This document shows positions 1-64,000 of a stretch of DNA of 64,000 nt, in pieces (the first letter of the stretch is position 1; every line of letters starts with the position of its first letter). The stretch is from Myxococcota bacterium. Its GTDB lineage: Bacteria > Myxococcota_A > UBA796 > CAJQPC01. Made by a program: the position numbers and the translations under genes. The stretch spans positions 96,001-160,000 of the forward strand of contig DASCPX010000059.1 of NCBI GenBank assembly GCA_036012755.1, read 5' to 3'. The notes under the pieces were generated by a model, which saw nothing but the letters and a program-made list of their open reading frames with translations, was not told the origin of the DNA and did not search any database.

Positions 1-58
1 CTGTCGACCGGGTACTCGCCGACCGGCTTTTGCTCCAGACAAGCCAGCAGCAGCAGGC

Positions 59-62
<4 letters not shown>
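1..62 (-). CDS. 5' end of a putative lipoprotein that runs off the window edge
   Basis: ATG at 62-60 overlaps the TGA of the upstream gene. It reads MSLLLLAC-LEQKPVGEYPVD, a lipobox LAC. It is not in the ORF track. Confidence 0.7.
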
Positions 63-1460
<1,398 letters not shown>

Positions 1461-1476
1461 CGGCCGGACGCCCGGT

Positions 1477-2172
1477 CTACTCGCAGAAGTCCCCGAGCGA
1501 GGCGCCGTCCACCGACCAGGCGCTGCAGCCGTCGCAGGGGCCGTCGAAGTCGAAGGCCACCACGCGCTCGCCTTCGAGCTGGAGGAGGCCGCGCACAGGC
1601 TCGGACTCGCAGTCGGCGAGGTCGATGGTCCAGGTGCCTTCGACCTCCAGGGGGCCGAGCTCCGGGGTGGCCAGGGTGCCGCTGACGAGGACCTCGTCCC
1701 GGTCGTAGCGGCTGAGGATGGTCCAGGAAAGATCGACCTGGACCGGATCGGCGCAGTCTCCCCAGCCCTCGCCACCCAGGAGCGAGCCGCAGAGGGTGGC
1801 GGCCATCTCGATCGTGGCGAACTCCTCGTCGACGAGGTGCTCCAAGGCGCCGTCCATGCGGAAGGCTTGCCCCTGGTCGATGACGGCGAGGCGGCGGACC
1901 TCCATCCAGGCCATCGAGGGGTCTTCATAGCGATCGACGTTGCCGAGGTGCTCTCCGCCCGGGCATGCGCCCCAGACCTCGCGCAGCCCGTCACCGTCCT
2001 CGAAGGCCTCGACCGGGCAGGCGGGCTGGTCGACGCGACGGGTCACCCCATCGAGCAGTGCCAGAGCCGCGTCGGGGCGGGACAGCTCCAGGACCTTGGC
2101 CACAGCAGCCTCGTCGAGGGCAGGAGCGCTCTCGATCGGGACGCCGGGGGCACAGGCAAGCAGGAGGAGCAT
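1477..2172 (-). CDS. Hypothetical Cys-containing lipoprotein
   Basis: Starts MLLLLAC 10 nt after the ETF-QO stop. The sequence is acidic with several Cys. Confidence 0.7.
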   Translation of the reverse strand: MLLLLACAPGVPIESAPALDEAAVAKVLELSRPDAALALLDGVTRRVDQPACPVEAFEDGDGLREVWGACPGGEHLGNVDRYEDPSMAWMEVRRLAVIDQGQAFRMDGALEHLVDEEFATIEMAATLCGSLLGGEGWGDCADPVQVDLSWTILSRYDRDEVLVSGTLATPELGPLEVEGTWTIDLADCESEPVRGLLQLEGERVVAFDFDGPCDGCSAWSVDGASLGDFCE

Positions 2173-2182
2173 TCGTCTCAGT

Positions 2183-3895
2183 CTACAGGATGCCGTACTC
2201 GGGTCCGTCCCCACCTTCGGGCGGGACCCACTGGATGATCTGGTAGGGGTCGCGGATGTCGCAGGTCTTGCAGTGGACGCAGTTGCTGAAGTCGACCTGC
2301 AGCTCCTTCCGACCGGCCTCTTCGTTGTCGACCATGTTGTAGACCTGGGCCGGACAGAAGCGCTCGCATGGGTTGCCGTACTCCTCTACGCACTTCGTCG
2401 CACAGACCTCTGGGTCGGTGATCTTGAGGTGGCAGGGCTGGTGCTCGTCGTGCTTCGTGCCGGAGAGGAACACGTCGGTCAGCTTGTCGACGACGTAGCT
2501 CCCGTCGTACTCGATGTCCCCGTACTTCCCTGCTGCTGGCTGCACGGGCAGCGCCGCCCCGCCCAGCTTCTTCATGCCCTCGTGGTCGGGGCTGACGCCC
2601 TGGATGGAGCCGGCGCCGAAGACCTTGCTCCAGAGGAACTTCATGCTCCCGCCGATCATCCCGCTGTTGTGGAAGCCGGCGTGGAAGTTCTTTGTGGGCT
2701 CCATCTCCACGCGGATCCAGCTCGCGTCGATGGCGGCCTTGAACTTCGACATCGCCTCGTCGCTGTTGTCGCCTGAGACCATCGCGGCGAAGGCGGTCTC
2801 GGCGGCCAGCATGCCGCTCTTCATGGAGAGGTGGATGCCCTTGATGCGGGCCGCGTTGAGGAAGCTGGCGCTGTCCCCGACGATGAGCGCGCCTGGGGCG
2901 TAGAGCTTGGGCATGCAGCCCCAGCCACCGACCGTGACGGTCTTGGCGCCGTACTTGACGACCTTGCCCTCTCCGAGGATGTCCTTGATCTTCGGGTGCA
3001 GCTTCAGCTTCTGGAGCTCGTACTGCATGTCGAGACCGGGGTCCGCCGCGTCGGTGGAAGCCAGCAGCCCGATGCAGGCCCGGTCGCCGCCCAAGCTGTA
3101 GATGAAGCCGCCGCCGAATGGGCCGCTGCCGAAGGCGTCCTGCAGCGGGTACAGGGAGGTCAGGTAGACGAAGCCCTCCGTGATCGTGCCTTCCGGGAAC
3201 TCGAGGACCTCCTTGCAGCCGGTCTCGTAGGCCATCTGGTTGCGACCGTCCTGGAGCCCGTACTTGTCCATCAGGATGCGGGCGAGGTGACCGCGTGGAC
3301 CCTCTCCGATGATGGTCACGGGAGACTCGAGGTCCATGCCCGGCTCGAAGTTGTCCTTCGGCTCGCCGTCGGGGCCGACCCCCTTGTCGCCCGTACGGAC
3401 TCCGGCGACCTTGCCCTCCTCGTCGTAGAGCAGATCGACCCCGGCGAAGCCCGGGAAGATCATGACGCCCATCTCCTCGGCTTTGTCGGCGAGCCACTTC
3501 TGGAACTTGGCGATCGAGACGATCGGCTTGCCCTCGTCGTGGAACTCGGCGGGCATGAAGGGGAGCTGGAAGCCGCCGGTGGCGCTGGTGAGCGCCAGCA
3601 TTGCCTCGCGCTCGACATAGCGCTCGAGCGGGAAGGAGTCGTCCTCCTTCCAATCGGGGCAGAGCTCGTCGAGTGCGCGGGGGTCCAACACGGCGCCGGA
3701 GATGGCGTGGCTGCCGATCTCGCTGCCCTTCTCGATGAGGCCGATCATCGGCTCTTCGAACTGCTCGTCTTCCGGTGCGGTCTCGTTGTGCTTCTCGATG
3801 AGGCCCATCAGGTGCAGAGCCCCAGCCAGACATGCCGGGCCGCCGCCGACGAAGATGACATCGACGGGCATGGACTCGCGTTCGATCTCCGACAT
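2183..3895 (-). CDS. Electron transfer flavoprotein-ubiquinone oxidoreductase
   Basis: FAD motif VGGGPA, EKGSEIGSHAISGA and KGIHLSMKSG. C-terminal 4Fe-4S motifs CERFCPAQVY and NCVHCKTCDIRDP. Confidence 0.95.
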   Translation of the reverse strand: MSEIERESMPVDVIFVGGGPACLAGALHLMGLIEKHNETAPEDEQFEEPMIGLIEKGSEIGSHAISGAVLDPRALDELCPDWKEDDSFPLERYVEREAMLALTSATGGFQLPFMPAEFHDEGKPIVSIAKFQKWLADKAEEMGVMIFPGFAGVDLLYDEEGKVAGVRTGDKGVGPDGEPKDNFEPGMDLESPVTIIGEGPRGHLARILMDKYGLQDGRNQMAYETGCKEVLEFPEGTITEGFVYLTSLYPLQDAFGSGPFGGGFIYSLGGDRACIGLLASTDAADPGLDMQYELQKLKLHPKIKDILGEGKVVKYGAKTVTVGGWGCMPKLYAPGALIVGDSASFLNAARIKGIHLSMKSGMLAAETAFAAMVSGDNSDEAMSKFKAAIDASWIRVEMEPTKNFHAGFHNSGMIGGSMKFLWSKVFGAGSIQGVSPDHEGMKKLGGAALPVQPAAGKYGDIEYDGSYVVDKLTDVFLSGTKHDEHQPCHLKITDPEVCATKCVEEYGNPCERFCPAQVYNMVDNEEAGRKELQVDFSNCVHCKTCDIRDPYQIIQWVPPEGGDGPEYGIL

Positions 3896-3966
3896 CAGCT
3901 CACTCCATTTGGCGGGCGGCTTAACCCGTTGGAAATCGTTAGGTGGCGCTCCTCGTAGAGGTACCC

Positions 3967-4539
3967 GTGCCCCGCAAATACACCATCTTCGCCCTTGTCA
4001 GCGTCGTGGTCGTCACCCTCGATCAGCTGACGAAGTGGTGGGTCCGCACCCACCTGGAGCTTTGGCGCGACAGCGTCGACGTGATCCCGGGCTTCTTCGA
4101 GCTGGTCCATTACCAGAACACGGGCGCCGCCTTCGGGGTGATGCAGGACGACCCGGACGCGATGACCAAGTTCGCGGTCTTCACCCTGGTCGCGCTGACC
4201 ATCATGCTGGTGATGGTCTGGCGCCTGCCGAAGGAGGAGTCCTTCGTCGCCGGCATCATGGGGCTCATCATGGGCGGGGCCGTCGGCAACGCCATCGACC
4301 GGGCTGTCTTCGCCGCCGTCACCGACTTCCTGCGCTTCTACACCGACGCCGAGGCAGCCAGCGTCTGGCTCCGCGAGAACTTCGGCAGCGCGGAGTGGCC
4401 GAGCTTCAACATCGCCGACTCGGCCATCGTGGTCGGCATCATCGTCTTCTTCGTCCAGCAGATCGTGATGGGCCGAAGAGAGAAGGACGCGGACCTCGAC
4501 GACGAGGAGCTGCCCAGCCTCGAGGACGTCCCCGAGTGA
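3967..4539 (+). CDS. lspA: Lipoprotein signal peptidase II, copy 1
   Basis: Motifs DQLTK, NTGAAFG, GAVGNAIDR, VTDF and FNIAD. Start is GTG 3967 (GAGG SD) or 3943. Confidence 0.95.
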   Translation: MPRKYTIFALVSVVVVTLDQLTKWWVRTHLELWRDSVDVIPGFFELVHYQNTGAAFGVMQDDPDAMTKFAVFTLVALTIMLVMVWRLPKEESFVAGIMGLIMGGAVGNAIDRAVFAAVTDFLRFYTDAEAASVWLRENFGSAEWPSFNIADSAIVVGIIVFFVQQIVMGRREKDADLDDEELPSLEDVPE

Positions 4540-4549
4540 GGCCGACACC

Positions 4550-5071
4550 GTGAGGACCCGCGTGTTCGTTGGCCTCGCTGCCGTGTCGGTGGTCCTGGAC
4601 CAGTTGACCAAGATCCTCGTCCGCCAGCAGATCCTGCTGGGCGAGCGCGGCCAGACCGTCATCCAGGGTCTCTTCGACATCGTGCACGTGGAGAACTCCG
4701 GCGCCGCCTTTGGCCTGCTCGCCGGCTACGACTGGGCGATCTGGGTCTTCGTTCCCTTCACGCTGATCGCCGTCATCGTGCTGATCTCGTTGCTGCGGGA
4801 GTGCAACCCGGCGGCCCGCTTCATGCCTGCCGCGCTCGGGCTCATCCTCGGCGGGGCGCTCGGCAACTTCGTCGACCGGGTCTGGAGGCAGTCGGTGACG
4901 GACTTCCTCAGGATCTACCAGGACACCGGCCCACTCTACGACTGGCTCGTCGCCAGCTTCGGCACAGCGGAGTACCCCAGCTTCAACGTCGCCGACATGA
5001 GCATCTGCGTGGGCGTGGCGATGTTCGTCGTCCACGAGCTGACCTGGGGCAGGAGGAAGCGAAAAGACTGA
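4550..5071 (+). CDS. lspA: Lipoprotein signal peptidase II, copy 2
   Basis: Motifs DQLTK, NSGAAFG, GALGNFVDR, VTDF and FNVAD. Confidence 0.95.
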   Translation: MRTRVFVGLAAVSVVLDQLTKILVRQQILLGERGQTVIQGLFDIVHVENSGAAFGLLAGYDWAIWVFVPFTLIAVIVLISLLRECNPAARFMPAALGLILGGALGNFVDRVWRQSVTDFLRIYQDTGPLYDWLVASFGTAEYPSFNVADMSICVGVAMFVVHELTWGRRKRKD

Positions 5072-5841
5072 TGCACCCCGTCCTCTTCCACATCGGTGAC
5101 TTCGCCGTTCACAGCTACGGCGTGCTCATCGCGCTGGGCACGGTGCTCGCCGTGGCGATCGGTACTCGCTGGTCGAAGGCGGAGGGCTTCCCGAAGGACA
5201 CCTTCACCGATCTCGGCTTCTGGTCGATCGCCGCGGCGGTCGTCGGAGCTCGCCTGGAGTACCTCCGCACGAACTGGCACCAGTTCGACGACGCCGGGAT
5301 CGGCGCGATGCTCAACGTGCGCGACGGGGGCCTGGTCTTCTACGGCGGGCTGGTCGGCACGCTCATCGCCTTCGGGGTCATCACCTGGCGCCGCAAGCTG
5401 AACCCGCTCAAGCTCCTCGACATCCTCGCCCCGCTGGTGCCCTTCGGCATCATGTTCGGGCGCACGGGCTGCCTCATGTCCGGCTGCTGCTACGGCAAGC
5501 CCACATCCGCCGCCTGGGCAGTGACCTTCACCCACGAGCTGAGCGTCGCCCCGAAGGGCATCCCGCTCCACCCGACGCAGGTCTACGAGGTGATCTACGG
5601 CTTGGGGCTCTTCGGCCTGTTGTACTGGCTCAAGGGCCGGAAGAAGTTCGATGGCCAGCTGATGCTGACGCTGTTGACCGTCTACCCGCTGTTGCGCTCG
5701 GTCAACGAGCTCTTCCGAGGGGACCCGGGCCGCGGGTGGGCCATCGAGGGGCTGCTGTCGAACGCGCAGGCCATCAGCATCGGGGTCGCGATCGTCGCGG
5801 CCATCGGCTGGGTGGTCCTGCTCCGTCGCGAGAAGGCCTGA
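5071..5841 (+). CDS. lgt: Prolipoprotein diacylglyceryl transferase, copy 1
   Basis: Motifs MHPVLF..SYG, GGLVFYGG, GRTGC..GCCYG and HPTQVYE. TGATG-coupled to lspA copy 2. Confidence 0.95.
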   Translation: MHPVLFHIGDFAVHSYGVLIALGTVLAVAIGTRWSKAEGFPKDTFTDLGFWSIAAAVVGARLEYLRTNWHQFDDAGIGAMLNVRDGGLVFYGGLVGTLIAFGVITWRRKLNPLKLLDILAPLVPFGIMFGRTGCLMSGCCYGKPTSAAWAVTFTHELSVAPKGIPLHPTQVYEVIYGLGLFGLLYWLKGRKKFDGQLMLTLLTVYPLLRSVNELFRGDPGRGWAIEGLLSNAQAISIGVAIVAAIGWVVLLRREKA

Positions 5842-5853
5842 GTAGGCGCGGCG

Positions 5854-6645
5854 ATGCATCCGGTGCTCTTCGAACTCGGACCCTTGACGCTCCACAGCTA
5901 CGGCGCTGGGGTAGGCACCGCCCTGTTGTTGGGTATGTGGACCGCTTCGAAGCTGACGGAGGGCGACCCGCGCTGGGCAAAGGACTTCTTCTGGTTCGCG
6001 GCGCTGTTGACGGTGCCGTTGGCCCTGCTCGGAGCGCGGCTGGAGTACGTGCGCCAGCACTGGAGCGAGGGCTTCGGAGAGGACCTTGCGTCCATCTTCA
6101 TGATCACGGACGGTGGCGTGGTGTTCCACGGCGGGCTCGTCGGCGGGGCGATCGGCCTGGCGCTGGCCGTCTGGCTCAAGAAGGCCCCGCTGCTCCCGAC
6201 CCTGGACGCTGCCGCAGTGACTGTCGGCTACGGGCTCGTCTTCGCGCGGCTCGGATGCTTCGGGGCCGGCTGCTGCTACGGCGACGCCACCGACCTGCCC
6301 TGGGGAGTCGTCTTCTCCCACCCCGACTCGATCGCCCCGGGAGACCTGGCCCGCCACCCGACCCAGCTCTATGCGGCGATCTTCGGCGCCATCCTCGGGC
6401 CGGTGCTGACCTTGAAGTTCCTCCGGAGGCGCTTCGACGGACAGGTCGCGGTCACGCTCGGCGTGCTCTACCCGGTCTTCCGCATCGTCAACGAGATCCT
6501 CCGCGGTGACGGCGAGCGCGGGTGGCTCATCGAGGGGGTGCTCACACCGGCCCAGGGCTTCTCCTTGGCGGCGGTGGCGCTGTCGCTGACGGCGGGGTTC
6601 GTGCTGGCACGTCGAGCCAGCTCGTCCAGCCCGAGCCCGGGATGA
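5854..6645 (+). CDS. lgt: Prolipoprotein diacylglyceryl transferase, copy 2
   Basis: Motifs MHPVLF..SYG, GGVVFHGG, ARLGC..GCCYG and HPTQLY. Confidence 0.93.
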   Translation: MHPVLFELGPLTLHSYGAGVGTALLLGMWTASKLTEGDPRWAKDFFWFAALLTVPLALLGARLEYVRQHWSEGFGEDLASIFMITDGGVVFHGGLVGGAIGLALAVWLKKAPLLPTLDAAAVTVGYGLVFARLGCFGAGCCYGDATDLPWGVVFSHPDSIAPGDLARHPTQLYAAIFGAILGPVLTLKFLRRRFDGQVAVTLGVLYPVFRIVNEILRGDGERGWLIEGVLTPAQGFSLAAVALSLTAGFVLARRASSSSPSPG

Positions 6646-8740
6646 GCTGACGCCAGCGCAGGTCGAGGCCGTCGCTGGCTATCTGGACGCTGCCCTGGTC
6701 GGTCCGCAGGACACGACTGTGGCGCAGGGCCCCCAGCGTGGCAGCGTGTGGGTGGCCGAAGCGGCTCCAGCGGCCGCAGGAGATCACCGAGAGCGCGGGA
6801 TCGAGGACCTCGACGAGTTCTCCGCTGGAGGAGGTGCGGCTCCCGTGGTGGGCGACCTTCAGCACGTCGACCTCTCGGACGAGGCCGACGAGGACCGCCT
6901 CTGCGTCGCGCTCGATGTCCCCGGTGAAGAGCAGGCGGCGCCGACCCCAGGAGAGCTCCATGACCAGTGAGCTCTCGTTGGCGTCATCGAGATGATCGAG
7001 GATGAACCCCGGGCTCGGATGGAGCACCCGCCAGCCCGGCAGCGTGGGGTGAGCGGGACCGAGGACGGCGACGCCGCGTGCCCGAGCGCCCTCTACGAGC
7101 GCGGCGTAGTCGTCCTCGCCCTCCAGCGGAACGCGCGGAAGGCGCAGTGCGTCGACCTCCAGCTCTTCCAGGACCGGGACGAGACCGCCGTAGTGATCCG
7201 GGTGAGGGTGGCTGAGGACGACCTCGTCGAGGTGCACGACGCCTCGGCGTCGAAGCCAGCGCAAGAGTCGATCTCCGGGAGGACCCCCGTCGACGAGCAG
7301 GACGTCCGCGCCCTCGATCAGCGCGGCGTCGCCTTGACCGATCGCAGGGAAGGTGACACGCAGCTCCGTGGGGATCGGTCTGAGCGACAGCGCGAGCAGA
7401 GCCAGCCCGAGGCTCGCGAGGCGATCTCGAAGCAACAGCGCCAAGAGCAGCGCGAGAGCGCCCAGACTCCCCACGGCAGGGACGAGCACGGGGCCCTCGA
7501 CGAGGGCCAGCCATGACAGGGTGAGGTCCCAGGCCGTGTCGGCGAAGGCCATCGGGAGCAGGTTGCCCCGCGACGCCAGGAGCGAGCCGGGCAGTGCCAC
7601 CCAGCCGACCAGCGGCACGGCCACGAGGTTCGCGAGCGGGGCGGCGAGGGGGAGCTGCTGGAAGGTCCAGGCGGTCATCGGCAGGGTGCCGAGGGTCGCT
7701 CCGAGAGTGGCTCCGACGCTGCGCACCCCCCAGCGGAGCAGGCGAGGTGAGTCCGGGGGCAGGTAGCGCTCGAGTCGCGGACTCACCGTCAGGATGCCGA
7801 GGACCGCGCCAAAGGACAGCCCGAAGCCGAGACCGCGGACCGCGCCTGGGTCGCCGATGGCCACCAGCGCGGCTGCGATGCCGAGGAGGTTCCAGGGCCG
7901 AACCCCGCGTCCCGAGGCGGAGCCGACCAGGGCGCCAGCCACCATCCAGGTCGCTCTCCGGGCAGACACCGGCCAGCCGACGAAGTGGGCGAAGGCCCAG
8001 GCGACGCCGAGCCCGACGAAGACCGGCACCAGGCGCACCAGCCGGTCGTGGTGGAGGAGCGCGAGGGGTCTGACGAACAGGGTCGCGAGCCCCGCGGCCA
8101 GGGCTGCCAGCAGGCCCACGTGGAGCCCGCTGATCGCCAGCAGGTGGATGGTGCCGGTGCGCTGCAGCAGGGCAACGTCCTCCTCCCGCACCAGGCTCCG
8201 GTCACCGAAGGCCAGAGCCTGGAGCAGGCCCTCGTGCTCAGCGGCCGGGAAGGGCCGCGCACGCGGCGGGGCGTCGCTGGTCCAGTCCGTCGCCAGCAGG
8301 CGGTTGCGGAGACCGGCCGTGCGAGCGCGCAGGACCGGATCCGGTTCGCCGGGGAGGTGCAGCTCCCAGTCCGGACGGAGGCGCCCGAAGGCGGCCAGGG
8401 TGCTCCCGGCGGGGGGCGCAGGGTCCGGAAGCCAGACCTCGATGGGGCCGTCTTCGGTCCGCAAGGAGGCCCGGTGCCCCCCGCTGTCGTAGACCACGCC
8501 GGTGACCGAGGTGTAGGCCTCTGCGCGCGGTCGGGCACCGTCATGCAGGCCAGGTGCGGCCGAGCCGACCAGGAGCGCGGCGCTCCAGGCCGCCAGGGGC
8601 GCCACCCGCCTGCCGAAAAGAGCGCAGACGCCCAGCGCACCGACTCCGAGGAGCAGGGTTGAGACCTCGGGTTGCCAGTGTGGCCAGAGCCAGACACCGA
8701 CGACCACGAGAGCTCCCGGGACAAGGCAGGGGTCGCGCAT
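6542..8740 (-). CDS. comEC: DNA internalization competence protein ComEC/Rec2
   Basis: Competence motif GTIHLLAISGLHVG. C-terminal metallo-beta-lactamase motifs GQGDA, SHPHPDHYGG and KVAHHGS. Confidence 0.95.
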   Translation of the reverse strand: MRDPCLVPGALVVVGVWLWPHWQPEVSTLLLGVGALGVCALFGRRVAPLAAWSAALLVGSAAPGLHDGARPRAEAYTSVTGVVYDSGGHRASLRTEDGPIEVWLPDPAPPAGSTLAAFGRLRPDWELHLPGEPDPVLRARTAGLRNRLLATDWTSDAPPRARPFPAAEHEGLLQALAFGDRSLVREEDVALLQRTGTIHLLAISGLHVGLLAALAAGLATLFVRPLALLHHDRLVRLVPVFVGLGVAWAFAHFVGWPVSARRATWMVAGALVGSASGRGVRPWNLLGIAAALVAIGDPGAVRGLGFGLSFGAVLGILTVSPRLERYLPPDSPRLLRWGVRSVGATLGATLGTLPMTAWTFQQLPLAAPLANLVAVPLVGWVALPGSLLASRGNLLPMAFADTAWDLTLSWLALVEGPVLVPAVGSLGALALLLALLLRDRLASLGLALLALSLRPIPTELRVTFPAIGQGDAALIEGADVLLVDGGPPGDRLLRWLRRRGVVHLDEVVLSHPHPDHYGGLVPVLEELEVDALRLPRVPLEGEDDYAALVEGARARGVAVLGPAHPTLPGWRVLHPSPGFILDHLDDANESSLVMELSWGRRRLLFTGDIERDAEAVLVGLVREVDVLKVAHHGSRTSSSGELVEVLDPALSVISCGRWSRFGHPHAATLGALRHSRVLRTDQGSVQIASDGLDLRWRQLIPGSGWTSWLDVPARTPPSATAPPPPRRSPGPV

Positions 8741-8754
8741 GGCTGCGCCGCGTC

Positions 8755-8769
8755 GCAAGCGGCGTGCCG
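8755..8769 (-). promoter_or_regulatory. Putative sigma54 (-24/-12) promoter of comEC
   Basis: The minus strand reads CGGCACGCCGCTTGC (GG-N10-GC, close to the TGGCACG-N4-TTGC consensus), 14 nt upstream of ATG 8740. Confidence 0.6.
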
Positions 8770-8877
8770 GACTCCTCGGGGTCCTGGCTCGCCGGAAAAC
8801 CCAGGTTCGTCCGTCCCCAGGGTGTCAGAGGGTGTCAACCCTCCCCTGTCGGATTCCCGGGGCGTACCGTACCCCCC

Positions 8878-9573
8878 ATGTTCGAGTTCTTCTTGTGGCT
8901 GCCGGAGCCCTCCCTGCTGGCGCCCTCGCTCGCCGATCCCAGGGCTCCGATCTCCCAGGTCACGACTCGCTTCGGTGACGATCGCCTCGACGCCACGTTG
9001 GGCATCGACGCGCCGCTGGTCCAGGTCCACGCCGTGCAGCTCCACCTCGTCGCAGCGGGGTGGATGTCCTTTCGCCAGGACGGGCCGTTGACATACGCGC
9101 TGTTGACCTTCGACGGCACCTTCGGAGTCCCCGTGCAGGTCGAGTACGAGCGCTGGCGCTTCGAGGGTGGCTGGCAGCACCAGAGCGCCCACCTCGCCGA
9201 CGGCACGCGCATGACCGGCGAGCGGCACATCCCGATCAGCTACTCGCGAGAGGTCCTCTGGACCCGGGTCGCCGCGGAGCTCGGCCCGGTGACTCCCTGG
9301 CTCGGGGGCAGCTTCCTCGCGCGGTCTACGCCGGCTCTTTCTCCCTGGGCGGTCCAGGCAGGAGCGCAAGCCCAGTGGCGCTTCCTCTTCGCCTCGGTTG
9401 ACCTGCAGCTGCGAGCCGAGGACCCCGATCTCGCAGTCGGCGCCTGGCTCGGCGTGCAGCACGACCAGCGCGTCAATTTCGGCCTCTACGGGTACCGGGG
9501 CCCCGACCGTCGCGGCCAGTTCCTCGGCGAGGACGACACCTGGGTGGGGCTCAGGCTCGCGCTTCGGCCCTGA
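8878..9573 (+). CDS. DUF1207-like putative outer-membrane beta-barrel protein
   Basis: Contains P.LADPR.P and HQSAHLADG, alternating hydrophobic strands, and C-terminal GQF....WVGLRL. Confidence 0.6.
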   Translation: MFEFFLWLPEPSLLAPSLADPRAPISQVTTRFGDDRLDATLGIDAPLVQVHAVQLHLVAAGWMSFRQDGPLTYALLTFDGTFGVPVQVEYERWRFEGGWQHQSAHLADGTRMTGERHIPISYSREVLWTRVAAELGPVTPWLGGSFLARSTPALSPWAVQAGAQAQWRFLFASVDLQLRAEDPDLAVGAWLGVQHDQRVNFGLYGYRGPDRRGQFLGEDDTWVGLRLALRP

Positions 9574-9612
9574 GCGCAACGACGAGTGCCCCCGCGAGAT
9601 AGTCCGGTTCCG

Positions 9613-10782
9613 ATGCGTCTGAACCCCGTCATGTCCCAGCTGCACACCTACCCGCAGATCGCCCTCGACCGGAAGAAGGAAGAGGTCCTGGCGCGCGGTC
9701 AGGCCCTCTACGACTTCGGCACCGGCGATCCGATCGAGCCCACTCCGGAGCCGATCCGACAGGCGATCAAGGACGCCGTGCCGGTGATCTCGCAGTACCC
9801 GAAGGTCCAGGGGCCGCGAGCCCTGCGCGAGGCCATCGCCAGCTACCTGGGCCGTCGCTTCGATGTCGGCGTCGACCCGGAGACACAGGTGTTGCCTACC
9901 TCGGGCAGCAAGGAAGCGGTCTTCCACCTGCCCTTCCTCGTCATCGATCCACAGGTCGAGGACAGGCTCGTGGTCTTCCCCGATCCCGGCTACCCGGCCT
10001 ATGACCGCGGCGCGCTGTTCGCTGGCGGTGAGCCCCGGATGCACCGGCTGGAGGGGGGCTGGCGGCAAGCACCCTGGGAGGTCCCGCCAGAGGTGCTCGC
10101 CCGCACCCGGCTGATGTGGGTCAACTCCCCCCACAACCCCAGCGGCGGCTTCATGACCCGCGACGAGCTGCGCAGGACACACGAGGTCTGCCAGGAGCAC
10201 GGCATCCTCCTGGCCTCCGACGAGTGCTACGCGGATGTCTACTCCGGGCATGCGCCGCCGAGCCTGCTCGAGGTCGCCCGCGAGGACATCCTCGTCTTCC
10301 ACTCCCTGTCCAAGCGCTCCGGCATGACCGGCTACCGCTCCGGCTTCATCGCTGGGGATCCGAAGTGGATCGCGGCCTACCGCCGCTTCCGCATCAACCC
10401 CGGACTGGTCCCCCAGGACACGGTCAACGCAGGCGCCACGGTCGCCTGGGCCGATGACACCCACGCCACCGAGCGCCGTGACCTCTTGCGCCGCAAGAAG
10501 GCCCTGTTCCGCGAGTTCTTCGACAGCGTCGACCTCGGCGTCACGGCCTCGCAGGCGACCTTCTACTTCTGGCTGCGCTGTCCGGAGGGTGTGGACGACG
10601 AGGCCTACGCCCTGCGGCTGCTCGAGGCGGGCATCGTCGTGAGTCCGGGCTCCTACTTCGGGCTGTCCGGAGCGGGCAGGGGTTACATCCGCGTTGCCAT
10701 GGTGCCCCCCATGGAGCGCTGCCGCGAGGCCATCACCGTGTGGCGCCGGGTCCACGAGGAGGAAGGTTGGCTCCAGACCTGA
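9613..10782 (+). CDS. dapC: PLP-dependent class I aminotransferase, probably succinyldiaminopimelate transaminase
   Basis: Motifs NSPHNPSG, SDECY and SLSKRSGMTGYRSG. Lies immediately upstream of dapD. Confidence 0.85.
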   Translation: MRLNPVMSQLHTYPQIALDRKKEEVLARGQALYDFGTGDPIEPTPEPIRQAIKDAVPVISQYPKVQGPRALREAIASYLGRRFDVGVDPETQVLPTSGSKEAVFHLPFLVIDPQVEDRLVVFPDPGYPAYDRGALFAGGEPRMHRLEGGWRQAPWEVPPEVLARTRLMWVNSPHNPSGGFMTRDELRRTHEVCQEHGILLASDECYADVYSGHAPPSLLEVAREDILVFHSLSKRSGMTGYRSGFIAGDPKWIAAYRRFRINPGLVPQDTVNAGATVAWADDTHATERRDLLRRKKALFREFFDSVDLGVTASQATFYFWLRCPEGVDDEAYALRLLEAGIVVSPGSYFGLSGAGRGYIRVAMVPPMERCREAITVWRRVHEEEGWLQT

Positions 10783-11579
10783 AATCCCGCATCGAGGCCG
10801 CCTTCCGTCGCGAGCTGGACGACGAGGCCGGCTGGGCTGCCACTCGAGAGGCCGTCGCGGCCCTCGATCGTGGCGAGCTGCGAGTGGCAGAGAAGCAAGG
10901 AGACACCTGGGTCGTCCACCAGTGGCTGAAGCAAGCTGTGTTGCTCTGGTTCCGCTACTCCCAGATGGAGGTCCACGAGCTTTCGCCCTTCACCTTCCAC
11001 GACAAGGTGCCGATCAAGTCCGACCTCGCCGCCCAGGGCGTCCGCGTCGTGCCCCCGGGGGTCATTCGCTACGGCGCCCACTGCGAGCGCGGCGTCGTCG
11101 TGATGCCCGGCTACGTCAACATCGGCGCCCGGGTCGGGGCCGGCAGCATGGTCGACACCTGGGCCACCGTGGGCAGCTGCGCCCAGATCGGCGCCGGCGT
11201 CCACCTCTCCGGCGGTGTCGGCATCGGCGGGGTGCTCGAGCCCCTCGGCGCCCGCCCCGTCGTCATCGAGGACGGGGCCTTCATCGGCAGCCGCTGCATC
11301 GTCGTCGAGGGCGTCCACATCGAAGCGGAGGCGGTGCTCGGAGCCAACGTCGTGCTCACCGCCTCGACCCCCATCGTCGACGTGCGAGGCCCGGTCGAGG
11401 TCGTCGAGAAGGGCCGGGTGCCAGCGCGCTCGGTGGTCATTCCCGGGACCCGCCCCAAGCGCTTCCCAGCCGGCGAGTACGGCACCCCCTGCGCCCTGAT
11501 CATCGGCCAGCGCAAGGAGTCGACGGATCGCAAGACCTCGCTGAACCAGGTCCTCCGAGAGTTCGCCGTCGCCGTCTGA
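10767..11579 (+). CDS. dapD: 2,3,4,5-tetrahydropyridine-2,6-dicarboxylate N-succinyltransferase
   Basis: Motifs WLKQAVLL, RVVPP and MVDTWATVGSCAQIG..VHLSGGVGIGGVLEP. TTG start after GAGGAGG. Confidence 0.95.
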   Translation: MAPDLKSRIEAAFRRELDDEAGWAATREAVAALDRGELRVAEKQGDTWVVHQWLKQAVLLWFRYSQMEVHELSPFTFHDKVPIKSDLAAQGVRVVPPGVIRYGAHCERGVVVMPGYVNIGARVGAGSMVDTWATVGSCAQIGAGVHLSGGVGIGGVLEPLGARPVVIEDGAFIGSRCIVVEGVHIEAEAVLGANVVLTASTPIVDVRGPVEVVEKGRVPARSVVIPGTRPKRFPAGEYGTPCALIIGQRKESTDRKTSLNQVLREFAVAV

Positions 11580-11594
11580 GGCTAGACTTCGAGG

Positions 11595-13040
11595 GTGAAG
11601 CCCCGCTTCGTCCTCGCCGGCATCCTGGTCGTGCTCGCCGCCGTGATGCAGATCGGCGCCTTGCCGCTGTTGGACGAGGAGTCCTACCTGGACATGGCCA
11701 GGCAGCTGGACTTCAGCCGGCCCTACGACTGGTGGCGTCCCTGGCAGCCCTGGGGCCACGAGCAGCCTGACGACGCCTACCTCTTCGCCCATCCCCCCGG
11801 CCACCTGTGGTGGATCGCGGCCGTAGGCGGGACCTCTCTCGCTGCGCGCCTGTTCGCTGTCCTGCCCTTCGCCGCGCTGCTCGGCTTCTCGGCGGGCGCC
11901 CTCTCCGAGCGCTATGGGGGCTGGATGGGGGTCCTGCTCTTCGCCACGAGCCCCATCCTCTGGCTGTCGCTGCAGGCCGGCATGCTCCCGGATCTCCCGG
12001 TGGCTGCCCTGGGCACTGCCGCTGTCGCTGCCTGGGTCTGGCGCAAGCCTGTCTGGGCCGGGCTGGCCCTCGCCGCAGCGGCCTCGTGGAAGTACCCGGC
12101 GCTCGTGCTGGTCCTGGTCTTCGCCATCGACGGCTGGCGCGATCGACGCGCCCTCCTTCGGCTCCTCGGCGCCTTCGCCCTGCCCTGGCTTGGGCTGCAG
12201 CTCTACCTCGCGTTCCAGTACGGCGAGCCCCACCTCTGGCATGTGCTCTCCACCGCCCCCGAGATCGGGCGCGGGCCCATCGGCGGACGGGCCCTCGGCA
12301 CGCTCTTCCGCCTGGGGCTGGCCTGCCCCCCGGCCTGGTTGGGCCCCGTCACCGTCGCGTCCCTCCTCGGAGGTGGCCTTGCCCTGGTGCCGGAGGCCGA
12401 CGGTCGATGGATCCTGGTCGTGCTCGGCGTCCTCGGCGCTGCGCTGTTGCTGAGGGTCCTCGAGGGTCTGCTCCGGCCTCGCCGGGCTCCCGAGCGTCTG
12501 CTCGCGATCTGGGTCCTGCTCGTGCTCGCCTCTGTGGTCCTCGGCCACAACTACGCAGGCGGACGCTACCTGCTCCCGGCGGTCCTGCCGCTGGCGCTGC
12601 TGGTGGGCGCTCGCCTCCCTCGACCGGCCGCGATCCTCGCGCTGCCCTTTGGAGCCCTGGCGCTGTCGATGGTGCTGGCCGAGCGGGCTCATGCGCAGGC
12701 ATCTGGCGAGATCGCCGAGATGGTCTCGCACCACGCACCGGCTCGTTTCACGGGGGAGTGGACCTTCCGCCACGCCATGACCGAAGACGGCCACACCTTC
12801 TGGAGCCCCGGAGAGCCGCTGTCGTCCGGGGACGTGCTCATCGTGCCGACCCACTCCAGCCCCGCCCCGATCCCCGAGGGCCTGGTCCCCATCGACGAGG
12901 TCCACAGCACCACCGCGGGCAGCTTCCGCCTAGTCGATCTCGAGGTCGGCATCGGCTACCACGCCGAGACCCTCGGCCCCCTGCCGCTGGGCTTCGGGGA
13001 GGGACCCCGAGAGAGCGCGAGGGTGTACCGCGCGCCATGA
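11595..13040 (+). CDS. Polytopic membrane protein, GT-C/ArnT-PMT-like glycosyltransferase
   Basis: An N-terminal TM is followed by a DE pair, HPP, many TM helices and RYLLP. Confidence 0.65.
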   Translation: MKPRFVLAGILVVLAAVMQIGALPLLDEESYLDMARQLDFSRPYDWWRPWQPWGHEQPDDAYLFAHPPGHLWWIAAVGGTSLAARLFAVLPFAALLGFSAGALSERYGGWMGVLLFATSPILWLSLQAGMLPDLPVAALGTAAVAAWVWRKPVWAGLALAAAASWKYPALVLVLVFAIDGWRDRRALLRLLGAFALPWLGLQLYLAFQYGEPHLWHVLSTAPEIGRGPIGGRALGTLFRLGLACPPAWLGPVTVASLLGGGLALVPEADGRWILVVLGVLGAALLLRVLEGLLRPRRAPERLLAIWVLLVLASVVLGHNYAGGRYLLPAVLPLALLVGARLPRPAAILALPFGALALSMVLAERAHAQASGEIAEMVSHHAPARFTGEWTFRHAMTEDGHTFWSPGEPLSSGDVLIVPTHSSPAPIPEGLVPIDEVHSTTAGSFRLVDLEVGIGYHAETLGPLPLGFGEGPRESARVYRAP

Positions 13041-13846
13041 GGATGCCGAGCTTCGAGGCGCTGTTGCTCCGGGACGCGCTCGTTCGCGAGGAGGTCTGGG
13101 ATCGCTACCGGCGGGACCTGTCCTGGTTTCCGCCCGTGACGCTCGCGCTGATCGCGGCCTGTCTGCTGCTCCATGTCGCCGCCGTCCAGCTCTCCGCCGA
13201 CCTGGGCCTGCTCATGGCAGCGACCGGAACCCTGCCCCGAGACGTGCTCTTCGTGCTCGGGGGACGCCACGTCGACGAGGTCGCCGCGGAGCCATGGCGG
13301 CTGGCGTCCTGCCTCTTCGTGCACGGAGGGCCCCTGCACCTGGGGCTGAACGTGCTCGCGCTCTACGGGCTCGGGCGGCTCTGCGAGGCCCTCTACGGTC
13401 CAGCACGCTTCCTGTTCCTGTTCCTGGTCAGCGGCCTGGCGGGCTCGGTCCTGTCCTGGGCGGGCGGCGTGTCGATGTCGGTGGGCGCCTCCTCTGCGGT
13501 CTTCGGGTTGCTCGGCGCCGGCGTGGTCTTCGGCCTCGTCCAAGGTCGACACCTGCCCTCGAACCTGCGCCGGGTCTTCGGACGCCGGCTGATCCCGTGG
13601 GTTGTACTGAACCTCGTCATCGGGCTGGCTCCCTTCCTGCGCATCGACAACCTCGGCCATCTCGGGGGCCTGCTCGGCGGCATGGTGGTGGCGGTGGTCC
13701 TCGGCGACCGCGTCATTCCCTGGGGAAGGCGGTTCTCTGGGGCTGGCTGGGCGATGCTGGCCTTCAGCGTCCCCGTGCTGGCCTGGGCAGCCTTCGAAGT
13801 GGGGCACGCGTACTTCGCTCTGTTGGGGTACGCAGACCCCACATGA
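13037..13846 (+). CDS. Rhomboid family intramembrane serine protease
   Basis: Motifs WR, FVHGG..HL..N, GASSAVFG and HLGG. Confidence 0.92.
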   Translation: MRMPSFEALLLRDALVREEVWDRYRRDLSWFPPVTLALIAACLLLHVAAVQLSADLGLLMAATGTLPRDVLFVLGGRHVDEVAAEPWRLASCLFVHGGPLHLGLNVLALYGLGRLCEALYGPARFLFLFLVSGLAGSVLSWAGGVSMSVGASSAVFGLLGAGVVFGLVQGRHLPSNLRRVFGRRLIPWVVLNLVIGLAPFLRIDNLGHLGGLLGGMVVAVVLGDRVIPWGRRFSGAGWAMLAFSVPVLAWAAFEVGHAYFALLGYADPT

Positions 13847-13879
13847 CCCACGACAGCGCGGAGTTGCCCGGTTTTCGGT

Positions 13880-13895
13880 CGGCACGGCGCTTGCT
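13880..13895 (+). promoter_or_regulatory. Putative sigma54 promoter
   Basis: CGGCACGGCGCTTGCT, with GG at 13881-82 and GC at 13893-94 (GG-N10-GC). Confidence 0.6.
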
Positions 13896-13920
13896 TTGCT
13901 TTGCTTTGCTTTGCTTTGCT
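13891..13920. repeat. Perfect pentanucleotide tandem repeat (TTGCT)6
   Basis: Read directly from the sequence. It is intergenic. Confidence 0.97.
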
Positions 13921-13936
13921 GGACACGGAGATCGTC

Positions 13937-14230
13937 ATGCCCGACAAGCAACGTCGAGTCAGCGGACCGCTGGGCCGCACCTTCAATCGCATCCTCGGGA
14001 AAGCGGACAACGCCGCCGACACCGCAGACATGGCCTTCAACCGCGACCTGCTGAAGCGCTACCTCGACAGCGATCTCCAGCTCGCAGAGGGCGAGTGGTG
14101 GCGAGGCAAGAAGCTCAACGGCGTCGCCGACGCGCTGATGGAGACCCTCGACAAGGACGGGGACGGCAGCGTCTCCTGGGGAACTCGAGGGGGGCTGATA
14201 GAACCTCGCTTGGAGGTTCCCGATGCCTGA
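13937..14230 (+). CDS. Small protein with one EF-hand-like loop, possibly C-terminally truncated
   Basis: GGAG SD before ATG 13937. Contains LMETLDKDGDGSVSW, but the loop lacks the position-12 Glu and the sequence afterwards runs into the moaC leader. Confidence 0.55.
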   Translation: MPDKQRRVSGPLGRTFNRILGKADNAADTADMAFNRDLLKRYLDSDLQLAEGEWWRGKKLNGVADALMETLDKDGDGSVSWGTRGGLIEPRLEVPDA

Positions 14231-14690
14231 ACTCACGCACATCGACGCAGAGGGCAACGCTCGTATGGTCGAGGTCGGCGGCAAGCAGGTCACCGATCGC
14301 GAAGCCACCGCAGAGGGCTGGATCACCCTCGGAGAGGAGGCGGCCAGCGCCATCGCCGAGCGCCGGATCGCCAAGGGCGACGTGCTCGCGATCGCCCAGC
14401 TCGCGGGCATCCAGGCTGCCAAGCGCACCTCCGATCTGGTGCCCCTGTGTCACCCGATCCCGCTCACTGGAGTGAAGCTCACCTTGGAGCAGGCGGGCAC
14501 CCGGGTCCATGTCCGCGCGCGGGTGCGCTGCAGTTGGAGGACGGGGGTCGAGATGGAGGCGCTCACCGCTGTGAGCGCTGCGTTGTTGACCGTCTACGAC
14601 ATGGTCAAGGCCGTGGACAAGGGCCCCGTGATCGGACCGATCCAGCTCCTCGAGAAGTCCGGCGGAGACAGCGGGCGCTGGGCCCGCTGA
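14223..14690 (+). CDS. moaC: Cyclic pyranopterin monophosphate synthase
   Basis: Motifs LTH.D..G.ARMV, KGDV, PLCHPI, TGVEMEAL and YDMVKAVD. Confidence 0.97.
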   Translation: MPELTHIDAEGNARMVEVGGKQVTDREATAEGWITLGEEAASAIAERRIAKGDVLAIAQLAGIQAAKRTSDLVPLCHPIPLTGVKLTLEQAGTRVHVRARVRCSWRTGVEMEALTAVSAALLTVYDMVKAVDKGPVIGPIQLLEKSGGDSGRWAR

Positions 14691-14691
14691 G

Positions 14692-15831
14692 TCAGCGGTC
14701 GGCCTTCCAGTTGCGGCGCTGGTCGCTGGAGTAGACGACCTCGACCTCCGCCAGCTCCGAGGTGTGGACGTCACCCTCGTTGCGGAAGCCGCTGGCGTCC
14801 AGGAGCGCCTTCAGGCTGCCCTCGTCGGCCTCGGCCTCGGTGGGCGGCTCGGGGGCGTGCCTCATCTCGAGGGCGGCGAGCAGGTTGTCGTCGCTCCGCC
14901 GAGCCTGATCCGCGAGGTTGTGGAGCACGCTCTCCCACCAGGTCACGCCGGCCTGGCGCGGCGGGTTGCGGAAGTGCTCGGCGTCGATGCGGTAGAGCCA
15001 GCTGGGCTTTCGAGCCACACACGAGGCGGTGCGAGGCCCCGGCTCGACCAGGGCGTTGCATCCGAACTGGCCACCGGCCGCGAGGGTCACGAGTCGCTTT
15101 GCGCCGCCGCGGACATGGCGGAGCACGTCCACCGCGCCGGTCCCGATCAGGTACATCGCGTCCCCTTGCTCCCCCTCCAGGAAGATGACCTCCCCCTCGT
15201 CGACCGACTTGGAGGTGAACGAGGCTGTGAGCGCCAGCACCGCCTCCGGAGGGGCGTGCGCGATCCCGGGCTGCCTCCTCAAGAGCGGCGCGAGCGGGGG
15301 ACAGTCGCCTCCGGACCCGCCCGGTACGAGCTTGCGCCAGGCCTTCACGAGCGCCGAAAGCTCCTGCCTGCTCGGGGCGACCGTGTCGTGTCGCGCTGCC
15401 TTGGCGATCGCGGCGCTGGCCTCTCGCACCCGGCGCACCACCGACAGGGTCGCCACCTTCACGAGGGCCTCGTAGACCGAGCTGCGGGTCTCGCGCAGGG
15501 CGCGGATCTGGTGGGCTGGCAGCGTCGCGATCAGGCTGTCCTCTCTCGCGATCACGTCGGCCGAGTGCACTGCGCCGTGGAAGAAGGCACCCTCCTCGCC
15601 GAGGATGGCCCCCTGGGACAGTGTCTTCAGCTGGTGGTCGCCTACCTGGAGGTAAAAGCCGCCGCTGAGGACGACACCCAGCTCGTGGGCGGCCTGGCCG
15701 CGTGGCCAGAGGACCTGGTCGGCGGCCACCCGCAGCGGATGCCACAGAGGCGCGCAGCGGATCAGGTCCTCCATCGAGGCGGTCTTCATGAGGCCCAGCC
15801 CCGCCAGTTGCTCGTGCGCGATCGTGCCCAT
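14692..15831 (-). CDS. Tandem cyclic-nucleotide-binding domain protein
   Basis: Two cNMP barrels: VLSG...GAILGEE...HSADV, and GEVIFLEGEQGDAMYLI..G...FG..AL..PRTASC. Confidence 0.85.
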   Translation of the reverse strand: MGTIAHEQLAGLGLMKTASMEDLIRCAPLWHPLRVAADQVLWPRGQAAHELGVVLSGGFYLQVGDHQLKTLSQGAILGEEGAFFHGAVHSADVIAREDSLIATLPAHQIRALRETRSSVYEALVKVATLSVVRRVREASAAIAKAARHDTVAPSRQELSALVKAWRKLVPGGSGGDCPPLAPLLRRQPGIAHAPPEAVLALTASFTSKSVDEGEVIFLEGEQGDAMYLIGTGAVDVLRHVRGGAKRLVTLAAGGQFGCNALVEPGPRTASCVARKPSWLYRIDAEHFRNPPRQAGVTWWESVLHNLADQARRSDDNLLAALEMRHAPEPPTEAEADEGSLKALLDASGFRNEGDVHTSELAEVEVVYSSDQRRNWKADR

Positions 15832-15882
15832 CAGCCCGAGTATAGGGGCGTGGTAGCGTCCACTGGTCACGGCCTGAGATCG

Positions 15883-18800
15883 ATGGAGACCAGCAGCACG
15901 ATCAGGACGGTCAGCAGCTACTTGTCCGCGTTTCACCTGGAGCGGCTCGCGGCGCGTCGCGAGCGCCCGGCCGTGGAGGGCTTCCACGGCGCGGTGCTGC
16001 TCGTGGACGTCATCGGATTCACGCAGATCACCCAGCGCTTCTCCGAGGCGGGGGCTCGCGGTGCCGAGCAACTGTCGGAGATCTTGAACCTCTCCTTCGG
16101 CTCGATCATCGACGCCATCGATCGACACGGCGGGGACATCCTCACCTTCGCGGGAGACGCCGTGCTGGCGGTCTGGCCGGCCCAGGGAGCCCACCTCGAA
16201 GAGGTCGTGATGCTCGCCGTCCAGGCTGGACTCGAGATCCACGACATCCCGACCCATCCCGATCAGCCGCTGAAGCTGCGCGCCTCTGTTGGGGCTGGCA
16301 AGCTCAACGCCTTCGAGGTCGGCGGGCTCGACGAACGCTGGATGCTCGTCACGGCCGGCGACCCGGTCGACCAGGTCGCAGAGGCCGACAAGCTCTGCCA
16401 GGCCGGCGAGGTGATGCTCTCGACCAGCGCCTGGTCCTTCGTCTCCGATCGCTGCAAGGGCGAGCTGCGCCGCAGCGCCGTGGCGCTCAAGTCCATCGAG
16501 TATCCGGTCGAGGCCCCCGGAACCCTCGACCGACCCGAGCCCACCATCGACATCGAGCCCTACATGCCCGAAGTCGTCCATCGCCGCATCGGCGCCGGAC
16601 AAGCCGAGTTCCTGGCCGAGTTCCGCAACCTGACGGTGCTCTTCATCACGCTGTCTGATCTCGACCCGCGCTCGGCGGAGGCGCTGGACAAGCTGCACGC
16701 CGCGTCCCGCGTCCTGCAGGAGGAGCTCGATCGCACGCAGGGTGCGGTCTACCAGTTCCTCAGCGACGACAAGGGCACGACCCTGCTGGCGGCCTACGGC
16801 CTCCCCGGCATGTCCCACGAAGACGACGCCCTGCGCGGCACCATCGCGGCCGTGGCGATCCGAGAAGGACTCACCGGGGTCGGTCTGCGCTCCTCGATCG
16901 GGGTGGCCACGGGTCGCCTCTTCTGCGGCTCGTACGGCAACGACACCCGCCGGCAGTACGCCATCGTCGGCACCACCATCAACCTCTCCGCCCGCCTGAT
17001 GCAGGCCTGTGTCGGGGACGGTCTCCTCTGCGACGAGAAGACCCGCCAGGCGGTCGGTGAACGCGGCGAGTTCGAGGCCCTGGACCCCGTGAAGGCCAAG
17101 GGCATCGACGCGCCGGTCTCTGTCTTCCGCCCCACGGCGCTCAAAGCCAGACGGCACGGCAGCAGCGCCGAGCTCATCGGCCGCGCCGCCGAGCGGGCCG
17201 TGTTCACCGAACGCCTCGGTTGCCTCGGCGAGGGAGTCGGCGGAGTCGTCGTCATCGAGGGAGAGGCAGGGATCGGCAAGAGCCAGCTCTTGCGCTGGGT
17301 TGCCGACGCCGCGACATCCAGAGGTGTCCGCGTAGCCGAGGGTGCCGGAGACTCGATCGAGACGACCACCGGATACCTGATGTGGCGCCAGGTCCTGGAT
17401 GATCTGGTCGGAAGCGATCGGGGCAACATCGACGCCTTGTTCGCCGAAGACCAGCGCATGCAGCAGTGGGCTCCGCTGCTCGAGGACGTGGCCCCGCTGG
17501 GTTTCGAGCCCAACGAGGTCACCGGAGCGATGAGCGGCCCCGCTCGGGCGCAGGCCCTGGCCGAGATCCTCGTCCAGATCGTCAGGCACGCCGCTTCGGA
17601 GCAGCCGCTGCTCCTGGCCGTGGAGGATGGGCACTGGCTCGACTCCGCGAGCTGGGCCACCCTGGGCGAGGTCGCGGCGAAGGTGGACGAGGTCCTCGTC
17701 GTCGTCTCGACCCGGCCCATCCCCGAGCCTGTGCCCTCCGAGTACGACGCGCTGCGCGGACACGAGAGCGCCGATGTCCTCGTCATGGAGACCCTCTCCC
17801 CCGACGAGGCCGAGGCGCTGGTCTGCGCCAAGCTCGGGGTGGACGAACTGCCCGACGCCGTCGCGCGGGTCCTCCGCGAGCAGGCCGAGGGGCACCCGCT
17901 CTACAGCGAGGAGCTCGCCTGGAACCTCGTGGAGACGGGCGCTCTCCACATCGAGGACCGCAGAGCCCGACTGGCCATCCCGGAGTCAGCGCTCTCGGCG
18001 ATGGCCTTCCCCCAAGGCATCGAGGGGGTCATCACCTCCAGGATCGACCGACTGCCCCAGGAGACCCAGCTGCTCCTGAAGGTCGCGAGCGTCATCGGCC
18101 GCATCTTCTCTTTCGACGTCCTTCAGGCCATCGCGCCGCTGGAGACGGAGTCCGAGCGCCTGGAGCAGCAGGCGACACAGCTGGTCGAGGCCGATCTCAC
18201 CCTGCCGGAGCGTCCGAAGCCGGACCTCGCCTGGATCTTCAAGCACGCCTTGATCCAGGACACCGCCTACAACCTGCTCGTCTTCAAGCAGCGCCACCTC
18301 CTCCACAGGTCGGTGGCCGAGTGGTACGAGGAGACCTTCAGCGCGAACCTCGCGGCCTACTACCCGGTGCTCGCCTACCACTTCACCCTCGCCGAGGTGC
18401 CGGACAAGACGCGCCAGTACCTCGACCTGGCGGGGACCCGGGCCCTGCGAACCGGGGCCTCGGCAGAGGCTGTGAGCTTCTTCCGCCGAGCCCTCGCCCT
18501 CGAAGGAGGGCAAGCGGACACGCGGACCACGCTGCGCCAGACGCGCTGGTGGCGGTCGCTCGGGCTCGCCTACTACGCCCTGGGTCAGAAGGCCGACGCA
18601 CGGGACGCCATGCTCCGCACGATGGCGCTGTCGGGCTATCCGATGGCCACGAGCACCTTCGGGCTCTTGCTCCAGCTGCCCTGGCAGTACGTCCTGCAGG
18701 CGATCTACCTGATCTCGCCCAAGGCCCTGCTCGGCAAGACAGAGGACGAGCGGGAGATCGCGTCGTTGGCGGCCGACGCTGCCCAGTCCGTCTCGACGAC

Positions 18801-19890
18801 CTACTACTTCGACAAGGAGAACCTGCCCTTCTTCGTCGCCGGGGTGATGTGCGCCGCCCATTGCGCCCGCGCCGGAGCCTCTCGGGAGTCCGCCTCGGGC
18901 CTGTCCTATGTCGGCGTGCTCGCGGGCCTGTTCCAGATCGACAGGCTCACCGAGGCCTACTTCCGGCGCAGCCTCGAGGCCGCCAACGAGGTCGGTGATC
19001 CCTGGGCTGTCGCCCGACACTGGGAGAACAAGGCCCACCAGCGGGCGGGCGTCGGGATCTGGCTGGACGAGGAACTCGACGACGCCATCCGCTTCTTCGA
19101 GCTCACCGGCGACCGCCACGACCTCGAGATCTCGACCACCATGAAGGCCCTGATCACCAGCTACCGGGGCCGCTACGCAGAGTCCAAGAGCCTCTACCAG
19201 CGAGTCCTGGCCTCTGCGAAGGGCCACAGCGTCCAGCACACGATCTGGGGCACCTACAAGCCCGGAGAGCTGATGCTCTTCGAGGCGGGCCGCCACGACG
19301 AGGCGCTGCCGCTGATGGAAGAGACCCTGGAGCTCTTGAAGCTCGAGCCGGAGGAGCCCACCGAGATCGCCCTCATGCTGGACATCGGCACCATCCAGCA
19401 CCGCAAGGGAGACCCGCGAGCCTCGGACACCGTCCACGACGCCATGCAGCGCCTCAAGGACGCGCCGCCGAACATCCACGGCATGCTGCCTGCGTTCACC
19501 TTTGGCTGCGGCGTCCAGCTCGACATCTGGGAGGAGGCCCTGGCCGCCGGCGGCGACGTGGCGAAGGCCCGGGACCGCGCCTACTTCGCCAACAAGCAGA
19601 TGGCGATCTTCGCCTTCCTGTTCCCGATGGCGCGAGCGCGCAAGTGGATCATGCAGGCCCGCGCCGCGCTGCTCGACGGCAAGACAGACAAGGCCCGGAA
19701 GCTGCTGGAGAAGGCCAGGGCTCGAGGCGAGGAGCACGACATGCCGCTGGATGTCGGCCTGGCCAACCAGTACCTGGGCCTCTGCGAGCCCGGGGGCAGC
19801 GAGGCACGAGAGAACCTCCTCCGCGACGCGGGAGCGGTGTTCGCCAGCATCGGCGCCAGCCAATACGAGGGCCGCTGCGAAGAGGGGTAG
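15883..19890 (+). CDS. Soluble adenylyl cyclase (ADCY10-like): two class III cyclase domains, a STAND/AAA ATPase and a helical repeat tail
   Basis: Cyclase motifs VDVIGFT, FAGDA, DDKGT and INLSARLM. Walker A GEAGIGKS and Walker B EDGHWLD. STAND motifs GHPLY, RIDRL and FKHALIQD.AY. Confidence 0.9.
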   Translation: METSSTIRTVSSYLSAFHLERLAARRERPAVEGFHGAVLLVDVIGFTQITQRFSEAGARGAEQLSEILNLSFGSIIDAIDRHGGDILTFAGDAVLAVWPAQGAHLEEVVMLAVQAGLEIHDIPTHPDQPLKLRASVGAGKLNAFEVGGLDERWMLVTAGDPVDQVAEADKLCQAGEVMLSTSAWSFVSDRCKGELRRSAVALKSIEYPVEAPGTLDRPEPTIDIEPYMPEVVHRRIGAGQAEFLAEFRNLTVLFITLSDLDPRSAEALDKLHAASRVLQEELDRTQGAVYQFLSDDKGTTLLAAYGLPGMSHEDDALRGTIAAVAIREGLTGVGLRSSIGVATGRLFCGSYGNDTRRQYAIVGTTINLSARLMQACVGDGLLCDEKTRQAVGERGEFEALDPVKAKGIDAPVSVFRPTALKARRHGSSAELIGRAAERAVFTERLGCLGEGVGGVVVIEGEAGIGKSQLLRWVADAATSRGVRVAEGAGDSIETTTGYLMWRQVLDDLVGSDRGNIDALFAEDQRMQQWAPLLEDVAPLGFEPNEVTGAMSGPARAQALAEILVQIVRHAASEQPLLLAVEDGHWLDSASWATLGEVAAKVDEVLVVVSTRPIPEPVPSEYDALRGHESADVLVMETLSPDEAEALVCAKLGVDELPDAVARVLREQAEGHPLYSEELAWNLVETGALHIEDRRARLAIPESALSAMAFPQGIEGVITSRIDRLPQETQLLLKVASVIGRIFSFDVLQAIAPLETESERLEQQATQLVEADLTLPERPKPDLAWIFKHALIQDTAYNLLVFKQRHLLHRSVAEWYEETFSANLAAYYPVLAYHFTLAEVPDKTRQYLDLAGTRALRTGASAEAVSFFRRALALEGGQADTRTTLRQTRWWRSLGLAYYALGQKADARDAMLRTMALSGYPMATSTFGLLLQLPWQYVLQAIYLISPKALLGKTEDEREIASLAADAAQSVSTTYYFDKENLPFFVAGVMCAAHCARAGASRESASGLSYVGVLAGLFQIDRLTEAYFRRSLEAANEVGDPWAVARHWENKAHQRAGVGIWLDEELDDAIRFFELTGDRHDLEISTTMKALITSYRGRYAESKSLYQRVLASAKGHSVQHTIWGTYKPGELMLFEAGRHDEALPLMEETLELLKLEPEEPTEIALMLDIGTIQHRKGDPRASDTVHDAMQRLKDAPPNIHGMLPAFTFGCGVQLDIWEEALAAGGDVAKARDRAYFANKQMAIFAFLFPMARARKWIMQARAALLDGKTDKARKLLEKARARGEEHDMPLDVGLANQYLGLCEPGGSEARENLLRDAGAVFASIGASQYEGRCEEG

Positions 19891-19892
19891 TC

Positions 19893-20939
19893 GTGATCGG
19901 CATCCTTGGCGCGACCGGACACACCGGCGTCAAACTCGCGCGGGTCTTCCAGCGCCTCGGTCAGCCGATGCTGCTCGGCGGCCGCGACGCTGACAAGCTC
20001 GACCGGCTCTCCAGCCAGGTGGCGCCTGCCGGCAAGCAGCTCTGCGAGATCCGGGACAAGCGCGCGCTGCGGCGCTTCTTCGAGCAATGCGACCTGGTCG
20101 TGAACTGTGTCGGGCCCTACACGACGCTGGGCTGGGAGGCATGCCAGGTCGCCCTGGAGACCGAGACCTCGCTCTTCGATCTCACGGGGGAGCAGGGCTT
20201 CCAGCGTCGCTGCATCGAAAAGCTCGACGACGGCTGCAAGGAGCTCGGCGTCGTGATCGCCAACGCCATGGGGCTGGAGGTCGTGGTCGCCGACTGCGCG
20301 GCGGAGCTGCTCTTGCGCCGGCACCCGGAGGCCCGAGTCGTCCACGTCGTGAACCATGTCCGAGACTTCGCCAGCAGCGGCGGCTCACGCCAGAGCCTCG
20401 CCCAGGTCTTTGGCCAGTCCTCCGTTGCCTGGCGTGACGGTGGCATCAGGGACGGTCAGCGGGTCGCCGGTCGACTCCGCCGCGCCAGGGTCGGCTCGCT
20501 CGGGGCGAGGTGGATGGCCTGGGGGCCAGGAGTCGAGATCCTCTGCGTCGCCCAGAAGGCCGAGCTCGACCGGGTCGAGGTCTGGTTCGAGATGCCGGCG
20601 CCGGTGGCTGCGTCTTCCTGGCTCAACTCGCGCGCGATGAGCGCCTCTGCTGGACTGCTCCAGAAGGCGGCCGCCCTGTGGACACGGCCGATCGGCGTAT
20701 CGAAGCCTGGTCCCTGGCTGATCCAGGTCTCCGTCGAGTCCGAGCAGGAGCTGGGCGCCATCGAGGTGCGCGGTGTTGGGCCCTACGAGATCACGGCCGA
20801 GATCACGGCCTGGTGCGCCCGCGAGTTCCTCCAGCGCGGGCCGGTCTCCGAGGTCGGGGGGGTCCTGCCGCCGGCTGCGGTGGTGGACGCCGAGCGCTTC
20901 TTCGAGGCGCACCCGCAGCTCGAGGTGATGGAGACATGA
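19893..20939 (+). CDS. Saccharopine dehydrogenase-like NAD(P)-binding oxidoreductase
   Basis: Motifs GATGHTG, GR...KL, NCVGPY and DLTGE. Confidence 0.85.
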   Translation: MIGILGATGHTGVKLARVFQRLGQPMLLGGRDADKLDRLSSQVAPAGKQLCEIRDKRALRRFFEQCDLVVNCVGPYTTLGWEACQVALETETSLFDLTGEQGFQRRCIEKLDDGCKELGVVIANAMGLEVVVADCAAELLLRRHPEARVVHVVNHVRDFASSGGSRQSLAQVFGQSSVAWRDGGIRDGQRVAGRLRRARVGSLGARWMAWGPGVEILCVAQKAELDRVEVWFEMPAPVAASSWLNSRAMSASAGLLQKAAALWTRPIGVSKPGPWLIQVSVESEQELGAIEVRGVGPYEITAEITAWCAREFLQRGPVSEVGGVLPPAAVVDAERFFEAHPQLEVMET

Positions 20940-22486
20940 GCCTCCCGCGTGTCGTGGTCATCGGCTCCGGCATCGGGGGCTCGGCGGTGACGCTGGCGCT
21001 CGCGCACGCCGGCCTGCCGGTGACCCTCGTCGAGAAGAACCCCCTGATCGGCGGCTCCTGCAGCTTCTACGAGAAAGAAGGCTGGCAGCTGGATGTGGGC
21101 ACCCACCTCTTCAGCCGCGGTGACGAGGGTCCTCTCGGTGACCTGCTCCGGAGGGTCGGAGCCCCCGGCGCGATCCAGTTCCGCCGCACCCGCGACATCG
21201 CGGAGCTGCGCGTCGCGACGCAGACCAGCGCCCTCGACCCGATCCCGGTGCCGGCCTCGGCTGCGCGCTTGCCTGCCTTCGCCTGGCGGGTCTGTCGCGC
21301 GATGCGACTGGGGCCCCTCGAGGCCGCGCGTGCGGCCTGCCTGTTCAGCGTGATCCTGGCGATGTCGGACGAGGACATCAGGGCCTGGGACCAGCGCACG
21401 GTCGAGGACTTCCTGGAGCCCTTCGGCCTTCATGACGCCGTCTGCGGGCTCTTCGGCTTCCTGCTCGGGCTCTACTTCGTCGTGCCCTACTGGGAGGCCA
21501 GCGCCGGCGAGGCCATCTGGTGCTTCCAGAAGATGGTCCGCGCGAACCAGCTCAGCTACCCCGTCGGGGGCTCCTTCGCCGTGCCCGGGACCTTCTGCAG
21601 CCTCGGACAACAGCGCGGGGCCGTCCTGCGGACCGGAGCCGGGGTGTCACGGGTGCTCCTGGGCGATGGCGCGGTCCGCGGGGTGGAGCTCTCCACCGGC
21701 GAGGTGCTGCCCGCGGACGTGGTGGTGTCGACCTCGTCGCTGCGCACGACGGTCCTGCACCTCGTCGGCGCCGAGCACTTCCCAGAGGCCTACGCCCGCA
21801 GAGCCCGGGCCATCCGCGGCTCCTCCATCGCGGTCCAGGTGAAGATCGCCCTGCGCCGGAAGCTGGTCTCGGCCGGAGCGCTGGTCGGTGGGGTCGGCAA
21901 GGTCGACGACATCTTCACCCTGGACGCCGAGCGCCTGAAGGGTCTCTACGAGGACGTCGCCGAGGGACGAGTGCCCGAGTGCGTGCCCTTCTACGCGCCG
22001 ATTCCCACCAACTTCGACCCTTCGCTGGGCCCCGGCCAGCTCATCACGGCCTGCGCGGTAGCGCCTACGACGGACATCCAGCTGAAGGACCCGGCGGAGA
22101 TGTGGGAGGCCGCACTGATGAACGCGCTGCGAAGGGTCATCCCTGGCCTCGACGCGCACACTGTCTTCTGCGACCGCTTCTCGACCCGCTGGATCGAGAG
22201 CTGGGTCGGCAAGGAGTTCGGCCCGGCCATCTCCACCGCACAGATTCCCGGGCAGGTGGGGGAGCTACGGCCCAGCGTGGAGACGCCGATCGGTGGGCTC
22301 TACATCGCGGGGTGCGGAGCCGGCGCTCGTGGCGTGGGGACGGAGCTCGCGGCCGCCAGCGGCATGGAGACGGCGGATGCCATCCTGGCTCGCGAAGGCC
22401 GACAGACGTGGCGGCGCCGTGCTCCTCGCTCGGAGCGGCTGCTGAGTCGAGGCGCCGCGCTCTGGGGAAAGCTGGCCACTCCGTAG
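20936..22486 (+). CDS. Phytoene desaturase-like FAD-dependent oxidoreductase
   Basis: Motifs VIGSGIGG, VEKN..IGG, D.G.H, YPVGG and TPIGGLYIAG. Confidence 0.85.
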   Translation: MSLPRVVVIGSGIGGSAVTLALAHAGLPVTLVEKNPLIGGSCSFYEKEGWQLDVGTHLFSRGDEGPLGDLLRRVGAPGAIQFRRTRDIAELRVATQTSALDPIPVPASAARLPAFAWRVCRAMRLGPLEAARAACLFSVILAMSDEDIRAWDQRTVEDFLEPFGLHDAVCGLFGFLLGLYFVVPYWEASAGEAIWCFQKMVRANQLSYPVGGSFAVPGTFCSLGQQRGAVLRTGAGVSRVLLGDGAVRGVELSTGEVLPADVVVSTSSLRTTVLHLVGAEHFPEAYARRARAIRGSSIAVQVKIALRRKLVSAGALVGGVGKVDDIFTLDAERLKGLYEDVAEGRVPECVPFYAPIPTNFDPSLGPGQLITACAVAPTTDIQLKDPAEMWEAALMNALRRVIPGLDAHTVFCDRFSTRWIESWVGKEFGPAISTAQIPGQVGELRPSVETPIGGLYIAGCGAGARGVGTELAAASGMETADAILAREGRQTWRRRAPRSERLLSRGAALWGKLATP

Positions 22487-22510
22487 GTCCTCCCAACTCG
22501 AGGAGTCGCC

Positions 22511-23149
22511 ATGAACCCGTTCTGCGAGGCGGCCCGACACTGGATCGGGCCCGCCGGCCACGCCAACGACCTCGACCCTTTGCAGGGTCTGCGCTGGAAC
22601 CACCTGCGTGATCGAAGGGTCGACCTCCGCGAGTACCCCCCCTACACGGGGGGCTCCCCGGTCCCGTTGTCGGTCTCCACGATCCATGCGCTGGCCGAGG
22701 CGGACCTCGAGCCGGACGAAGTGTGCGCAGTGGGCCACGTCCTCGCGGAGCTGGTCGAAGAGCAGGACCTCCGAGTGGTGCTGCAGATGGCTCGGACGTA
22801 CGGACGCCCCGAGCCAGATGACCTCGAGCTGATAGGCACCGCCGAGCTCGACAGCCTCCCTGCCCTCGGCGTGATCTCCGTGGGTGATCACCGGTGGCGG
22901 CTGGAGTTGGACGACGACGTCTCCTGTGCCGGGCCCCACTGGAGCGATGCCTTGCTCACCTTCGAGACGCCGAGCCGAACCTGGACCGCCGAGCTCACCC
23001 CGGAATCGCCGCGCGTCCGGCTGGAGATCGACCTCCACGAGGTCGAGGCCGTGACGCTGGCGCTCTACCGAACCCGCTCGATGAGACCGGACTGGACCGA
23101 CCTGGTGGGGGCGCTCACGGTGCCGAGACGTCTCCTGCTCCGGCGCTGA
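22511..23149 (+). CDS. Hypothetical protein
   Basis: GAGGAG SD and GC3-rich codons. No recognised motif. Confidence 0.65.
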   Translation: MNPFCEAARHWIGPAGHANDLDPLQGLRWNHLRDRRVDLREYPPYTGGSPVPLSVSTIHALAEADLEPDEVCAVGHVLAELVEEQDLRVVLQMARTYGRPEPDDLELIGTAELDSLPALGVISVGDHRWRLELDDDVSCAGPHWSDALLTFETPSRTWTAELTPESPRVRLEIDLHEVEAVTLALYRTRSMRPDWTDLVGALTVPRRLLLRR

Positions 23150-23238
23150 CACCTGGCTGACAGTTCCGAGACCGGCCCCCCACGACCGGCGACCAGAACC
23201 TCAGGGGCGCGCTCCCGCGCCCCGGAAGGGAGGTCGTC

Positions 23239-24039
23239 ATGGACCTGGACAAGCTCTACGCCCCCACCTTGAGATGGGTCAACACCAACCCGGCGGACAT
23301 CGCCAGCATGCCCGACGAGCTCTTTCGGGAGCTCCTACGCGTCGCGTCTCGACAGGCCTGCAAGCGTGTCCACTACTTCGCTCGCGAGCGCGGTCGCCGC
23401 TTCGACGCCGTGTCGCCTCGGGCCTTCATCGAGGAGCTCGGCGTGGTCGACCGCTGGGTCACCTCGGCCCTGCTCGCCGACCGGGGACAGCGTGGCTGGC
23501 GTTGTTTCCGCTGCAAGAGCTGGATCAAGAAGTCCAAGCGCTGCGACTGTGGCTGGAACAAGCCCGCTCCTGGCGCCCAGTGGCTGGAGAAGGTCCTCCA
23601 CGGCGTCGAGGACGGCCAGGCTTTCGCTCGGAACGTCCACCGTCGGGTCGGCCAGGATCACGACGACGCGCTGCGTCGCGGGCCCTTCGAGGTGGCGATG
23701 CAGCACGCGAACGCCGCGGCTTCGAGCCTCGGCCTCGAGCGGGTCGAGACCCCAGAGGGAAACCGGGTCTTCGACTCCAGCCGCGAGGGGCTCCCCCGGG
23801 AGCTGACCGCTGCCGAGGTCGACTTCGTCCGGAGTCAGGTCGACAAGGCGGCGCTGTCGTGCCTCAAGCGGGCCGAACGCAGCATGGCGCTCCTGCAGCA
23901 CTTCCTGGAGCTCGACCACCTCCTCATCCCGCTCCGCGCCGTTGCTTCTCTCGACGTGGAGCTCTTCCAGACCCAGCTCTCGGCCGTGGAGCTCGAGGAC
24001 ATGGTCCAGAGCCTGCGCTCGCTCCTGCTGAAGGGCTGA
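23239..24039 (+). CDS. Hypothetical protein with a zinc-ribbon-like CxxC...CxC motif
   Basis: GGAGGT SD. Contains WRCFRCKSWIKKSKRCDCGW. Confidence 0.65.
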   Translation: MDLDKLYAPTLRWVNTNPADIASMPDELFRELLRVASRQACKRVHYFARERGRRFDAVSPRAFIEELGVVDRWVTSALLADRGQRGWRCFRCKSWIKKSKRCDCGWNKPAPGAQWLEKVLHGVEDGQAFARNVHRRVGQDHDDALRRGPFEVAMQHANAAASSLGLERVETPEGNRVFDSSREGLPRELTAAEVDFVRSQVDKAALSCLKRAERSMALLQHFLELDHLLIPLRAVASLDVELFQTQLSAVELEDMVQSLRSLLLKG

Positions 24040-24086
24040 GCGCTCGCCACCGACGAAGTCTGCGGCGACGACTGAGTCAAGACGCG

Positions 24087-24116
24087 AAAACCCCCGACCG
24101 GCGAGCCGATCGGGGG
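24087..24116 (-). terminator. Intrinsic terminator
   Basis: Hairpin CCCCCGAcCGGC-GA-GCCGaTCGGGGG followed by TTTT on the minus strand, between convergent genes. Confidence 0.7.
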
Positions 24117-24134
24117 CGAACAGCGCCGGGAGTC

Positions 24135-25136
24135 CTAAGGCGCTTCGTACTTCTCGAAGCGCCACGCGCCCTCGAGCAGCGAGGCGTTGCCGTGGGTGTC
24201 GAGGAGGTAGTCATCGTCGAGTGCGTCGACCACGTCGTTCTCGACGAACTCCAGGCCTGCGACGCACCAGCCGGTGTTCTGGGCGTGCCAGTCGTTGCCG
24301 ACCGTGCAGGGGTTCAGGTCGCCGAACTCCGGTCCGCTGTTGTTCCACTCGGCCCAGAAGTACGGAATCGCCGTGTTGGCCTGCGCGGCGATCTCCGGGC
24401 GGGTGCCCTGGAGGCCCTGGAAGCTCATGCCCTGGTCCGAGCTGGCCGCTACGAAGCCGTCGATGTAGACGTCGACGGTGCCGGAGAGGTCCAGGCCGAC
24501 TCGCACCATGCGGCCCCAGCCGTTGGTGTCGAGCTCGGCAGAGAAGGACTCGCCCCAGTCGTCGGTGGCTTCTACGAAGAGGGACTCACCGTCGCCGCCG
24601 AGCCAGATGATCACTTCGGTGCCACCGCCGCGAGCGTAGAAGGCCTCGATGCCCGCGCTGCGGTGGGTGGGCACCAGCGCCATCTCGAAGCGCAGGTTGC
24701 GCCCGTCGCCGAACTGGCTCGGCTGAAGCACGTTCTCGCGGTCGAGACCGACCATCATCAGGCCGGCTGGCTCTGCCGGCAGGACCGGGACCTTCATGGT
24801 GCCGGAGGTGACCTCGCCGGCGGAGGCGACGATCTGGATGGTCTCTCCGGGCTGGACGAGAGCCACCGACTCGGTGATCTCGACCTCGACGTGACGGCTG
24901 AAGGCGTCGAGCTCCTGGTTGTCGTAGAGCTCTTCGAACTCGGTGCCGTCGCGAGCACGGCCGCTCACGACGATCGAGAGGGCAGCGGTGTCAGCGTCAC
25001 CGTTGACCTCGCCGCACTCGATCCAGGCCGACTGGCCGCTGGTGTAGCTCTCCGGTGGCCAGCATTGGATGACGGGCAAGTTGTTGATATCGTTGTCCTT
25101 GCAGGACGTGCACGCGGCAAGCACCAAGACGAGCAT
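24135..25136 (-). CDS. Hypothetical lipoprotein with an Ig-like/LamG-like beta-rich body
   Basis: Starts MLVLVLAAC with a GGAG SD. V.VYIDG and LEGAWRFE resemble LamG-like motifs (inference). Confidence 0.65.
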   Translation of the reverse strand: MLVLVLAACTSCKDNDINNLPVIQCWPPESYTSGQSAWIECGEVNGDADTAALSIVVSGRARDGTEFEELYDNQELDAFSRHVEVEITESVALVQPGETIQIVASAGEVTSGTMKVPVLPAEPAGLMMVGLDRENVLQPSQFGDGRNLRFEMALVPTHRSAGIEAFYARGGGTEVIIWLGGDGESLFVEATDDWGESFSAELDTNGWGRMVRVGLDLSGTVDVYIDGFVAASSDQGMSFQGLQGTRPEIAAQANTAIPYFWAEWNNSGPEFGDLNPCTVGNDWHAQNTGWCVAGLEFVENDVVDALDDDYLLDTHGNASLLEGAWRFEKYEAP

Positions 25137-25188
25137 GGGTCTGTCTCCGGGTAGGGGTTTTCGCTGGCTGTAGGGACATACGGAGCGT

Positions 25189-25479
25189 TCAGGTCCAGAC
25201 GCCCATCAGCGCGTAGACGAAGACACTGGCAAGGTCCTCGTCGGCGATGGGCCAGGTCGTGATGACCGTGTTCTCTCGCCCGATGAGGAGCTGGGAGCCG
25301 AAGATGCGGTACTGGATCCAGCGCTCGCTGCGCCTGTTCTTCCTCGCGATTCGGTCCCCGAGCCTGCGCGGGATACGCACCCCCTCCCTCCAGGCTCGGC
25401 GAACCCTGTCGCGGCTGTGGATACCGAAGCGCTCTCGCGCACGATCGGCGGCGTGGTGGGTGACCCTGATCTTGTTCAT
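25189..25479 (-). CDS. Small basic protein, RelE/BECR-fold RNase-like (DUF4258-like)
   Basis: GGAGG SD. IRVTHHAADRARER at the N-terminus and TVITTW near the C-terminus. Confidence 0.5.
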   Translation of the reverse strand: MNKIRVTHHAADRARERFGIHSRDRVRRAWREGVRIPRRLGDRIARKNRRSERWIQYRIFGSQLLIGRENTVITTWPIADEDLASVFVYALMGVWT

Positions 25480-25510
25480 GACGACCTCCGCTGTCAGCTA
25501 CGGAGCCCCC

Positions 25511-27142
25511 ATGCAGCCCATCACCGAAGTCGCCGCCCGCCTTGGCCTCTCCCAAGAGGACCTCGTCCTCTACGGAAGCCACAAAGCCAAGGTGAAGCTC
25601 TCGGTCCTCGATCGACCCAGAAGCGGCCCCCCCGCAAGGCTCGTGCTGGTGTCAGCCATCACGCCGACCCCTGCGGGCGAGGGCAAGACGACCACCAGCA
25701 TCGGCCTCGCACAGGCCCTCGACATGCTCGGGGAGAAGCCCTGTCTGGCCCTGCGAGAACCCAGCCTGGGCCCCTGCTTCGGCGTGAAGGGCGGAGGCAC
25801 CGGCGGTGGCCTGTGCAAGGTCGAGCCCCACGTCGACATCAACCTGCACTTCAACGGCGACTTCCACGCGATCACCTCCGCCCACAACCTCGTGGCCTCT
25901 GTGATCGACAACCACCTCCACTTCTGGACGAAGCTCCGCATCGACCCCCGCCACGTGGTCTGGCCGCGGGTGCTCGACCTCAACGACCGGGCCCTGCGCG
26001 GCGTGACACTCGGTCTGGGCGGTCCCACCCAGGGCATGCCTCGACAGTGCAGCTTCGACATCACCGCGGCCAGCGAGGTCATGGCGATCCTCTGCCTGGC
26101 GGAGTCGCGAGAGGACCTCCGGCGTCGCCTCGACAACGTGCTGGTCGCCTACCGCCCAAAAATGGGTCCGTTGTACTTGCGGGACCTCGGCATCACCGGC
26201 GCGCTGATGGCCCTGCTCAAGGACGCCATCGTGCCCAACCTCGTCCAGACGATCGAGGGCACACCGGCGCTGTTGCACGGCGGGCCCTTCGCGAACATCG
26301 CCCACGGCTGCAACTCGGTGCTCGCCACGCGCATGGCCTCGCAGCTGGCCGACTGGGTCATCACAGAGGCCGGCTTCGGCTTCGATCTCGGGGCCGAGAA
26401 GTTCTTCGACATCAAGTGTGCGGGCGCGGGGCTGAACCCCAACGCGGTCGTGCTGGTCGCCACGGTCCGAGCGCTGAAGATGCACGGCGGTGTTGGCCAG
26501 AAGGACCTGACGACGCCGGACCCGGAGGCAGTCCAGCGAGGACTCGCCAACCTCGACAAGCACATCGAGAACGTCCAGGCCTTCGGCAAGCCGCCGATCA
26601 TCTGCCTGAACCGCTTCGGGACCGACAGCGACGACGAGATCGCCACGGTGCGGGAGCGCTGCGCGGCGCTTGGCCTGCCCTTCGCCGAGTCCGACCACTT
26701 CATGCGCGGTGGCGAAGGCGCTCTGGAGCTCGCTCGCGTGGTGGTCCAGCACACTCCGGTGGAGCCCTCTCCCTTGAAGACGCTGTATGACTGGAGCGAG
26801 CCGATCCCGGCCAAGATCGCCAAGGTGGCGGCGACGATCTACGGCGCCCGGGACGTCGTGTACACGAAGCAGGCGGCTCGTGATCTCAGGCGCCTGCGCG
26901 CCCTCGGCTTCGAGGATCTGCCGGTCTGCATCGCCAAGACCCAGAGCTCCTTGTCGGACGACCCCAAGCTGCGCGGTCGCCCGCGGGACTTCGAGATCAC
27001 GGTGCGCGGGCTGCAGGTGAACTCGGGGGCCGGCTTCGTCGTCGTGCTCACCGGTGACCTGCTGCGCATGCCTGGCCTGCCCCGGCGACCCCAGGCGCTG
27101 GACGTGGACCTCGTCGATGGCGAGATCGTGGGCATCGGTTGA
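25511..27142 (+). CDS. fhs: Formate--tetrahydrofolate ligase
   Basis: Motifs TPAGEGKTTT, REPSLGP.FG.KGG, HGGPFANIAHG, TEAGFG.DLGAEKF and MPGLP. Confidence 0.97.
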   Translation: MQPITEVAARLGLSQEDLVLYGSHKAKVKLSVLDRPRSGPPARLVLVSAITPTPAGEGKTTTSIGLAQALDMLGEKPCLALREPSLGPCFGVKGGGTGGGLCKVEPHVDINLHFNGDFHAITSAHNLVASVIDNHLHFWTKLRIDPRHVVWPRVLDLNDRALRGVTLGLGGPTQGMPRQCSFDITAASEVMAILCLAESREDLRRRLDNVLVAYRPKMGPLYLRDLGITGALMALLKDAIVPNLVQTIEGTPALLHGGPFANIAHGCNSVLATRMASQLADWVITEAGFGFDLGAEKFFDIKCAGAGLNPNAVVLVATVRALKMHGGVGQKDLTTPDPEAVQRGLANLDKHIENVQAFGKPPIICLNRFGTDSDDEIATVRERCAALGLPFAESDHFMRGGEGALELARVVVQHTPVEPSPLKTLYDWSEPIPAKIAKVAATIYGARDVVYTKQAARDLRRLRALGFEDLPVCIAKTQSSLSDDPKLRGRPRDFEITVRGLQVNSGAGFVVVLTGDLLRMPGLPRRPQALDVDLVDGEIVGIG

Positions 27143-27165
27143 AGTCCCAGAGATAGGGTCCACCC

Positions 27166-28644
27166 ATGGAGAAGAAGGGCGCCCGGCGGCACGAGCTCCT
27201 CGAGCGCCTCGAGGAGGCCGGCGGACTTCGGCCAGGCCTCGCCAGGGAGATCTCGGCCGAGACCGGCGTGCCGGAGGCCGACGTCTACGGGGTCGCCACC
27301 TTCTATGGGCTGATCGCGCGACCCGGGGCGCGGATCTGCCAGGGTCTGTCCTGCCGGCTGGCCAGGGCCGACACGCCAGAGGACATCGAGGCCGTGAGCT
27401 GCCTCGGCCAGTGTGACCGCGCCCCTGTCGCCCTGGATGGGGACATGGGCGTGCTCGGGGGCGAGCGCGGCGTGGTCCTGCCCGACGATCCGGACCTGCC
27501 GATCAACCTCGGGGGCGAGGACGACAGGAGCTTCGCGAGGCTAACGGCGGCCCGGGCGATGGGGAGGGACGCCTTCTTCGCCGAGCTGGAGGTCTCTGGG
27601 CTTCAGGGCCGCGGCGGCGCCGGCTTCCCGGCCTCGATCAAGTGGGACGCCGTCTTGCGGGAGGGCGCGGCGACGAAGCACGTCGTCGTCAACGCGGACG
27701 AGGGCGAGCCGGGGACCTTCAAGGACCGCGAGGTCATGCTGCGCCGACCCCATCGCCTCATCGAGGGCATGGCCATCGCCGCCTGGTTCGTCGGCGCAGA
27801 CACTGCCCATGTCTACATCCGCGGCGAGTTCCACCAGCCCCGTCTCCAGCTCGAGCGCGCCCTGGCCGAAGCGAAGCCGCGCCTCGGCTCGCTGGACGTG
27901 CGCGTCGTGACCGGGCACGGGGCCTACATCTGCGGCGAGGAGACCGCGCTCCTGGAGGCCATGGAGGGGCGCCGGGGCATGCCTCGGCTGAAGCCGCCGT
28001 ACCCGACCGAGGCGGGGCTCTTCGGCCTGCCGACGTTGATCAACAACGTCGAGACCCTGGCCTGCGTGCCCTCCATCGTCGAGCGAGGTGGCGCCTGGTT
28101 CCGCGAGCGTGGGCGGACGGAGCCGGGCACCAAGCTCTACTGCATCTCCGGCCACGTCCAGACCCCCGGCGTCTACGAGCTGCCCCTGGGCAGCACCATG
28201 AACGAGCTCGTCGCGGCCGCCGGCGGTCCGCTTGGGGCGCCCCGGGCCTTCTCACCAGGAGGCGCCTCCAGCGGCTTCCTGCCGATGTCGATGGCCGATG
28301 TGCCGCTCGACTTCAAGGGCCTGGTCGAGGTCGGCTCGATGCTCGGGAGCGCAGGCGCCGTCTTGCTGAACGACACGGTCGACATGGCTCGGGCGGCCAG
28401 GTGGCAGCAGGTCTTCTTCGAGGACGAGACCTGCGGCCAGTGTGCCCCCTGCCGCATCGGCTGCAGCCTCCAGCGCAGCGCCATCGACCGCTTCCTGGCG
28501 AGCCGGGATCCGGCCACCCTGGAGCACGTCGAAGAGGTCCACTGGGAGATGGAGGAGGGCAGCATCTGCGGCCTGGGCATGGTCGCGAGCCTGCCGCTGG
28601 TGAGCGCGATGAAGCACTTCCCGGAGGACTTCGGGTCGTCTTGA
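27166..28644 (+). CDS. NuoE-NuoF-like fusion (diaphorase subunit of an NAD-linked formate dehydrogenase)
   Basis: N-terminal VATFY, CQGLSC and CLGQC (2Fe-2S). Then GRGGAGFP, NADEGEPG, GAYICGEETAL, ETCGQCAPCR and SICGLG. Confidence 0.9.
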   Translation: MEKKGARRHELLERLEEAGGLRPGLAREISAETGVPEADVYGVATFYGLIARPGARICQGLSCRLARADTPEDIEAVSCLGQCDRAPVALDGDMGVLGGERGVVLPDDPDLPINLGGEDDRSFARLTAARAMGRDAFFAELEVSGLQGRGGAGFPASIKWDAVLREGAATKHVVVNADEGEPGTFKDREVMLRRPHRLIEGMAIAAWFVGADTAHVYIRGEFHQPRLQLERALAEAKPRLGSLDVRVVTGHGAYICGEETALLEAMEGRRGMPRLKPPYPTEAGLFGLPTLINNVETLACVPSIVERGGAWFRERGRTEPGTKLYCISGHVQTPGVYELPLGSTMNELVAAAGGPLGAPRAFSPGGASSGFLPMSMADVPLDFKGLVEVGSMLGSAGAVLLNDTVDMARAARWQQVFFEDETCGQCAPCRIGCSLQRSAIDRFLASRDPATLEHVEEVHWEMEEGSICGLGMVASLPLVSAMKHFPEDFGSS

Positions 28645-28772
28645 CCCGCGGGCCCTTCGTCCCAGACCGTCGAGATTCCCGGGGACGGAATCGACCAGGA
28701 CTGTGGCTCGTCCTGCTCGTCGTCCTTCCTGGGCGCCGGACAGGGGACCTGGGGCTGGTACGGTGAAGGACC

Positions 28773-31463
28773 ATGAAGCTCACCATCGACGGGACCGTGG
28801 TCGAGGCCGGCGAAGGCGAGACCGTGCTGACCTGCGCCGAGCGGCTTGGCATCGAGATCCCCACCCTCTGCAACGACCAGCGGCTCGAGCCCATGGGGGC
28901 CTGCCGCATGTGCCTCGTGGAGATCGAGGGACAGCGGCGGCTCCAGCCCAGCTGTGCCCTGTCCGCGAGCGAGGGCATGGTCGTCTCGACCGGCTCGGCC
29001 CGCGTCCAGCGTCACCGCCAGGTGCTCCTGTCGATGTACCTGGCCGACCACGAGCTCGACGAGGACGACCTTCCTCGGGAGCGGGGCACAGGCAACCGCC
29101 TGCGCGCTTTCGCCCTCCGACACGGGACGGGCCCCCGCCTCTCGACCCTCGACACACCGAGAGCCAGCCGGGCGGACGACAACCCATACGTGCACTTCGA
29201 CCCGGAAGCCTGCGTGCTCTGCAACCTCTGCGTGCGCTACTGCGACGAGGTCGAGGCCGTCAGCGCCATCACCCTGGCCGGACGGGGGGCGAACACCACC
29301 ATCGCGACCGCCGAGGGGGTCGGGCTGCTCGACACCAGCTGCGAGCTCTGCGGCGGCTGCATCGCGGTCTGCCCCACCGGCGCCATGACCGAGAAGCCCT
29401 CGCTCCAGAGCGACTGGCGGCAGGAGAGCAAGGTCCGCACTACCTGCGCCTACTGCGGGGTCGGCTGCCAGCTGGACCTGCACGTGCGCGAGGACCGGGT
29501 GGTGCGGGTGAGTCCGCCGGAGCCCGGGACCACGGTCAACGACGGCAACCTCTGCATCAAGGGCCGCTTCGCCACCGAGTTCATCCACCACCCGGACCGT
29601 CTCACCGTGCCCCTCGTGCGGGGTCGGGACGGCGAGCTCCACGAATCGACCTGGGAGGAGGCCCTGCGGGTCGCAGCCGAAGGCCTGCTCGGGGTGAAGG
29701 AGCGTAACGGCGCTGACAGCCTCGGGATCATCTCCAGCTCACGCTGCACGGGAGAGGAGAACTACCTCGCCCAGAAGCTCGCGCGCGCAGCATTCGGCAC
29801 GAACAATTGCCACCAGTGCGCGGCCACGTGACACGCCCCGACGGTCGCCGGTCTGGTGACGATGTTCGGCGCGGGGGCCATGACCAACTCCATCCCGGAG
29901 ATTCGTGACACAGAGCTGATGTTCGTCATCGGCTCCAACACGACGGAGGCCCACCCCGTCATCGCCATGGAGATGAAGCGGGCCGCCCGGGCCGGGGCGA
30001 GGCTGATCGTCGCCGATCCGCGGCGGATCTGGTTGGCCGAGATCGCCGATCTCCACCTGCAGCTGAAGCCCGGCACCGACGTGGCGCTGCTGACGGCGAT
30101 GGCCCACGTCATCATCCGGGAGGGGCTGCACGACGAGGCCTTCATCGCCGAGCACTGCGAAGGCTTCGAGCGTGTCGTCGAGGCCGTGGCCGAATGCACC
30201 CCCGAGTGGGCGAGCGGGATCACGAGCGTCCCGGCTGCCGACATCGAGACCGCCGCTCGCTGGTACGCGACCACGGATCGGGCAGGCATCTACTACACCC
30301 TCGGCGTCACCGAGCACACCCACGGGACCGACAACGTCTACGGCCTCGCCAACTTGGTGCTGATGACCGGCCACCTCGGCAAGCGCTCATGCGGCCTGAA
30401 CCCGCTGCGAGGCCAGAACAACGTGCAGGGCGCAAACGACGCCGGCGCCAGCCCGGTCTTCTACCCGGGCTACCAGCGCGTCAGCGACGCGGCGGCCCGC
30501 GAGAAGCTCGAGGCGGCCTGGGGCGTGTCGCTGCCGAGTGGCGCCGGGCTGAACCTCAACGTGATGATGAAGAAGCTGGGCACGGAGATCCACGGGCTCT
30601 ACGTCATCGGCGAGGACGTCGTGGTCTCCGAGCCCAACGCCGGACGCATCGAGGAGGGGCTCAACGCCCTCGAGTTCCTGGTGGTCCAGGACATCTTCCT
30701 CAACGAGACCGCCAGGTTCGCCGACGTCATCCTGCCCGCGGCTTGCTTCGCCGAGAAAGAGGGGGTCTTCACGAACTCGGACCGCCGGGTCCAGCGGGTG
30801 CGCAAGGCCGTCGAGCCCCCCGGAGAGGCCCGCCCCGACTGGCAGATCCTCTGCGAGCTCAGCACGACCGTCGGCTACCCGATGTCCTACTCCCACCCCC
30901 GCGAGATCTATGCGGAGATGGCCTCGCTGGCGCCGAAGTTCGCCGGCATCTCGCACGAGCGCATCGAGGCCGAGGGTGGGCTGCAGTGGCCCTGCGAGGC
31001 CCCTGACCAACCGGGCACGCCCACCCTCCATGGAGACGGCCCGATCCGCGGCCGCGGGCTCTTCCAGGCCATCGCCTATCGCCCCAGCGCGGAGCTCCCC
31101 GACGCCGAGTACGACCTGCTGTTGAGCACCGGACGCACGCTCTACCACTACAACTCGGCGACCCAGACCCGCCGTGGCGCTGGCTCCATGGCCAAGCAGC
31201 CCAGCAACTTCGTCGAGATGAACAAGCGTGACGCTCGGAAGCGGGGCCTGTCCGACGGCGAGGAGGTCCGGGTGACCAGCCGCCGCGGCGAGGTCACCGC
31301 CCGGGTCCTCTACAGCCCGCGCATGCGCCCTGGCTGCGTGTGGATGCCCCTGCACTTCCCGGAGGAGAACACGAACCGGCTCACGAACGACGCCGGTGAC
31401 GCGGTCACCCAGACCGCCGAGTACAAGGTCTGCGCGGTCAGGGTCGAGCCTGTCGCGAGCTGA
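28773..31463 (+). CDS. fdhF: Selenocysteine-containing formate dehydrogenase alpha subunit (Sec at TGA 29829-29831)
   Basis: ORFs 28773-29831 and 29856-31463 are in frame. Read-through gives CAAT-U-HAPTVAGL, comparable to E. coli FdhF CARV-U-HGPSVAGL. Also present are N-terminal Fe-S motifs, CAYCGVGC, LRGQNNVQG and a SECIS-like hairpin. Confidence 0.93.
29832..29860 (+). promoter_or_regulatory. Bacterial SECIS element of fdh
   Basis: Stem GTCGCC (29844-49), loop GGTCT, stem GGTGAC (29855-60), starting 12 nt after the TGA. Confidence 0.8.
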
Positions 31464-31515
31464 CGGATTGTCCGCGCAAATGACACGGCACGTGGTGGGT
31501 TTACGCTACTCGGAC

Positions 31516-31800
31516 TCAGCCGAGCCGGTCCCTCGCCTTGTCCGCCAGGGACGTCCAGCCCGCCTTCTCGGCGACGTCGAGGGCGCGTTCCCAGTCTTCT
31601 GTGGCCACAGCTACGTCCCATCGGGCCCGCAGCGCACGCCGGCGCCGCTCCAGCTCCCTCTCCCCGTGTCGCAGCAGGCCCCTGGCCAGCGCCGACGATG
31701 GCTGGGCCTCGAGCAGCTCCGCCGCTTGTTCGACGAGCTCCGACCAGGCTTGACGACGGAAGAGCTCCTGCAGTCTCGCCTCGTCGGACACCTCGGTCAT
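31516..31800 (-). CDS. Small helical (TPR-like) hypothetical protein
   Basis: GAGG SD and amphipathic helices. Lies downstream of sdhB. Confidence 0.5.
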   Translation of the reverse strand: MTEVSDEARLQELFRRQAWSELVEQAAELLEAQPSSALARGLLRHGERELERRRRALRARWDVAVATEDWERALDVAEKAGWTSLADKARDRLG

Positions 31801-31848
31801 GCGTTCCTCTATCTCGCGGGCGCCATCTGCCAGTGCTGCTCCGAGGAG

Positions 31849-32586
31849 CTACTTGCCCATCAGCTTCGCCACGACGAGGTCGCGGTTCATGCGGGCGATG
31901 TTGCCGAGGCTGATGCCCTTGGGGCACACCTCTGCGCACTCGCCGAAGTTGGTGCAGCCGCCGAAGCCCTCTGAGTCCATCTGGTCGACCATGTTCGCGG
32001 CCCGCTCCCAGCGCTCGATCTGCCCCTGTGGGAAGAGCCCGAGGTGGGTGATCTTGGCGGAGGTGAAGAGCATCGCCGAGGCGTTCGGGCAGGCCGCGAC
32101 GCAGCCGCCGCAGCCGATACAGGTCGCGGCGTCGAAGGCGGTGTCGGCGTCTTCCTTGTTCACTGGCAGGGCGTGGGCGTCGGGAGCCGAGCCGGTCCGG
32201 ACCGAGATGTAGCCGCCGGCCTCGATGATGCGGTCCAGCGCCTGGCGGTCGACCATCAGGTCCTTGAGCACCGGGAAGGCCTTCGCGCGGAAGGGCTCGA
32301 GGATGAGCTCGTCGCCCTCCTTGTAGCGGCGCATGTGGGTCTGGCAGACCGTGGTCTCCTTCTCCGGCCCGTGAGGCAGCCCGTCGACGACGAAGCCGCA
32401 GGTCCCGCAGATGCCCTCGCGGCAGTCGTGGTCGAAGGCGATGGGCTCCTTGCCGCTGGCCTCCAGGCCGTCGTTCACCACGTCGAGCATCTCGAGGAAG
32501 CTCATGTCCGGGGACGCGTCCACGTCGTAGGTCTCGAAGGACCCGGTGTCGGCGGTGCCTCGCCAGACGTGCAGCTTGAGCTTCAT
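31849..32586 (-). CDS. sdhB: Succinate dehydrogenase/fumarate reductase iron-sulfur subunit
   Basis: Motifs [21 protein letters not shown] and [12 protein letters not shown]. Confidence 0.96.
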
Positions 32587-32594
32587 GATCCGTC

Positions 32595-34526
32595 CTACTT
32601 GTAGCTGCGCTGGGTGAGCTTGACGTACTCGAACGACAGCGGCTCCGTGTGCATCTCGGGGGCCTGTCCGTCGCCCTTGAACTCCCACGCGGAGGCGTGG
32701 CTGAAGTCGTCGTCACGCCTCAGGGCTTCGCCCTCCTCGGTCTGCCACTCCTCTCGAAAGTGACCGCCGCAGGACTCGTCCCGGGTCAGGGCGTCCAGGG
32801 CGAATGTCTCGGCCAGCTCCATGAAGGAGTCAAGCCGCAGGGCCTTCTCGAGCGAGGGGTTGATGCCCCTGGCCGAGCCTGGCACCGAGACCCCCTCTCG
32901 GAACTCCTCCCGCAGGGCCGGGATGAGCTCCAGCGCCTGCTCGAGCCCCTCCTTGGTGCGAGCCATGCCGCAGTGGTTCCACATGATCAGACCGAGCCGG
33001 CGGTGGAAGTGGTCCACGGCGTGCTTGCCGACGCCCATCAGCCCCTCGATGCGGGCCTCGGTCGTAGCGACGGCGTCGGTGACCTCTGGAGCGTCCGGGC
33101 CGATCTCGCGCAGGTCGCGCCCGTCGGTCGCGATGTAGTTGCCGATGGTGTAGGGCAGGACGAAGTACCCATCCGCGAGACCCTGCATCAGCGCCGAGGC
33201 ACCCAGCCGGTTCGCGCCGTGGTCGGAGAAGTTCGCCTCGCCGATGACGTGCAGCCCGGGCAGGTTGCTCATCAGGTTGTAGTCCACCCAGAGCCCGCCC
33301 ATCGTGTAGTGGACCGCGGGGTAGATGCGCATCGGCGTGCTGTAGGGGTCCTCTCCGGTGATCTTGGCGTACATGTGGAAGAGGTTGCCGTAGCGGGCCT
33401 CGACCGCGTCCTTGCCGAGCCGAGCGATGGCGTCGGCGAAGTCGAGGTAGACCGCGCGGCGTTCGCCGTCGATCTCGTGACCGACACCGAGCCCGTCGTC
33501 GCAGACGTACTTGGCGTTCCGGGCCGCGACGTCCCGAGGCACGAGGTTGCCGAAGCTCGGGTAGCGCTCCTCGAGGTAGTAGTAGCGGTCGGCCTCGGCG
33601 ATGTCCTCTGGACGCTTGGTGACGTCTTCCTTGTTTCGAGGGACCCAGACGCGCCCGTCGTTCCGGAGGCTCTCGCTCATGAGCGTGAGCTTCGACTGGA
33701 AGGTCCCGTGGACCGGGATGCAGGTCGGGTGGATCTGCGTGTAGCAGGGGTTCGCGAAGAAGGCGCCCCGGCGATGGGCCTGCCAGCATGCGCCGACGTT
33801 GCAGCCCATCGCGTTGGTGGAGAGGAAGAAGACGTTGCCGTAGCCTCCGGTGGCGAGCACCACCGCGTCGGCGACGTGGCTCTTCAGCTCTCCGGTGACG
33901 AGGTCGCGGACCACGACGCCGCGAGCCTTGCCGTCGACCACGATGAGATCGAGCATCTCGGTGCGTGGGGAGAGCTTCACCTTGCCCGCGCGCACCTGCC
34001 GCGCGAGGGCTTGGTAGGCGCCCAGCAGCAGCTGCTGGCCGGTCTGACCGCGGGCATAGAAGGTGCGCGCGACCTGGGCGCCGCCGAAGGAGCGGTTGTC
34101 GAGCAGCCCGCCGTACTCGCGGGCGAAGGGCACGCCCTGGGCCACGGCCTGGTCGATGATGGCCGCCGAGACCTGGGCGAGCCGGTAGACGTTGGGCTCG
34201 CGGCTGCGGAAGTCGCCACCCTTGACGGTGTCGTAGAAGAGCCGCCAGACCGAGTCGCCGTCGTTCTGGTAGTTCTTCGCGGCGTTGATGCCCCCCTGTG
34301 CGGCGATGCTGTGGGCCCGACGCGAGCTGTCCTGGTAGCAGAAGGCCTGCACGTCGTAGCCGAGCTCGGCCATCGAGGCGGCGGCGCTGGCGCCCCCGAG
34401 ACCGGTGCCGACGACGATGACCGAGTGCTTGCGCTTGTTGGCCGGGTTCACCAGCTTCATCTGGAAGCGGTGGCGGTCCCAGGCGGTCTCGATGGGGCCG
34501 TTGGGGCAGTTTCCGTCGAGGATCAT
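32595..34526 (-). CDS. sdhA: Succinate dehydrogenase/fumarate reductase flavoprotein
   Basis: Motifs [16 protein letters not shown] (covalent FAD His), QIHPT, HYTMGG and HGANRLG. Confidence 0.97.
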
Positions 34527-35233
34527 CGGACCATCTCCGCCACAGAGGACGACTGCGCGGGTACCAGGTCAGCGAGGATGCCGATCGGAACGCTGCTGAA
34601 GGCGAGGAAGAGCAACACGGCGAAGGCGCGGGCTGCTTGCCGCCTCAGGCCGTTGTAGTCGGGGTGGTTCGCGCCGAAGGTCTGGAGCATGGACCAGGCG
34701 CCATGGTCGACGTGCATGCACAGACAGACCACGGCGATGAGGTAGGTCACGACGACCGCCGGGTCGGAGAACCCGACGAGCACCATCCGGTATGCGTCGT
34801 GGGTGCCCTCGGCCGTCGTGTAGGCGGCGAACTCGGGGTTCGTCACGTGCGCTGTGTACTGGAGGACGTGGTAGACGACGAAGGCCAACAGCAGGATGCC
34901 GCCGTAGCGCATCGTCTTGGCGGCGTAGCTGCTGCTGGTGCTCTTCAGCTTCTTGTAGCCCTGGGGTCGGGCGCTGTTGTTCAGGCGGACCAGCTGGATG
35001 GCCGAGGCGATGTGCAGCGGGAAGGCCGCGAGCAGGGTCAGGCGCACTCCCCAGAGCAGGAGTGGGTTCGACTTGAGGCCCGCGGCGTAGTGGTTGAAGG
35101 CGTCTGGCCCCAGCCAGACCAGCATGTTGCCGGAGGCGTGGACGAGGACGAATCCGACGAGGATCAACCCGGTGACGGCCATGACGATCTTCTTCCCGAT
35201 AGTCGTAGCCCACAGGTTGGAGAACCAGCTCAT
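34523..35233 (-). CDS. sdhC: Succinate dehydrogenase cytochrome b subunit
   Basis: Contains [10 protein letters not shown] and five TM helices with His ligands. First gene of sdhCAB. Confidence 0.93.
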
Positions 35234-35275
35234 CACCGCTCCGAGATGGGAGGGGCCGTTAACCGATGACTGGTT

Positions 35276-35743
35276 CTAGGGCCGAATGCGGCCCTCGACG
35301 ACCTCGCCGGAGAGCCAGCCGTCGCCGACCTGGATCTCGAAGGCGAAGTCGATCAGTCCCTCGTCGAGATCGAGCCTGGCGACATGAACGAAGCCGCCAA
35401 GGACCTCGTCCGTCTCGCGGAGCACGACCTCGCCCGAGACCGCCGTGAGCTGTGTCGAGGCCATCGCGAAGCCGCACTCGCCCTCGAAGGTGCACTCGGA
35501 GCCCTGGTCGGGTTGGATGAGCTCGATGCCGACGTAGTCTCCGAAGAGCGACTCGCGGAGCTCGACGATGCCTCTCTCGAAGTGGCCTTCGTCGTCGAGG
35601 CGGATCGGCCCCTCCGCGGCGTCGGGGTCGAGGAGCTCGACCGCGAGGTCAGGGCTCTCGAATGTGGCCCAGGCGATGGGGCCGCTCTCGATGGGAGCCG
35701 CGGAGTCCTCCACGGCGGGGGCACAAGCCAGGAGCAGGAACAT
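35276..35743 (-). CDS. Hypothetical lipoprotein
   Basis: Starts MFLLLAC. Acidic, beta-rich sequence. Confidence 0.65.
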   Translation of the reverse strand: MFLLLACAPAVEDSAAPIESGPIAWATFESPDLAVELLDPDAAEGPIRLDDEGHFERGIVELRESLFGDYVGIELIQPDQGSECTFEGECGFAMASTQLTAVSGEVVLRETDEVLGGFVHVARLDLDEGLIDFAFEIQVGDGWLSGEVVEGRIRP

Positions 35744-35763
35744 ACGTTGTCCGACGGTGCCGA

Positions 35764-35781
35764 TGTAGTCAGGAGACTACA
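35764..35781. promoter_or_regulatory. Perfect 7-bp inverted repeat, possible operator or hairpin
   Basis: TGTAGTC-AGGA-GACTACA between divergent lipoprotein genes. Confidence 0.35.
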
Positions 35782-35867
35782 CAATTCTCCACATCCGGTT
35801 TGCAAAGCTGATGACAACCCGAGCGTCCGACGCGGTACCTTCTGGTAGGCACCGAAGAGATAACCCC

Positions 35868-36425
<558 letters not shown>

Positions 36426-36430
36426 TAGCC

Positions 36431-36754
36431 CTACATCAGGGAGTCGCGGCCGGAGTCCTCGTCGCTCGAGGAGCAGATGTCGCTGTCAGCGCCGGCGTCC
36501 TGGCACTCGTCTGCCTCGGCCAGGGTCGTCCGGCACTGCACCGTGTCCCCACTCAGCGCTCCCTCGAGCCCCGTGTGGTCGTACTCCGCACAGGTCGCCA
36601 GGCAGGTGCACTCGTCGACGTAGAGCTGGCCCTGGCAGACGTGCTCGGCGGCGTTGCAGTAGCGCACGCACTCCGAGGAACTCTCAGAAGGGCACTCCAG
36701 GGCCTGCTCCTCGGAGCCGAAGCCCCCGGAGCAGGCCACCATGACGAAGATCAC
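36431..36754 (-). CDS. Small Cys-rich lipoprotein
   Basis: GTG overlaps the upstream TGA. Reads MIFVMVAC, then C..YC.....C...Y...C...C and GDTVQCR. Confidence 0.7.
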   Translation of the reverse strand: MIFVMVACSGGFGSEEQALECPSESSSECVRYCNAAEHVCQGQLYVDECTCLATCAEYDHTGLEGALSGDTVQCRTTLAEADECQDAGADSDICSSSDEDSGRDSLM

Positions 36755-37272
36755 TGGGGCGCGCCGAAGCCGGGCGTCGCCGTGGCGTAGGCAGAGCCGA
36801 TGGCCCGGGCGGCCAGGCCGCTCGGCAGGACGTGCATGGTCTCCTCGCTTCGCCAGGCCGTCAGACCCACGGAGTTCTCTTCGAGCAGGTCGGCCCACGA
36901 CGAGGAGAGCTCGAAGTTGCCGTCGTCGTCGGTGTGACAGACCACTGCGGCGTTGCCGTCGTCGAAGTGCAGGAAGACACCCTCACCGTGATCCTCTGAG
37001 TCCCAGCTGATCCTGTCGCTGAGCGCGGTCATCGAGAGGCCCTCCATGGGCTCTGGCATCACCATCGCGTCACTGTCCTGGTAGCCGCTCACGCCGCCGC
37101 TGGCGCCGTAGACCTTGATCTTGTACGAGGTGTCGGCCTCGATGGGATCATCACTGTCGCCGTACCCGAGGTACCAGGTCCCGTCCTCCTCTTCGAGGTC
37201 GACCTTGGTGCCGCCTTTCTTGTAGCGCACCGCCCCTGCCTCCAAGACCGTCAGGTCGTCGTGTTCTCTCAC
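36751..37272 (-). CDS. Hypothetical protein, possibly lacking its N-terminus
   Basis: GC3-rich frame with a secreted-protein-like composition but no signal peptide. Confidence 0.6.
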   Translation of the reverse strand: MREHDDLTVLEAGAVRYKKGGTKVDLEEEDGTWYLGYGDSDDPIEADTSYKIKVYGASGGVSGYQDSDAMVMPEPMEGLSMTALSDRISWDSEDHGEGVFLHFDDGNAAVVCHTDDDGNFELSSSWADLLEENSVGLTAWRSEETMHVLPSGLAARAIGSAYATATPGFGAPQ

Positions 37273-37327
37273 GCGACGCTTACGTGTGACTCACCGTGAC
37301 TTGTGATGACCGAGATGTGGGCTGCGG

Positions 37328-37921
37328 TCACTCGTCGTCGAGGATCCAGACCTCCAGCCGCTCGCTGGCGTTGTAGACGGAGCCCTGCAGGTCCTCGAAG
37401 ACGACCAGGAAGGACTCGTCGCCCTCGATGTCTTCGTCGCCGCGCACGTCGACCTGGAACCGCTTCGACTGCACTCCCGGGTCGAGACTCAGGCACCCCT
37501 GAGCCGGGACGTAGTCGGTGTCGCCAGAGGCCTGCATGTCCTCTGTGTGGAACTGGAGCGACACCTTCTCGGGGTGCGGACGGCCCAGGCGGACCTCGAT
37601 GAGGAGCCCCTTGTGGCCAATGTCCCCCTCGGCCCAGCAGTCGTCGGTTTCGCAGACGACGTGGAAGGACACGCCGTCGTCGTCGATGATCTCCACCGCA
37701 ACGACCGCCTGGAGCACACCGTCTCTGGAGAGGACGACCTGGCCGGTCTCGTCGCCGAGGGTGAGCTCGTCGGCGTTGGGGCCCGACAGATCCACGCTCA
37801 TGTCGGGACAGTTCGTGGTGGTCGGCGGGATCCACGCCGTGGAGCCTTCGGCCAGGCCCAGCCGGGTGGAGCCAAGCGAGATGGAGCAAGGAAACACCTG
37901 GCTGATCAGGAGGTAGAACAC
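37328..37921 (-). CDS. Calx-beta domain protein
   Basis: VSLQFHTED..A....DY.P.QG.L...PG...K.F.V.V.GD...EGDESF.V matches the Calx-beta pattern. Confidence 0.75.
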   Translation of the reverse strand: MFYLLISQVFPCSISLGSTRLGLAEGSTAWIPPTTTNCPDMSVDLSGPNADELTLGDETGQVVLSRDGVLQAVVAVEIIDDDGVSFHVVCETDDCWAEGDIGHKGLLIEVRLGRPHPEKVSLQFHTEDMQASGDTDYVPAQGCLSLDPGVQSKRFQVDVRGDEDIEGDESFLVVFEDLQGSVYNASERLEVWILDDE

Positions 37922-37943
37922 CGCGCAAGCCTACCGGGGGAGC

Positions 37944-39806
37944 TCAGTCCGTGCAGAAAGGCCCGCTCCGGACGTAGTCGTTGTTGGACTCCGAGCACTC
38001 GGCGATGGCTCCGGTGCCGGTGCCGTCGTCGTCTGCGACGAGCACCAGCCCGTCCATCGAGGTGAGCTGATCGCTGTAGAGCTCGATCTCGAAGCCCTCT
38101 GTGGACCAGCCACTGGGGATCGCGTCGGTGGTCTCGATCGTCGACAGGGCGTAGCGGTAGGCGCCCGCCTCGCCGTAGAGCGTCATCTTCACGCCGGCGG
38201 CGATCTCCTCCGAGCCCTTGTTGTACAAGCGCACGACGACGTAGACCACGCCGGCGTCGCACTCGTCCTCGCAGATCTCGACGATCTCCGCTTCGAGGTC
38301 GTCGGTCAGCCCGTAGCCCTCTGTCGCGATCGCCGAGTGCCAGGTGTTCGTGTGCTGGAAGTTCGGGGTCGCGGTCTCGGGCACGGACAGATCGTCGTTG
38401 ATGTTGCTGATGCTGTAGGCGTGCTGGTTCCAGAGCTGACGCGCGGGTGGCCAGCTCTCGTCCTGGTCGCCGTAGACCGACATCATCGAGCTGTAGCCGT
38501 TGTGGCAGACGACGATCTCGGCCTGGTCGTCGGCGTCGACGTCGGCGATGACCGGGTAGTCGTACATCGTGCCGGAGGCATGGTCGGAGCTGTAGAACTC
38601 CTGAGCCCCGGTGATGCCGTCGTAGGCGGCCATCTCGATCTCGTCGATGTACACGACCTCTGGCTCGCCGTCGCCGTCGAAGTCGAAGACGCTGGCCCCG
38701 GTCGCGCCGCTCTCGTCCTTGACCGTGGCCCTCCACAAGAGCGAGCCATCGGCGTTCACGGCCCGCAGCTCGTTTCCGCCCGCCACCAGGATCTCCGGCT
38801 CGCCGTCGAGGTCGATGTCCGCGATCGCGGGCACGCTGAGGATGTTGCCGCTGGGGATGGTCTCCGGTCCCCAGATGATGGAGCCGTCTGTGTCGTGGAG
38901 CCGGTAGGTGTTGTTGCTGACGGCGACGAACTCGCCCTCTGGGTCGGAGTCGAAGTTCGCGACCGCGACCATGCCGTCGGACTGCGAAGCGTCCGACCAG
39001 ATCGCCTCGCCGTCGATCTCGTAGATCGCGTTGCCGACGATCACCTCCTCCTCGCCGTCGAGGTCGAGGTCGGAGACCGCGGCCATGGAGCCCTCGGACA
39101 TGATGTAGTCGCCGAAGCCGATGATGCCGAAGCTGCCGTGGCCGTACTCGCCGACGCCGCGAGTGCCGCCCGTGAGTCCGTCGAGGATGACGCGACCAGC
39201 GACGATCTCGGGGATGCCGTCGTGGTCCATGTCGCTGATGACCGGTGCGCCTGCGTAGTTGAAGTCCAGACCGATGAAGTGGTCCGACTCCCACAGCTCG
39301 TTGCCCTCGCCCGAGTACAACACCACCGTGTAGTCGCCGTCCGCGAACATGTTGGACTCGTACTCGCGGATGATGGCGATCTCGGGGAGCCCGTCGTCGT
39401 CGATGTCTCCGAGGGCGGGTGAGGCGCCGTAGCCCGCCTGGGCGTTCACGCTCCACAGGCTGCCCGAGCCGTCTCCGTGGAGGGCGTGCAGCGTGCCGGT
39501 GCCCATCACGAAGGACTCGTTCACGAGGATCTCGGGCATGCCGTCGCCGTCGAGGTCGCCGACCACCGGGAGTGCTGTGCAGCCGGTGCCGCTCTCTTCC
39601 CACTCGACGATGGGGGTGAAGCCACCCTCGTGGGGGACACAGGTGTCGGTCACGCCGACCTCGATCGCCTCTGCCCCGACGTCGCAGATCTCGCCTTCGG
39701 GATCGCTGGTGTCGTCTTCGCTCCAGCCCGAGTCGTCGGTGCCCCCGGGGACGTCGCCCTCTCCGTGTAGCTTGTAGTCCTGACACGCGAGACAGAGCAG
39801 CAGCAT
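37944..39806 (-). CDS. FG-GAP/VCBS repeat lipoprotein with a C-terminal CARDB-like domain
   Basis: GGAGG SD and MLLLCLAC. Multiple DxDGDGxPEI repeats, WNQHAY, and ECSESNN at the end. Confidence 0.88.
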   Translation of the reverse strand: MLLLCLACQDYKLHGEGDVPGGTDDSGWSEDDTSDPEGEICDVGAEAIEVGVTDTCVPHEGGFTPIVEWEESGTGCTALPVVGDLDGDGMPEILVNESFVMGTGTLHALHGDGSGSLWSVNAQAGYGASPALGDIDDDGLPEIAIIREYESNMFADGDYTVVLYSGEGNELWESDHFIGLDFNYAGAPVISDMDHDGIPEIVAGRVILDGLTGGTRGVGEYGHGSFGIIGFGDYIMSEGSMAAVSDLDLDGEEEVIVGNAIYEIDGEAIWSDASQSDGMVAVANFDSDPEGEFVAVSNNTYRLHDTDGSIIWGPETIPSGNILSVPAIADIDLDGEPEILVAGGNELRAVNADGSLLWRATVKDESGATGASVFDFDGDGEPEVVYIDEIEMAAYDGITGAQEFYSSDHASGTMYDYPVIADVDADDQAEIVVCHNGYSSMMSVYGDQDESWPPARQLWNQHAYSISNINDDLSVPETATPNFQHTNTWHSAIATEGYGLTDDLEAEIVEICEDECDAGVVYVVVRLYNKGSEEIAAGVKMTLYGEAGAYRYALSTIETTDAIPSGWSTEGFEIELYSDQLTSMDGLVLVADDDGTGTGAIAECSESNNDYVRSGPFCTD

Positions 39807-40000
39807 GGGGGTCCTCCGGTGCGCGCGGAACGTAGCCGCCCCCCGGAACCTCTGCTACGGACCACGAATGGTGATCCAGGAGGTCCAGATAGTCCAAATA
39901 CCGAGGATACCCGCACTCAAAGACAGGTTGAAAGCCGCATATGGCGTGATAGAAATGGGACATGGACTGTCGACACGGAATGCCCCTCGAGTCCGCGGGA

Positions 40001-40192
40001 ATGAAGCTCGTGACCTGTCAGCTGAAGCAGCGCGGCGGGATGGCCGAGCGCATCAAGATCAAGCAGATGGAGCCCAAGCCGGCCCGACGGCCAGTGGAGT
40101 GCACCTACGCCCAGATAGACGAGCAGCACTTCTGTCCGTGCTACTCGGCGGGCGTTGCCTCGAGGTCGAGCGGTCCGCGCTCGACGGCGTAG
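40001..40192 (+). CDS. Small hypothetical ORF or gene relic
   Basis: GC3-rich codons to about 40135. The tail overlaps the 3' end of the convergent rhodanese gene. Confidence 0.3.
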   Translation: MKLVTCQLKQRGGMAERIKIKQMEPKPARRPVECTYAQIDEQHFCPCYSAGVASRSSGPRSTA

Positions 40193-40521
40193 CCGGCGGC
40201 CACCCAGGCTGCGGTCCCGCCGGCGACGTTCGTCGCCGTGAACCCCTCCGCGCCGAGGAGCTCCGTCGCCTTCGCGCTGCGACCGCCCGAGTGGCAGATC
40301 ACGTGGACGGGCGTCTCCTTGTCGAGCTCGTCGAGTCGCTTGGGGAGCTGATCGAGGGGAATGTGCACGATGCCGGGCACGCGAACCTCGATGATCTCCT
40401 TTTCGGTCCGGACGTCGAGCAAGACGGCGATCTCTCCAGCCTCTCTCTTCGCCTGGAGGGTGGCGATGTCGATCTCGGCGATGTCGGCCGCGGCGGCGAC
40501 GGCGATGAGCCAGCTCAGCAT
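40141..40521 (-). CDS. Secreted rhodanese-domain protein
   Basis: Short signal MLSWLIAVAAAA, then LLDVR, HIPL, ICHSGGRS and NVAGG..AW. Confidence 0.9.
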   Translation of the reverse strand: MLSWLIAVAAAADIAEIDIATLQAKREAGEIAVLLDVRTEKEIIEVRVPGIVHIPLDQLPKRLDELDKETPVHVICHSGGRSAKATELLGAEGFTATNVAGGTAAWVAAGYAVERGPLDLEATPAE

Positions 40522-40583
40522 TGGGGACTCCACGTGGCGATTTCTTCATCGCCCGGCGGCCCCCGACCTGCCACTCTGGCCCC

Positions 40584-41666
40584 ATGCCGGACTACGCCGA
40601 AAGGGAACAGACCCCCGCGCTGAGTTCGACGAAGGTCGTCGCCAGCGATGTCGAGGTCGACGAGTCGAACAGCGCGATCGCAGAAGAGGTCCCCGGCGCC
40701 TCCGACGGAGGCCTGGCCAACTACCAGTCGGCGCTGGGCAGCTGGCTCGGCGGTGAGCTCTACGACGCCGTCAGCCCGCACCTCACGATGGACAAGCTCA
40801 GCGGCTATGCGACCGATGGGCTGAACTCGGTCCTGAAGCTGCTCGGCGAGCAGCTCAACAACATCGGCGAGTCCGACGAGGCCGCGGTCGAGGCCTTCGC
40901 AGAGGCCCTGGCCAACGTCGAGATCCCGGAGCTGGAGAAGAAGTTCGACCTGGGCAAGGGCTTTTCGGCCTCTGGCGGCGTGAAGCTCGGACGCATCCGC
41001 GACATCGCGCTGGAGCAGATCAAGGCCAAGCTCGAGTACGCCTCTGGCCCGCTGATCACAGCGATGCAGGTGGAGCACTCCGAAGACGGCGGCACGAAGG
41101 GCACCGGCTCCGACTCGCCGGCGGTCAACGCCCAGGTGAAGCGGGTCGACGGAAGCCTGACCACCATCAACGGGGTGAAGTACGACGCGGAGACCGGGCG
41201 CCTGTCGACCGACATGAGCCTGGTCCACTCCAAGGACGGCCTGACCCTCGGCGGCAGCGGGGAGCTCGACCAGAAGGGCATCTCGCAGGCCAGACAACTT
41301 GTACGCCCCGGCATAATCAATGGTCCCATACCGGACTTGAGCGGCGGTGATGAAAGGTACACCTTGCTCTGTGAACTCGGCGACTTTCGGGTGATTAGCC
41401 CCGTGGTTTCCGTCCTTCAGGTCATCCAGCAAACCCCAGCGCAGACACTCCGCGACAGCAAAAAAGTTCCATGTTTGTGGGATACGAAACCGTTCCATAT
41501 ACGCAGGCATTTCCACATGTTCTGGGACGCCTCGACGTGTGGCACAAGGACCTTCTGCCTTGAGCCTCTCCAGCAGCACACTCGCAGGCTCATCGCTCGC
41601 ATCCTGCGGCACGAGCCGCCCGCGCACGGCGAGTTGCCACCCGCACGACCGCCCCGTGGGAGCTGA
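40584..41666 (+). pseudogene. Hypothetical protein interrupted at about 41290 by the island; the ORF tail is read-through into antisense hsdS
   Basis: GC3-rich coding to about 41290, then an abrupt change in composition where the opposite strand encodes an HsdS fragment. Confidence 0.55.
41289..41636 (-). pseudogene. hsdS: Internal fragment of a type I restriction-modification specificity subunit
   Basis: QLAVRGRLVPQDASDEPASVLLERLKAE, IPQTW and DG.H...P.....GVPFITA. There is no proper start or end. Confidence 0.85.
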
Positions 41667-41681
41667 AGAGGGCTGAGTCCC

Positions 41682-41719
41682 GCTCCTGAATCTTGGACAC
41701 ACCAGGGACACAACAAAGC
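41682..41719 (+). repeat. 38-bp direct repeat, copy A
   Basis: GCTCCTGAATCTTGGACACACCAGGGACACAACAAAGC, with 1 mismatch to copy B. Confidence 0.95.
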
Positions 41720-41759
41720 AGCCATTCCCCGCAATTAGCAGGCACTGGCCATCATTTCG

Positions 41760-42503
41760 CTACATGGCACACGCACTCATATCCGCGGCGACTTCAAATG
41801 AGAATCTGGTGCCCCCGGGTGTGTCGCCCATATGATACGACATCAGCTGGTAGGCCTCGACATCCGCTTTGATGACCCCCCATAGCCAACCGATGAATCC
41901 TCCGTACTCATCCTCGTCCTCAATCACGATCGCAATCGCGAATTCCGTGGACTTGATCGCAAGGGCCATGGTCTCCAAGACCACGGCCGGAGCATCTTGC
42001 TCCACAGCTTTCGAGAAGTAGACCCAACTGAGCTTGTACAAAGCATAGTTGATCACATTGCCGTCCCCACCGAGTGTCGACGCCGCCGTTTCGTAATCCG
42101 AGACGAGCCGAACCCACTCCTCGTCCCAGCCTATCAACTCCGCACTCCCAGCCAGAGACCCTGTTGACCTGGCTTGAGCTTCCACCGCCTGCTGCACCGC
42201 CTCGTCCTCCGTCATGCCCTCGGGAATACGGAAGTCGCAATGGGCCAGTCCGATCCTGAGCGAGGCTACAAAGCAGTCTTCCTCCGCGAGGTCTGGGTCA
42301 ATCTCGTAGTTCCTGAGACAAGTCAGGGCGGTGTTGTGTCTCTCGGCAGCCTCGAGCAGGGCCGAAGTATCCGTTGGCGAGTCGCTTCTGGTCGGCTCGT
42401 CGAGCCGCGAGGCGGAATCGCGGACGGCGTCTGTCTTGTCGGTATCGTTGATGGAGGGACAGGCGACAAGCAGAAGGAAGAAGGGTAGAACTCTCATGGT
42501 CAT
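41760..42503 (-). CDS. Hypothetical lipoprotein (island cargo)
   Basis: MRVLPFFLLLVAC lipobox and lower GC3. Bracketed by the direct repeats. Confidence 0.75.
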   Translation of the reverse strand: MTMRVLPFFLLLVACPSINDTDKTDAVRDSASRLDEPTRSDSPTDTSALLEAAERHNTALTCLRNYEIDPDLAEEDCFVASLRIGLAHCDFRIPEGMTEDEAVQQAVEAQARSTGSLAGSAELIGWDEEWVRLVSDYETAASTLGGDGNVINYALYKLSWVYFSKAVEQDAPAVVLETMALAIKSTEFAIAIVIEDEDEYGGFIGWLWGVIKADVEAYQLMSYHMGDTPGGTRFSFEVAADMSACAM

Positions 42504-42634
42504 TCCTGGCGTCAGGTGGGATGGAGTGGTTTTCGTGCGAAATCCGAGCGAGTGTAGGAGTTTCCTATTTCGGAGTCAAACAAAGGCAAGTTGGATCCTT
42601 GGATTCTTCGCGGTGGTCATTGACGCCCGAGTCG

Positions 42635-42672
42635 GCTCCTGAATCTTGGACACACCACGGACACAACAAAGC
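42635..42672 (+). repeat. 38-bp direct repeat, copy B
   Basis: GCTCCTGAATCTTGGACACACCACGGACACAACAAAGC, containing GGACACA twice at 11-nt spacing. Confidence 0.95.
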
Positions 42673-42785
42673 CGACATTAGGCGGTATTGGCGAGCATTA
42701 GCCACCACTGCCCGAAACTACAAGCCCCGGTGATCACAGGCGAAACACCCTAAATACCTGTAATCACGACCCCTGGGTCAGGGTG

Positions 42786-42800
42786 CCGCCGCCTCCACCA
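42786..42800 (+). other. att-like core: isolated 3' end of tmRNA (or a tRNA)
   Basis: CCGCCGCCTCCACCA resembles the ssrA 3' terminus. There is no T-arm or gene body upstream. Confidence 0.65.
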
Positions 42801-42809
42801 TTTTTCTGC

Positions 42810-42835
42810 TAAACCCTCGGATTTCCGGGGGTTTA
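42810..42835 (+). terminator. Intrinsic, possibly bidirectional, terminator after the att core
   Basis: Hairpin TAAACCCTCGGA-TT-TCCGGGGGTTTA. Confidence 0.65.
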
Positions 42836-42849
42836 CGCATTTGGGGGAT

Positions 42850-43223
42850 GGCTTCTGTCCATCCTGGTGGTCGAACCACTCCTGCTGGCTCCAGATGGGC
42901 TCGTCCATGCCGTCGCCGTCGAGGTCGATGGCCACCACGTCGTCGACGCTGCCCTCCAGCTCCAGGACCGGCTCGGTCCAGCCCTCCTCCACCGAGGAGC
43001 CCGGCGCCTGGAGGAGGTCGTCCCCCAGGTTCCACCCGGTGTCCTCCGGCACGGCCGTGTCGATCGAGGGGTCGCTGTCGACCGGAGAGTCGCCGGCGAC
43101 GATGCCCGGGGGCTGGTGCGAGATGCACGCCGCCGAAGGGCAGGTCGCCGAGGTGTAGACCGGCGACACGTCCCCCGGAGGCAGCGCGTCGGGCCCGTCG
43201 CAGCCGAGCACCAACAGCAGCAT
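42850..43223 (-). pseudogene. FG-GAP lipoprotein truncated by the island
   Basis: Starts MLLLVLGC and has one DLDGDGMDE repeat. The frame then runs into the antisense terminator/att sequence (KWWRRR). Confidence 0.6.
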
Positions 43224-43390
43224 CAGCAGGTCATGACGTCGATGTAGCCGCCGGCGGCGCAGCACACGAGCGTGTTGTCGGTGGTCTCGTTGATGATGCG
43301 CCTCATGTGTCGTCCCGTGGCCACTCTGGCCAGCTCGTCGTTGGTGCGCCGAGCCCGACCCCCGCGGTGGGACACAGCCGCAGGTCGAGT

Positions 43391-43429
43391 ATCGACCATC
43401 GACCATCGACCATCGACCATCGACCATCG
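43391..43429. repeat. Heptanucleotide tandem repeat (ATCGACC)5 plus ATCG
   Basis: Read directly from the sequence. It is intergenic. Confidence 0.97.
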
Positions 43430-43546
43430 GCGGGTTTTTTGCCAGCAGAATGTCAAGCCCGGGGGTCAGGCCCCGACATGTGACGCCGGTGTGACATGGA
43501 AACGCCGGTGATCACAGCCCCTTGCGCCGGGTCAGACCGTGACTGC

Positions 43547-44521
43547 CTAGTAGACGTTGTACCTCGCCCGGTTTCGTTCGTGCTCGGCGGCGTTGACCGC
43601 CGGGTGGAGGTTCCCCTCGCCGTCGTGGAGGTAGTAGTAGTAGTCGCTCTCCACGGGAGCAGACGCTGCCTGCAGCGAGGGGAGCGCCGGGTTGCCGATG
43701 GGTGTCGGCGGGAGCCCCTTGCGCTCGCGGGTGTTGTAGGCGTCGCCCGGGTCCCTGAGCTGTCGCAGGAAGGCCTTGCGGTCGTTCCAGTTCTCCAGCG
43801 TGTAGCGCGAGGTCGCGTCGATCCCGAGCTGCCAGCCCTCGTCGAGGCGCTTCCAGATGATGCCTGCCACCAGCGGGCGGTTCGTGGGCTTCGGCTCCTC
43901 GCGCTCGAGCATCGAGGCGACGATGACGACCTCGTAGAGATCCCGGGATCCGAGCTCGGCGTCCTGTCCCCAGGTCCGCCAGAAGAGATCGAGCTGGCGC
44001 TGGATGAGCTCCTCGGCCGTGAAGCCGCTCTCTGGGACGTTGTAGGTCTCCGGCATCAGGAAGCCCTCGAGCGAGCGGAGCCCGTCGATCTCGAAGGGCA
44101 GGTCGAAGCGAGCGGGGTCCTTCGCGGCCGCCGTGTACTCCCCGGCGACGAGCCAGCCGTCCTCTGCCAGCGCCTCGTCGATGTCGCGGATGCGCCAGCC
44201 CTCCACCACGGTGAATGGGACCTCGTCCGCCATCGGCACACCGCAGAGGGTCTCCATGATCTCGGGGTAGGTCATCGAGCGCGCCAGCTCGAACTTGCCA
44301 GCCTTGAGGCAGGAGCCCGCGGAGCGTGACTTCAGGTAGTAGCGCCAGCTCACGTCGTCGTGGATCAGGCCCTCTTCGAGCAACGCCGGGCCCAGGCCGC
44401 GGGCAGAGGAGCCAGACGGCACCTCGACGATCACGGTCTCCGTGTCGCTGGCGTCGACCGGGGTGTCGACCTTTGTGTCGAGCACGAAGCAGGAGCAGAG
44501 GAGCATCCACATGAGTCGCAC
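43547..44521 (-). CDS. mltG: Endolytic murein transglycosylase
   Basis: Motifs LKAG.F, T.VEGW, LEGFLMPETY, ASMLERE, L.IDAT, YNT....GLPPTPI.NP and YYYLH. Confidence 0.95.
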   Translation of the reverse strand: MRLMWMLLCSCFVLDTKVDTPVDASDTETVIVEVPSGSSARGLGPALLEEGLIHDDVSWRYYLKSRSAGSCLKAGKFELARSMTYPEIMETLCGVPMADEVPFTVVEGWRIRDIDEALAEDGWLVAGEYTAAAKDPARFDLPFEIDGLRSLEGFLMPETYNVPESGFTAEELIQRQLDLFWRTWGQDAELGSRDLYEVVIVASMLEREEPKPTNRPLVAGIIWKRLDEGWQLGIDATSRYTLENWNDRKAFLRQLRDPGDAYNTRERKGLPPTPIGNPALPSLQAASAPVESDYYYYLHDGEGNLHPAVNAAEHERNRARYNVY

Positions 44522-45568
44522 CTATTCCGTCATCAAGAGCTTGCGGTAGCGCTGATCACCTTCGACCGCGTCGAGGCGGCGGAGGTCCTCGATCCCCGAG
44601 AGATCGCGAAGCTCGGGCAGCGCCTCCAGGTGGAGTGTGCTGATCTCGACGAGGTCCTCGAGGCCATCGAGCGAGGTCAGCTCGGGGATCCCAGCGAGCG
44701 AGAGTCGGTTCAGCCGCGCGAGCCGTGGACCCCTCAGGGATCTCAGCGAGGGCATGCCGACGATCTCCAACGTGTCACCGACGTGGACGAGCCCGTCCAG
44801 GAAGCGGAGGTCGCGATTGGCGAGATCGCGCAGGCTGAGGTCACCGTCGACCCTCGTCAGGCGCCCGAGATCGATGGTCCCGGACAGACCGCTCAGCCGC
44901 ACGTCGCCCTCGACGAGGACGAGCTTGTCGAGCTGGACGTAGGCGGAGCCCAGGTCCTGGAGGGTCACCTCGGAGGCGGCGTAGAGGTCGACCGACAGCT
45001 GTCGGAGGCGGGGGGCCTCCGCGACGACGAGGCCTCCGGAGAGCTCCGGCATCGTGAGCTCGACGTCCTCCAGGACGGGGTTTCCGACGAGGCTCAGGCG
45101 AGAGGTCGAGAAGCCCTCGAGCCGGACCTCCCGCAGCGCCGGCATGCCCTCGATCTCCAAGGCAGCGGCGGAGCGCAGGCACTCCAGCTCCGAGAGGTCG
45201 ACGAGCTCCGGGATGCCGACGAGGCGCAGGGTGCCGCTGAGCTCGCCGTAGCGCTCGGCGAACTCGGACAGCGCATCGCTCGAAGAGAAGACGAGGTCAC
45301 CCACGAAGAGCCCGCGCTCGTCGCAGGCCAGCGGGGTCTCCCCGGTGTCTCCGGTGTCGTCGCCGAGGTGCTCGCTGTCCAGGAAGTAGCCGGAGTCCAG
45401 GGGTTCGCTGTCGTGGAGGGGCTCGCCGGTGTCTGCGCTGTCGAGGAAGGCGGTGTCCGCCGTGTCCGCCGTGTCCGCCGTGTCCGCCGTGTCTGCCGTG
45501 TCCGTGGCGGTCTCGGCGAGGGCGGCACCCGCCAGCGCGAGGACGAAGAGAGGAAGGAGGCGCTTCAT
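44522..45568 (-). CDS. Secreted receptor-L-domain/LRR-like protein with a DTA tether
   Basis: Signal MKRLLPLFVLALAGAALA, DTADTA repeats, and L..L..V.G.L.I repeats. Confidence 0.75.
   Translation of the reverse strand: MKRLLPLFVLALAGAALAETATDTADTADTADTADTADTAFLDSADTGEPLHDSEPLDSGYFLDSEHLGDDTGDTGETPLACDERGLFVGDLVFSSSDALSEFAERYGELSGTLRLVGIPELVDLSELECLRSAAALEIEGMPALREVRLEGFSTSRLSLVGNPVLEDVELTMPELSGGLVVAEAPRLRQLSVDLYAASEVTLQDLGSAYVQLDKLVLVEGDVRLSGLSGTIDLGRLTRVDGDLSLRDLANRDLRFLDGLVHVGDTLEIVGMPSLRSLRGPRLARLNRLSLAGIPELTSLDGLEDLVEISTLHLEALPELRDLSGIEDLRRLDAVEGDQRYRKLLMTE
45453..45503 (-). repeat. Coding 9-bp tandem repeat (GTGTCCGCC)n encoding DTA
   Basis: Read directly from the sequence. Confidence 0.9.
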
Positions 45569-46914
45569 GCCTGAGCTCCAGGTCTGGCCCATCGACCCTG
45601 GCGGTACGCGATGGTTCCGACCAGTGCCTTGACGACGAAGGAAAGAGGGAAGGCTGCCCAGATGCCGGCTATGCCCATGTTCAGGGTGAACCCGAGCACG
45701 TAGCTGAGCGGAATCTGGACCAGCAGGGTGGCGAAGGCGTTGATCGACAGGGAGATGTCGGTGCGCCCGGAGCCCGAGAACGCGCTCCCGTAGGCGAGCC
45801 AGACGCCCACGGGCGGCATGGACAGGGCCAGCATGAGGATCCATGTGAGCGTCGCTTCGCCCAGCGGGGTGTCCGCCGAGACGTCGAAGATGGTGAGGAT
45901 CGGGGTGTCGAGGGCCCAGAGCAGGATGCCGAGGGTGCTCATGACGCCGAAGCAGAGGGTCATGGCGGCCCGCACGATCCGCCGGGCCTCCGCGACCGAG
46001 TCCGCTCCGAGCGCGTTCCCGACCATCGCCGCCGCGGACTGGCTGATCGCGAGACCCGGGACGAAGGCCAGGGCCTGGACTCGCAGGCCCACCCCGTGGG
46101 CGGCCACCGCGACCTGGTCGATGCGCGACAGCATGGCGATGATGCTCAGGAAGCCAGCGTTGAGCACGATCATGTCCAGGGCGGCGGGGCTGCCGACCCG
46201 GACCAGGTCTCGCGTGAGCCGGCCGTCGATCCGCGCCATGCGCAGCCGGAGCGTGACCCCGGGGACCGCGCCCTTGCGGATCGCCACCACCATCGCGACC
46301 ACGGCCAGGGCCTGGGCCAGGAGCGTGCCGTATGCCGCGCCCTGGACTCCCAGGGACGGCAGGCCCCAGTGTCCGAGGATCAGGCCGTAGTTGAAGACGA
46401 CGTTGGCGGCGTTCATGCCCAGCGCGATGACGAAGGCCAGGCGCGTGTTGCCCACCCCGCGCAGCACGGCCCCAAACAGGATGTTGAGGTAGTTGAAGAC
46501 GACACCCACCAACAACGGCAGGAGGTACGCCAGCGCCAGCTCCTGGTGGCTGCCCCGCGCCCCGAGGACGTAGAGCAGGCCAGGCGCGGCGAGGGTTCCG
46601 ACCACCGCGACGCCCACCCCGAGGAGCACGGTCAGCTGGGTCGACTGGTGGAGGATGTGGATGACCCGCTCGTGGTCCCTCGCGCCGTGGGCCCTGGAGA
46701 CGAAGGCGACGCTCCCGACGGTGAGCCCGAGCATCGCCACCATCAGCAGGAAGAGCAGCTGGAAGGCGTAGGACATGCCCGCGAGCGCGGGCTCCGGATC
46801 GGGCAGGCGCCCCACCATCGCCGTGTCGACGAAGAGCGCCAGCACATTGAGCACGTTGAGCCCGATGACCGGTAGAGCCAGATCGAGAAGCCTGGCCGGG
46901 ACGGATGACCGCAC
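45565..46914 (-). CDS. MATE family efflux transporter
   Basis: Motifs LALP, VDTAMVGRL, LRGVGNTR, N.VFN..LI.G..G.P.LGVQGAA and about 12 TM helices. Confidence 0.93.
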   Translation of the reverse strand: MRSSVPARLLDLALPVIGLNVLNVLALFVDTAMVGRLPDPEPALAGMSYAFQLLFLLMVAMLGLTVGSVAFVSRAHGARDHERVIHILHQSTQLTVLLGVGVAVVGTLAAPGLLYVLGARGSHQELALAYLLPLLVGVVFNYLNILFGAVLRGVGNTRLAFVIALGMNAANVVFNYGLILGHWGLPSLGVQGAAYGTLLAQALAVVAMVVAIRKGAVPGVTLRLRMARIDGRLTRDLVRVGSPAALDMIVLNAGFLSIIAMLSRIDQVAVAAHGVGLRVQALAFVPGLAISQSAAAMVGNALGADSVAEARRIVRAAMTLCFGVMSTLGILLWALDTPILTIFDVSADTPLGEATLTWILMLALSMPPVGVWLAYGSAFSGSGRTDISLSINAFATLLVQIPLSYVLGFTLNMGIAGIWAAFPLSFVVKALVGTIAYRQGRWARPGAQA

Positions 46915-46957
46915 GCTGCGCGCATAACGTCGTCCGGTCTGGCGTAGGCTCTGTGTC

Positions 46958-48268
46958 GTGGCCGGGGTTCCGCTGACACCTGCCGAGCGGGCCGCTGCAA
47001 AGCCTGTGCTGCTCGCGCTGCCCCCCGTCGAGGGGCTCCCGCCTGTCCCGCGGCTGCTGGTCGCGGACGGGCTGGCGCTGGCCGGGCGCAAGTACGCCAG
47101 CGGTGACCAGGAGCCCAACGTCGCCGGCGACCTCTGGCTGATGACCGAGGGCTGCGTGGCGCTCCGGAGCACGGGTCACTTCCACCGCGTTCTCCGCGGG
47201 CCCACCGTGCTCTCCCCCAGCGACGTGGGCTTCGGCGGGCCCGACATCCTCGTGCTCCAGGAGGGCACGGTGCTCTGCCGGATGGCGGTCGCCAACGCCC
47301 TCCTGTTCAACGCGATGAGCTCCGGGTGGGCCCACGGCATGCTCGACTCGGCGGTCGCCGATCTCGAGGCCACGCGCGCGGCGCGAGAGGCGACCTTCGC
47401 CGGCATGGCGGACTACTTCGAGGCCTCTGGCGCGCTCATGAAGGGGCCCTACCGGAGCACCACCGTGCGGCTCGTGTTCGTCGTCGTCGAGGACGATCCG
47501 CCCCCGCCGCTTCCGTGGAACGTGTTCCCCGCCCTGCCTGGCAGCAAGCGGTGGATCCGGGCCTTCTCGCACTACACGAACTTCAAGGCCGCCGATGCAC
47601 CATCTGACTACGAGTACCAGGAGTTGGCCCAGCTGATCCCCTGCGTCACGACCTCGGGCCTGGGCTTCCACAGTGGCCGGATGTTCCCGGACGGGGTGAT
47701 GCCGACCGCGGTCGGTCGCGAACTCTACGCCTTCCCGAAGCGCTGCGGCGAGGTCTGGATGGACGACCATGGGGGTGGGGCGGCGTTCCAGGGCAAGTTC
47801 ATGTTCCACGCCGAGTGGAGCGGCGGCACGGTCCAGCCGGTCCACGAGTGGATGTCGGACATGACCGAGGCCTTCCTCCCTGGCTGGGCTGGCCGGGTGC
47901 CGTCGGGGTTCATGGGGTTGTTCACCCGCCTGACCGGGCCCGTAATCTCCCGGATCGGGATTCCCCTGCGCGTCTTCACTGAGCGGAAGAGCATGGACCG
48001 CTCGCCGATGACGCCGCTCGGGAACAACGAGATGGTCAGGGCGCCCTTCCGTTTCACCATCAAGGAGGCCCGCTCGCTGAGTCTCGACTGGCTCTACGAC
48101 GTGAACCGCTTCTCGCTGAAGGGGATCGCGGCTTTCGAGGTCGAGGTCGACATCAACCTCCACGAGTCCTACGCGGTCCGAGATCGGACAGGGCTGTTCC
48201 GGGCCCTCCGAAACCCCTGGCTCGCGGCCCAGGTCCCCTTTCGGACCTTTCTCGAGCTCCTGCCGTGA
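46958..48268 (+). CDS. cNMP-binding-like plus acetoacetate decarboxylase-like fusion protein, paralogue 1
   Basis: N-terminal barrel LWLMTEGCV..RVLRGP. ADC motifs GPY, YQELAQLIP and AVGRELYAFPKR. Confidence 0.8.
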   Translation: MAGVPLTPAERAAAKPVLLALPPVEGLPPVPRLLVADGLALAGRKYASGDQEPNVAGDLWLMTEGCVALRSTGHFHRVLRGPTVLSPSDVGFGGPDILVLQEGTVLCRMAVANALLFNAMSSGWAHGMLDSAVADLEATRAAREATFAGMADYFEASGALMKGPYRSTTVRLVFVVVEDDPPPPLPWNVFPALPGSKRWIRAFSHYTNFKAADAPSDYEYQELAQLIPCVTTSGLGFHSGRMFPDGVMPTAVGRELYAFPKRCGEVWMDDHGGGAAFQGKFMFHAEWSGGTVQPVHEWMSDMTEAFLPGWAGRVPSGFMGLFTRLTGPVISRIGIPLRVFTERKSMDRSPMTPLGNNEMVRAPFRFTIKEARSLSLDWLYDVNRFSLKGIAAFEVEVDINLHESYAVRDRTGLFRALRNPWLAAQVPFRTFLELLP

Positions 48269-49428
48269 GCGCGCCGGCCATCCTCTTCACCTTTCCGCCC
48301 TTCACGAGCGTGGACGTCTCGCACTGGAGCACCTTTGCGGACCTCTGCATCGAGGTTCCCTTTGGTCCCGGCGAGGTCCACCAGCTCGAGGAGGACTACG
48401 TCTGCGTCCTCGTCTCCGGCAAGGCGGTGCTGCATCGCTTCGCCGACACCGAGCGCCTCGTGGAGGGACCCATCGTGCTCGATGTCGTCCATCCAGGGCT
48501 CGGGCGCCCGGCGCGCTTTCACACCCTGGAGCCAGGAGGGACGCTGGTCTGGGTGTTGCGCAGCGACCTGGACGCCTACACCGACGTGAGCGAGCGCCTC
48601 GCCGTGACCCTCGAGCAGACTCGGGAGGAGCGGGCCGGCCTCGCAGCGCTGGGGGATCGCCAGACCTGGGTGGGGCCCTCGACCGGCTCGGTCCTTGCTG
48701 ACGAACCCTATGTCGGGGAGCTCGACTACATCCTCATCGGCTTGCCCGGTGTGCTCACCGAGCTGGTCCCCTCGCTGCCCCGGGGGCTGGTGCCGCTCTT
48801 CGACGACGAACGGGTCGTGCTGGTCTTCGGCATCCATGGGCCGTCGTCTCTGTTCTCCGGCCACAATCCTCCGGCGGAGGGTGGCTACGGTGCGGTGCTG
48901 GTTCCGGCCTCCTGGTCTGGAGAAAAGGGGCTGTACTGCGCCAGTGTGTGGACCGGGCAGCTGATGTACGTCCACGTACTGCGCGAGCTCTATGGGCTCC
49001 TCGGCCGGGAGGGAGAGGTCTACGATCCGAAGATCCCCTCTTACCCCCAGCGCCTGATGGCCTGGGGTCGGCGGCTGCGACTGAAGGCGGAGTGGCTCAA
49101 GGAGGTCTCCCCGGATCTGACCCACTGGGAGGACATGGTGGGCATGCCCTGGGACCCCACGCGCCTGCCGCTCCAGTGGTGCTTCGAGCGCCATGGCTTC
49201 GGAGTCGGTCCCGGCTTCTTCCGGGGCTGCAAGGGGGACCAGGAGCTCAGCCTCTTGAGCCTCGAGGAGCTCGAGATCCCCAGAGTCGAGAGCATGGACG
49301 GTGTCACGCTCGTCGATCCGGTGGAGCCGATCTACGGCTTCCGCCTCCAGGCTGACTTCCGCCTCGCCGATCCTGTTCCCCTCGACCGTCAGATCCTCGC
49401 CATCACCGCGGCCTGGCTGGTCGGATGA
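48265..49428 (+). CDS. cNMP-like plus ADC-like fusion, paralogue 2 (catalytic Glu and Lys absent)
   Basis: N-terminal PPF...FGPGE...VLVSGKA...LVEGP. Then EPY, GLYC and LRELYGLLGR. GTGA-coupled. Confidence 0.7.
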   Translation: MSAPAILFTFPPFTSVDVSHWSTFADLCIEVPFGPGEVHQLEEDYVCVLVSGKAVLHRFADTERLVEGPIVLDVVHPGLGRPARFHTLEPGGTLVWVLRSDLDAYTDVSERLAVTLEQTREERAGLAALGDRQTWVGPSTGSVLADEPYVGELDYILIGLPGVLTELVPSLPRGLVPLFDDERVVLVFGIHGPSSLFSGHNPPAEGGYGAVLVPASWSGEKGLYCASVWTGQLMYVHVLRELYGLLGREGEVYDPKIPSYPQRLMAWGRRLRLKAEWLKEVSPDLTHWEDMVGMPWDPTRLPLQWCFERHGFGVGPGFFRGCKGDQELSLLSLEELEIPRVESMDGVTLVDPVEPIYGFRLQADFRLADPVPLDRQILAITAAWLVG

Positions 49429-50735
49429 CCTTCCCCACCGTCCCAGCCGACTACCTCGCCCAGCTCGGCGAGCACCCGCTGTTCCAGGATCTCGATCCCC
49501 TCCTGCTCGCCGATCTCTCCCAGGTCGTCCTCTTGGATGCAGGCGCGCCCTACCCGGTCCCCACCGAGCGCATCGTCCTGGTCATCGCGGGACGCGTCGC
49601 CGTGTCGAACGCCGACCGCTTCGAGCGCCTCGCCGGGCCAGAGGACGTCATCGGCCTCATCCGTCCCGGGCACGACCTCACCCTCGAGGCCCTGGAGGAC
49701 TCTGCCCTCCTGCTGCTCGGTCCCATCGAGCTCGGCGGAGTGTTGGACCAGCGGAGGCGCACCCTCATCCACAACGTCACCACCCTCGCCGAGCTGGAGG
49801 TCCATCGCATCCAGCTCGAGCGGCGCGAGATCGAGGCCTCCCTGGAGGACTTCTTCGACCCGACCACCGGCGAGGCCGTGCAGGCGCCCTACGTCGCGCT
49901 GGGCGCCAAGCTCCTGATGGTCGTCGCGCGTGACACCCAGTTCAGCAAGCTCCCGCCTGGGCTTCCGGGGATACCGCTCTCCGACGGCCGCTTCCTCCTG
50001 ACCTTCTGCAAGTTCCCCCACTTCGGGCCCGAAGGGGGCATCGGAGCTTCCTACGAGGAGTGCATCGTGCTCGTCCCCTGCTGGGATCTCGGCGGAGGGG
50101 GGCCAGGTCTCTACTGTCCGGAGGTCTGGCCGGAGAGCATGATGGCGGTCATCGTCGGGAGCGAGCTCTTCGGCTTCGCCAAGCGCTACGGGCGCGTCAC
50201 GCTGAGGGACGACCACGCCCACGTCGACATCGACGGGACCCAGGCCTACGTCCACTGGACCGACGAGAAGGAGATCCCTGTCCACGAGTACCTCGGCGAG
50301 CTCGTCGGGGCGATCCTGGGAGAGGACGACCCGGAGGGCCGGCTCATGGAGCGGCTCACGAAGCTCGGCGCCCGTCTCACGGCCGGGCCGATGATCCGGA
50401 GCGGCACTGCGCTCCCGCTCTACGTTCGTCGGAGCGTCGGTCGACGGGACCTCGGCACGGTGGACTGGGACGTCGACGAGCTCGCCTGGGTGCCCTTCGA
50501 TGTGCTCGGGTACAGCCGGCTCGCGGAGCTCGGCGGCCTCGATCTCAGGGGCTGGGGTCGGTTCACCTTCGTCAAGCCGGAGCGTGCCTTCCTGGCCGAG
50601 GTCGACATGGCGATGTACGCGGCACGGCCGGTCCGGGACCTCGTAGACGGTCCCGTGGCAAAGATGCGCTCGCAGTGGATGCGGTGGGGTGTCAGAAAGG
50701 AGAGGTTGTGGGCGACATTCCGTCGATCCTCCTAG
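49425..50735 (+). CDS. cNMP-like plus ADC-like fusion, paralogue 3
   Basis: N-terminal HPLFQDL...VIAGRV...LAGPEDVIG...LEALEDS. Then APY, YEECIVLVP, GLYCPE and GSELFGFAKR. ATGA-coupled. Confidence 0.8.
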   Translation: MTFPTVPADYLAQLGEHPLFQDLDPLLLADLSQVVLLDAGAPYPVPTERIVLVIAGRVAVSNADRFERLAGPEDVIGLIRPGHDLTLEALEDSALLLLGPIELGGVLDQRRRTLIHNVTTLAELEVHRIQLERREIEASLEDFFDPTTGEAVQAPYVALGAKLLMVVARDTQFSKLPPGLPGIPLSDGRFLLTFCKFPHFGPEGGIGASYEECIVLVPCWDLGGGGPGLYCPEVWPESMMAVIVGSELFGFAKRYGRVTLRDDHAHVDIDGTQAYVHWTDEKEIPVHEYLGELVGAILGEDDPEGRLMERLTKLGARLTAGPMIRSGTALPLYVRRSVGRRDLGTVDWDVDELAWVPFDVLGYSRLAELGGLDLRGWGRFTFVKPERAFLAEVDMAMYAARPVRDLVDGPVAKMRSQWMRWGVRKERLWATFRRSS

Positions 50736-51775
50736 GGCTGAGGGGCGCCCTCCCGGCGCTGGTCGCCCTGCCCGAGGACTCGGTGCTCGATGCCGACGCC
50801 AACCTGCTCCTGCACGAACTCGGCGTCGGGGACGAGCTGGACGTGGATCCCGACCGCATCGCCCTGCTCTCGAGCGGCCAGCTCGCGCTCTACTCGGCGG
50901 ACCGCTTCGATCGCATCTGCGCGGGGCCCGACGTCTGCACGTGGTGGAGCGACGTCCAGACCCGGCTCGAGGCCCTGTCCGCCGCCGTCGTGGTGTCTTT
51001 CGATCGACAGGCCGTGGACTCCCACCGGAGCACCGTCGATTCAGAGGTCGTCGCTCGCTTCGCCGCCGCCGCGAACGCCCTCGCCGATCAGCGGCTGCTG
51101 CGGGACCGTCTACGCGAGCGCTTTCGCTACGGCGGGGACGACCCCTACCTGCGGGTGCGGGAGCCCTACACGGGTCGCATCGACAGCCGGCAGTTCTTCG
51201 TCCGCCCGAAGTCCTGGCCGTGGCGCGGCAAGCACCCGGACCGCGCCCTGTTCACGGTGGCCGAGTACGAGCAGGTGGGCAGCGCGGGGAGCGACTCAGG
51301 CGAAGGCACCGACTACCGCCAGGTGACGCTCTGGGTGCCCATGGACGACGGGCTGCGGCTGGTCATGGCCTGGGCCGACGACGCTCGCGCCGTGCGGGTC
51401 GTGCGCGAGCTCTTCGGTTTCAAGACCCGCTTCGGCCGCATCGAGCCGCTCGACGACTCCAGCCTCATGGTCGCGGTCGATGGCCAGCCGCGTCTCATCG
51501 CGAGGGGGGTCCTCGGCGCGTCCATCCCCGGGCCGGCCTGGCGTAGCGACGTCGGCCTCCCCGAGGGCACGCTGCGGCTCTACTCTGGCGAGGCGCGGAG
51601 CCGCTGGACGGGCCAGCCGCCGCAGTCGGCCTTCAGGTTGAACGAGGGGCGGGCGTGGCGGCTCCAGGACACCTCGATCGAGCTCCTCGAGACGGGCTTC
51701 GGGGCGGGCTTCGAGGTCATCAGCGCCACCGCGATCCAGGGCCGGTTCCAGATCGTCCCAGTGCAGAACAGCTGA
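50708..51775 (+). CDS. cNMP-like plus ADC-like fusion, paralogue 4 (degenerate active site)
   Basis: GTG after AAGGAGAGG. Contains LLSSGQL..ADRFDRICAGP...LEALS, EPY, YRQVTLWVP and VRELFGFKTR. Confidence 0.72.
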   Translation: MGDIPSILLGLRGALPALVALPEDSVLDADANLLLHELGVGDELDVDPDRIALLSSGQLALYSADRFDRICAGPDVCTWWSDVQTRLEALSAAVVVSFDRQAVDSHRSTVDSEVVARFAAAANALADQRLLRDRLRERFRYGGDDPYLRVREPYTGRIDSRQFFVRPKSWPWRGKHPDRALFTVAEYEQVGSAGSDSGEGTDYRQVTLWVPMDDGLRLVMAWADDARAVRVVRELFGFKTRFGRIEPLDDSSLMVAVDGQPRLIARGVLGASIPGPAWRSDVGLPEGTLRLYSGEARSRWTGQPPQSAFRLNEGRAWRLQDTSIELLETGFGAGFEVISATAIQGRFQIVPVQNS

Positions 51776-53362
51776 GTGTCCCCGGTCGGTCACAACATCG
51801 AGATGAGGCCTGGCGACGCCATCGGCTTCTTCCGTCCGGACCACGGGCCCATCGACCTCGTCGCGATCGAGCCGAGCCGCGTCTTCGCATTCGACTACGA
51901 GGACCTGCTGCGGGAGCAGCCCGAGCAGGCTGCACGGATGCGAGCGCTCTTCTTTGACGAAGCCGTGGAGCTCCGTCGCCGTCGCCGTCGCCTGGAGCTC
52001 GGCCTTGCGAGCTACCTGGTGAGGCCTGGAGCCCGGATCATGCCGGGGCCCTATCACTCCCGCGACGTGCGCATGGACCTCTTCCTGGTGGACCTCGTGG
52101 AGCCCGTCGACTGTCCCGAGTACATGGTCCGGGTCTTCGAGCGCAGGGCGCTCATGGTCGCCGCCAGCTTCCCCAGCTTCGGCACCTCTGATCTCGTCGT
52201 GGATCCCTTCGTCTACGCGGAGATCGCCCTGTTCGTGCCGATGCTGCACCCCGCTCGGGGCCCGGTGTTGTACTGCCCGGAGCTCCGCCCGGACAACCTG
52301 ATGGCGCTCGTCACCGGGCGCGAGATGCACGGCTTCCCCAAGCGCTTCGCCCAGGCGGTCCTGGCCGAGGATGATGGCCTGACCCTCTGCAGCCACCCGC
52401 GGCGCGGGCGCGTGCTCGCATGCATCGAGCGCTGGCTGGATGTCCCCGGGCACCTCGTGCTGGCTCGGGAGCGCCTCTGCCAGCCGGCCCGCTGGGGCCA
52501 CTTCCGGGACGGGTCGTGGACCCAGAGGCCCCACCCCGAGTTGTTTCCGGATTGCCGCGAGCTCCTGCTGCTGCTCGATGGTCGGCTGGAGTTGGTGCTC
52601 GCCAGCCGAGGAAAGGGCCTCGGTGGATCCATCGATGGTGCCTTCGGCCTTCCGATCCGTGATGGCGCAGTCACCGTCGCCTCCTGGTGGCAGGTCCACG
52701 GCTTCCGCTCGGGTCCGCCCATCCGGCGCGTCGTCTTCAACCGACTGGCTTTCTCCTCCGGCGAGGCCACTTGGCTGAGGAACACGAGGCTCGACGCGCT
52801 GTCCGGGTACTGGACTGAGCAGAAGGCGCTGGCTGCTGTGCGCATCGAGGGAAGGTGCAAGTGGATCCCCCAGCAGGATCCAGAACGTCCTCCCGACCGC
52901 CACCGCTTGAGGCATCCTTGGCGTCCTTGGAGGCACCGATGTTCCTTCTGCTGGCCTGTACGCAGCCCACCGAGCGTGCGCCCTCCGATCCCCCGACGCT
53001 CGCGGCCATCGAGGGCGAGGACAACGGGATCACGACCCTGGCGGCGCAGGCGGTGGATCAGAGCCCCGACTGGCTCGCCGACGATCTGCAGCTCCAGTTC
53101 GAGCAGCTCGACTCGACCGTCCAGGACGACCTCGCCGTGCTGCTCGTCGACCTCGACGATCCCTACCTCTACGACGAGGTGGCCTTCGCCATCGCGCACT
53201 CCTCGCCAGAGGATCTCACCAGCGGCGGCTTCGTCCCGGGTCTGCTCGTCGAGAACGCCCAGTGGATCTACGACATCGAGCCGCTGTTGGACTACGTCAC
53301 CCTCGTCGAGTACGGCGAGCCGGGCGACCCGGACCACTACACGACCACGAGCTACGTCGTGA
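51776..53362 (+). CDS. Partial cNMP-like plus ADC-like fusion, paralogue 5 (true coding region probably ends near 52900)
   Basis: Contains RPGDAIG...VAIEPS, GPY, YAEIALFVP, LYCPE and TGREMHGFPKR. The ORF overlaps the next gene by 424 nt. Confidence 0.72.
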   Translation: MSPVGHNIEMRPGDAIGFFRPDHGPIDLVAIEPSRVFAFDYEDLLREQPEQAARMRALFFDEAVELRRRRRRLELGLASYLVRPGARIMPGPYHSRDVRMDLFLVDLVEPVDCPEYMVRVFERRALMVAASFPSFGTSDLVVDPFVYAEIALFVPMLHPARGPVLYCPELRPDNLMALVTGREMHGFPKRFAQAVLAEDDGLTLCSHPRRGRVLACIERWLDVPGHLVLARERLCQPARWGHFRDGSWTQRPHPELFPDCRELLLLLDGRLELVLASRGKGLGGSIDGAFGLPIRDGAVTVASWWQVHGFRSGPPIRRVVFNRLAFSSGEATWLRNTRLDALSGYWTEQKALAAVRIEGRCKWIPQQDPERPPDRHRLRHPWRPWRHRCSFCWPVRSPPSVRPPIPRRSRPSRARTTGSRPWRRRRWIRAPTGSPTICSSSSSSSTRPSRTTSPCCSSTSTIPTSTTRWPSPSRTPRQRISPAAASSRVCSSRTPSGSTTSSRCWTTSPSSSTASRATRTTTRPRATS

Positions 53363-54756
53363 GCGACGCCGACGGGGAGCTCTTCGAGGTCGAGATCGAT
53401 CCGGAGGTCTACTACTGGTTCGTCGTCCACCCCAGCATCGAGGACGAGAGCCCCTGGTACGTCGAGGCCTGGGACGAGTGCAAGCGCAGCTCCCTGGAGT
53501 GTCCCTCGAGCCCCGAGGAGGGCGGCACCTTCTGGCGTCACTTCCTCTGGGAGGGGGCCCGGGACACCTGTCCCGAGGACGACCAGTGCCCGGTGCTCGA
53601 TGAGATCCTGCCTGGTCTGGAGGTGGCTTGGACCAGCGGCTCCTACGCAGACGAGGCCGGCGCCATCAGCCAGATCGCCCGCTTCATGCTCTACAACGAC
53701 GAGGACTTCGGTCGCTGGTTGACCTTCGGCGCATACGACGAGCGCAGCATCCAGCCCAACCGGATCTACGGCCTGGGTCGCGGGAACTGCGGCGAGTGGG
53801 CCGACATGACGACCGCGCTCACGCGCACTGCGCTCATTCCCAACTACAACGTCGCCCCCGCGTCCTGGGACCACACCTGGAACGAGTTCTACGACGCCTA
53901 CGAGGACCGCTGGGTCGCATGGGAGCCCGTCAACTTCTGGCTCGACCACGCCTACGGGGCTCCCTACAGCAACTACGCCACCCGCGGTGACTCACAGGTC
54001 TTCAACGTCACGACCCAGTACATCGAGGACACCTTCACGATGCAGTACGTCGTGACCGACGCCGACGGGCTGCCTGTCGACGGGGCCTCTGTGGCGCTCA
54101 TCACCCCCTGGGACGATGGCTGGGGCTACGCCGGCGAGACCTCCACCGACATCCACGGTGTCGCGACCTTCGAGGTTCGAGCCGAGTCCGACTACGCCTT
54201 CCGTGTCGATCACCCGACCCTGGGTGGCTACCCCGACGAGAGCTTCACCTACGGCTCCCAGGGCATCGCGATCGGCGAGACGGACATCACCGAGGTGAGC
54301 CTGCCCGGCTCCCGCGAGCCCTTGCCGGTGCGCACCCTGGAGCCCCTGGACGTCGCCGCCCCGAGCGCCGCGTTGTCCATCTCGGGCACGGTCGACTCCT
54401 CCCGGGTGTACACCACCTCCTGGCGCTTCGGGGAGCAGTTCTCCGTCGAGGACGAGCCCATCGAGGTGAGCTGGTTCCTGACCGACGACCTCGGCTACGA
54501 GGCCTTCCGGGCCGGCGCGGACCACGTCGTCTTCGCCGAGGGCAGCCTGGGCGAGGAGGCGAGCCTGGAGCTGGCCTTCGCCAAGAGCTGGAGGCTGGTC
54601 TTCGTGAACGAGTCGGTCGTCTCCACCGCAGCGGTGGGTGAGATCGAGCTCGGGGTCTCGCCGACGGAGGATGCCCGCTGGGAGGGCTCGCTCGAGCACG
54701 GTGAGCTCCTGCGGTTGTTGCCTGGCGAGCACGTCGCCGTGGCGCTGGACAAGTGA
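52939..54756 (+). CDS. Transglutaminase-like (PNGase-type Cys-His) lipoprotein
   Basis: GGAGG SD and MFLLLAC. Contains GRGNCGEWA and DHTWNEFY...W..WEP, then a carboxypeptidase-regulatory-like beta domain. Confidence 0.85.
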   Translation: MFLLLACTQPTERAPSDPPTLAAIEGEDNGITTLAAQAVDQSPDWLADDLQLQFEQLDSTVQDDLAVLLVDLDDPYLYDEVAFAIAHSSPEDLTSGGFVPGLLVENAQWIYDIEPLLDYVTLVEYGEPGDPDHYTTTSYVVSDADGELFEVEIDPEVYYWFVVHPSIEDESPWYVEAWDECKRSSLECPSSPEEGGTFWRHFLWEGARDTCPEDDQCPVLDEILPGLEVAWTSGSYADEAGAISQIARFMLYNDEDFGRWLTFGAYDERSIQPNRIYGLGRGNCGEWADMTTALTRTALIPNYNVAPASWDHTWNEFYDAYEDRWVAWEPVNFWLDHAYGAPYSNYATRGDSQVFNVTTQYIEDTFTMQYVVTDADGLPVDGASVALITPWDDGWGYAGETSTDIHGVATFEVRAESDYAFRVDHPTLGGYPDESFTYGSQGIAIGETDITEVSLPGSREPLPVRTLEPLDVAAPSAALSISGTVDSSRVYTTSWRFGEQFSVEDEPIEVSWFLTDDLGYEAFRAGADHVVFAEGSLGEEASLELAFAKSWRLVFVNESVVSTAAVGEIELGVSPTEDARWEGSLEHGELLRLLPGEHVAVALDK

Positions 54757-55364
54757 TCCTGGTCCTGGTCGCTTGTGTCGAGACCGTCGAGGACCTCGAC
54801 AGCGCGGTCACCGACAGCGAGCCCGACAGCGACACGGACGCCGATGCCGACGCCGATGCCGACGCGGATGGCGACAGCGACAGCGACACGGACTCGCCCT
54901 ATGCCGGAGTGCTCCTGGAGCCGCCCCTGGCGCCCCCGGAGTTCTCTGTGGAGAACCAGGACCGGGAGTCGCGAGATGCCGACTGGCTCGCTGGCCACGG
55001 CACGGTCCTGTGGTTCTTCCGGAACGCTGGCTCCTCGTGAACGAACGACGGTTGCGGGTACCGCGACCTCCAGAGTGACTTCGACGCCCTGGGCGTGAGC
55101 ATCGTCGCGGTCGGCTTCGCGGAGCCCGACGCCACCCGGGCCTGGGCGGACCAGCTCGGCTACGACTACGAGATCTGGACCGACGCCGACCACGTCATCG
55201 CGGAGCACTACGACGTGCTCGTCGACTGGGAGGAGGTCCCGATGCGTCACGCCTTCATCCTGGGCGAGGACGCTCATGCGGTGATCTGGCACGAGGGCGC
55301 GGTGTCCACTGGCGCCGATCCCGAGGCCGTGCTCTCCGACTGCGAGCAGCTCTTCGGCCAGTGA
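54753..55364 (+). CDS. Selenocysteine-containing peroxiredoxin (BCP/PrxQ)-like lipoprotein (Sec at TGA 55038-55040)
   Basis: ORFs 54753-55040 and 55095-55364 are in frame. Read-through gives APPEFSVENQD...VLWFFRNAGSS-U-TNDGCGYRD, comparable to BCP FYP.A.TPGCT.EAC.FRD. A SECIS-like hairpin follows. Confidence 0.85.
55041..55068 (+). promoter_or_regulatory. Bacterial SECIS-like element
   Basis: Stem GGTTGCG (55050-56), loop GGTAC, stem CGCGACC (55062-68), starting 9 nt after the TGA. Confidence 0.7.
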
Positions 55365-55414
55365 GCCGCGGCCCTGGGCCGCCCCCTGACTCGCTGGAGG
55401 CTATAGATGAGGTC

Positions 55415-57364
55415 GTGCTCCTCGCCCTCCTCGCCTGTCGTCCGGCCTCGCAGGCCGAGCGCAGCGTCATCGTCATCGTCGTCGACGGTGTGCGCGTCGA
55501 GGAGTCGCTCTCCGAAGAGGTGAGCGAGCTCTCGGGGTTGGCCGGCCGGGACCACTGGCCGGGCATCTGGAGCGAGCTCGCGCCGCATGGGACCGTGCTC
55601 ACGAACGTGCGAAACCAGGGCACGACGATCACCGCGCCCGCTCACGCGACCATGTTCACCGGAGCCAGGATCCCCCTCGGGAACATGGCCGTCGACGAGG
55701 GGGTCGGGCTCTATCGCCCTGAGAGGCCGACCATCGTCGAGGAGGCGCGCCGACAGCTGGACCTCGACGCGGACGAGGTGATGGTGATGGCGAACCAGTC
55801 ACTGATCTCGCCGATGACGTGGTCGATGATGCCCGGCTACGGCGAGGAGCTCGGCGCTACCTGGTTCCACGTCGTGTCCTCGCCTGGCAGCGAGCGTCCG
55901 GCGCCAGAGGACAGCCAGGTCTTCAGCACCCTCGAGCGGCAGCTGGAGGCGGGCGAGCCTCGGTTGGTGGTGGCGAACCTCAAGGCGGTCGACCGAGTCG
56001 GACACTACGGCGATGGGGTCGAGGACTACCTCGAGGCGGTCGAGAAGGTCGACGGACCGCTCGTGTCCCTCTGGGCGCACATCCAGGACGACCCCTCCTA
56101 CGCAGGCAACACCGTGCTGATCGTGACCTCTGATCACGGCCGGCATCGCCTCGGCGATCCCGGCGGAGACGACTACTGGCGCAACCACGGGACCGCGGTC
56201 GAGGGGGACCGGCAGATCCCGGTGATCCTGCTGGGAGCTGGCGTCGAAGCCGGCATCGAGGACGACACGCCCTACGCGCTGTCGGACCTCGCCCCCACCG
56301 TCGCCGCGTTGTTGGAGATCGATCTGCCCTGGGCGGAGGGCCTGCCGATGAACGTCGCGCTGGTCGAGGATGTCGAGGGGCGCAGCGGCGTGGCCCAGGT
56401 CGCGGCGGCTGGCGACGAGCTCGTGCTGGTGGAGTACGCCTCTGACCCCGGCGCTCGCAGCGCCGTGACCTGGAACGGAGAGCTGGTGTCCTCTGACGAG
56501 GCATGGGCCGCAGAGGCCCCAGCCGTCGTCGCGGACGAGGAGGTCGCGTACGCCTGCTGGCGGGAGCTGATCCAGGACGAGGAGGCCTCGCCCTGGGTGC
56601 CGCGCTGCGCCATGCGCGGGCCGAGCGGTCTCACGGACCTGGAGCCCCCCGTCGACGAGGTCAACGCCCACTGGCGACCTGACATGCGGCTCTCCGACGG
56701 CGGCCTGGCGCTGAGCTTCGTCGACAACCCGGACGACATCGCCCAGCCTGGCATCGACGGCGAGGTCGGCCCGGTCTGGTTCAGGCTGGTCGCCGGCGCT
56801 TGGGAGTCTGGCCGGGATCCTGACCCCGCGCTGCGCTACCCCACCGACGCGGTCACTGTCGAGGTGTCGGAGGGGCAGCTCACCGCGTTTATCGCCAGCA
56901 CCTACAGCAATGACTCCCGGGGGGACCGTCGCGTCTACGTGCAGCGGTCGAGCTGGGCGGAGGAGGGCTTCGCCGTCGAGGCGCCCGAGGCTGTGGATCT
57001 GTCCGCTGTCGCGCCGACGGAGGGCGACTGGCGGGTCGAGCGCCCCGCGCTCCGCGTCGATGGGGAAACGGTCGAGCTGCTCGTCGTCGGGGTCACGGGC
57101 GACGACCGCGTCGTCCTCCGGGTCCAGAGTCCGGACGGGGGCGTCAGCTGGAACGCCGCCAACATCGTGGTGAGCGACGCCTCGCTGCCACTCCACCTCG
57201 GCCCGCTCTGGGCTGGGGTGGAGCCCGCCTGGGTGAGCGCCGCGGGGCTCTGCACTCGCCTCGGCTGCGAGGACCCCGGGGGACCGGTGAAGGACTGGGC
57301 CTGGGATGGCTCGGAGCTGGTCGCGGTCGTCGGGGATGACGAGGGCGGCTGGGCCCTTCGATAG
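55415..57364 (+). CDS. Alkaline phosphatase/sulfatase superfamily lipoprotein with a C-terminal beta-propeller-like region
   Basis: Motifs VVDGVR, TITAPAHATMFTG, DRVGH, TSDHG and DLAPT. Start is GTG 55415 (MLLALLAC) or the coupled GTG 55361. Confidence 0.82.
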   Translation: MLLALLACRPASQAERSVIVIVVDGVRVEESLSEEVSELSGLAGRDHWPGIWSELAPHGTVLTNVRNQGTTITAPAHATMFTGARIPLGNMAVDEGVGLYRPERPTIVEEARRQLDLDADEVMVMANQSLISPMTWSMMPGYGEELGATWFHVVSSPGSERPAPEDSQVFSTLERQLEAGEPRLVVANLKAVDRVGHYGDGVEDYLEAVEKVDGPLVSLWAHIQDDPSYAGNTVLIVTSDHGRHRLGDPGGDDYWRNHGTAVEGDRQIPVILLGAGVEAGIEDDTPYALSDLAPTVAALLEIDLPWAEGLPMNVALVEDVEGRSGVAQVAAAGDELVLVEYASDPGARSAVTWNGELVSSDEAWAAEAPAVVADEEVAYACWRELIQDEEASPWVPRCAMRGPSGLTDLEPPVDEVNAHWRPDMRLSDGGLALSFVDNPDDIAQPGIDGEVGPVWFRLVAGAWESGRDPDPALRYPTDAVTVEVSEGQLTAFIASTYSNDSRGDRRVYVQRSSWAEEGFAVEAPEAVDLSAVAPTEGDWRVERPALRVDGETVELLVVGVTGDDRVVLRVQSPDGGVSWNAANIVVSDASLPLHLGPLWAGVEPAWVSAAGLCTRLGCEDPGGPVKDWAWDGSELVAVVGDDEGGWALR

Positions 57365-57531
57365 GCCTGCTTCAGGGCGGTCTCCAGCACGGGGCCGCGC
57401 CCGTGAGGTTCGTCCCAGTCCAGCTCCGGTCGTGCCAGGTGCCGTCGATGAGGAGTCCCATGTCTCCCAGCAGCCGGAGACCGGTGGTGGCGTTCCGGAA
57501 CGTTGCGTCCTATCAGGCATCCTCTTGCCCT

Positions 57532-58632
57532 ATGCGTACTCTCGGCCAGCGCCTTGCAGTGTGGGGAGCCCGGCTTGTGGCCTGGTTGCTCGGAGTAGTG
57601 CTCTTCCGCTGGCGGGCGAAGGGCGCCGAGCACGTCGAGCGCGAGGGCCCGCTGCTCTTGCTGTGCAACCACACGAGCTTCTTCGACCCCGTGTGGGCGG
57701 GCTACTTCGTAGGCGGGGACGTAGCCTTCATGGCCTCGACAAACCTCTTCCGGAACAGGTTCGTCGGCGCCTTCGTCTCGGCGCTCGGTGCCTTCCCGAA
57801 GGTCCGCTACATGAAGGACCGGGACTCGATGGCCGAGCTGGCTCGACGCTACGAAGCTGGCGAGGTCATCTGCATCTTCCCAGAGGGCAAGCGGACCTGG
57901 GACGGGCGCAACGAGCCGGTCCTGCCAGGGATCGGGCGACTCGTGAAGCGCCTGGGTGCCGAGGTGGTGTTCTGCCGGTTGACCACCGCCCATCTCTTCC
58001 ATCCGCGCTGGGCCCGCTTCCCGCGCTGGGTGCCGGTCGAGATCGAGTACTCGCCGCTGCGGGCCTTCCAGGACCGGACGCCGGAAGAGATCACCGCAGC
58101 CGTCGACGAGGGCATCCGCATCGACGTGCGAGCTCGGCCAGCGGGCTTCGCCTGGGGCTTCCGCATGGCCGAGGGGCTGCCGACGTGGCTCTGGGCCTGC
58201 CCCTCCTGCTTCACCCTGGAGTCCCTCCTGCCTCGGGGCAACCGCGTCTGTTGCGGGAGCTGCTCGGCGTCCTGGCGGCTGACGGTCTACGGCGAGCTGC
58301 TGCCGGGCCTCGACGTGCCCCTGGCGCACCAGGCCATCGCCGATCACTTCGGAGCCCTCCCGGACCCCTCCCTGCTCTCAGGCGAGGGACGCCTCGTGGA
58401 CCTTGCCGATGACAGCGTGGTGGCCGAGGGAGTCGTGGGCTTCGACGAGGCGGGGTTGGACGTCGGAGAGGACCGCTTTTTGTGGTCCGATGTGCTCGTG
58501 CTGGTCGTCGAGGTCGCCGATCAGCTCCACGTGCGCACCGACGGGCGACTCATGCGGCTGGAGATCCCAGGGCAGTCGCCCATGAAGTGGATCCACTTCA
58601 TGCGCCCCCACTGGCAGGCGGCGCGGAGTTAG
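57532..58632 (+). CDS. Lysophospholipid acyltransferase (PlsC family) with a CxxC...CxxC extension
   Basis: Motifs NHTSFFD, FPEGKRTWDG and CPSC...CGSC. Confidence 0.9.
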   Translation: MRTLGQRLAVWGARLVAWLLGVVLFRWRAKGAEHVEREGPLLLLCNHTSFFDPVWAGYFVGGDVAFMASTNLFRNRFVGAFVSALGAFPKVRYMKDRDSMAELARRYEAGEVICIFPEGKRTWDGRNEPVLPGIGRLVKRLGAEVVFCRLTTAHLFHPRWARFPRWVPVEIEYSPLRAFQDRTPEEITAAVDEGIRIDVRARPAGFAWGFRMAEGLPTWLWACPSCFTLESLLPRGNRVCCGSCSASWRLTVYGELLPGLDVPLAHQAIADHFGALPDPSLLSGEGRLVDLADDSVVAEGVVGFDEAGLDVGEDRFLWSDVLVLVVEVADQLHVRTDGRLMRLEIPGQSPMKWIHFMRPHWQAARS

Positions 58633-58641
58633 ACACCCCTG

Positions 58642-60426
58642 ATGGCCTCCTACGCGCTGCCGATGACGCTCCGAGAGGCCGGCGGGCCCCTCGACGTCGT
58701 GCTCGTCACCGGTGACGCCTACGTCGACCACCCCTCTTGGGGTGTCGGAGCGGTCGGTCGGTGGCTGCAGGCCCACGGCTTCTCCGTCGGAGTCATCGCC
58801 CAGCCGGACTGGAGCAGCCCGGAGGCCTTTCGCGTCCTGGGCCGACCGCGCCTCTTCTTCGGCGTGACCGCCGGGAACATGGACTCGATGGTCAACCGCT
58901 ACACGGCCTCGCGGAGGCTGCGCAGCTCGGACGCCTACGCTCCTGGTGGAGCTGTCGACGGCCGCCCGGACCGGGCGACCATCGCCTTCACCGGTCGCTG
59001 CCGTCAGGCCTTCCCTGGAGTGCCGGTCGTCGTCGGCGGTGTCGAGGCCTCGCTGCGACGGCTGGTCCACTACGACTTCTGGCAGGACAAGATCCGGGGG
59101 TCCATCCTCCTGGATGCCAAGGCCGACCTCCTCGTCTATGGCATGGGCGAGCGTCAAGTCATCGAGATCGCACGACGTTTGAGAGACGGCAGGGAGATTC
59201 GCGACTGCAGGGACATTCCGGGAACTGCCTACGCTCTGGGTGCGAAGGAGCCCCCGCCCGACGGCGGTATCGAGCTGCCTTCGCTCTCGGACTGTCGAAA
59301 GAACATGAGCGATTTCAATAGGGTGACGCTCTTGATGCATCGAGAGAGCAACCCGCACTGCGGCAAGGTGCTGCTCCAGCGCCACGGCTCGCGGGTGGTC
59401 GTCCAGAACCCAGCGGCGGAGCCCATCACCACCGAGATGATGGACCGTCTCCACGAGCTGCCCTACACCTACCGGGCGCACCCCTCCTACCGGGAGCCCA
59501 TCCCGGCGTTGGCGAGCATCTGCGGCAGCGTCACCGTGAACCGGGGCTGCTCGGGAGGCTGCAGCTTCTGCGCCCTGACCATCCACCAGGGCAAGGACGT
59601 CACCTCCCGCAGCTCCGAGTCCGTGCTGCGTGAGCTCCGGAGCAGGGCCAGGGGCTTCAAGGGGATCGTGTCGGATCTCGGTGGGCCGACCGCGAACATG
59701 TTCCACATGAGGTGCACCAGCGAGGCAGCCAACGCCCTCTGTCGCCGTGTCAGTTGCCTCCACCCGGTGCGCTGCAAGCACTACGGCACCGACCACGGCC
59801 CCTACCTGGATCTGCTGCGTCGCGCTCGAGCCTTGCCCGGTGTGCGCCGGGTCTTCATCAACTCTGGAATACGCTACGATCTGGCGGACTTGGATGGTGA
59901 TTTCGTCGAAGAGCTCGCCGAGCATCACGTCCAGGGGCAGCTCAGCGTGGCGCCAGAGCACGCGGCCGCTGCGGCTCTGGGCTACATGAAGAAGCCAGAG
60001 ATCCGGTACTTCACGAAGTTCATGGAGCGCTTCCGGGCTGCCAACGAGCGCCTCGGCATCAAGCAGTACCTCGTGCCCTACTTCCAGTGTGCCCATCCTG
60101 GTGTCGGCCCGGAGGAGACCATCGAACTCGCGCTGTACATGAAGAAGCACGGACTGCGCCCCAGGCAGGTCCAGATGTTCATGCCGACCCCGGCGACGCT
60201 GGCCACGGCGATGTACGTGACGGGGGTCGACCCTTTCACGAAGAAGCCCGTCGTCGTGGCCAGGGGCGGCAAGGAGCGCAGCCGGCAGCGGGCGCTGTTG
60301 CTCTATTGGAAGAAGGAGGAGTGGCCGCACGTGCGCGAGGCGCTGATCGCCTGGGGTCGCCGGGACCTGATCTCACGGGGGCCCAGCGGTCTCGTGCCTC
60401 CGGGGCCAGCCTCTTGCGACGACTGA
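58642..60426 (+). CDS. ygiQ: YgiQ/UPF0313 family radical SAM protein
   Basis: Motifs [46 protein letters not shown] and VAPEH. Confidence 0.95.
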
Positions 60427-60472
60427 CACCCAGCCGACTGCTGGTGTCCTCGGATCATGAGACCATCCCGCC

Positions 60473-61021
<549 letters not shown>

Positions 61022-61022
61022 G

Positions 61023-61514
61023 CTACCCGGTGATCTTCGAATAGGGCCGGTGCGTGTAGTACTTGGGGCGGTCGTCCAGGCGCACGTGCAGCCAGCTCAC
61101 ACCGAGGCCAGAGGTGCTCACCCAGGTCCTGCGCCCCATCCGGGCCGAGGCCTCGACCCCGACGCGCTGCCAGAAGGCGTCGATGTCCGGGTCCGACCCC
61201 TCCCGGAGGAAGGCGGCGAGGTGGGCGTGGGGAGCGGTCGGCGCCACCAGGCGCGCGTCGCCGCCCAGGTTGTCGAAGGCCGCGACCGGTCCGACCGCTC
61301 CCCGCAGCTCCGCGGCGAATGGTCGCGGATCCACCCGGAGTCGCGCCACCGCCCGGCTCTCGAGCACGACGTACTCGAAGGGCTCCTCCCCGGTCGTGAA
61401 GGGGCGGCACTCCCAGAACAAGCCCGCGTACCCGAAGCCGCGAATCGCCTCGCTGAGCTCGCCGCGAAAGGCCGCCTCGCCCGCCAGCCGGGTTGCTGCA
61501 GTCCGCCAGTCCAC
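61023..61514 (-). CDS. Conserved hypothetical protein (DUF6940-like)
   Basis: Motifs FWECRP, F.NLGGDA.LVAP and WVSTSGLGVSWLHVRLD.RPKYY. Confidence 0.75.
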   Translation of the reverse strand: MDWRTAATRLAGEAAFRGELSEAIRGFGYAGLFWECRPFTTGEEPFEYVVLESRAVARLRVDPRPFAAELRGAVGPVAAFDNLGGDARLVAPTAPHAHLAAFLREGSDPDIDAFWQRVGVEASARMGRRTWVSTSGLGVSWLHVRLDDRPKYYTHRPYSKITG

Positions 61515-61517
61515 GGC

Positions 61518-61892
61518 TCAGGCGACGCCGAGCAGGGTTCCGAAGCGTCTCGAGTGGATGCCGCGCTCCGGGGCTGGCTCGACCATTCGCCGGAGCTTGC
61601 GCTGCGAGGCCTCACGGACGGAGAGCACCTCCCAGCCGTGAGCCATGCCGGAGGGGGTCTCACGGGCCCAGCGCCGCTGGACCTGGGCGATGAAGGCCGT
61701 GCGGCCGACCTGGACGCGGACCTCGACAGCCGTTGCAGTGTCGAGGTTCTTCAGGGACCCCCTGGCACACAGGCCGCGCTCCGAGAGGTCTACGACCGTC
61801 CACGAGCCGGACGTCTCGCCCTGGCGGAACACGGCCTTTCCCTCAACGCGAACGCGGTCCGCATTCCTTGCGATCCAGCTGGCGACGTCCAT
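61518..61892 (-). CDS. PilZ-like domain protein
   Basis: RNADR (RxxxR) and DLSERG (DxSxxG). Confidence 0.75.
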   Translation of the reverse strand: MDVASWIARNADRVRVEGKAVFRQGETSGSWTVVDLSERGLCARGSLKNLDTATAVEVRVQVGRTAFIAQVQRRWARETPSGMAHGWEVLSVREASQRKLRRMVEPAPERGIHSRRFGTLLGVA

Positions 61893-61955
61893 TCGGTGCT
61901 CTTCCTTCCCACGACGGTACCGGGCGCGGGCCCGCCGGCGCATCACAAGATTCTC

Positions 61956-62813
61956 TCAGTCCAGGGTCGCCACGACCGGGAGGTGGTCCGAGACCCACAG
62001 GACCCCTTCCGAGGTCTCCATCGGGGAGGTGAAGAGGACCTCTGCCTCGACGACCTCCAGCCCGCGCACCCAGAGGTAGTCGATGCGCTGGTCCGAGCGG
62101 TTGCCCTCTTCGCCGAGGGGGATCGTGCTGTTGGTGCAGGTAGGACCGCCCTCGACGAGGCATGGTTCGCCGATGACGTCGGTGAAACCTGCGTCCTCGA
62201 GCACCTCCATGCCCTCTTCGTCGTCCGCGATGTTGAAGTCGCCGCCGAGCACGATGCGATCCCCGCCGAGCTCCTCCACGAAGCCGAGCACGTCCTCGAC
62301 CTCTATGGCTCCGTTCCCCGAGGTGTGAGCGTCGAAGAGGTCCACCTCGTCCCCCTCCACCGAGACCCGGGTGTGGAGCACGCTGCGTGGGGTGCCAGAG
62401 GTCGTCGTCAGCACGTGGTTGTTGGCCTCGAGCACCTCGTAGCAGGTGAGGATTGCTTGCCCCCAGCCGTTGCCGGAGGAGGCTGGCTCGGTGCCGAAGA
62501 GGTCGCCGAAGGTGAGCGACCAGGCTTCGCCCTGCGCCACGCGGAGGATCTCCGCCGTGTCGGGGTAGCCGTCCGTCGCCCCCATCACGACCTCCTGCAG
62601 CATGAGCGCCGCGAGCCCATCCTCGGCCAGGGCCGGGCCGGCGAGGGCGAGGCGCTCCTCGACCCGGTCGAAGGGCTGGGCGTCGGGATCCTCGTCGAGG
62701 TAGCCGTGCAGCAGGTTCCACGAGGCCACCCGCAGGGGGCCGCAGGCTGGAGTGGAGTCGGCGGTCCCGCCAGGGGTGCAGCCCGAGAGCGACAGCAACA
62801 AGAGCGCTTTCAC
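61956..62813 (-). CDS. Endonuclease/exonuclease/phosphatase family lipoprotein
   Basis: Starts MKALLLLSLSGC. Motifs SWNL, LQE, GDFN, RIDY and SDH. Confidence 0.9.
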   Translation of the reverse strand: MKALLLLSLSGCTPGGTADSTPACGPLRVASWNLLHGYLDEDPDAQPFDRVEERLALAGPALAEDGLAALMLQEVVMGATDGYPDTAEILRVAQGEAWSLTFGDLFGTEPASSGNGWGQAILTCYEVLEANNHVLTTTSGTPRSVLHTRVSVEGDEVDLFDAHTSGNGAIEVEDVLGFVEELGGDRIVLGGDFNIADDEEGMEVLEDAGFTDVIGEPCLVEGGPTCTNSTIPLGEEGNRSDQRIDYLWVRGLEVVEAEVLFTSPMETSEGVLWVSDHLPVVATLD

Positions 62814-62850
62814 CACTGCGAGGTAGCACGCGATACCCTCCGTGGCGGCA

Positions 62851-64000
62851 ATGAACCAGTCCCAACCCAAGGGCCTCCGCCTCGGGACATTCCTCGGCGT
62901 CTACACGCCGACCGTCCTCACGATCCTCGGCGTCATCCTGTATCTGCGGATGGGCTGGGTCGTGGGCAACGCCGGCATCTGGGGTGCCGTCGCGATCGTG
63001 CTCATCGCCAACGGCATCACGGCCATCACCGCCCTGTCGATGTCGGCCCTGTCCACGAACATGCGGGTCGGGGTAGGCGGCGCCTACTACATCATCAGCC
63101 GCTCGATGGGCCTGGAGCTCGGTGGCGCCCTGGGCATCCCGCTCTACCTCTCGCAGGTCCTGTCGGTGACGCTGTATGCCTTCGGACTGGCGGAGAGCAC
63201 CGTCTTCGTCGCCTCGGAGCTGGGTGGGATCGAGAACACCGAGGGCTTCGTCCAGCCCCTGGCCGCGCTCATCGTGATCGCCGTCACGGCGCTGGCTGCC
63301 CGCAGCACCGAGCTCGCCCTCAAGGCCCAGCTGCCGATCCTGGGCTTCATCGTGATCTCGCTGGTGGCCCTCTGGGTCGGCGTCGACTTCGACGTCCAGC
63401 ACGCCCGGAGCACCGGGCCCTTCGAGGAGGTGGGCTTCTGGGGCGTCTTCGCCGTCTTCTTCCCTGCGGTGACCGGCGTGCTCGCTGGCGTCGGGCTCTC
63501 CGGCGACCTCCGCGATCCCGGGAAGTCCATCCCCCGCGGGGTCGGCCTGGCTGTCGTGACCGGCTTCGTCGTCTACATCTCCGCACCCTTCGTGCTGGGC
63601 TACGCCGCCCCCATCGACGAGCTGCTCACGAACAAGCTCATCTGGACGGAGGTCGCGGTCTTCGGCGCCTTCGCGGTCCTCCCCGGGCTCTTCGGCGCCG
63701 TGCTGTCCTCGGCCATCGGCAGCATCCTCGGAGCCCCCCGGACGATGCAGGCCCTGGCTCAGGATGGGCTCGTCGATCGTCGCCTCGGGCGGGTCGACGA
63801 AAAGACGGGCGAGCCGATGGTCGCCCTTTACATCAGCGGTGCCGTCGCGTTGGCCGCCGTCGCCCTCGGTGACCTCAACGCAGTCGCCGCGGTCGTCTCG
63901 ATGTTCTTCCTGACGACCTACGGGATGCTGAACCTGGCATCAGCGCTAGAGGCCTGGATTCGCGATCCCAGCTACCGCCCGCGCATCCGCGTGCCCTTCT
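62851..64000 (+). CDS. Amino-acid permease / SLC12-like cation-chloride cotransporter, 3' partial
   Basis: Contains LGTFLGVYTPTVLTILGVILYLR.GW.VG, GGAYYIISRS.G.E.GG and FAVFFPAVTG..AG...SGDL.DP.KSIP.G. It runs off the window. Confidence 0.9.
   Translation, partial: MNQSQPKGLRLGTFLGVYTPTVLTILGVILYLRMGWVVGNAGIWGAVAIVLIANGITAITALSMSALSTNMRVGVGGAYYIISRSMGLELGGALGIPLYLSQVLSVTLYAFGLAESTVFVASELGGIENTEGFVQPLAALIVIAVTALAARSTELALKAQLPILGFIVISLVALWVGVDFDVQHARSTGPFEEVGFWGVFAVFFPAVTGVLAGVGLSGDLRDPGKSIPRGVGLAVVTGFVVYISAPFVLGYAAPIDELLTNKLIWTEVAVFGAFAVLPGLFGAVLSSAIGSILGAPRTMQALAQDGLVDRRLGRVDEKTGEPMVALYISGAVALAAVALGDLNAVAAVVSMFFLTTYGMLNLASALEAWIRDPSYRPRIRVPF

Follow-up and report, generated by a model that had tools for sequence, protein, structure and literature searches.

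Within the window analysed here, a 64,000 nt stretch of a contig from a Myxococcota bacterium (DASCPX010000059.1, positions 96,001 to 160,000), we found an array of five plus-strand genes, P1 to P5, that we read as three pairs. In each, a unit that retains the catalytic residues of acetoacetate decarboxylase (AADase), here called live, is followed by a unit that lacks them, here called dead. Each intact pair is likely to form a heterodimer, with P1 and P3 as Schiff-base subunits and P2 and P4 as structural partners, and we place the probability of this reading at about 0.55. The pairs would be P1/P2, P3/P4 and a fused pair left broken as P5.

The five ORFs, which were confirmed, span 46958–53362. 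P1 (46958..48268; 436 aa) and P2 (48265..49428; 387 aa) overlap by 4 nt, as do P2 and P3 (49425..50735; 436 aa); P3 and P4 (50708..51775; 355 aa) overlap by 28 nt, and P4 abuts P5 (51776–53362). The tight packing and translational coupling described in an earlier, sequence-only reading of this DNA are therefore present. Orthologues of P1 are P0028 (68%) and one at L109 (61%), and P2 also has an orthologue at L109 (60%). P4 starts with GTG preceded by AGGAG, and its L109 orthologue, 54% over 210 codons, begins at the identical codon. A divergent MATE transporter gene (45565..46887, minus strand), which is syntenic in L109 and G002, lies 70 bp upstream of P1. No match to a sigma-70 promoter or terminator was found in 46700–55500, and Rfam returned no match anywhere in the window. 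The genes are paralogous by phmmer (P1–P3, 1e-23; P3–P5, 5e-15; P3–P4, 1e-12; P2–P3, 2e-8). The proposed array of five paralogues thus stands, except that P5 is a deleted remnant rather than an intact fifth copy of the common layout.

In the single-chain models of both P2 and P3, a long helix links an N-terminal cNMP-binding fold to an ADC fold, which upholds the architecture first proposed; the ADC fold of P1, P4 and P5 is assigned by homology only. In the P3 model, residues 6–127 superpose on a cNMP-binding domain with Z 12.5 (119 aligned, rmsd 2.8), and residues 141–408 do so on AADase (PDB 3bh2; Pfam PF06314) with Z 16.7 (219 aligned, rmsd 3.8). For P2 the corresponding values are Z 12.1, rmsd 3.4, 128 aligned and Z 18.4, rmsd 4.1, 220 aligned. 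In each of P1 to P4 the helix connects the two domains within a single unit, and P5 keeps only the second half of the cNMP-binding domain. Pfam ADC matched P3, P5 and, just under the cut-off, P1, with no match to P2 or P4, and Pfam cNMP_binding matched none of the five. As a phmmer search of PDB sequences with P3 returned nothing significant, profiles were required, and these matched PKG, PKA and CRP at 1e-14 to 1e-8. NCBIfam gave no family call, and PRK02265 scored 25.9 against a cut-off of 150 bits.

In the family profile, the Glu of YxE and the Lys of PK align with AADase E76 and K115, as numbered from that alignment. Both residues are present in P1 (E222/K261), P3 (E212/K253) and the first half of P5 (E149/K189), extending the likeness to AADase beyond the fold. 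At the same columns P2 has Y and G and P4 has Q and T, and Glu and Lys are also missing from the second half of two-unit P5. The aligned columns agree with the original assignment of a catalytic pair kept in P1, P3 and P5 and altered or lost in P2 and P4; the 'YGA' cited for P2 misses the Glu column by two residues, and Glu is absent in either register. In P3, GRE has become GSE or GGE across the entire orthologue group. On these grounds P1 and P3 are catalytic-type units, and P2 and P4 would be their respective pseudoenzyme partners. The array proteins differ from AADase in having an N-terminal cNMP-fold domain and dead partners.

The intact orthologues of P5, P0096 and P0150, have a live unit followed by a dead unit in a single chain, and P5 is what deletions have left of such a fusion. 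Only residues 60–254 (71%) and 598–761 (57%) of the 779 aa, two-unit P0096 were matched, and P5 is short of ~59 residues at its start and ~345 within, and its stop codon is gone. The internal junction, near 52382–52396, is in-frame. The homologous part occupies 51776..52942 and, as the position of the orthologue's stop is TGT at 52940–52942 in P5, the last ~140 codons (approximately 52943..53362) are read-through across the following gene in a different frame. This tail has no match to P0096 and is non-homologous to the family, and GC3 changes frame at ~52900. The next gene (52939..54756, plus strand), whose ATG overlaps the lost stop position, is lipoprotein-like with weak transglutaminase-like and Ig-like matches and lies outside the system. 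Assembly error was ruled out as the source of the damage, as the X1 and X2 contigs, one of which may be from the source sample, cross the damaged stretch without difference; X9 and X11 span it only in short pieces that are uninformative on the P5 junctions. L108 is 99.96% identical. As P5 derives from a live+dead pair, the layout of the array is (live, dead) × 3.

The phosphate-binding cassette is 18–21 residues long in all five proteins, compared with 23, and is without G-E and R-[ST]-A, an absence that had already been remarked on. In P2 an Arg occupies the column, yet there is no G-E or S/T-A. As the cassettes are shortened or degenerate in all five, gating by cAMP or cGMP, part of the original proposal, is unsupported. 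The cNMP domain is instead likely to be a dimerisation handle that has lost cAMP/cGMP binding. It resembles CRP/FNR and other cNMP-binding domains in its beta-barrel and long C-helix, which is predicted to form a coiled-coil dimer, and differs from CRP/FNR in the degenerate cassette and in the lack of an HTH.

Arg29 of AADase forms the carboxylate site, and in the Sbi00515 motif an Arg and a Gln act in carboxylate binding. The Arg29 column holds Val, Ala and Val in P1, P3 and P5, respectively, and Arg in 0 of 55 canonical rows of the wider family described below. At the Sbi00515-motif positions before the Lys we found Val/Thr (Arg position) and Tyr/Phe/His (Gln position). The array proteins thus differ from MppR, Sbi00515 and Swit_4259 in that the positions of the motif Arg (before Gly) and Gln are hydrophobic, and in their extra domain. 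With no Arg anywhere in the Arg29 column, the keto-acid substrate suggested earlier is doubtful. These proteins are more likely to act through a Schiff base on a carbonyl that is neutral and lipid-like. The Lys would make the imine and the Glu would serve as acid/base, in what may be an aldol/retro-aldol reaction, an isomerisation or a (de)hydration of a lipid- or isoprenoid-like substrate.

In the heterodimers that we favour, P1 or P3 alone would bind the carbonyl as a Schiff base, and the dimer would be CRP-like, its ADC barrels paired beneath a coiled coil of the C-helices. A P1·P2 model built on our own alignments scored 0.81 against 0.00 for the best of three controls, in a comparison that covered this one pair and its controls; of 157 solved complexes 116 attain the mark for this score, as do 2 of 215 mismatched pairs. 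The model runs had at least 67% of contacts in common, partner pLDDT was at least 67, and the interface brings P1 125–140 together with P2 108–126, plus the GRE/Lys regions. The P1·P2 dimer model thus passes against its controls, in keeping with the idea of catalytic and structural subunits, though the score may stem from likeness to CRP and ADC homodimers. The live-then-dead order recurs elsewhere in the genus, in G001 as fusions (L025, L026) and adjacent genes (L027), and on host contig C43. Among the best 150 matches were 13 two-unit proteins, several of them being the proteins of the G001 loci just named: six are live+dead, four are live+live and three have a live second unit with an unmatched first.

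A lone dead unit, which has orthologues P0135 and P0146, is present at host C59:80879 with no adjacent live gene; the corresponding G001 locus, which has matching neighbours, encodes a live+dead fusion. In the tree, a branch (SH-aLRT 97, 88 and 91) sets the dead units apart on one side. Sister pairs of P1+P2, P3+P4 and the P5 halves were unrejected (p-AU 0.58, 0.45 and 0.43), as was a single array clade (p-AU 0.16). As the sister-pair topologies survive the AU test, a single origin of the dead units is not established.

Each paralogue could instead form its own homodimer, with P1 and P3 as enzymes for different substrates, P2 and P4 having binding or regulatory roles of their own and the alternation being a by-product of duplication. 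We consider this somewhat unlikely. Canonical members of the family are single-copy and must self-associate if they are dimeric, an orphan dead unit persists, the tree tests are compatible with several histories, and the P1·P2 score says nothing on specificity. Set against this are the translational coupling inside pairs and the repeated fusion of live and dead units in a single chain, in both orders, with no dead+dead fusion seen among the 13 two-unit proteins. The original proposal, that all five products join in a single Schiff-base hetero-oligomer that is gated by cyclic nucleotides and acts on keto acids, is very improbable. It fits a single tightly packed, operon-like array in which both folds were confirmed, and higher oligomers do occur among ADC-fold enzymes. 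However, P5 has lost both of its ends and an internal stretch, P4 is missing from G002, and the cassettes and the Arg29 position count against the gating and the substrate. As P5 is the remnant of a live+dead fusion, the functional unit would be the pair.

Decay is the remaining alternative: the array may be a relic of a genus-wide expansion, its dead copies roleless pseudogenes in progress. A search of other genomes recovered the L109 orthologues of P1, P2 and P4, and a G002 version in which P4 is absent and P1, P2 and P5 are frameshifted between intact flanking genes. Further copies are frameshifted or truncated (host C70, C147 and C47; G001 L028; G002 L034 and L036). Programmed frameshifting was set aside for the broken copies, as the break sites differ between genomes. 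These losses, the broken P5 and dN/dS values about twice that of the MATE gene are what decay predicts. However, P1 to P4 stay open across ~40% amino-acid divergence from L109, and dN/dS against L109 is below 0.5 for live and dead alike (P1 0.37, P2 0.42, P3 0.43, P4 0.47; MATE control 0.19), which makes decay improbable. From these comparisons, P2 and P4 are retained under selection, about as conserved as P1 and P3. The paired array was probably born of the genus-wide expansion, in which copies may still be arising and dying.

The cNMP/ADC fusion is not unique to this locus. Both domains were spanned in 127 of the 150 best matches of an HMM search, which recovered the family where a word-indexed protein search gave three relatives only, and the ESM Atlas holds an ADC/cNMP cluster of 80 members. 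The family, labelled 'acetoacetate decarboxylase family protein' by NCBI, is widespread (Myxococcota/Anaerolineae; well above 100 clusters at 50% identity) and usually single-copy, but in the host genus an expansion has brought it to 9–13 matches in each genome. The array shares its architecture and motifs. Canonical members are single-copy, with Glu in 55/55, Lys in 54/55, a cassette of 23 residues that includes Arg in 25/55, and a flavoprotein gene adjoining, whereas the array is tandem and half dead with a shortened cassette. At 33 of 58 family loci an HpnE-like flavoprotein (amino-oxidase family, HpnE nearest) is encoded on the same strand within 1 kb, and in P0098 the family protein is fused to it. 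This neighbour, like the Arg29 column, is a hint at the substrate. No flavoprotein partner lies beside the array; homologues are on contigs C70, C74 and C87. Our literature search found no paper on a cNMP-fold/ADC-fold fusion. NXD1/all0736, an 'acetoacetate decarboxylase family protein' that PMC12923008 describes as enriched in lipid droplets and tied to carotenoid metabolism, is a precedent for an isoprenoid role, though a lead only, being likened here by description.

The fusion family is widespread and uncharacterised, and the array is its tandem, half-dead version. Tentatively, we suggest that the family comprises undescribed Schiff-base enzymes, headed by a cNMP fold, that act on lipid or isoprenoid carbonyls, and that in one genus a homodimer gave rise to several obligate enzyme–pseudoenzyme heterodimers. 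The C-helix coiled coil might then be a pairing code that separates P1·P2 from P3·P4, and the dead subunit might shape substrate choice or sense a ligand other than cAMP. The interest of the system is tempered by an uncultured host and a partly decaying expansion. Ligand regulation of the canonical members, if it exists, would bring allosteric control into the ADC superfamily and place a new step next to HpnE-like flavoproteins, and the array, with its live and dead subunits matched, is a directly testable case of homodimer-to-heterodimer evolution.

The window contains five neighbouring forward-strand ORFs, placed as the sequence-only reading had described them, that encode distant paralogues (22–36% in local alignments): P1 (46958–48268, 436 aa), P2 (48265–49428, 387 aa), P3 (49425–50735, 436 aa), P4 (50708–51775, 355 aa) and P5 (51776–53362, 528 aa). 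The P1/P2, P2/P3 and P3/P4 overlaps are 4, 4 and 28 nt, respectively, and the P4 stop directly precedes the P5 start. The proposed cNMP/ADC layout was recovered in part by Pfam, with ADC found in P3, P5 and P1 (28.2 bits, under the 29.8 cut-off) and cNMP_binding in none of the five. In structure prediction both folds were recovered: the AlphaFold2 models of P2 and P3 (pLDDT 65.2 and 68.7) each predict a cNMP-binding fold that a long helix joins to an ADC fold, with cNMP-binding and ADC Z scores of 12.1 and 18.4 for P2 and 12.5 and 16.7 for P3.

In a profile of 14 ADC cores aligned with the acetoacetate decarboxylase (AADase) structure 3bh2, from which E76/K115 numbering was read off, the YxE column corresponds to E76, which we take to have an active-site role, and the Lys of FPK to K115. 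K115 is described as the catalytic lysine, with a low pKa, in PMC11388336. As had been noticed, both Glu and Lys are retained in P1, P3 and P5 (live units), where P5 has them in its first half, and P2 (Tyr and Gly) and P4 (Gln and Thr) are altered in both columns (dead units). The dead-unit profile matched that of canonical members, usually single-copy fusions outside the array, over 263 columns with 99.6% probability. AADase has R29 at its carboxylate site, whereas P1, P3 and P5 have Val/Ala there and Arg occurs in 0/55 canonical rows; the Sbi00515-motif Arg and Gln were also absent from the array proteins in the alignment columns checked. As these residues bind the carboxylate in their own enzymes, their absence would point to a neutral carbonyl substrate.

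P5 is not a fifth intact paralogue, as had been supposed, but a broken two-unit protein. Its intact orthologue, P0096 (779 aa), has a first unit with Glu/Lys and a second without; P5 matches residues 60–254 at 71% and 598–761 at 57%, and the two segments are fused in frame near 52382–52396. The P0096 stop position reads TGT in P5 (52940–52942), and therefore the 140 further codons are read-through; the first bases of this TGT are shared with the ATG of the next gene. The breakpoints are identical in contigs from two studies, X1 (whole stretch) and X2 (50459–53400), one of which may itself be the source sample of the assembly. Because the join doubles strands around the motif, a functional P5 is unlikely.

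With P5 notionally restored, the array reads live, dead, live, dead, live+dead, and its likely unit is a live/dead pair. The live-then-dead order recurs in fusions at L025 and L026 of G001, a second genome of the genus, and on contig C43 of the window's genome (G000), and in adjacent genes at L027 of G001; another group (L029, L030) has the reverse order. Among the best 150 HMM matches are 13 two-unit proteins, six with one dead unit, four with two live units, three with an unmatched first unit and none seen with two dead units, although these overlap the G001 loci and the counts are not independent. Against pairing, L040 (C59:80879–82237 in G000), 60 kb from the array, is a dead unit without a live neighbour. 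In G001 the counterpart with matching neighbours (L025) joins a live to a dead unit, so that the live half seems to have been lost in G000. In trees of 111 and 45 rows, a single branch sets 11–15 dead downstream units apart (SH-aLRT 97, 88 and 91); the 45-row trees were built without motif columns and with 66 rows omitted, and long branches meet in these trees. AU tests rejected neither sister live/dead pairs nor a single array clade (p 0.16–0.58).

We give a probability of about 0.55 to the reading that P1·P2 and P3·P4 are heterodimers, joined by a CRP-like coiled coil, in which a single active site each would convert a lipid- or isoprenoid-like carbonyl through imine/enamine chemistry. The P1+P2 complex, modelled from self-made alignments, scored 0.81 (runs 0.71, 0.81 and 0.81; best of three controls 0.00); the score mark was reached by 116/157 solved complexes and 2/215 mismatched pairs. 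The runs have at least 67% of contacts in common, with partner pLDDT of at least 67, and the predicted interface involves both C-helices and the motif region of each ADC domain. This pass may stem from resemblance to the homodimers of CRP and ADC, and independent homodimers, which we consider somewhat unlikely, would fit it too. The five-part cNMP-gated complex of the sequence-only reading is very improbable. As that reading had observed, all five cNMP-like domains lack the GE...R[ST]A cassette. Canonical cassettes (55 rows) are mostly 23 residues, with Arg in 25/55 and G-E in 1/55, and those of Anaerolineae often contain His. Since the array cassettes are shortened (18–21 residues), without G-E or R-[ST]-A, cAMP/cGMP gating of these five is unsupported, and they may bind another ligand. 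Throughout an Anaerolineae clade (L081–L098) the cassette Arg is replaced by His, and its ligand may possibly differ.

That the array is a decaying relic is improbable. An orthologous array at L109 retains P1–P3 and, over its first 210 codons, P4, with gene order kept (61, 60, 60 and 54% identity), and Nei-Gojobori dN/dS against it is 0.37, 0.42, 0.43 and 0.47 for P1–P4 vs 0.19 for the divergent upstream MATE transporter gene, in one comparison whose synonymous sites, GC3 being high, are almost saturated. Dead copies are retained as well as live ones. Decay is seen in the syntenic array of G002, the third genome of the genus (L021, G002:C33, 7496–12332), in which P1, P2 and P5 are frameshifted, P3 runs into P5 and P4 is missing; the frameshifts are restricted to family genes and flanking genes are open. 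Frameshifted or truncated family copies are numerous, including C70:266786–268321, C147:43611–45155 and C47:40891–42521 in G000, where C43:45146–47317 and C112:51207–52625 are open.

Elsewhere in the window, a large adenylate/guanylate cyclase-AAA-TPR protein is encoded at 14764–19887 (+), 27 kb upstream of the array. The frame at 54753–55364 (+) has one internal stop, a TGA (55038–55040) at the peroxidatic Cys position of an AhpC/TSA peroxiredoxin; the segment after it matches AhpC-TSA, selA is above cut-off in the genome, and a candidate selenoprotein lipoprotein is likely. A 73-bp repeat pair (41682–41754 and 42635–42707, 81% identity) brackets a low-GC3 gene (41760–42503).

No published fusion of ADC and cyclic nucleotide-binding domains was found in the literature searched, which covered main texts and few subscription papers; databases already list the architecture under automatically assigned names. 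Both domains are covered by 127 of the best 150 HMM matches, with the Lys motif in 113/127. The 67 confirmed loci in GTDB genomes are mostly titled Myxococcota/Deltaproteobacteria or Anaerolineae, and this range, with the run labels, makes a marine myxococcotan the likely source of the window. The three genomes of the genus have 9, 13 and 12 family matches vs 0–2 in the other 19 family genomes, and strong dead-unit profile matches, among 154 genomes of the order, are confined to the genus, with weak ones in four others.

With 9 weak or ADC-only loci removed, 33 of the 58 best loci, which include kin and are not all independent, have a same-strand amino-oxidase-family flavoprotein gene within 1 kb, and 7/58 a geranylgeranyl-reductase-like gene. 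HpnE is nearest to these flavoproteins, yet they fall far below its cut-off. Flavoproteins with a Rieske-like CxH/CxxH insert appear to be encoded upstream of hemE-/hemH-like genes at L105:3–1652 and G000 C87:48540–50162, the G001 gene 3.7 kb from a family gene. No flavoprotein gene lies beside the array, and the isoprenoid reading, drawn from the neighbours of canonical genes and from NXD1, a precedent for such a role (PMC12923008), would extend to the array by analogy. In P0098 a flavoprotein is fused to the unit, in P0049 a SAM methyltransferase, and L072 has a flavoprotein fusion with a 1032-codon frame; these fusions are useful handles on the pathway.
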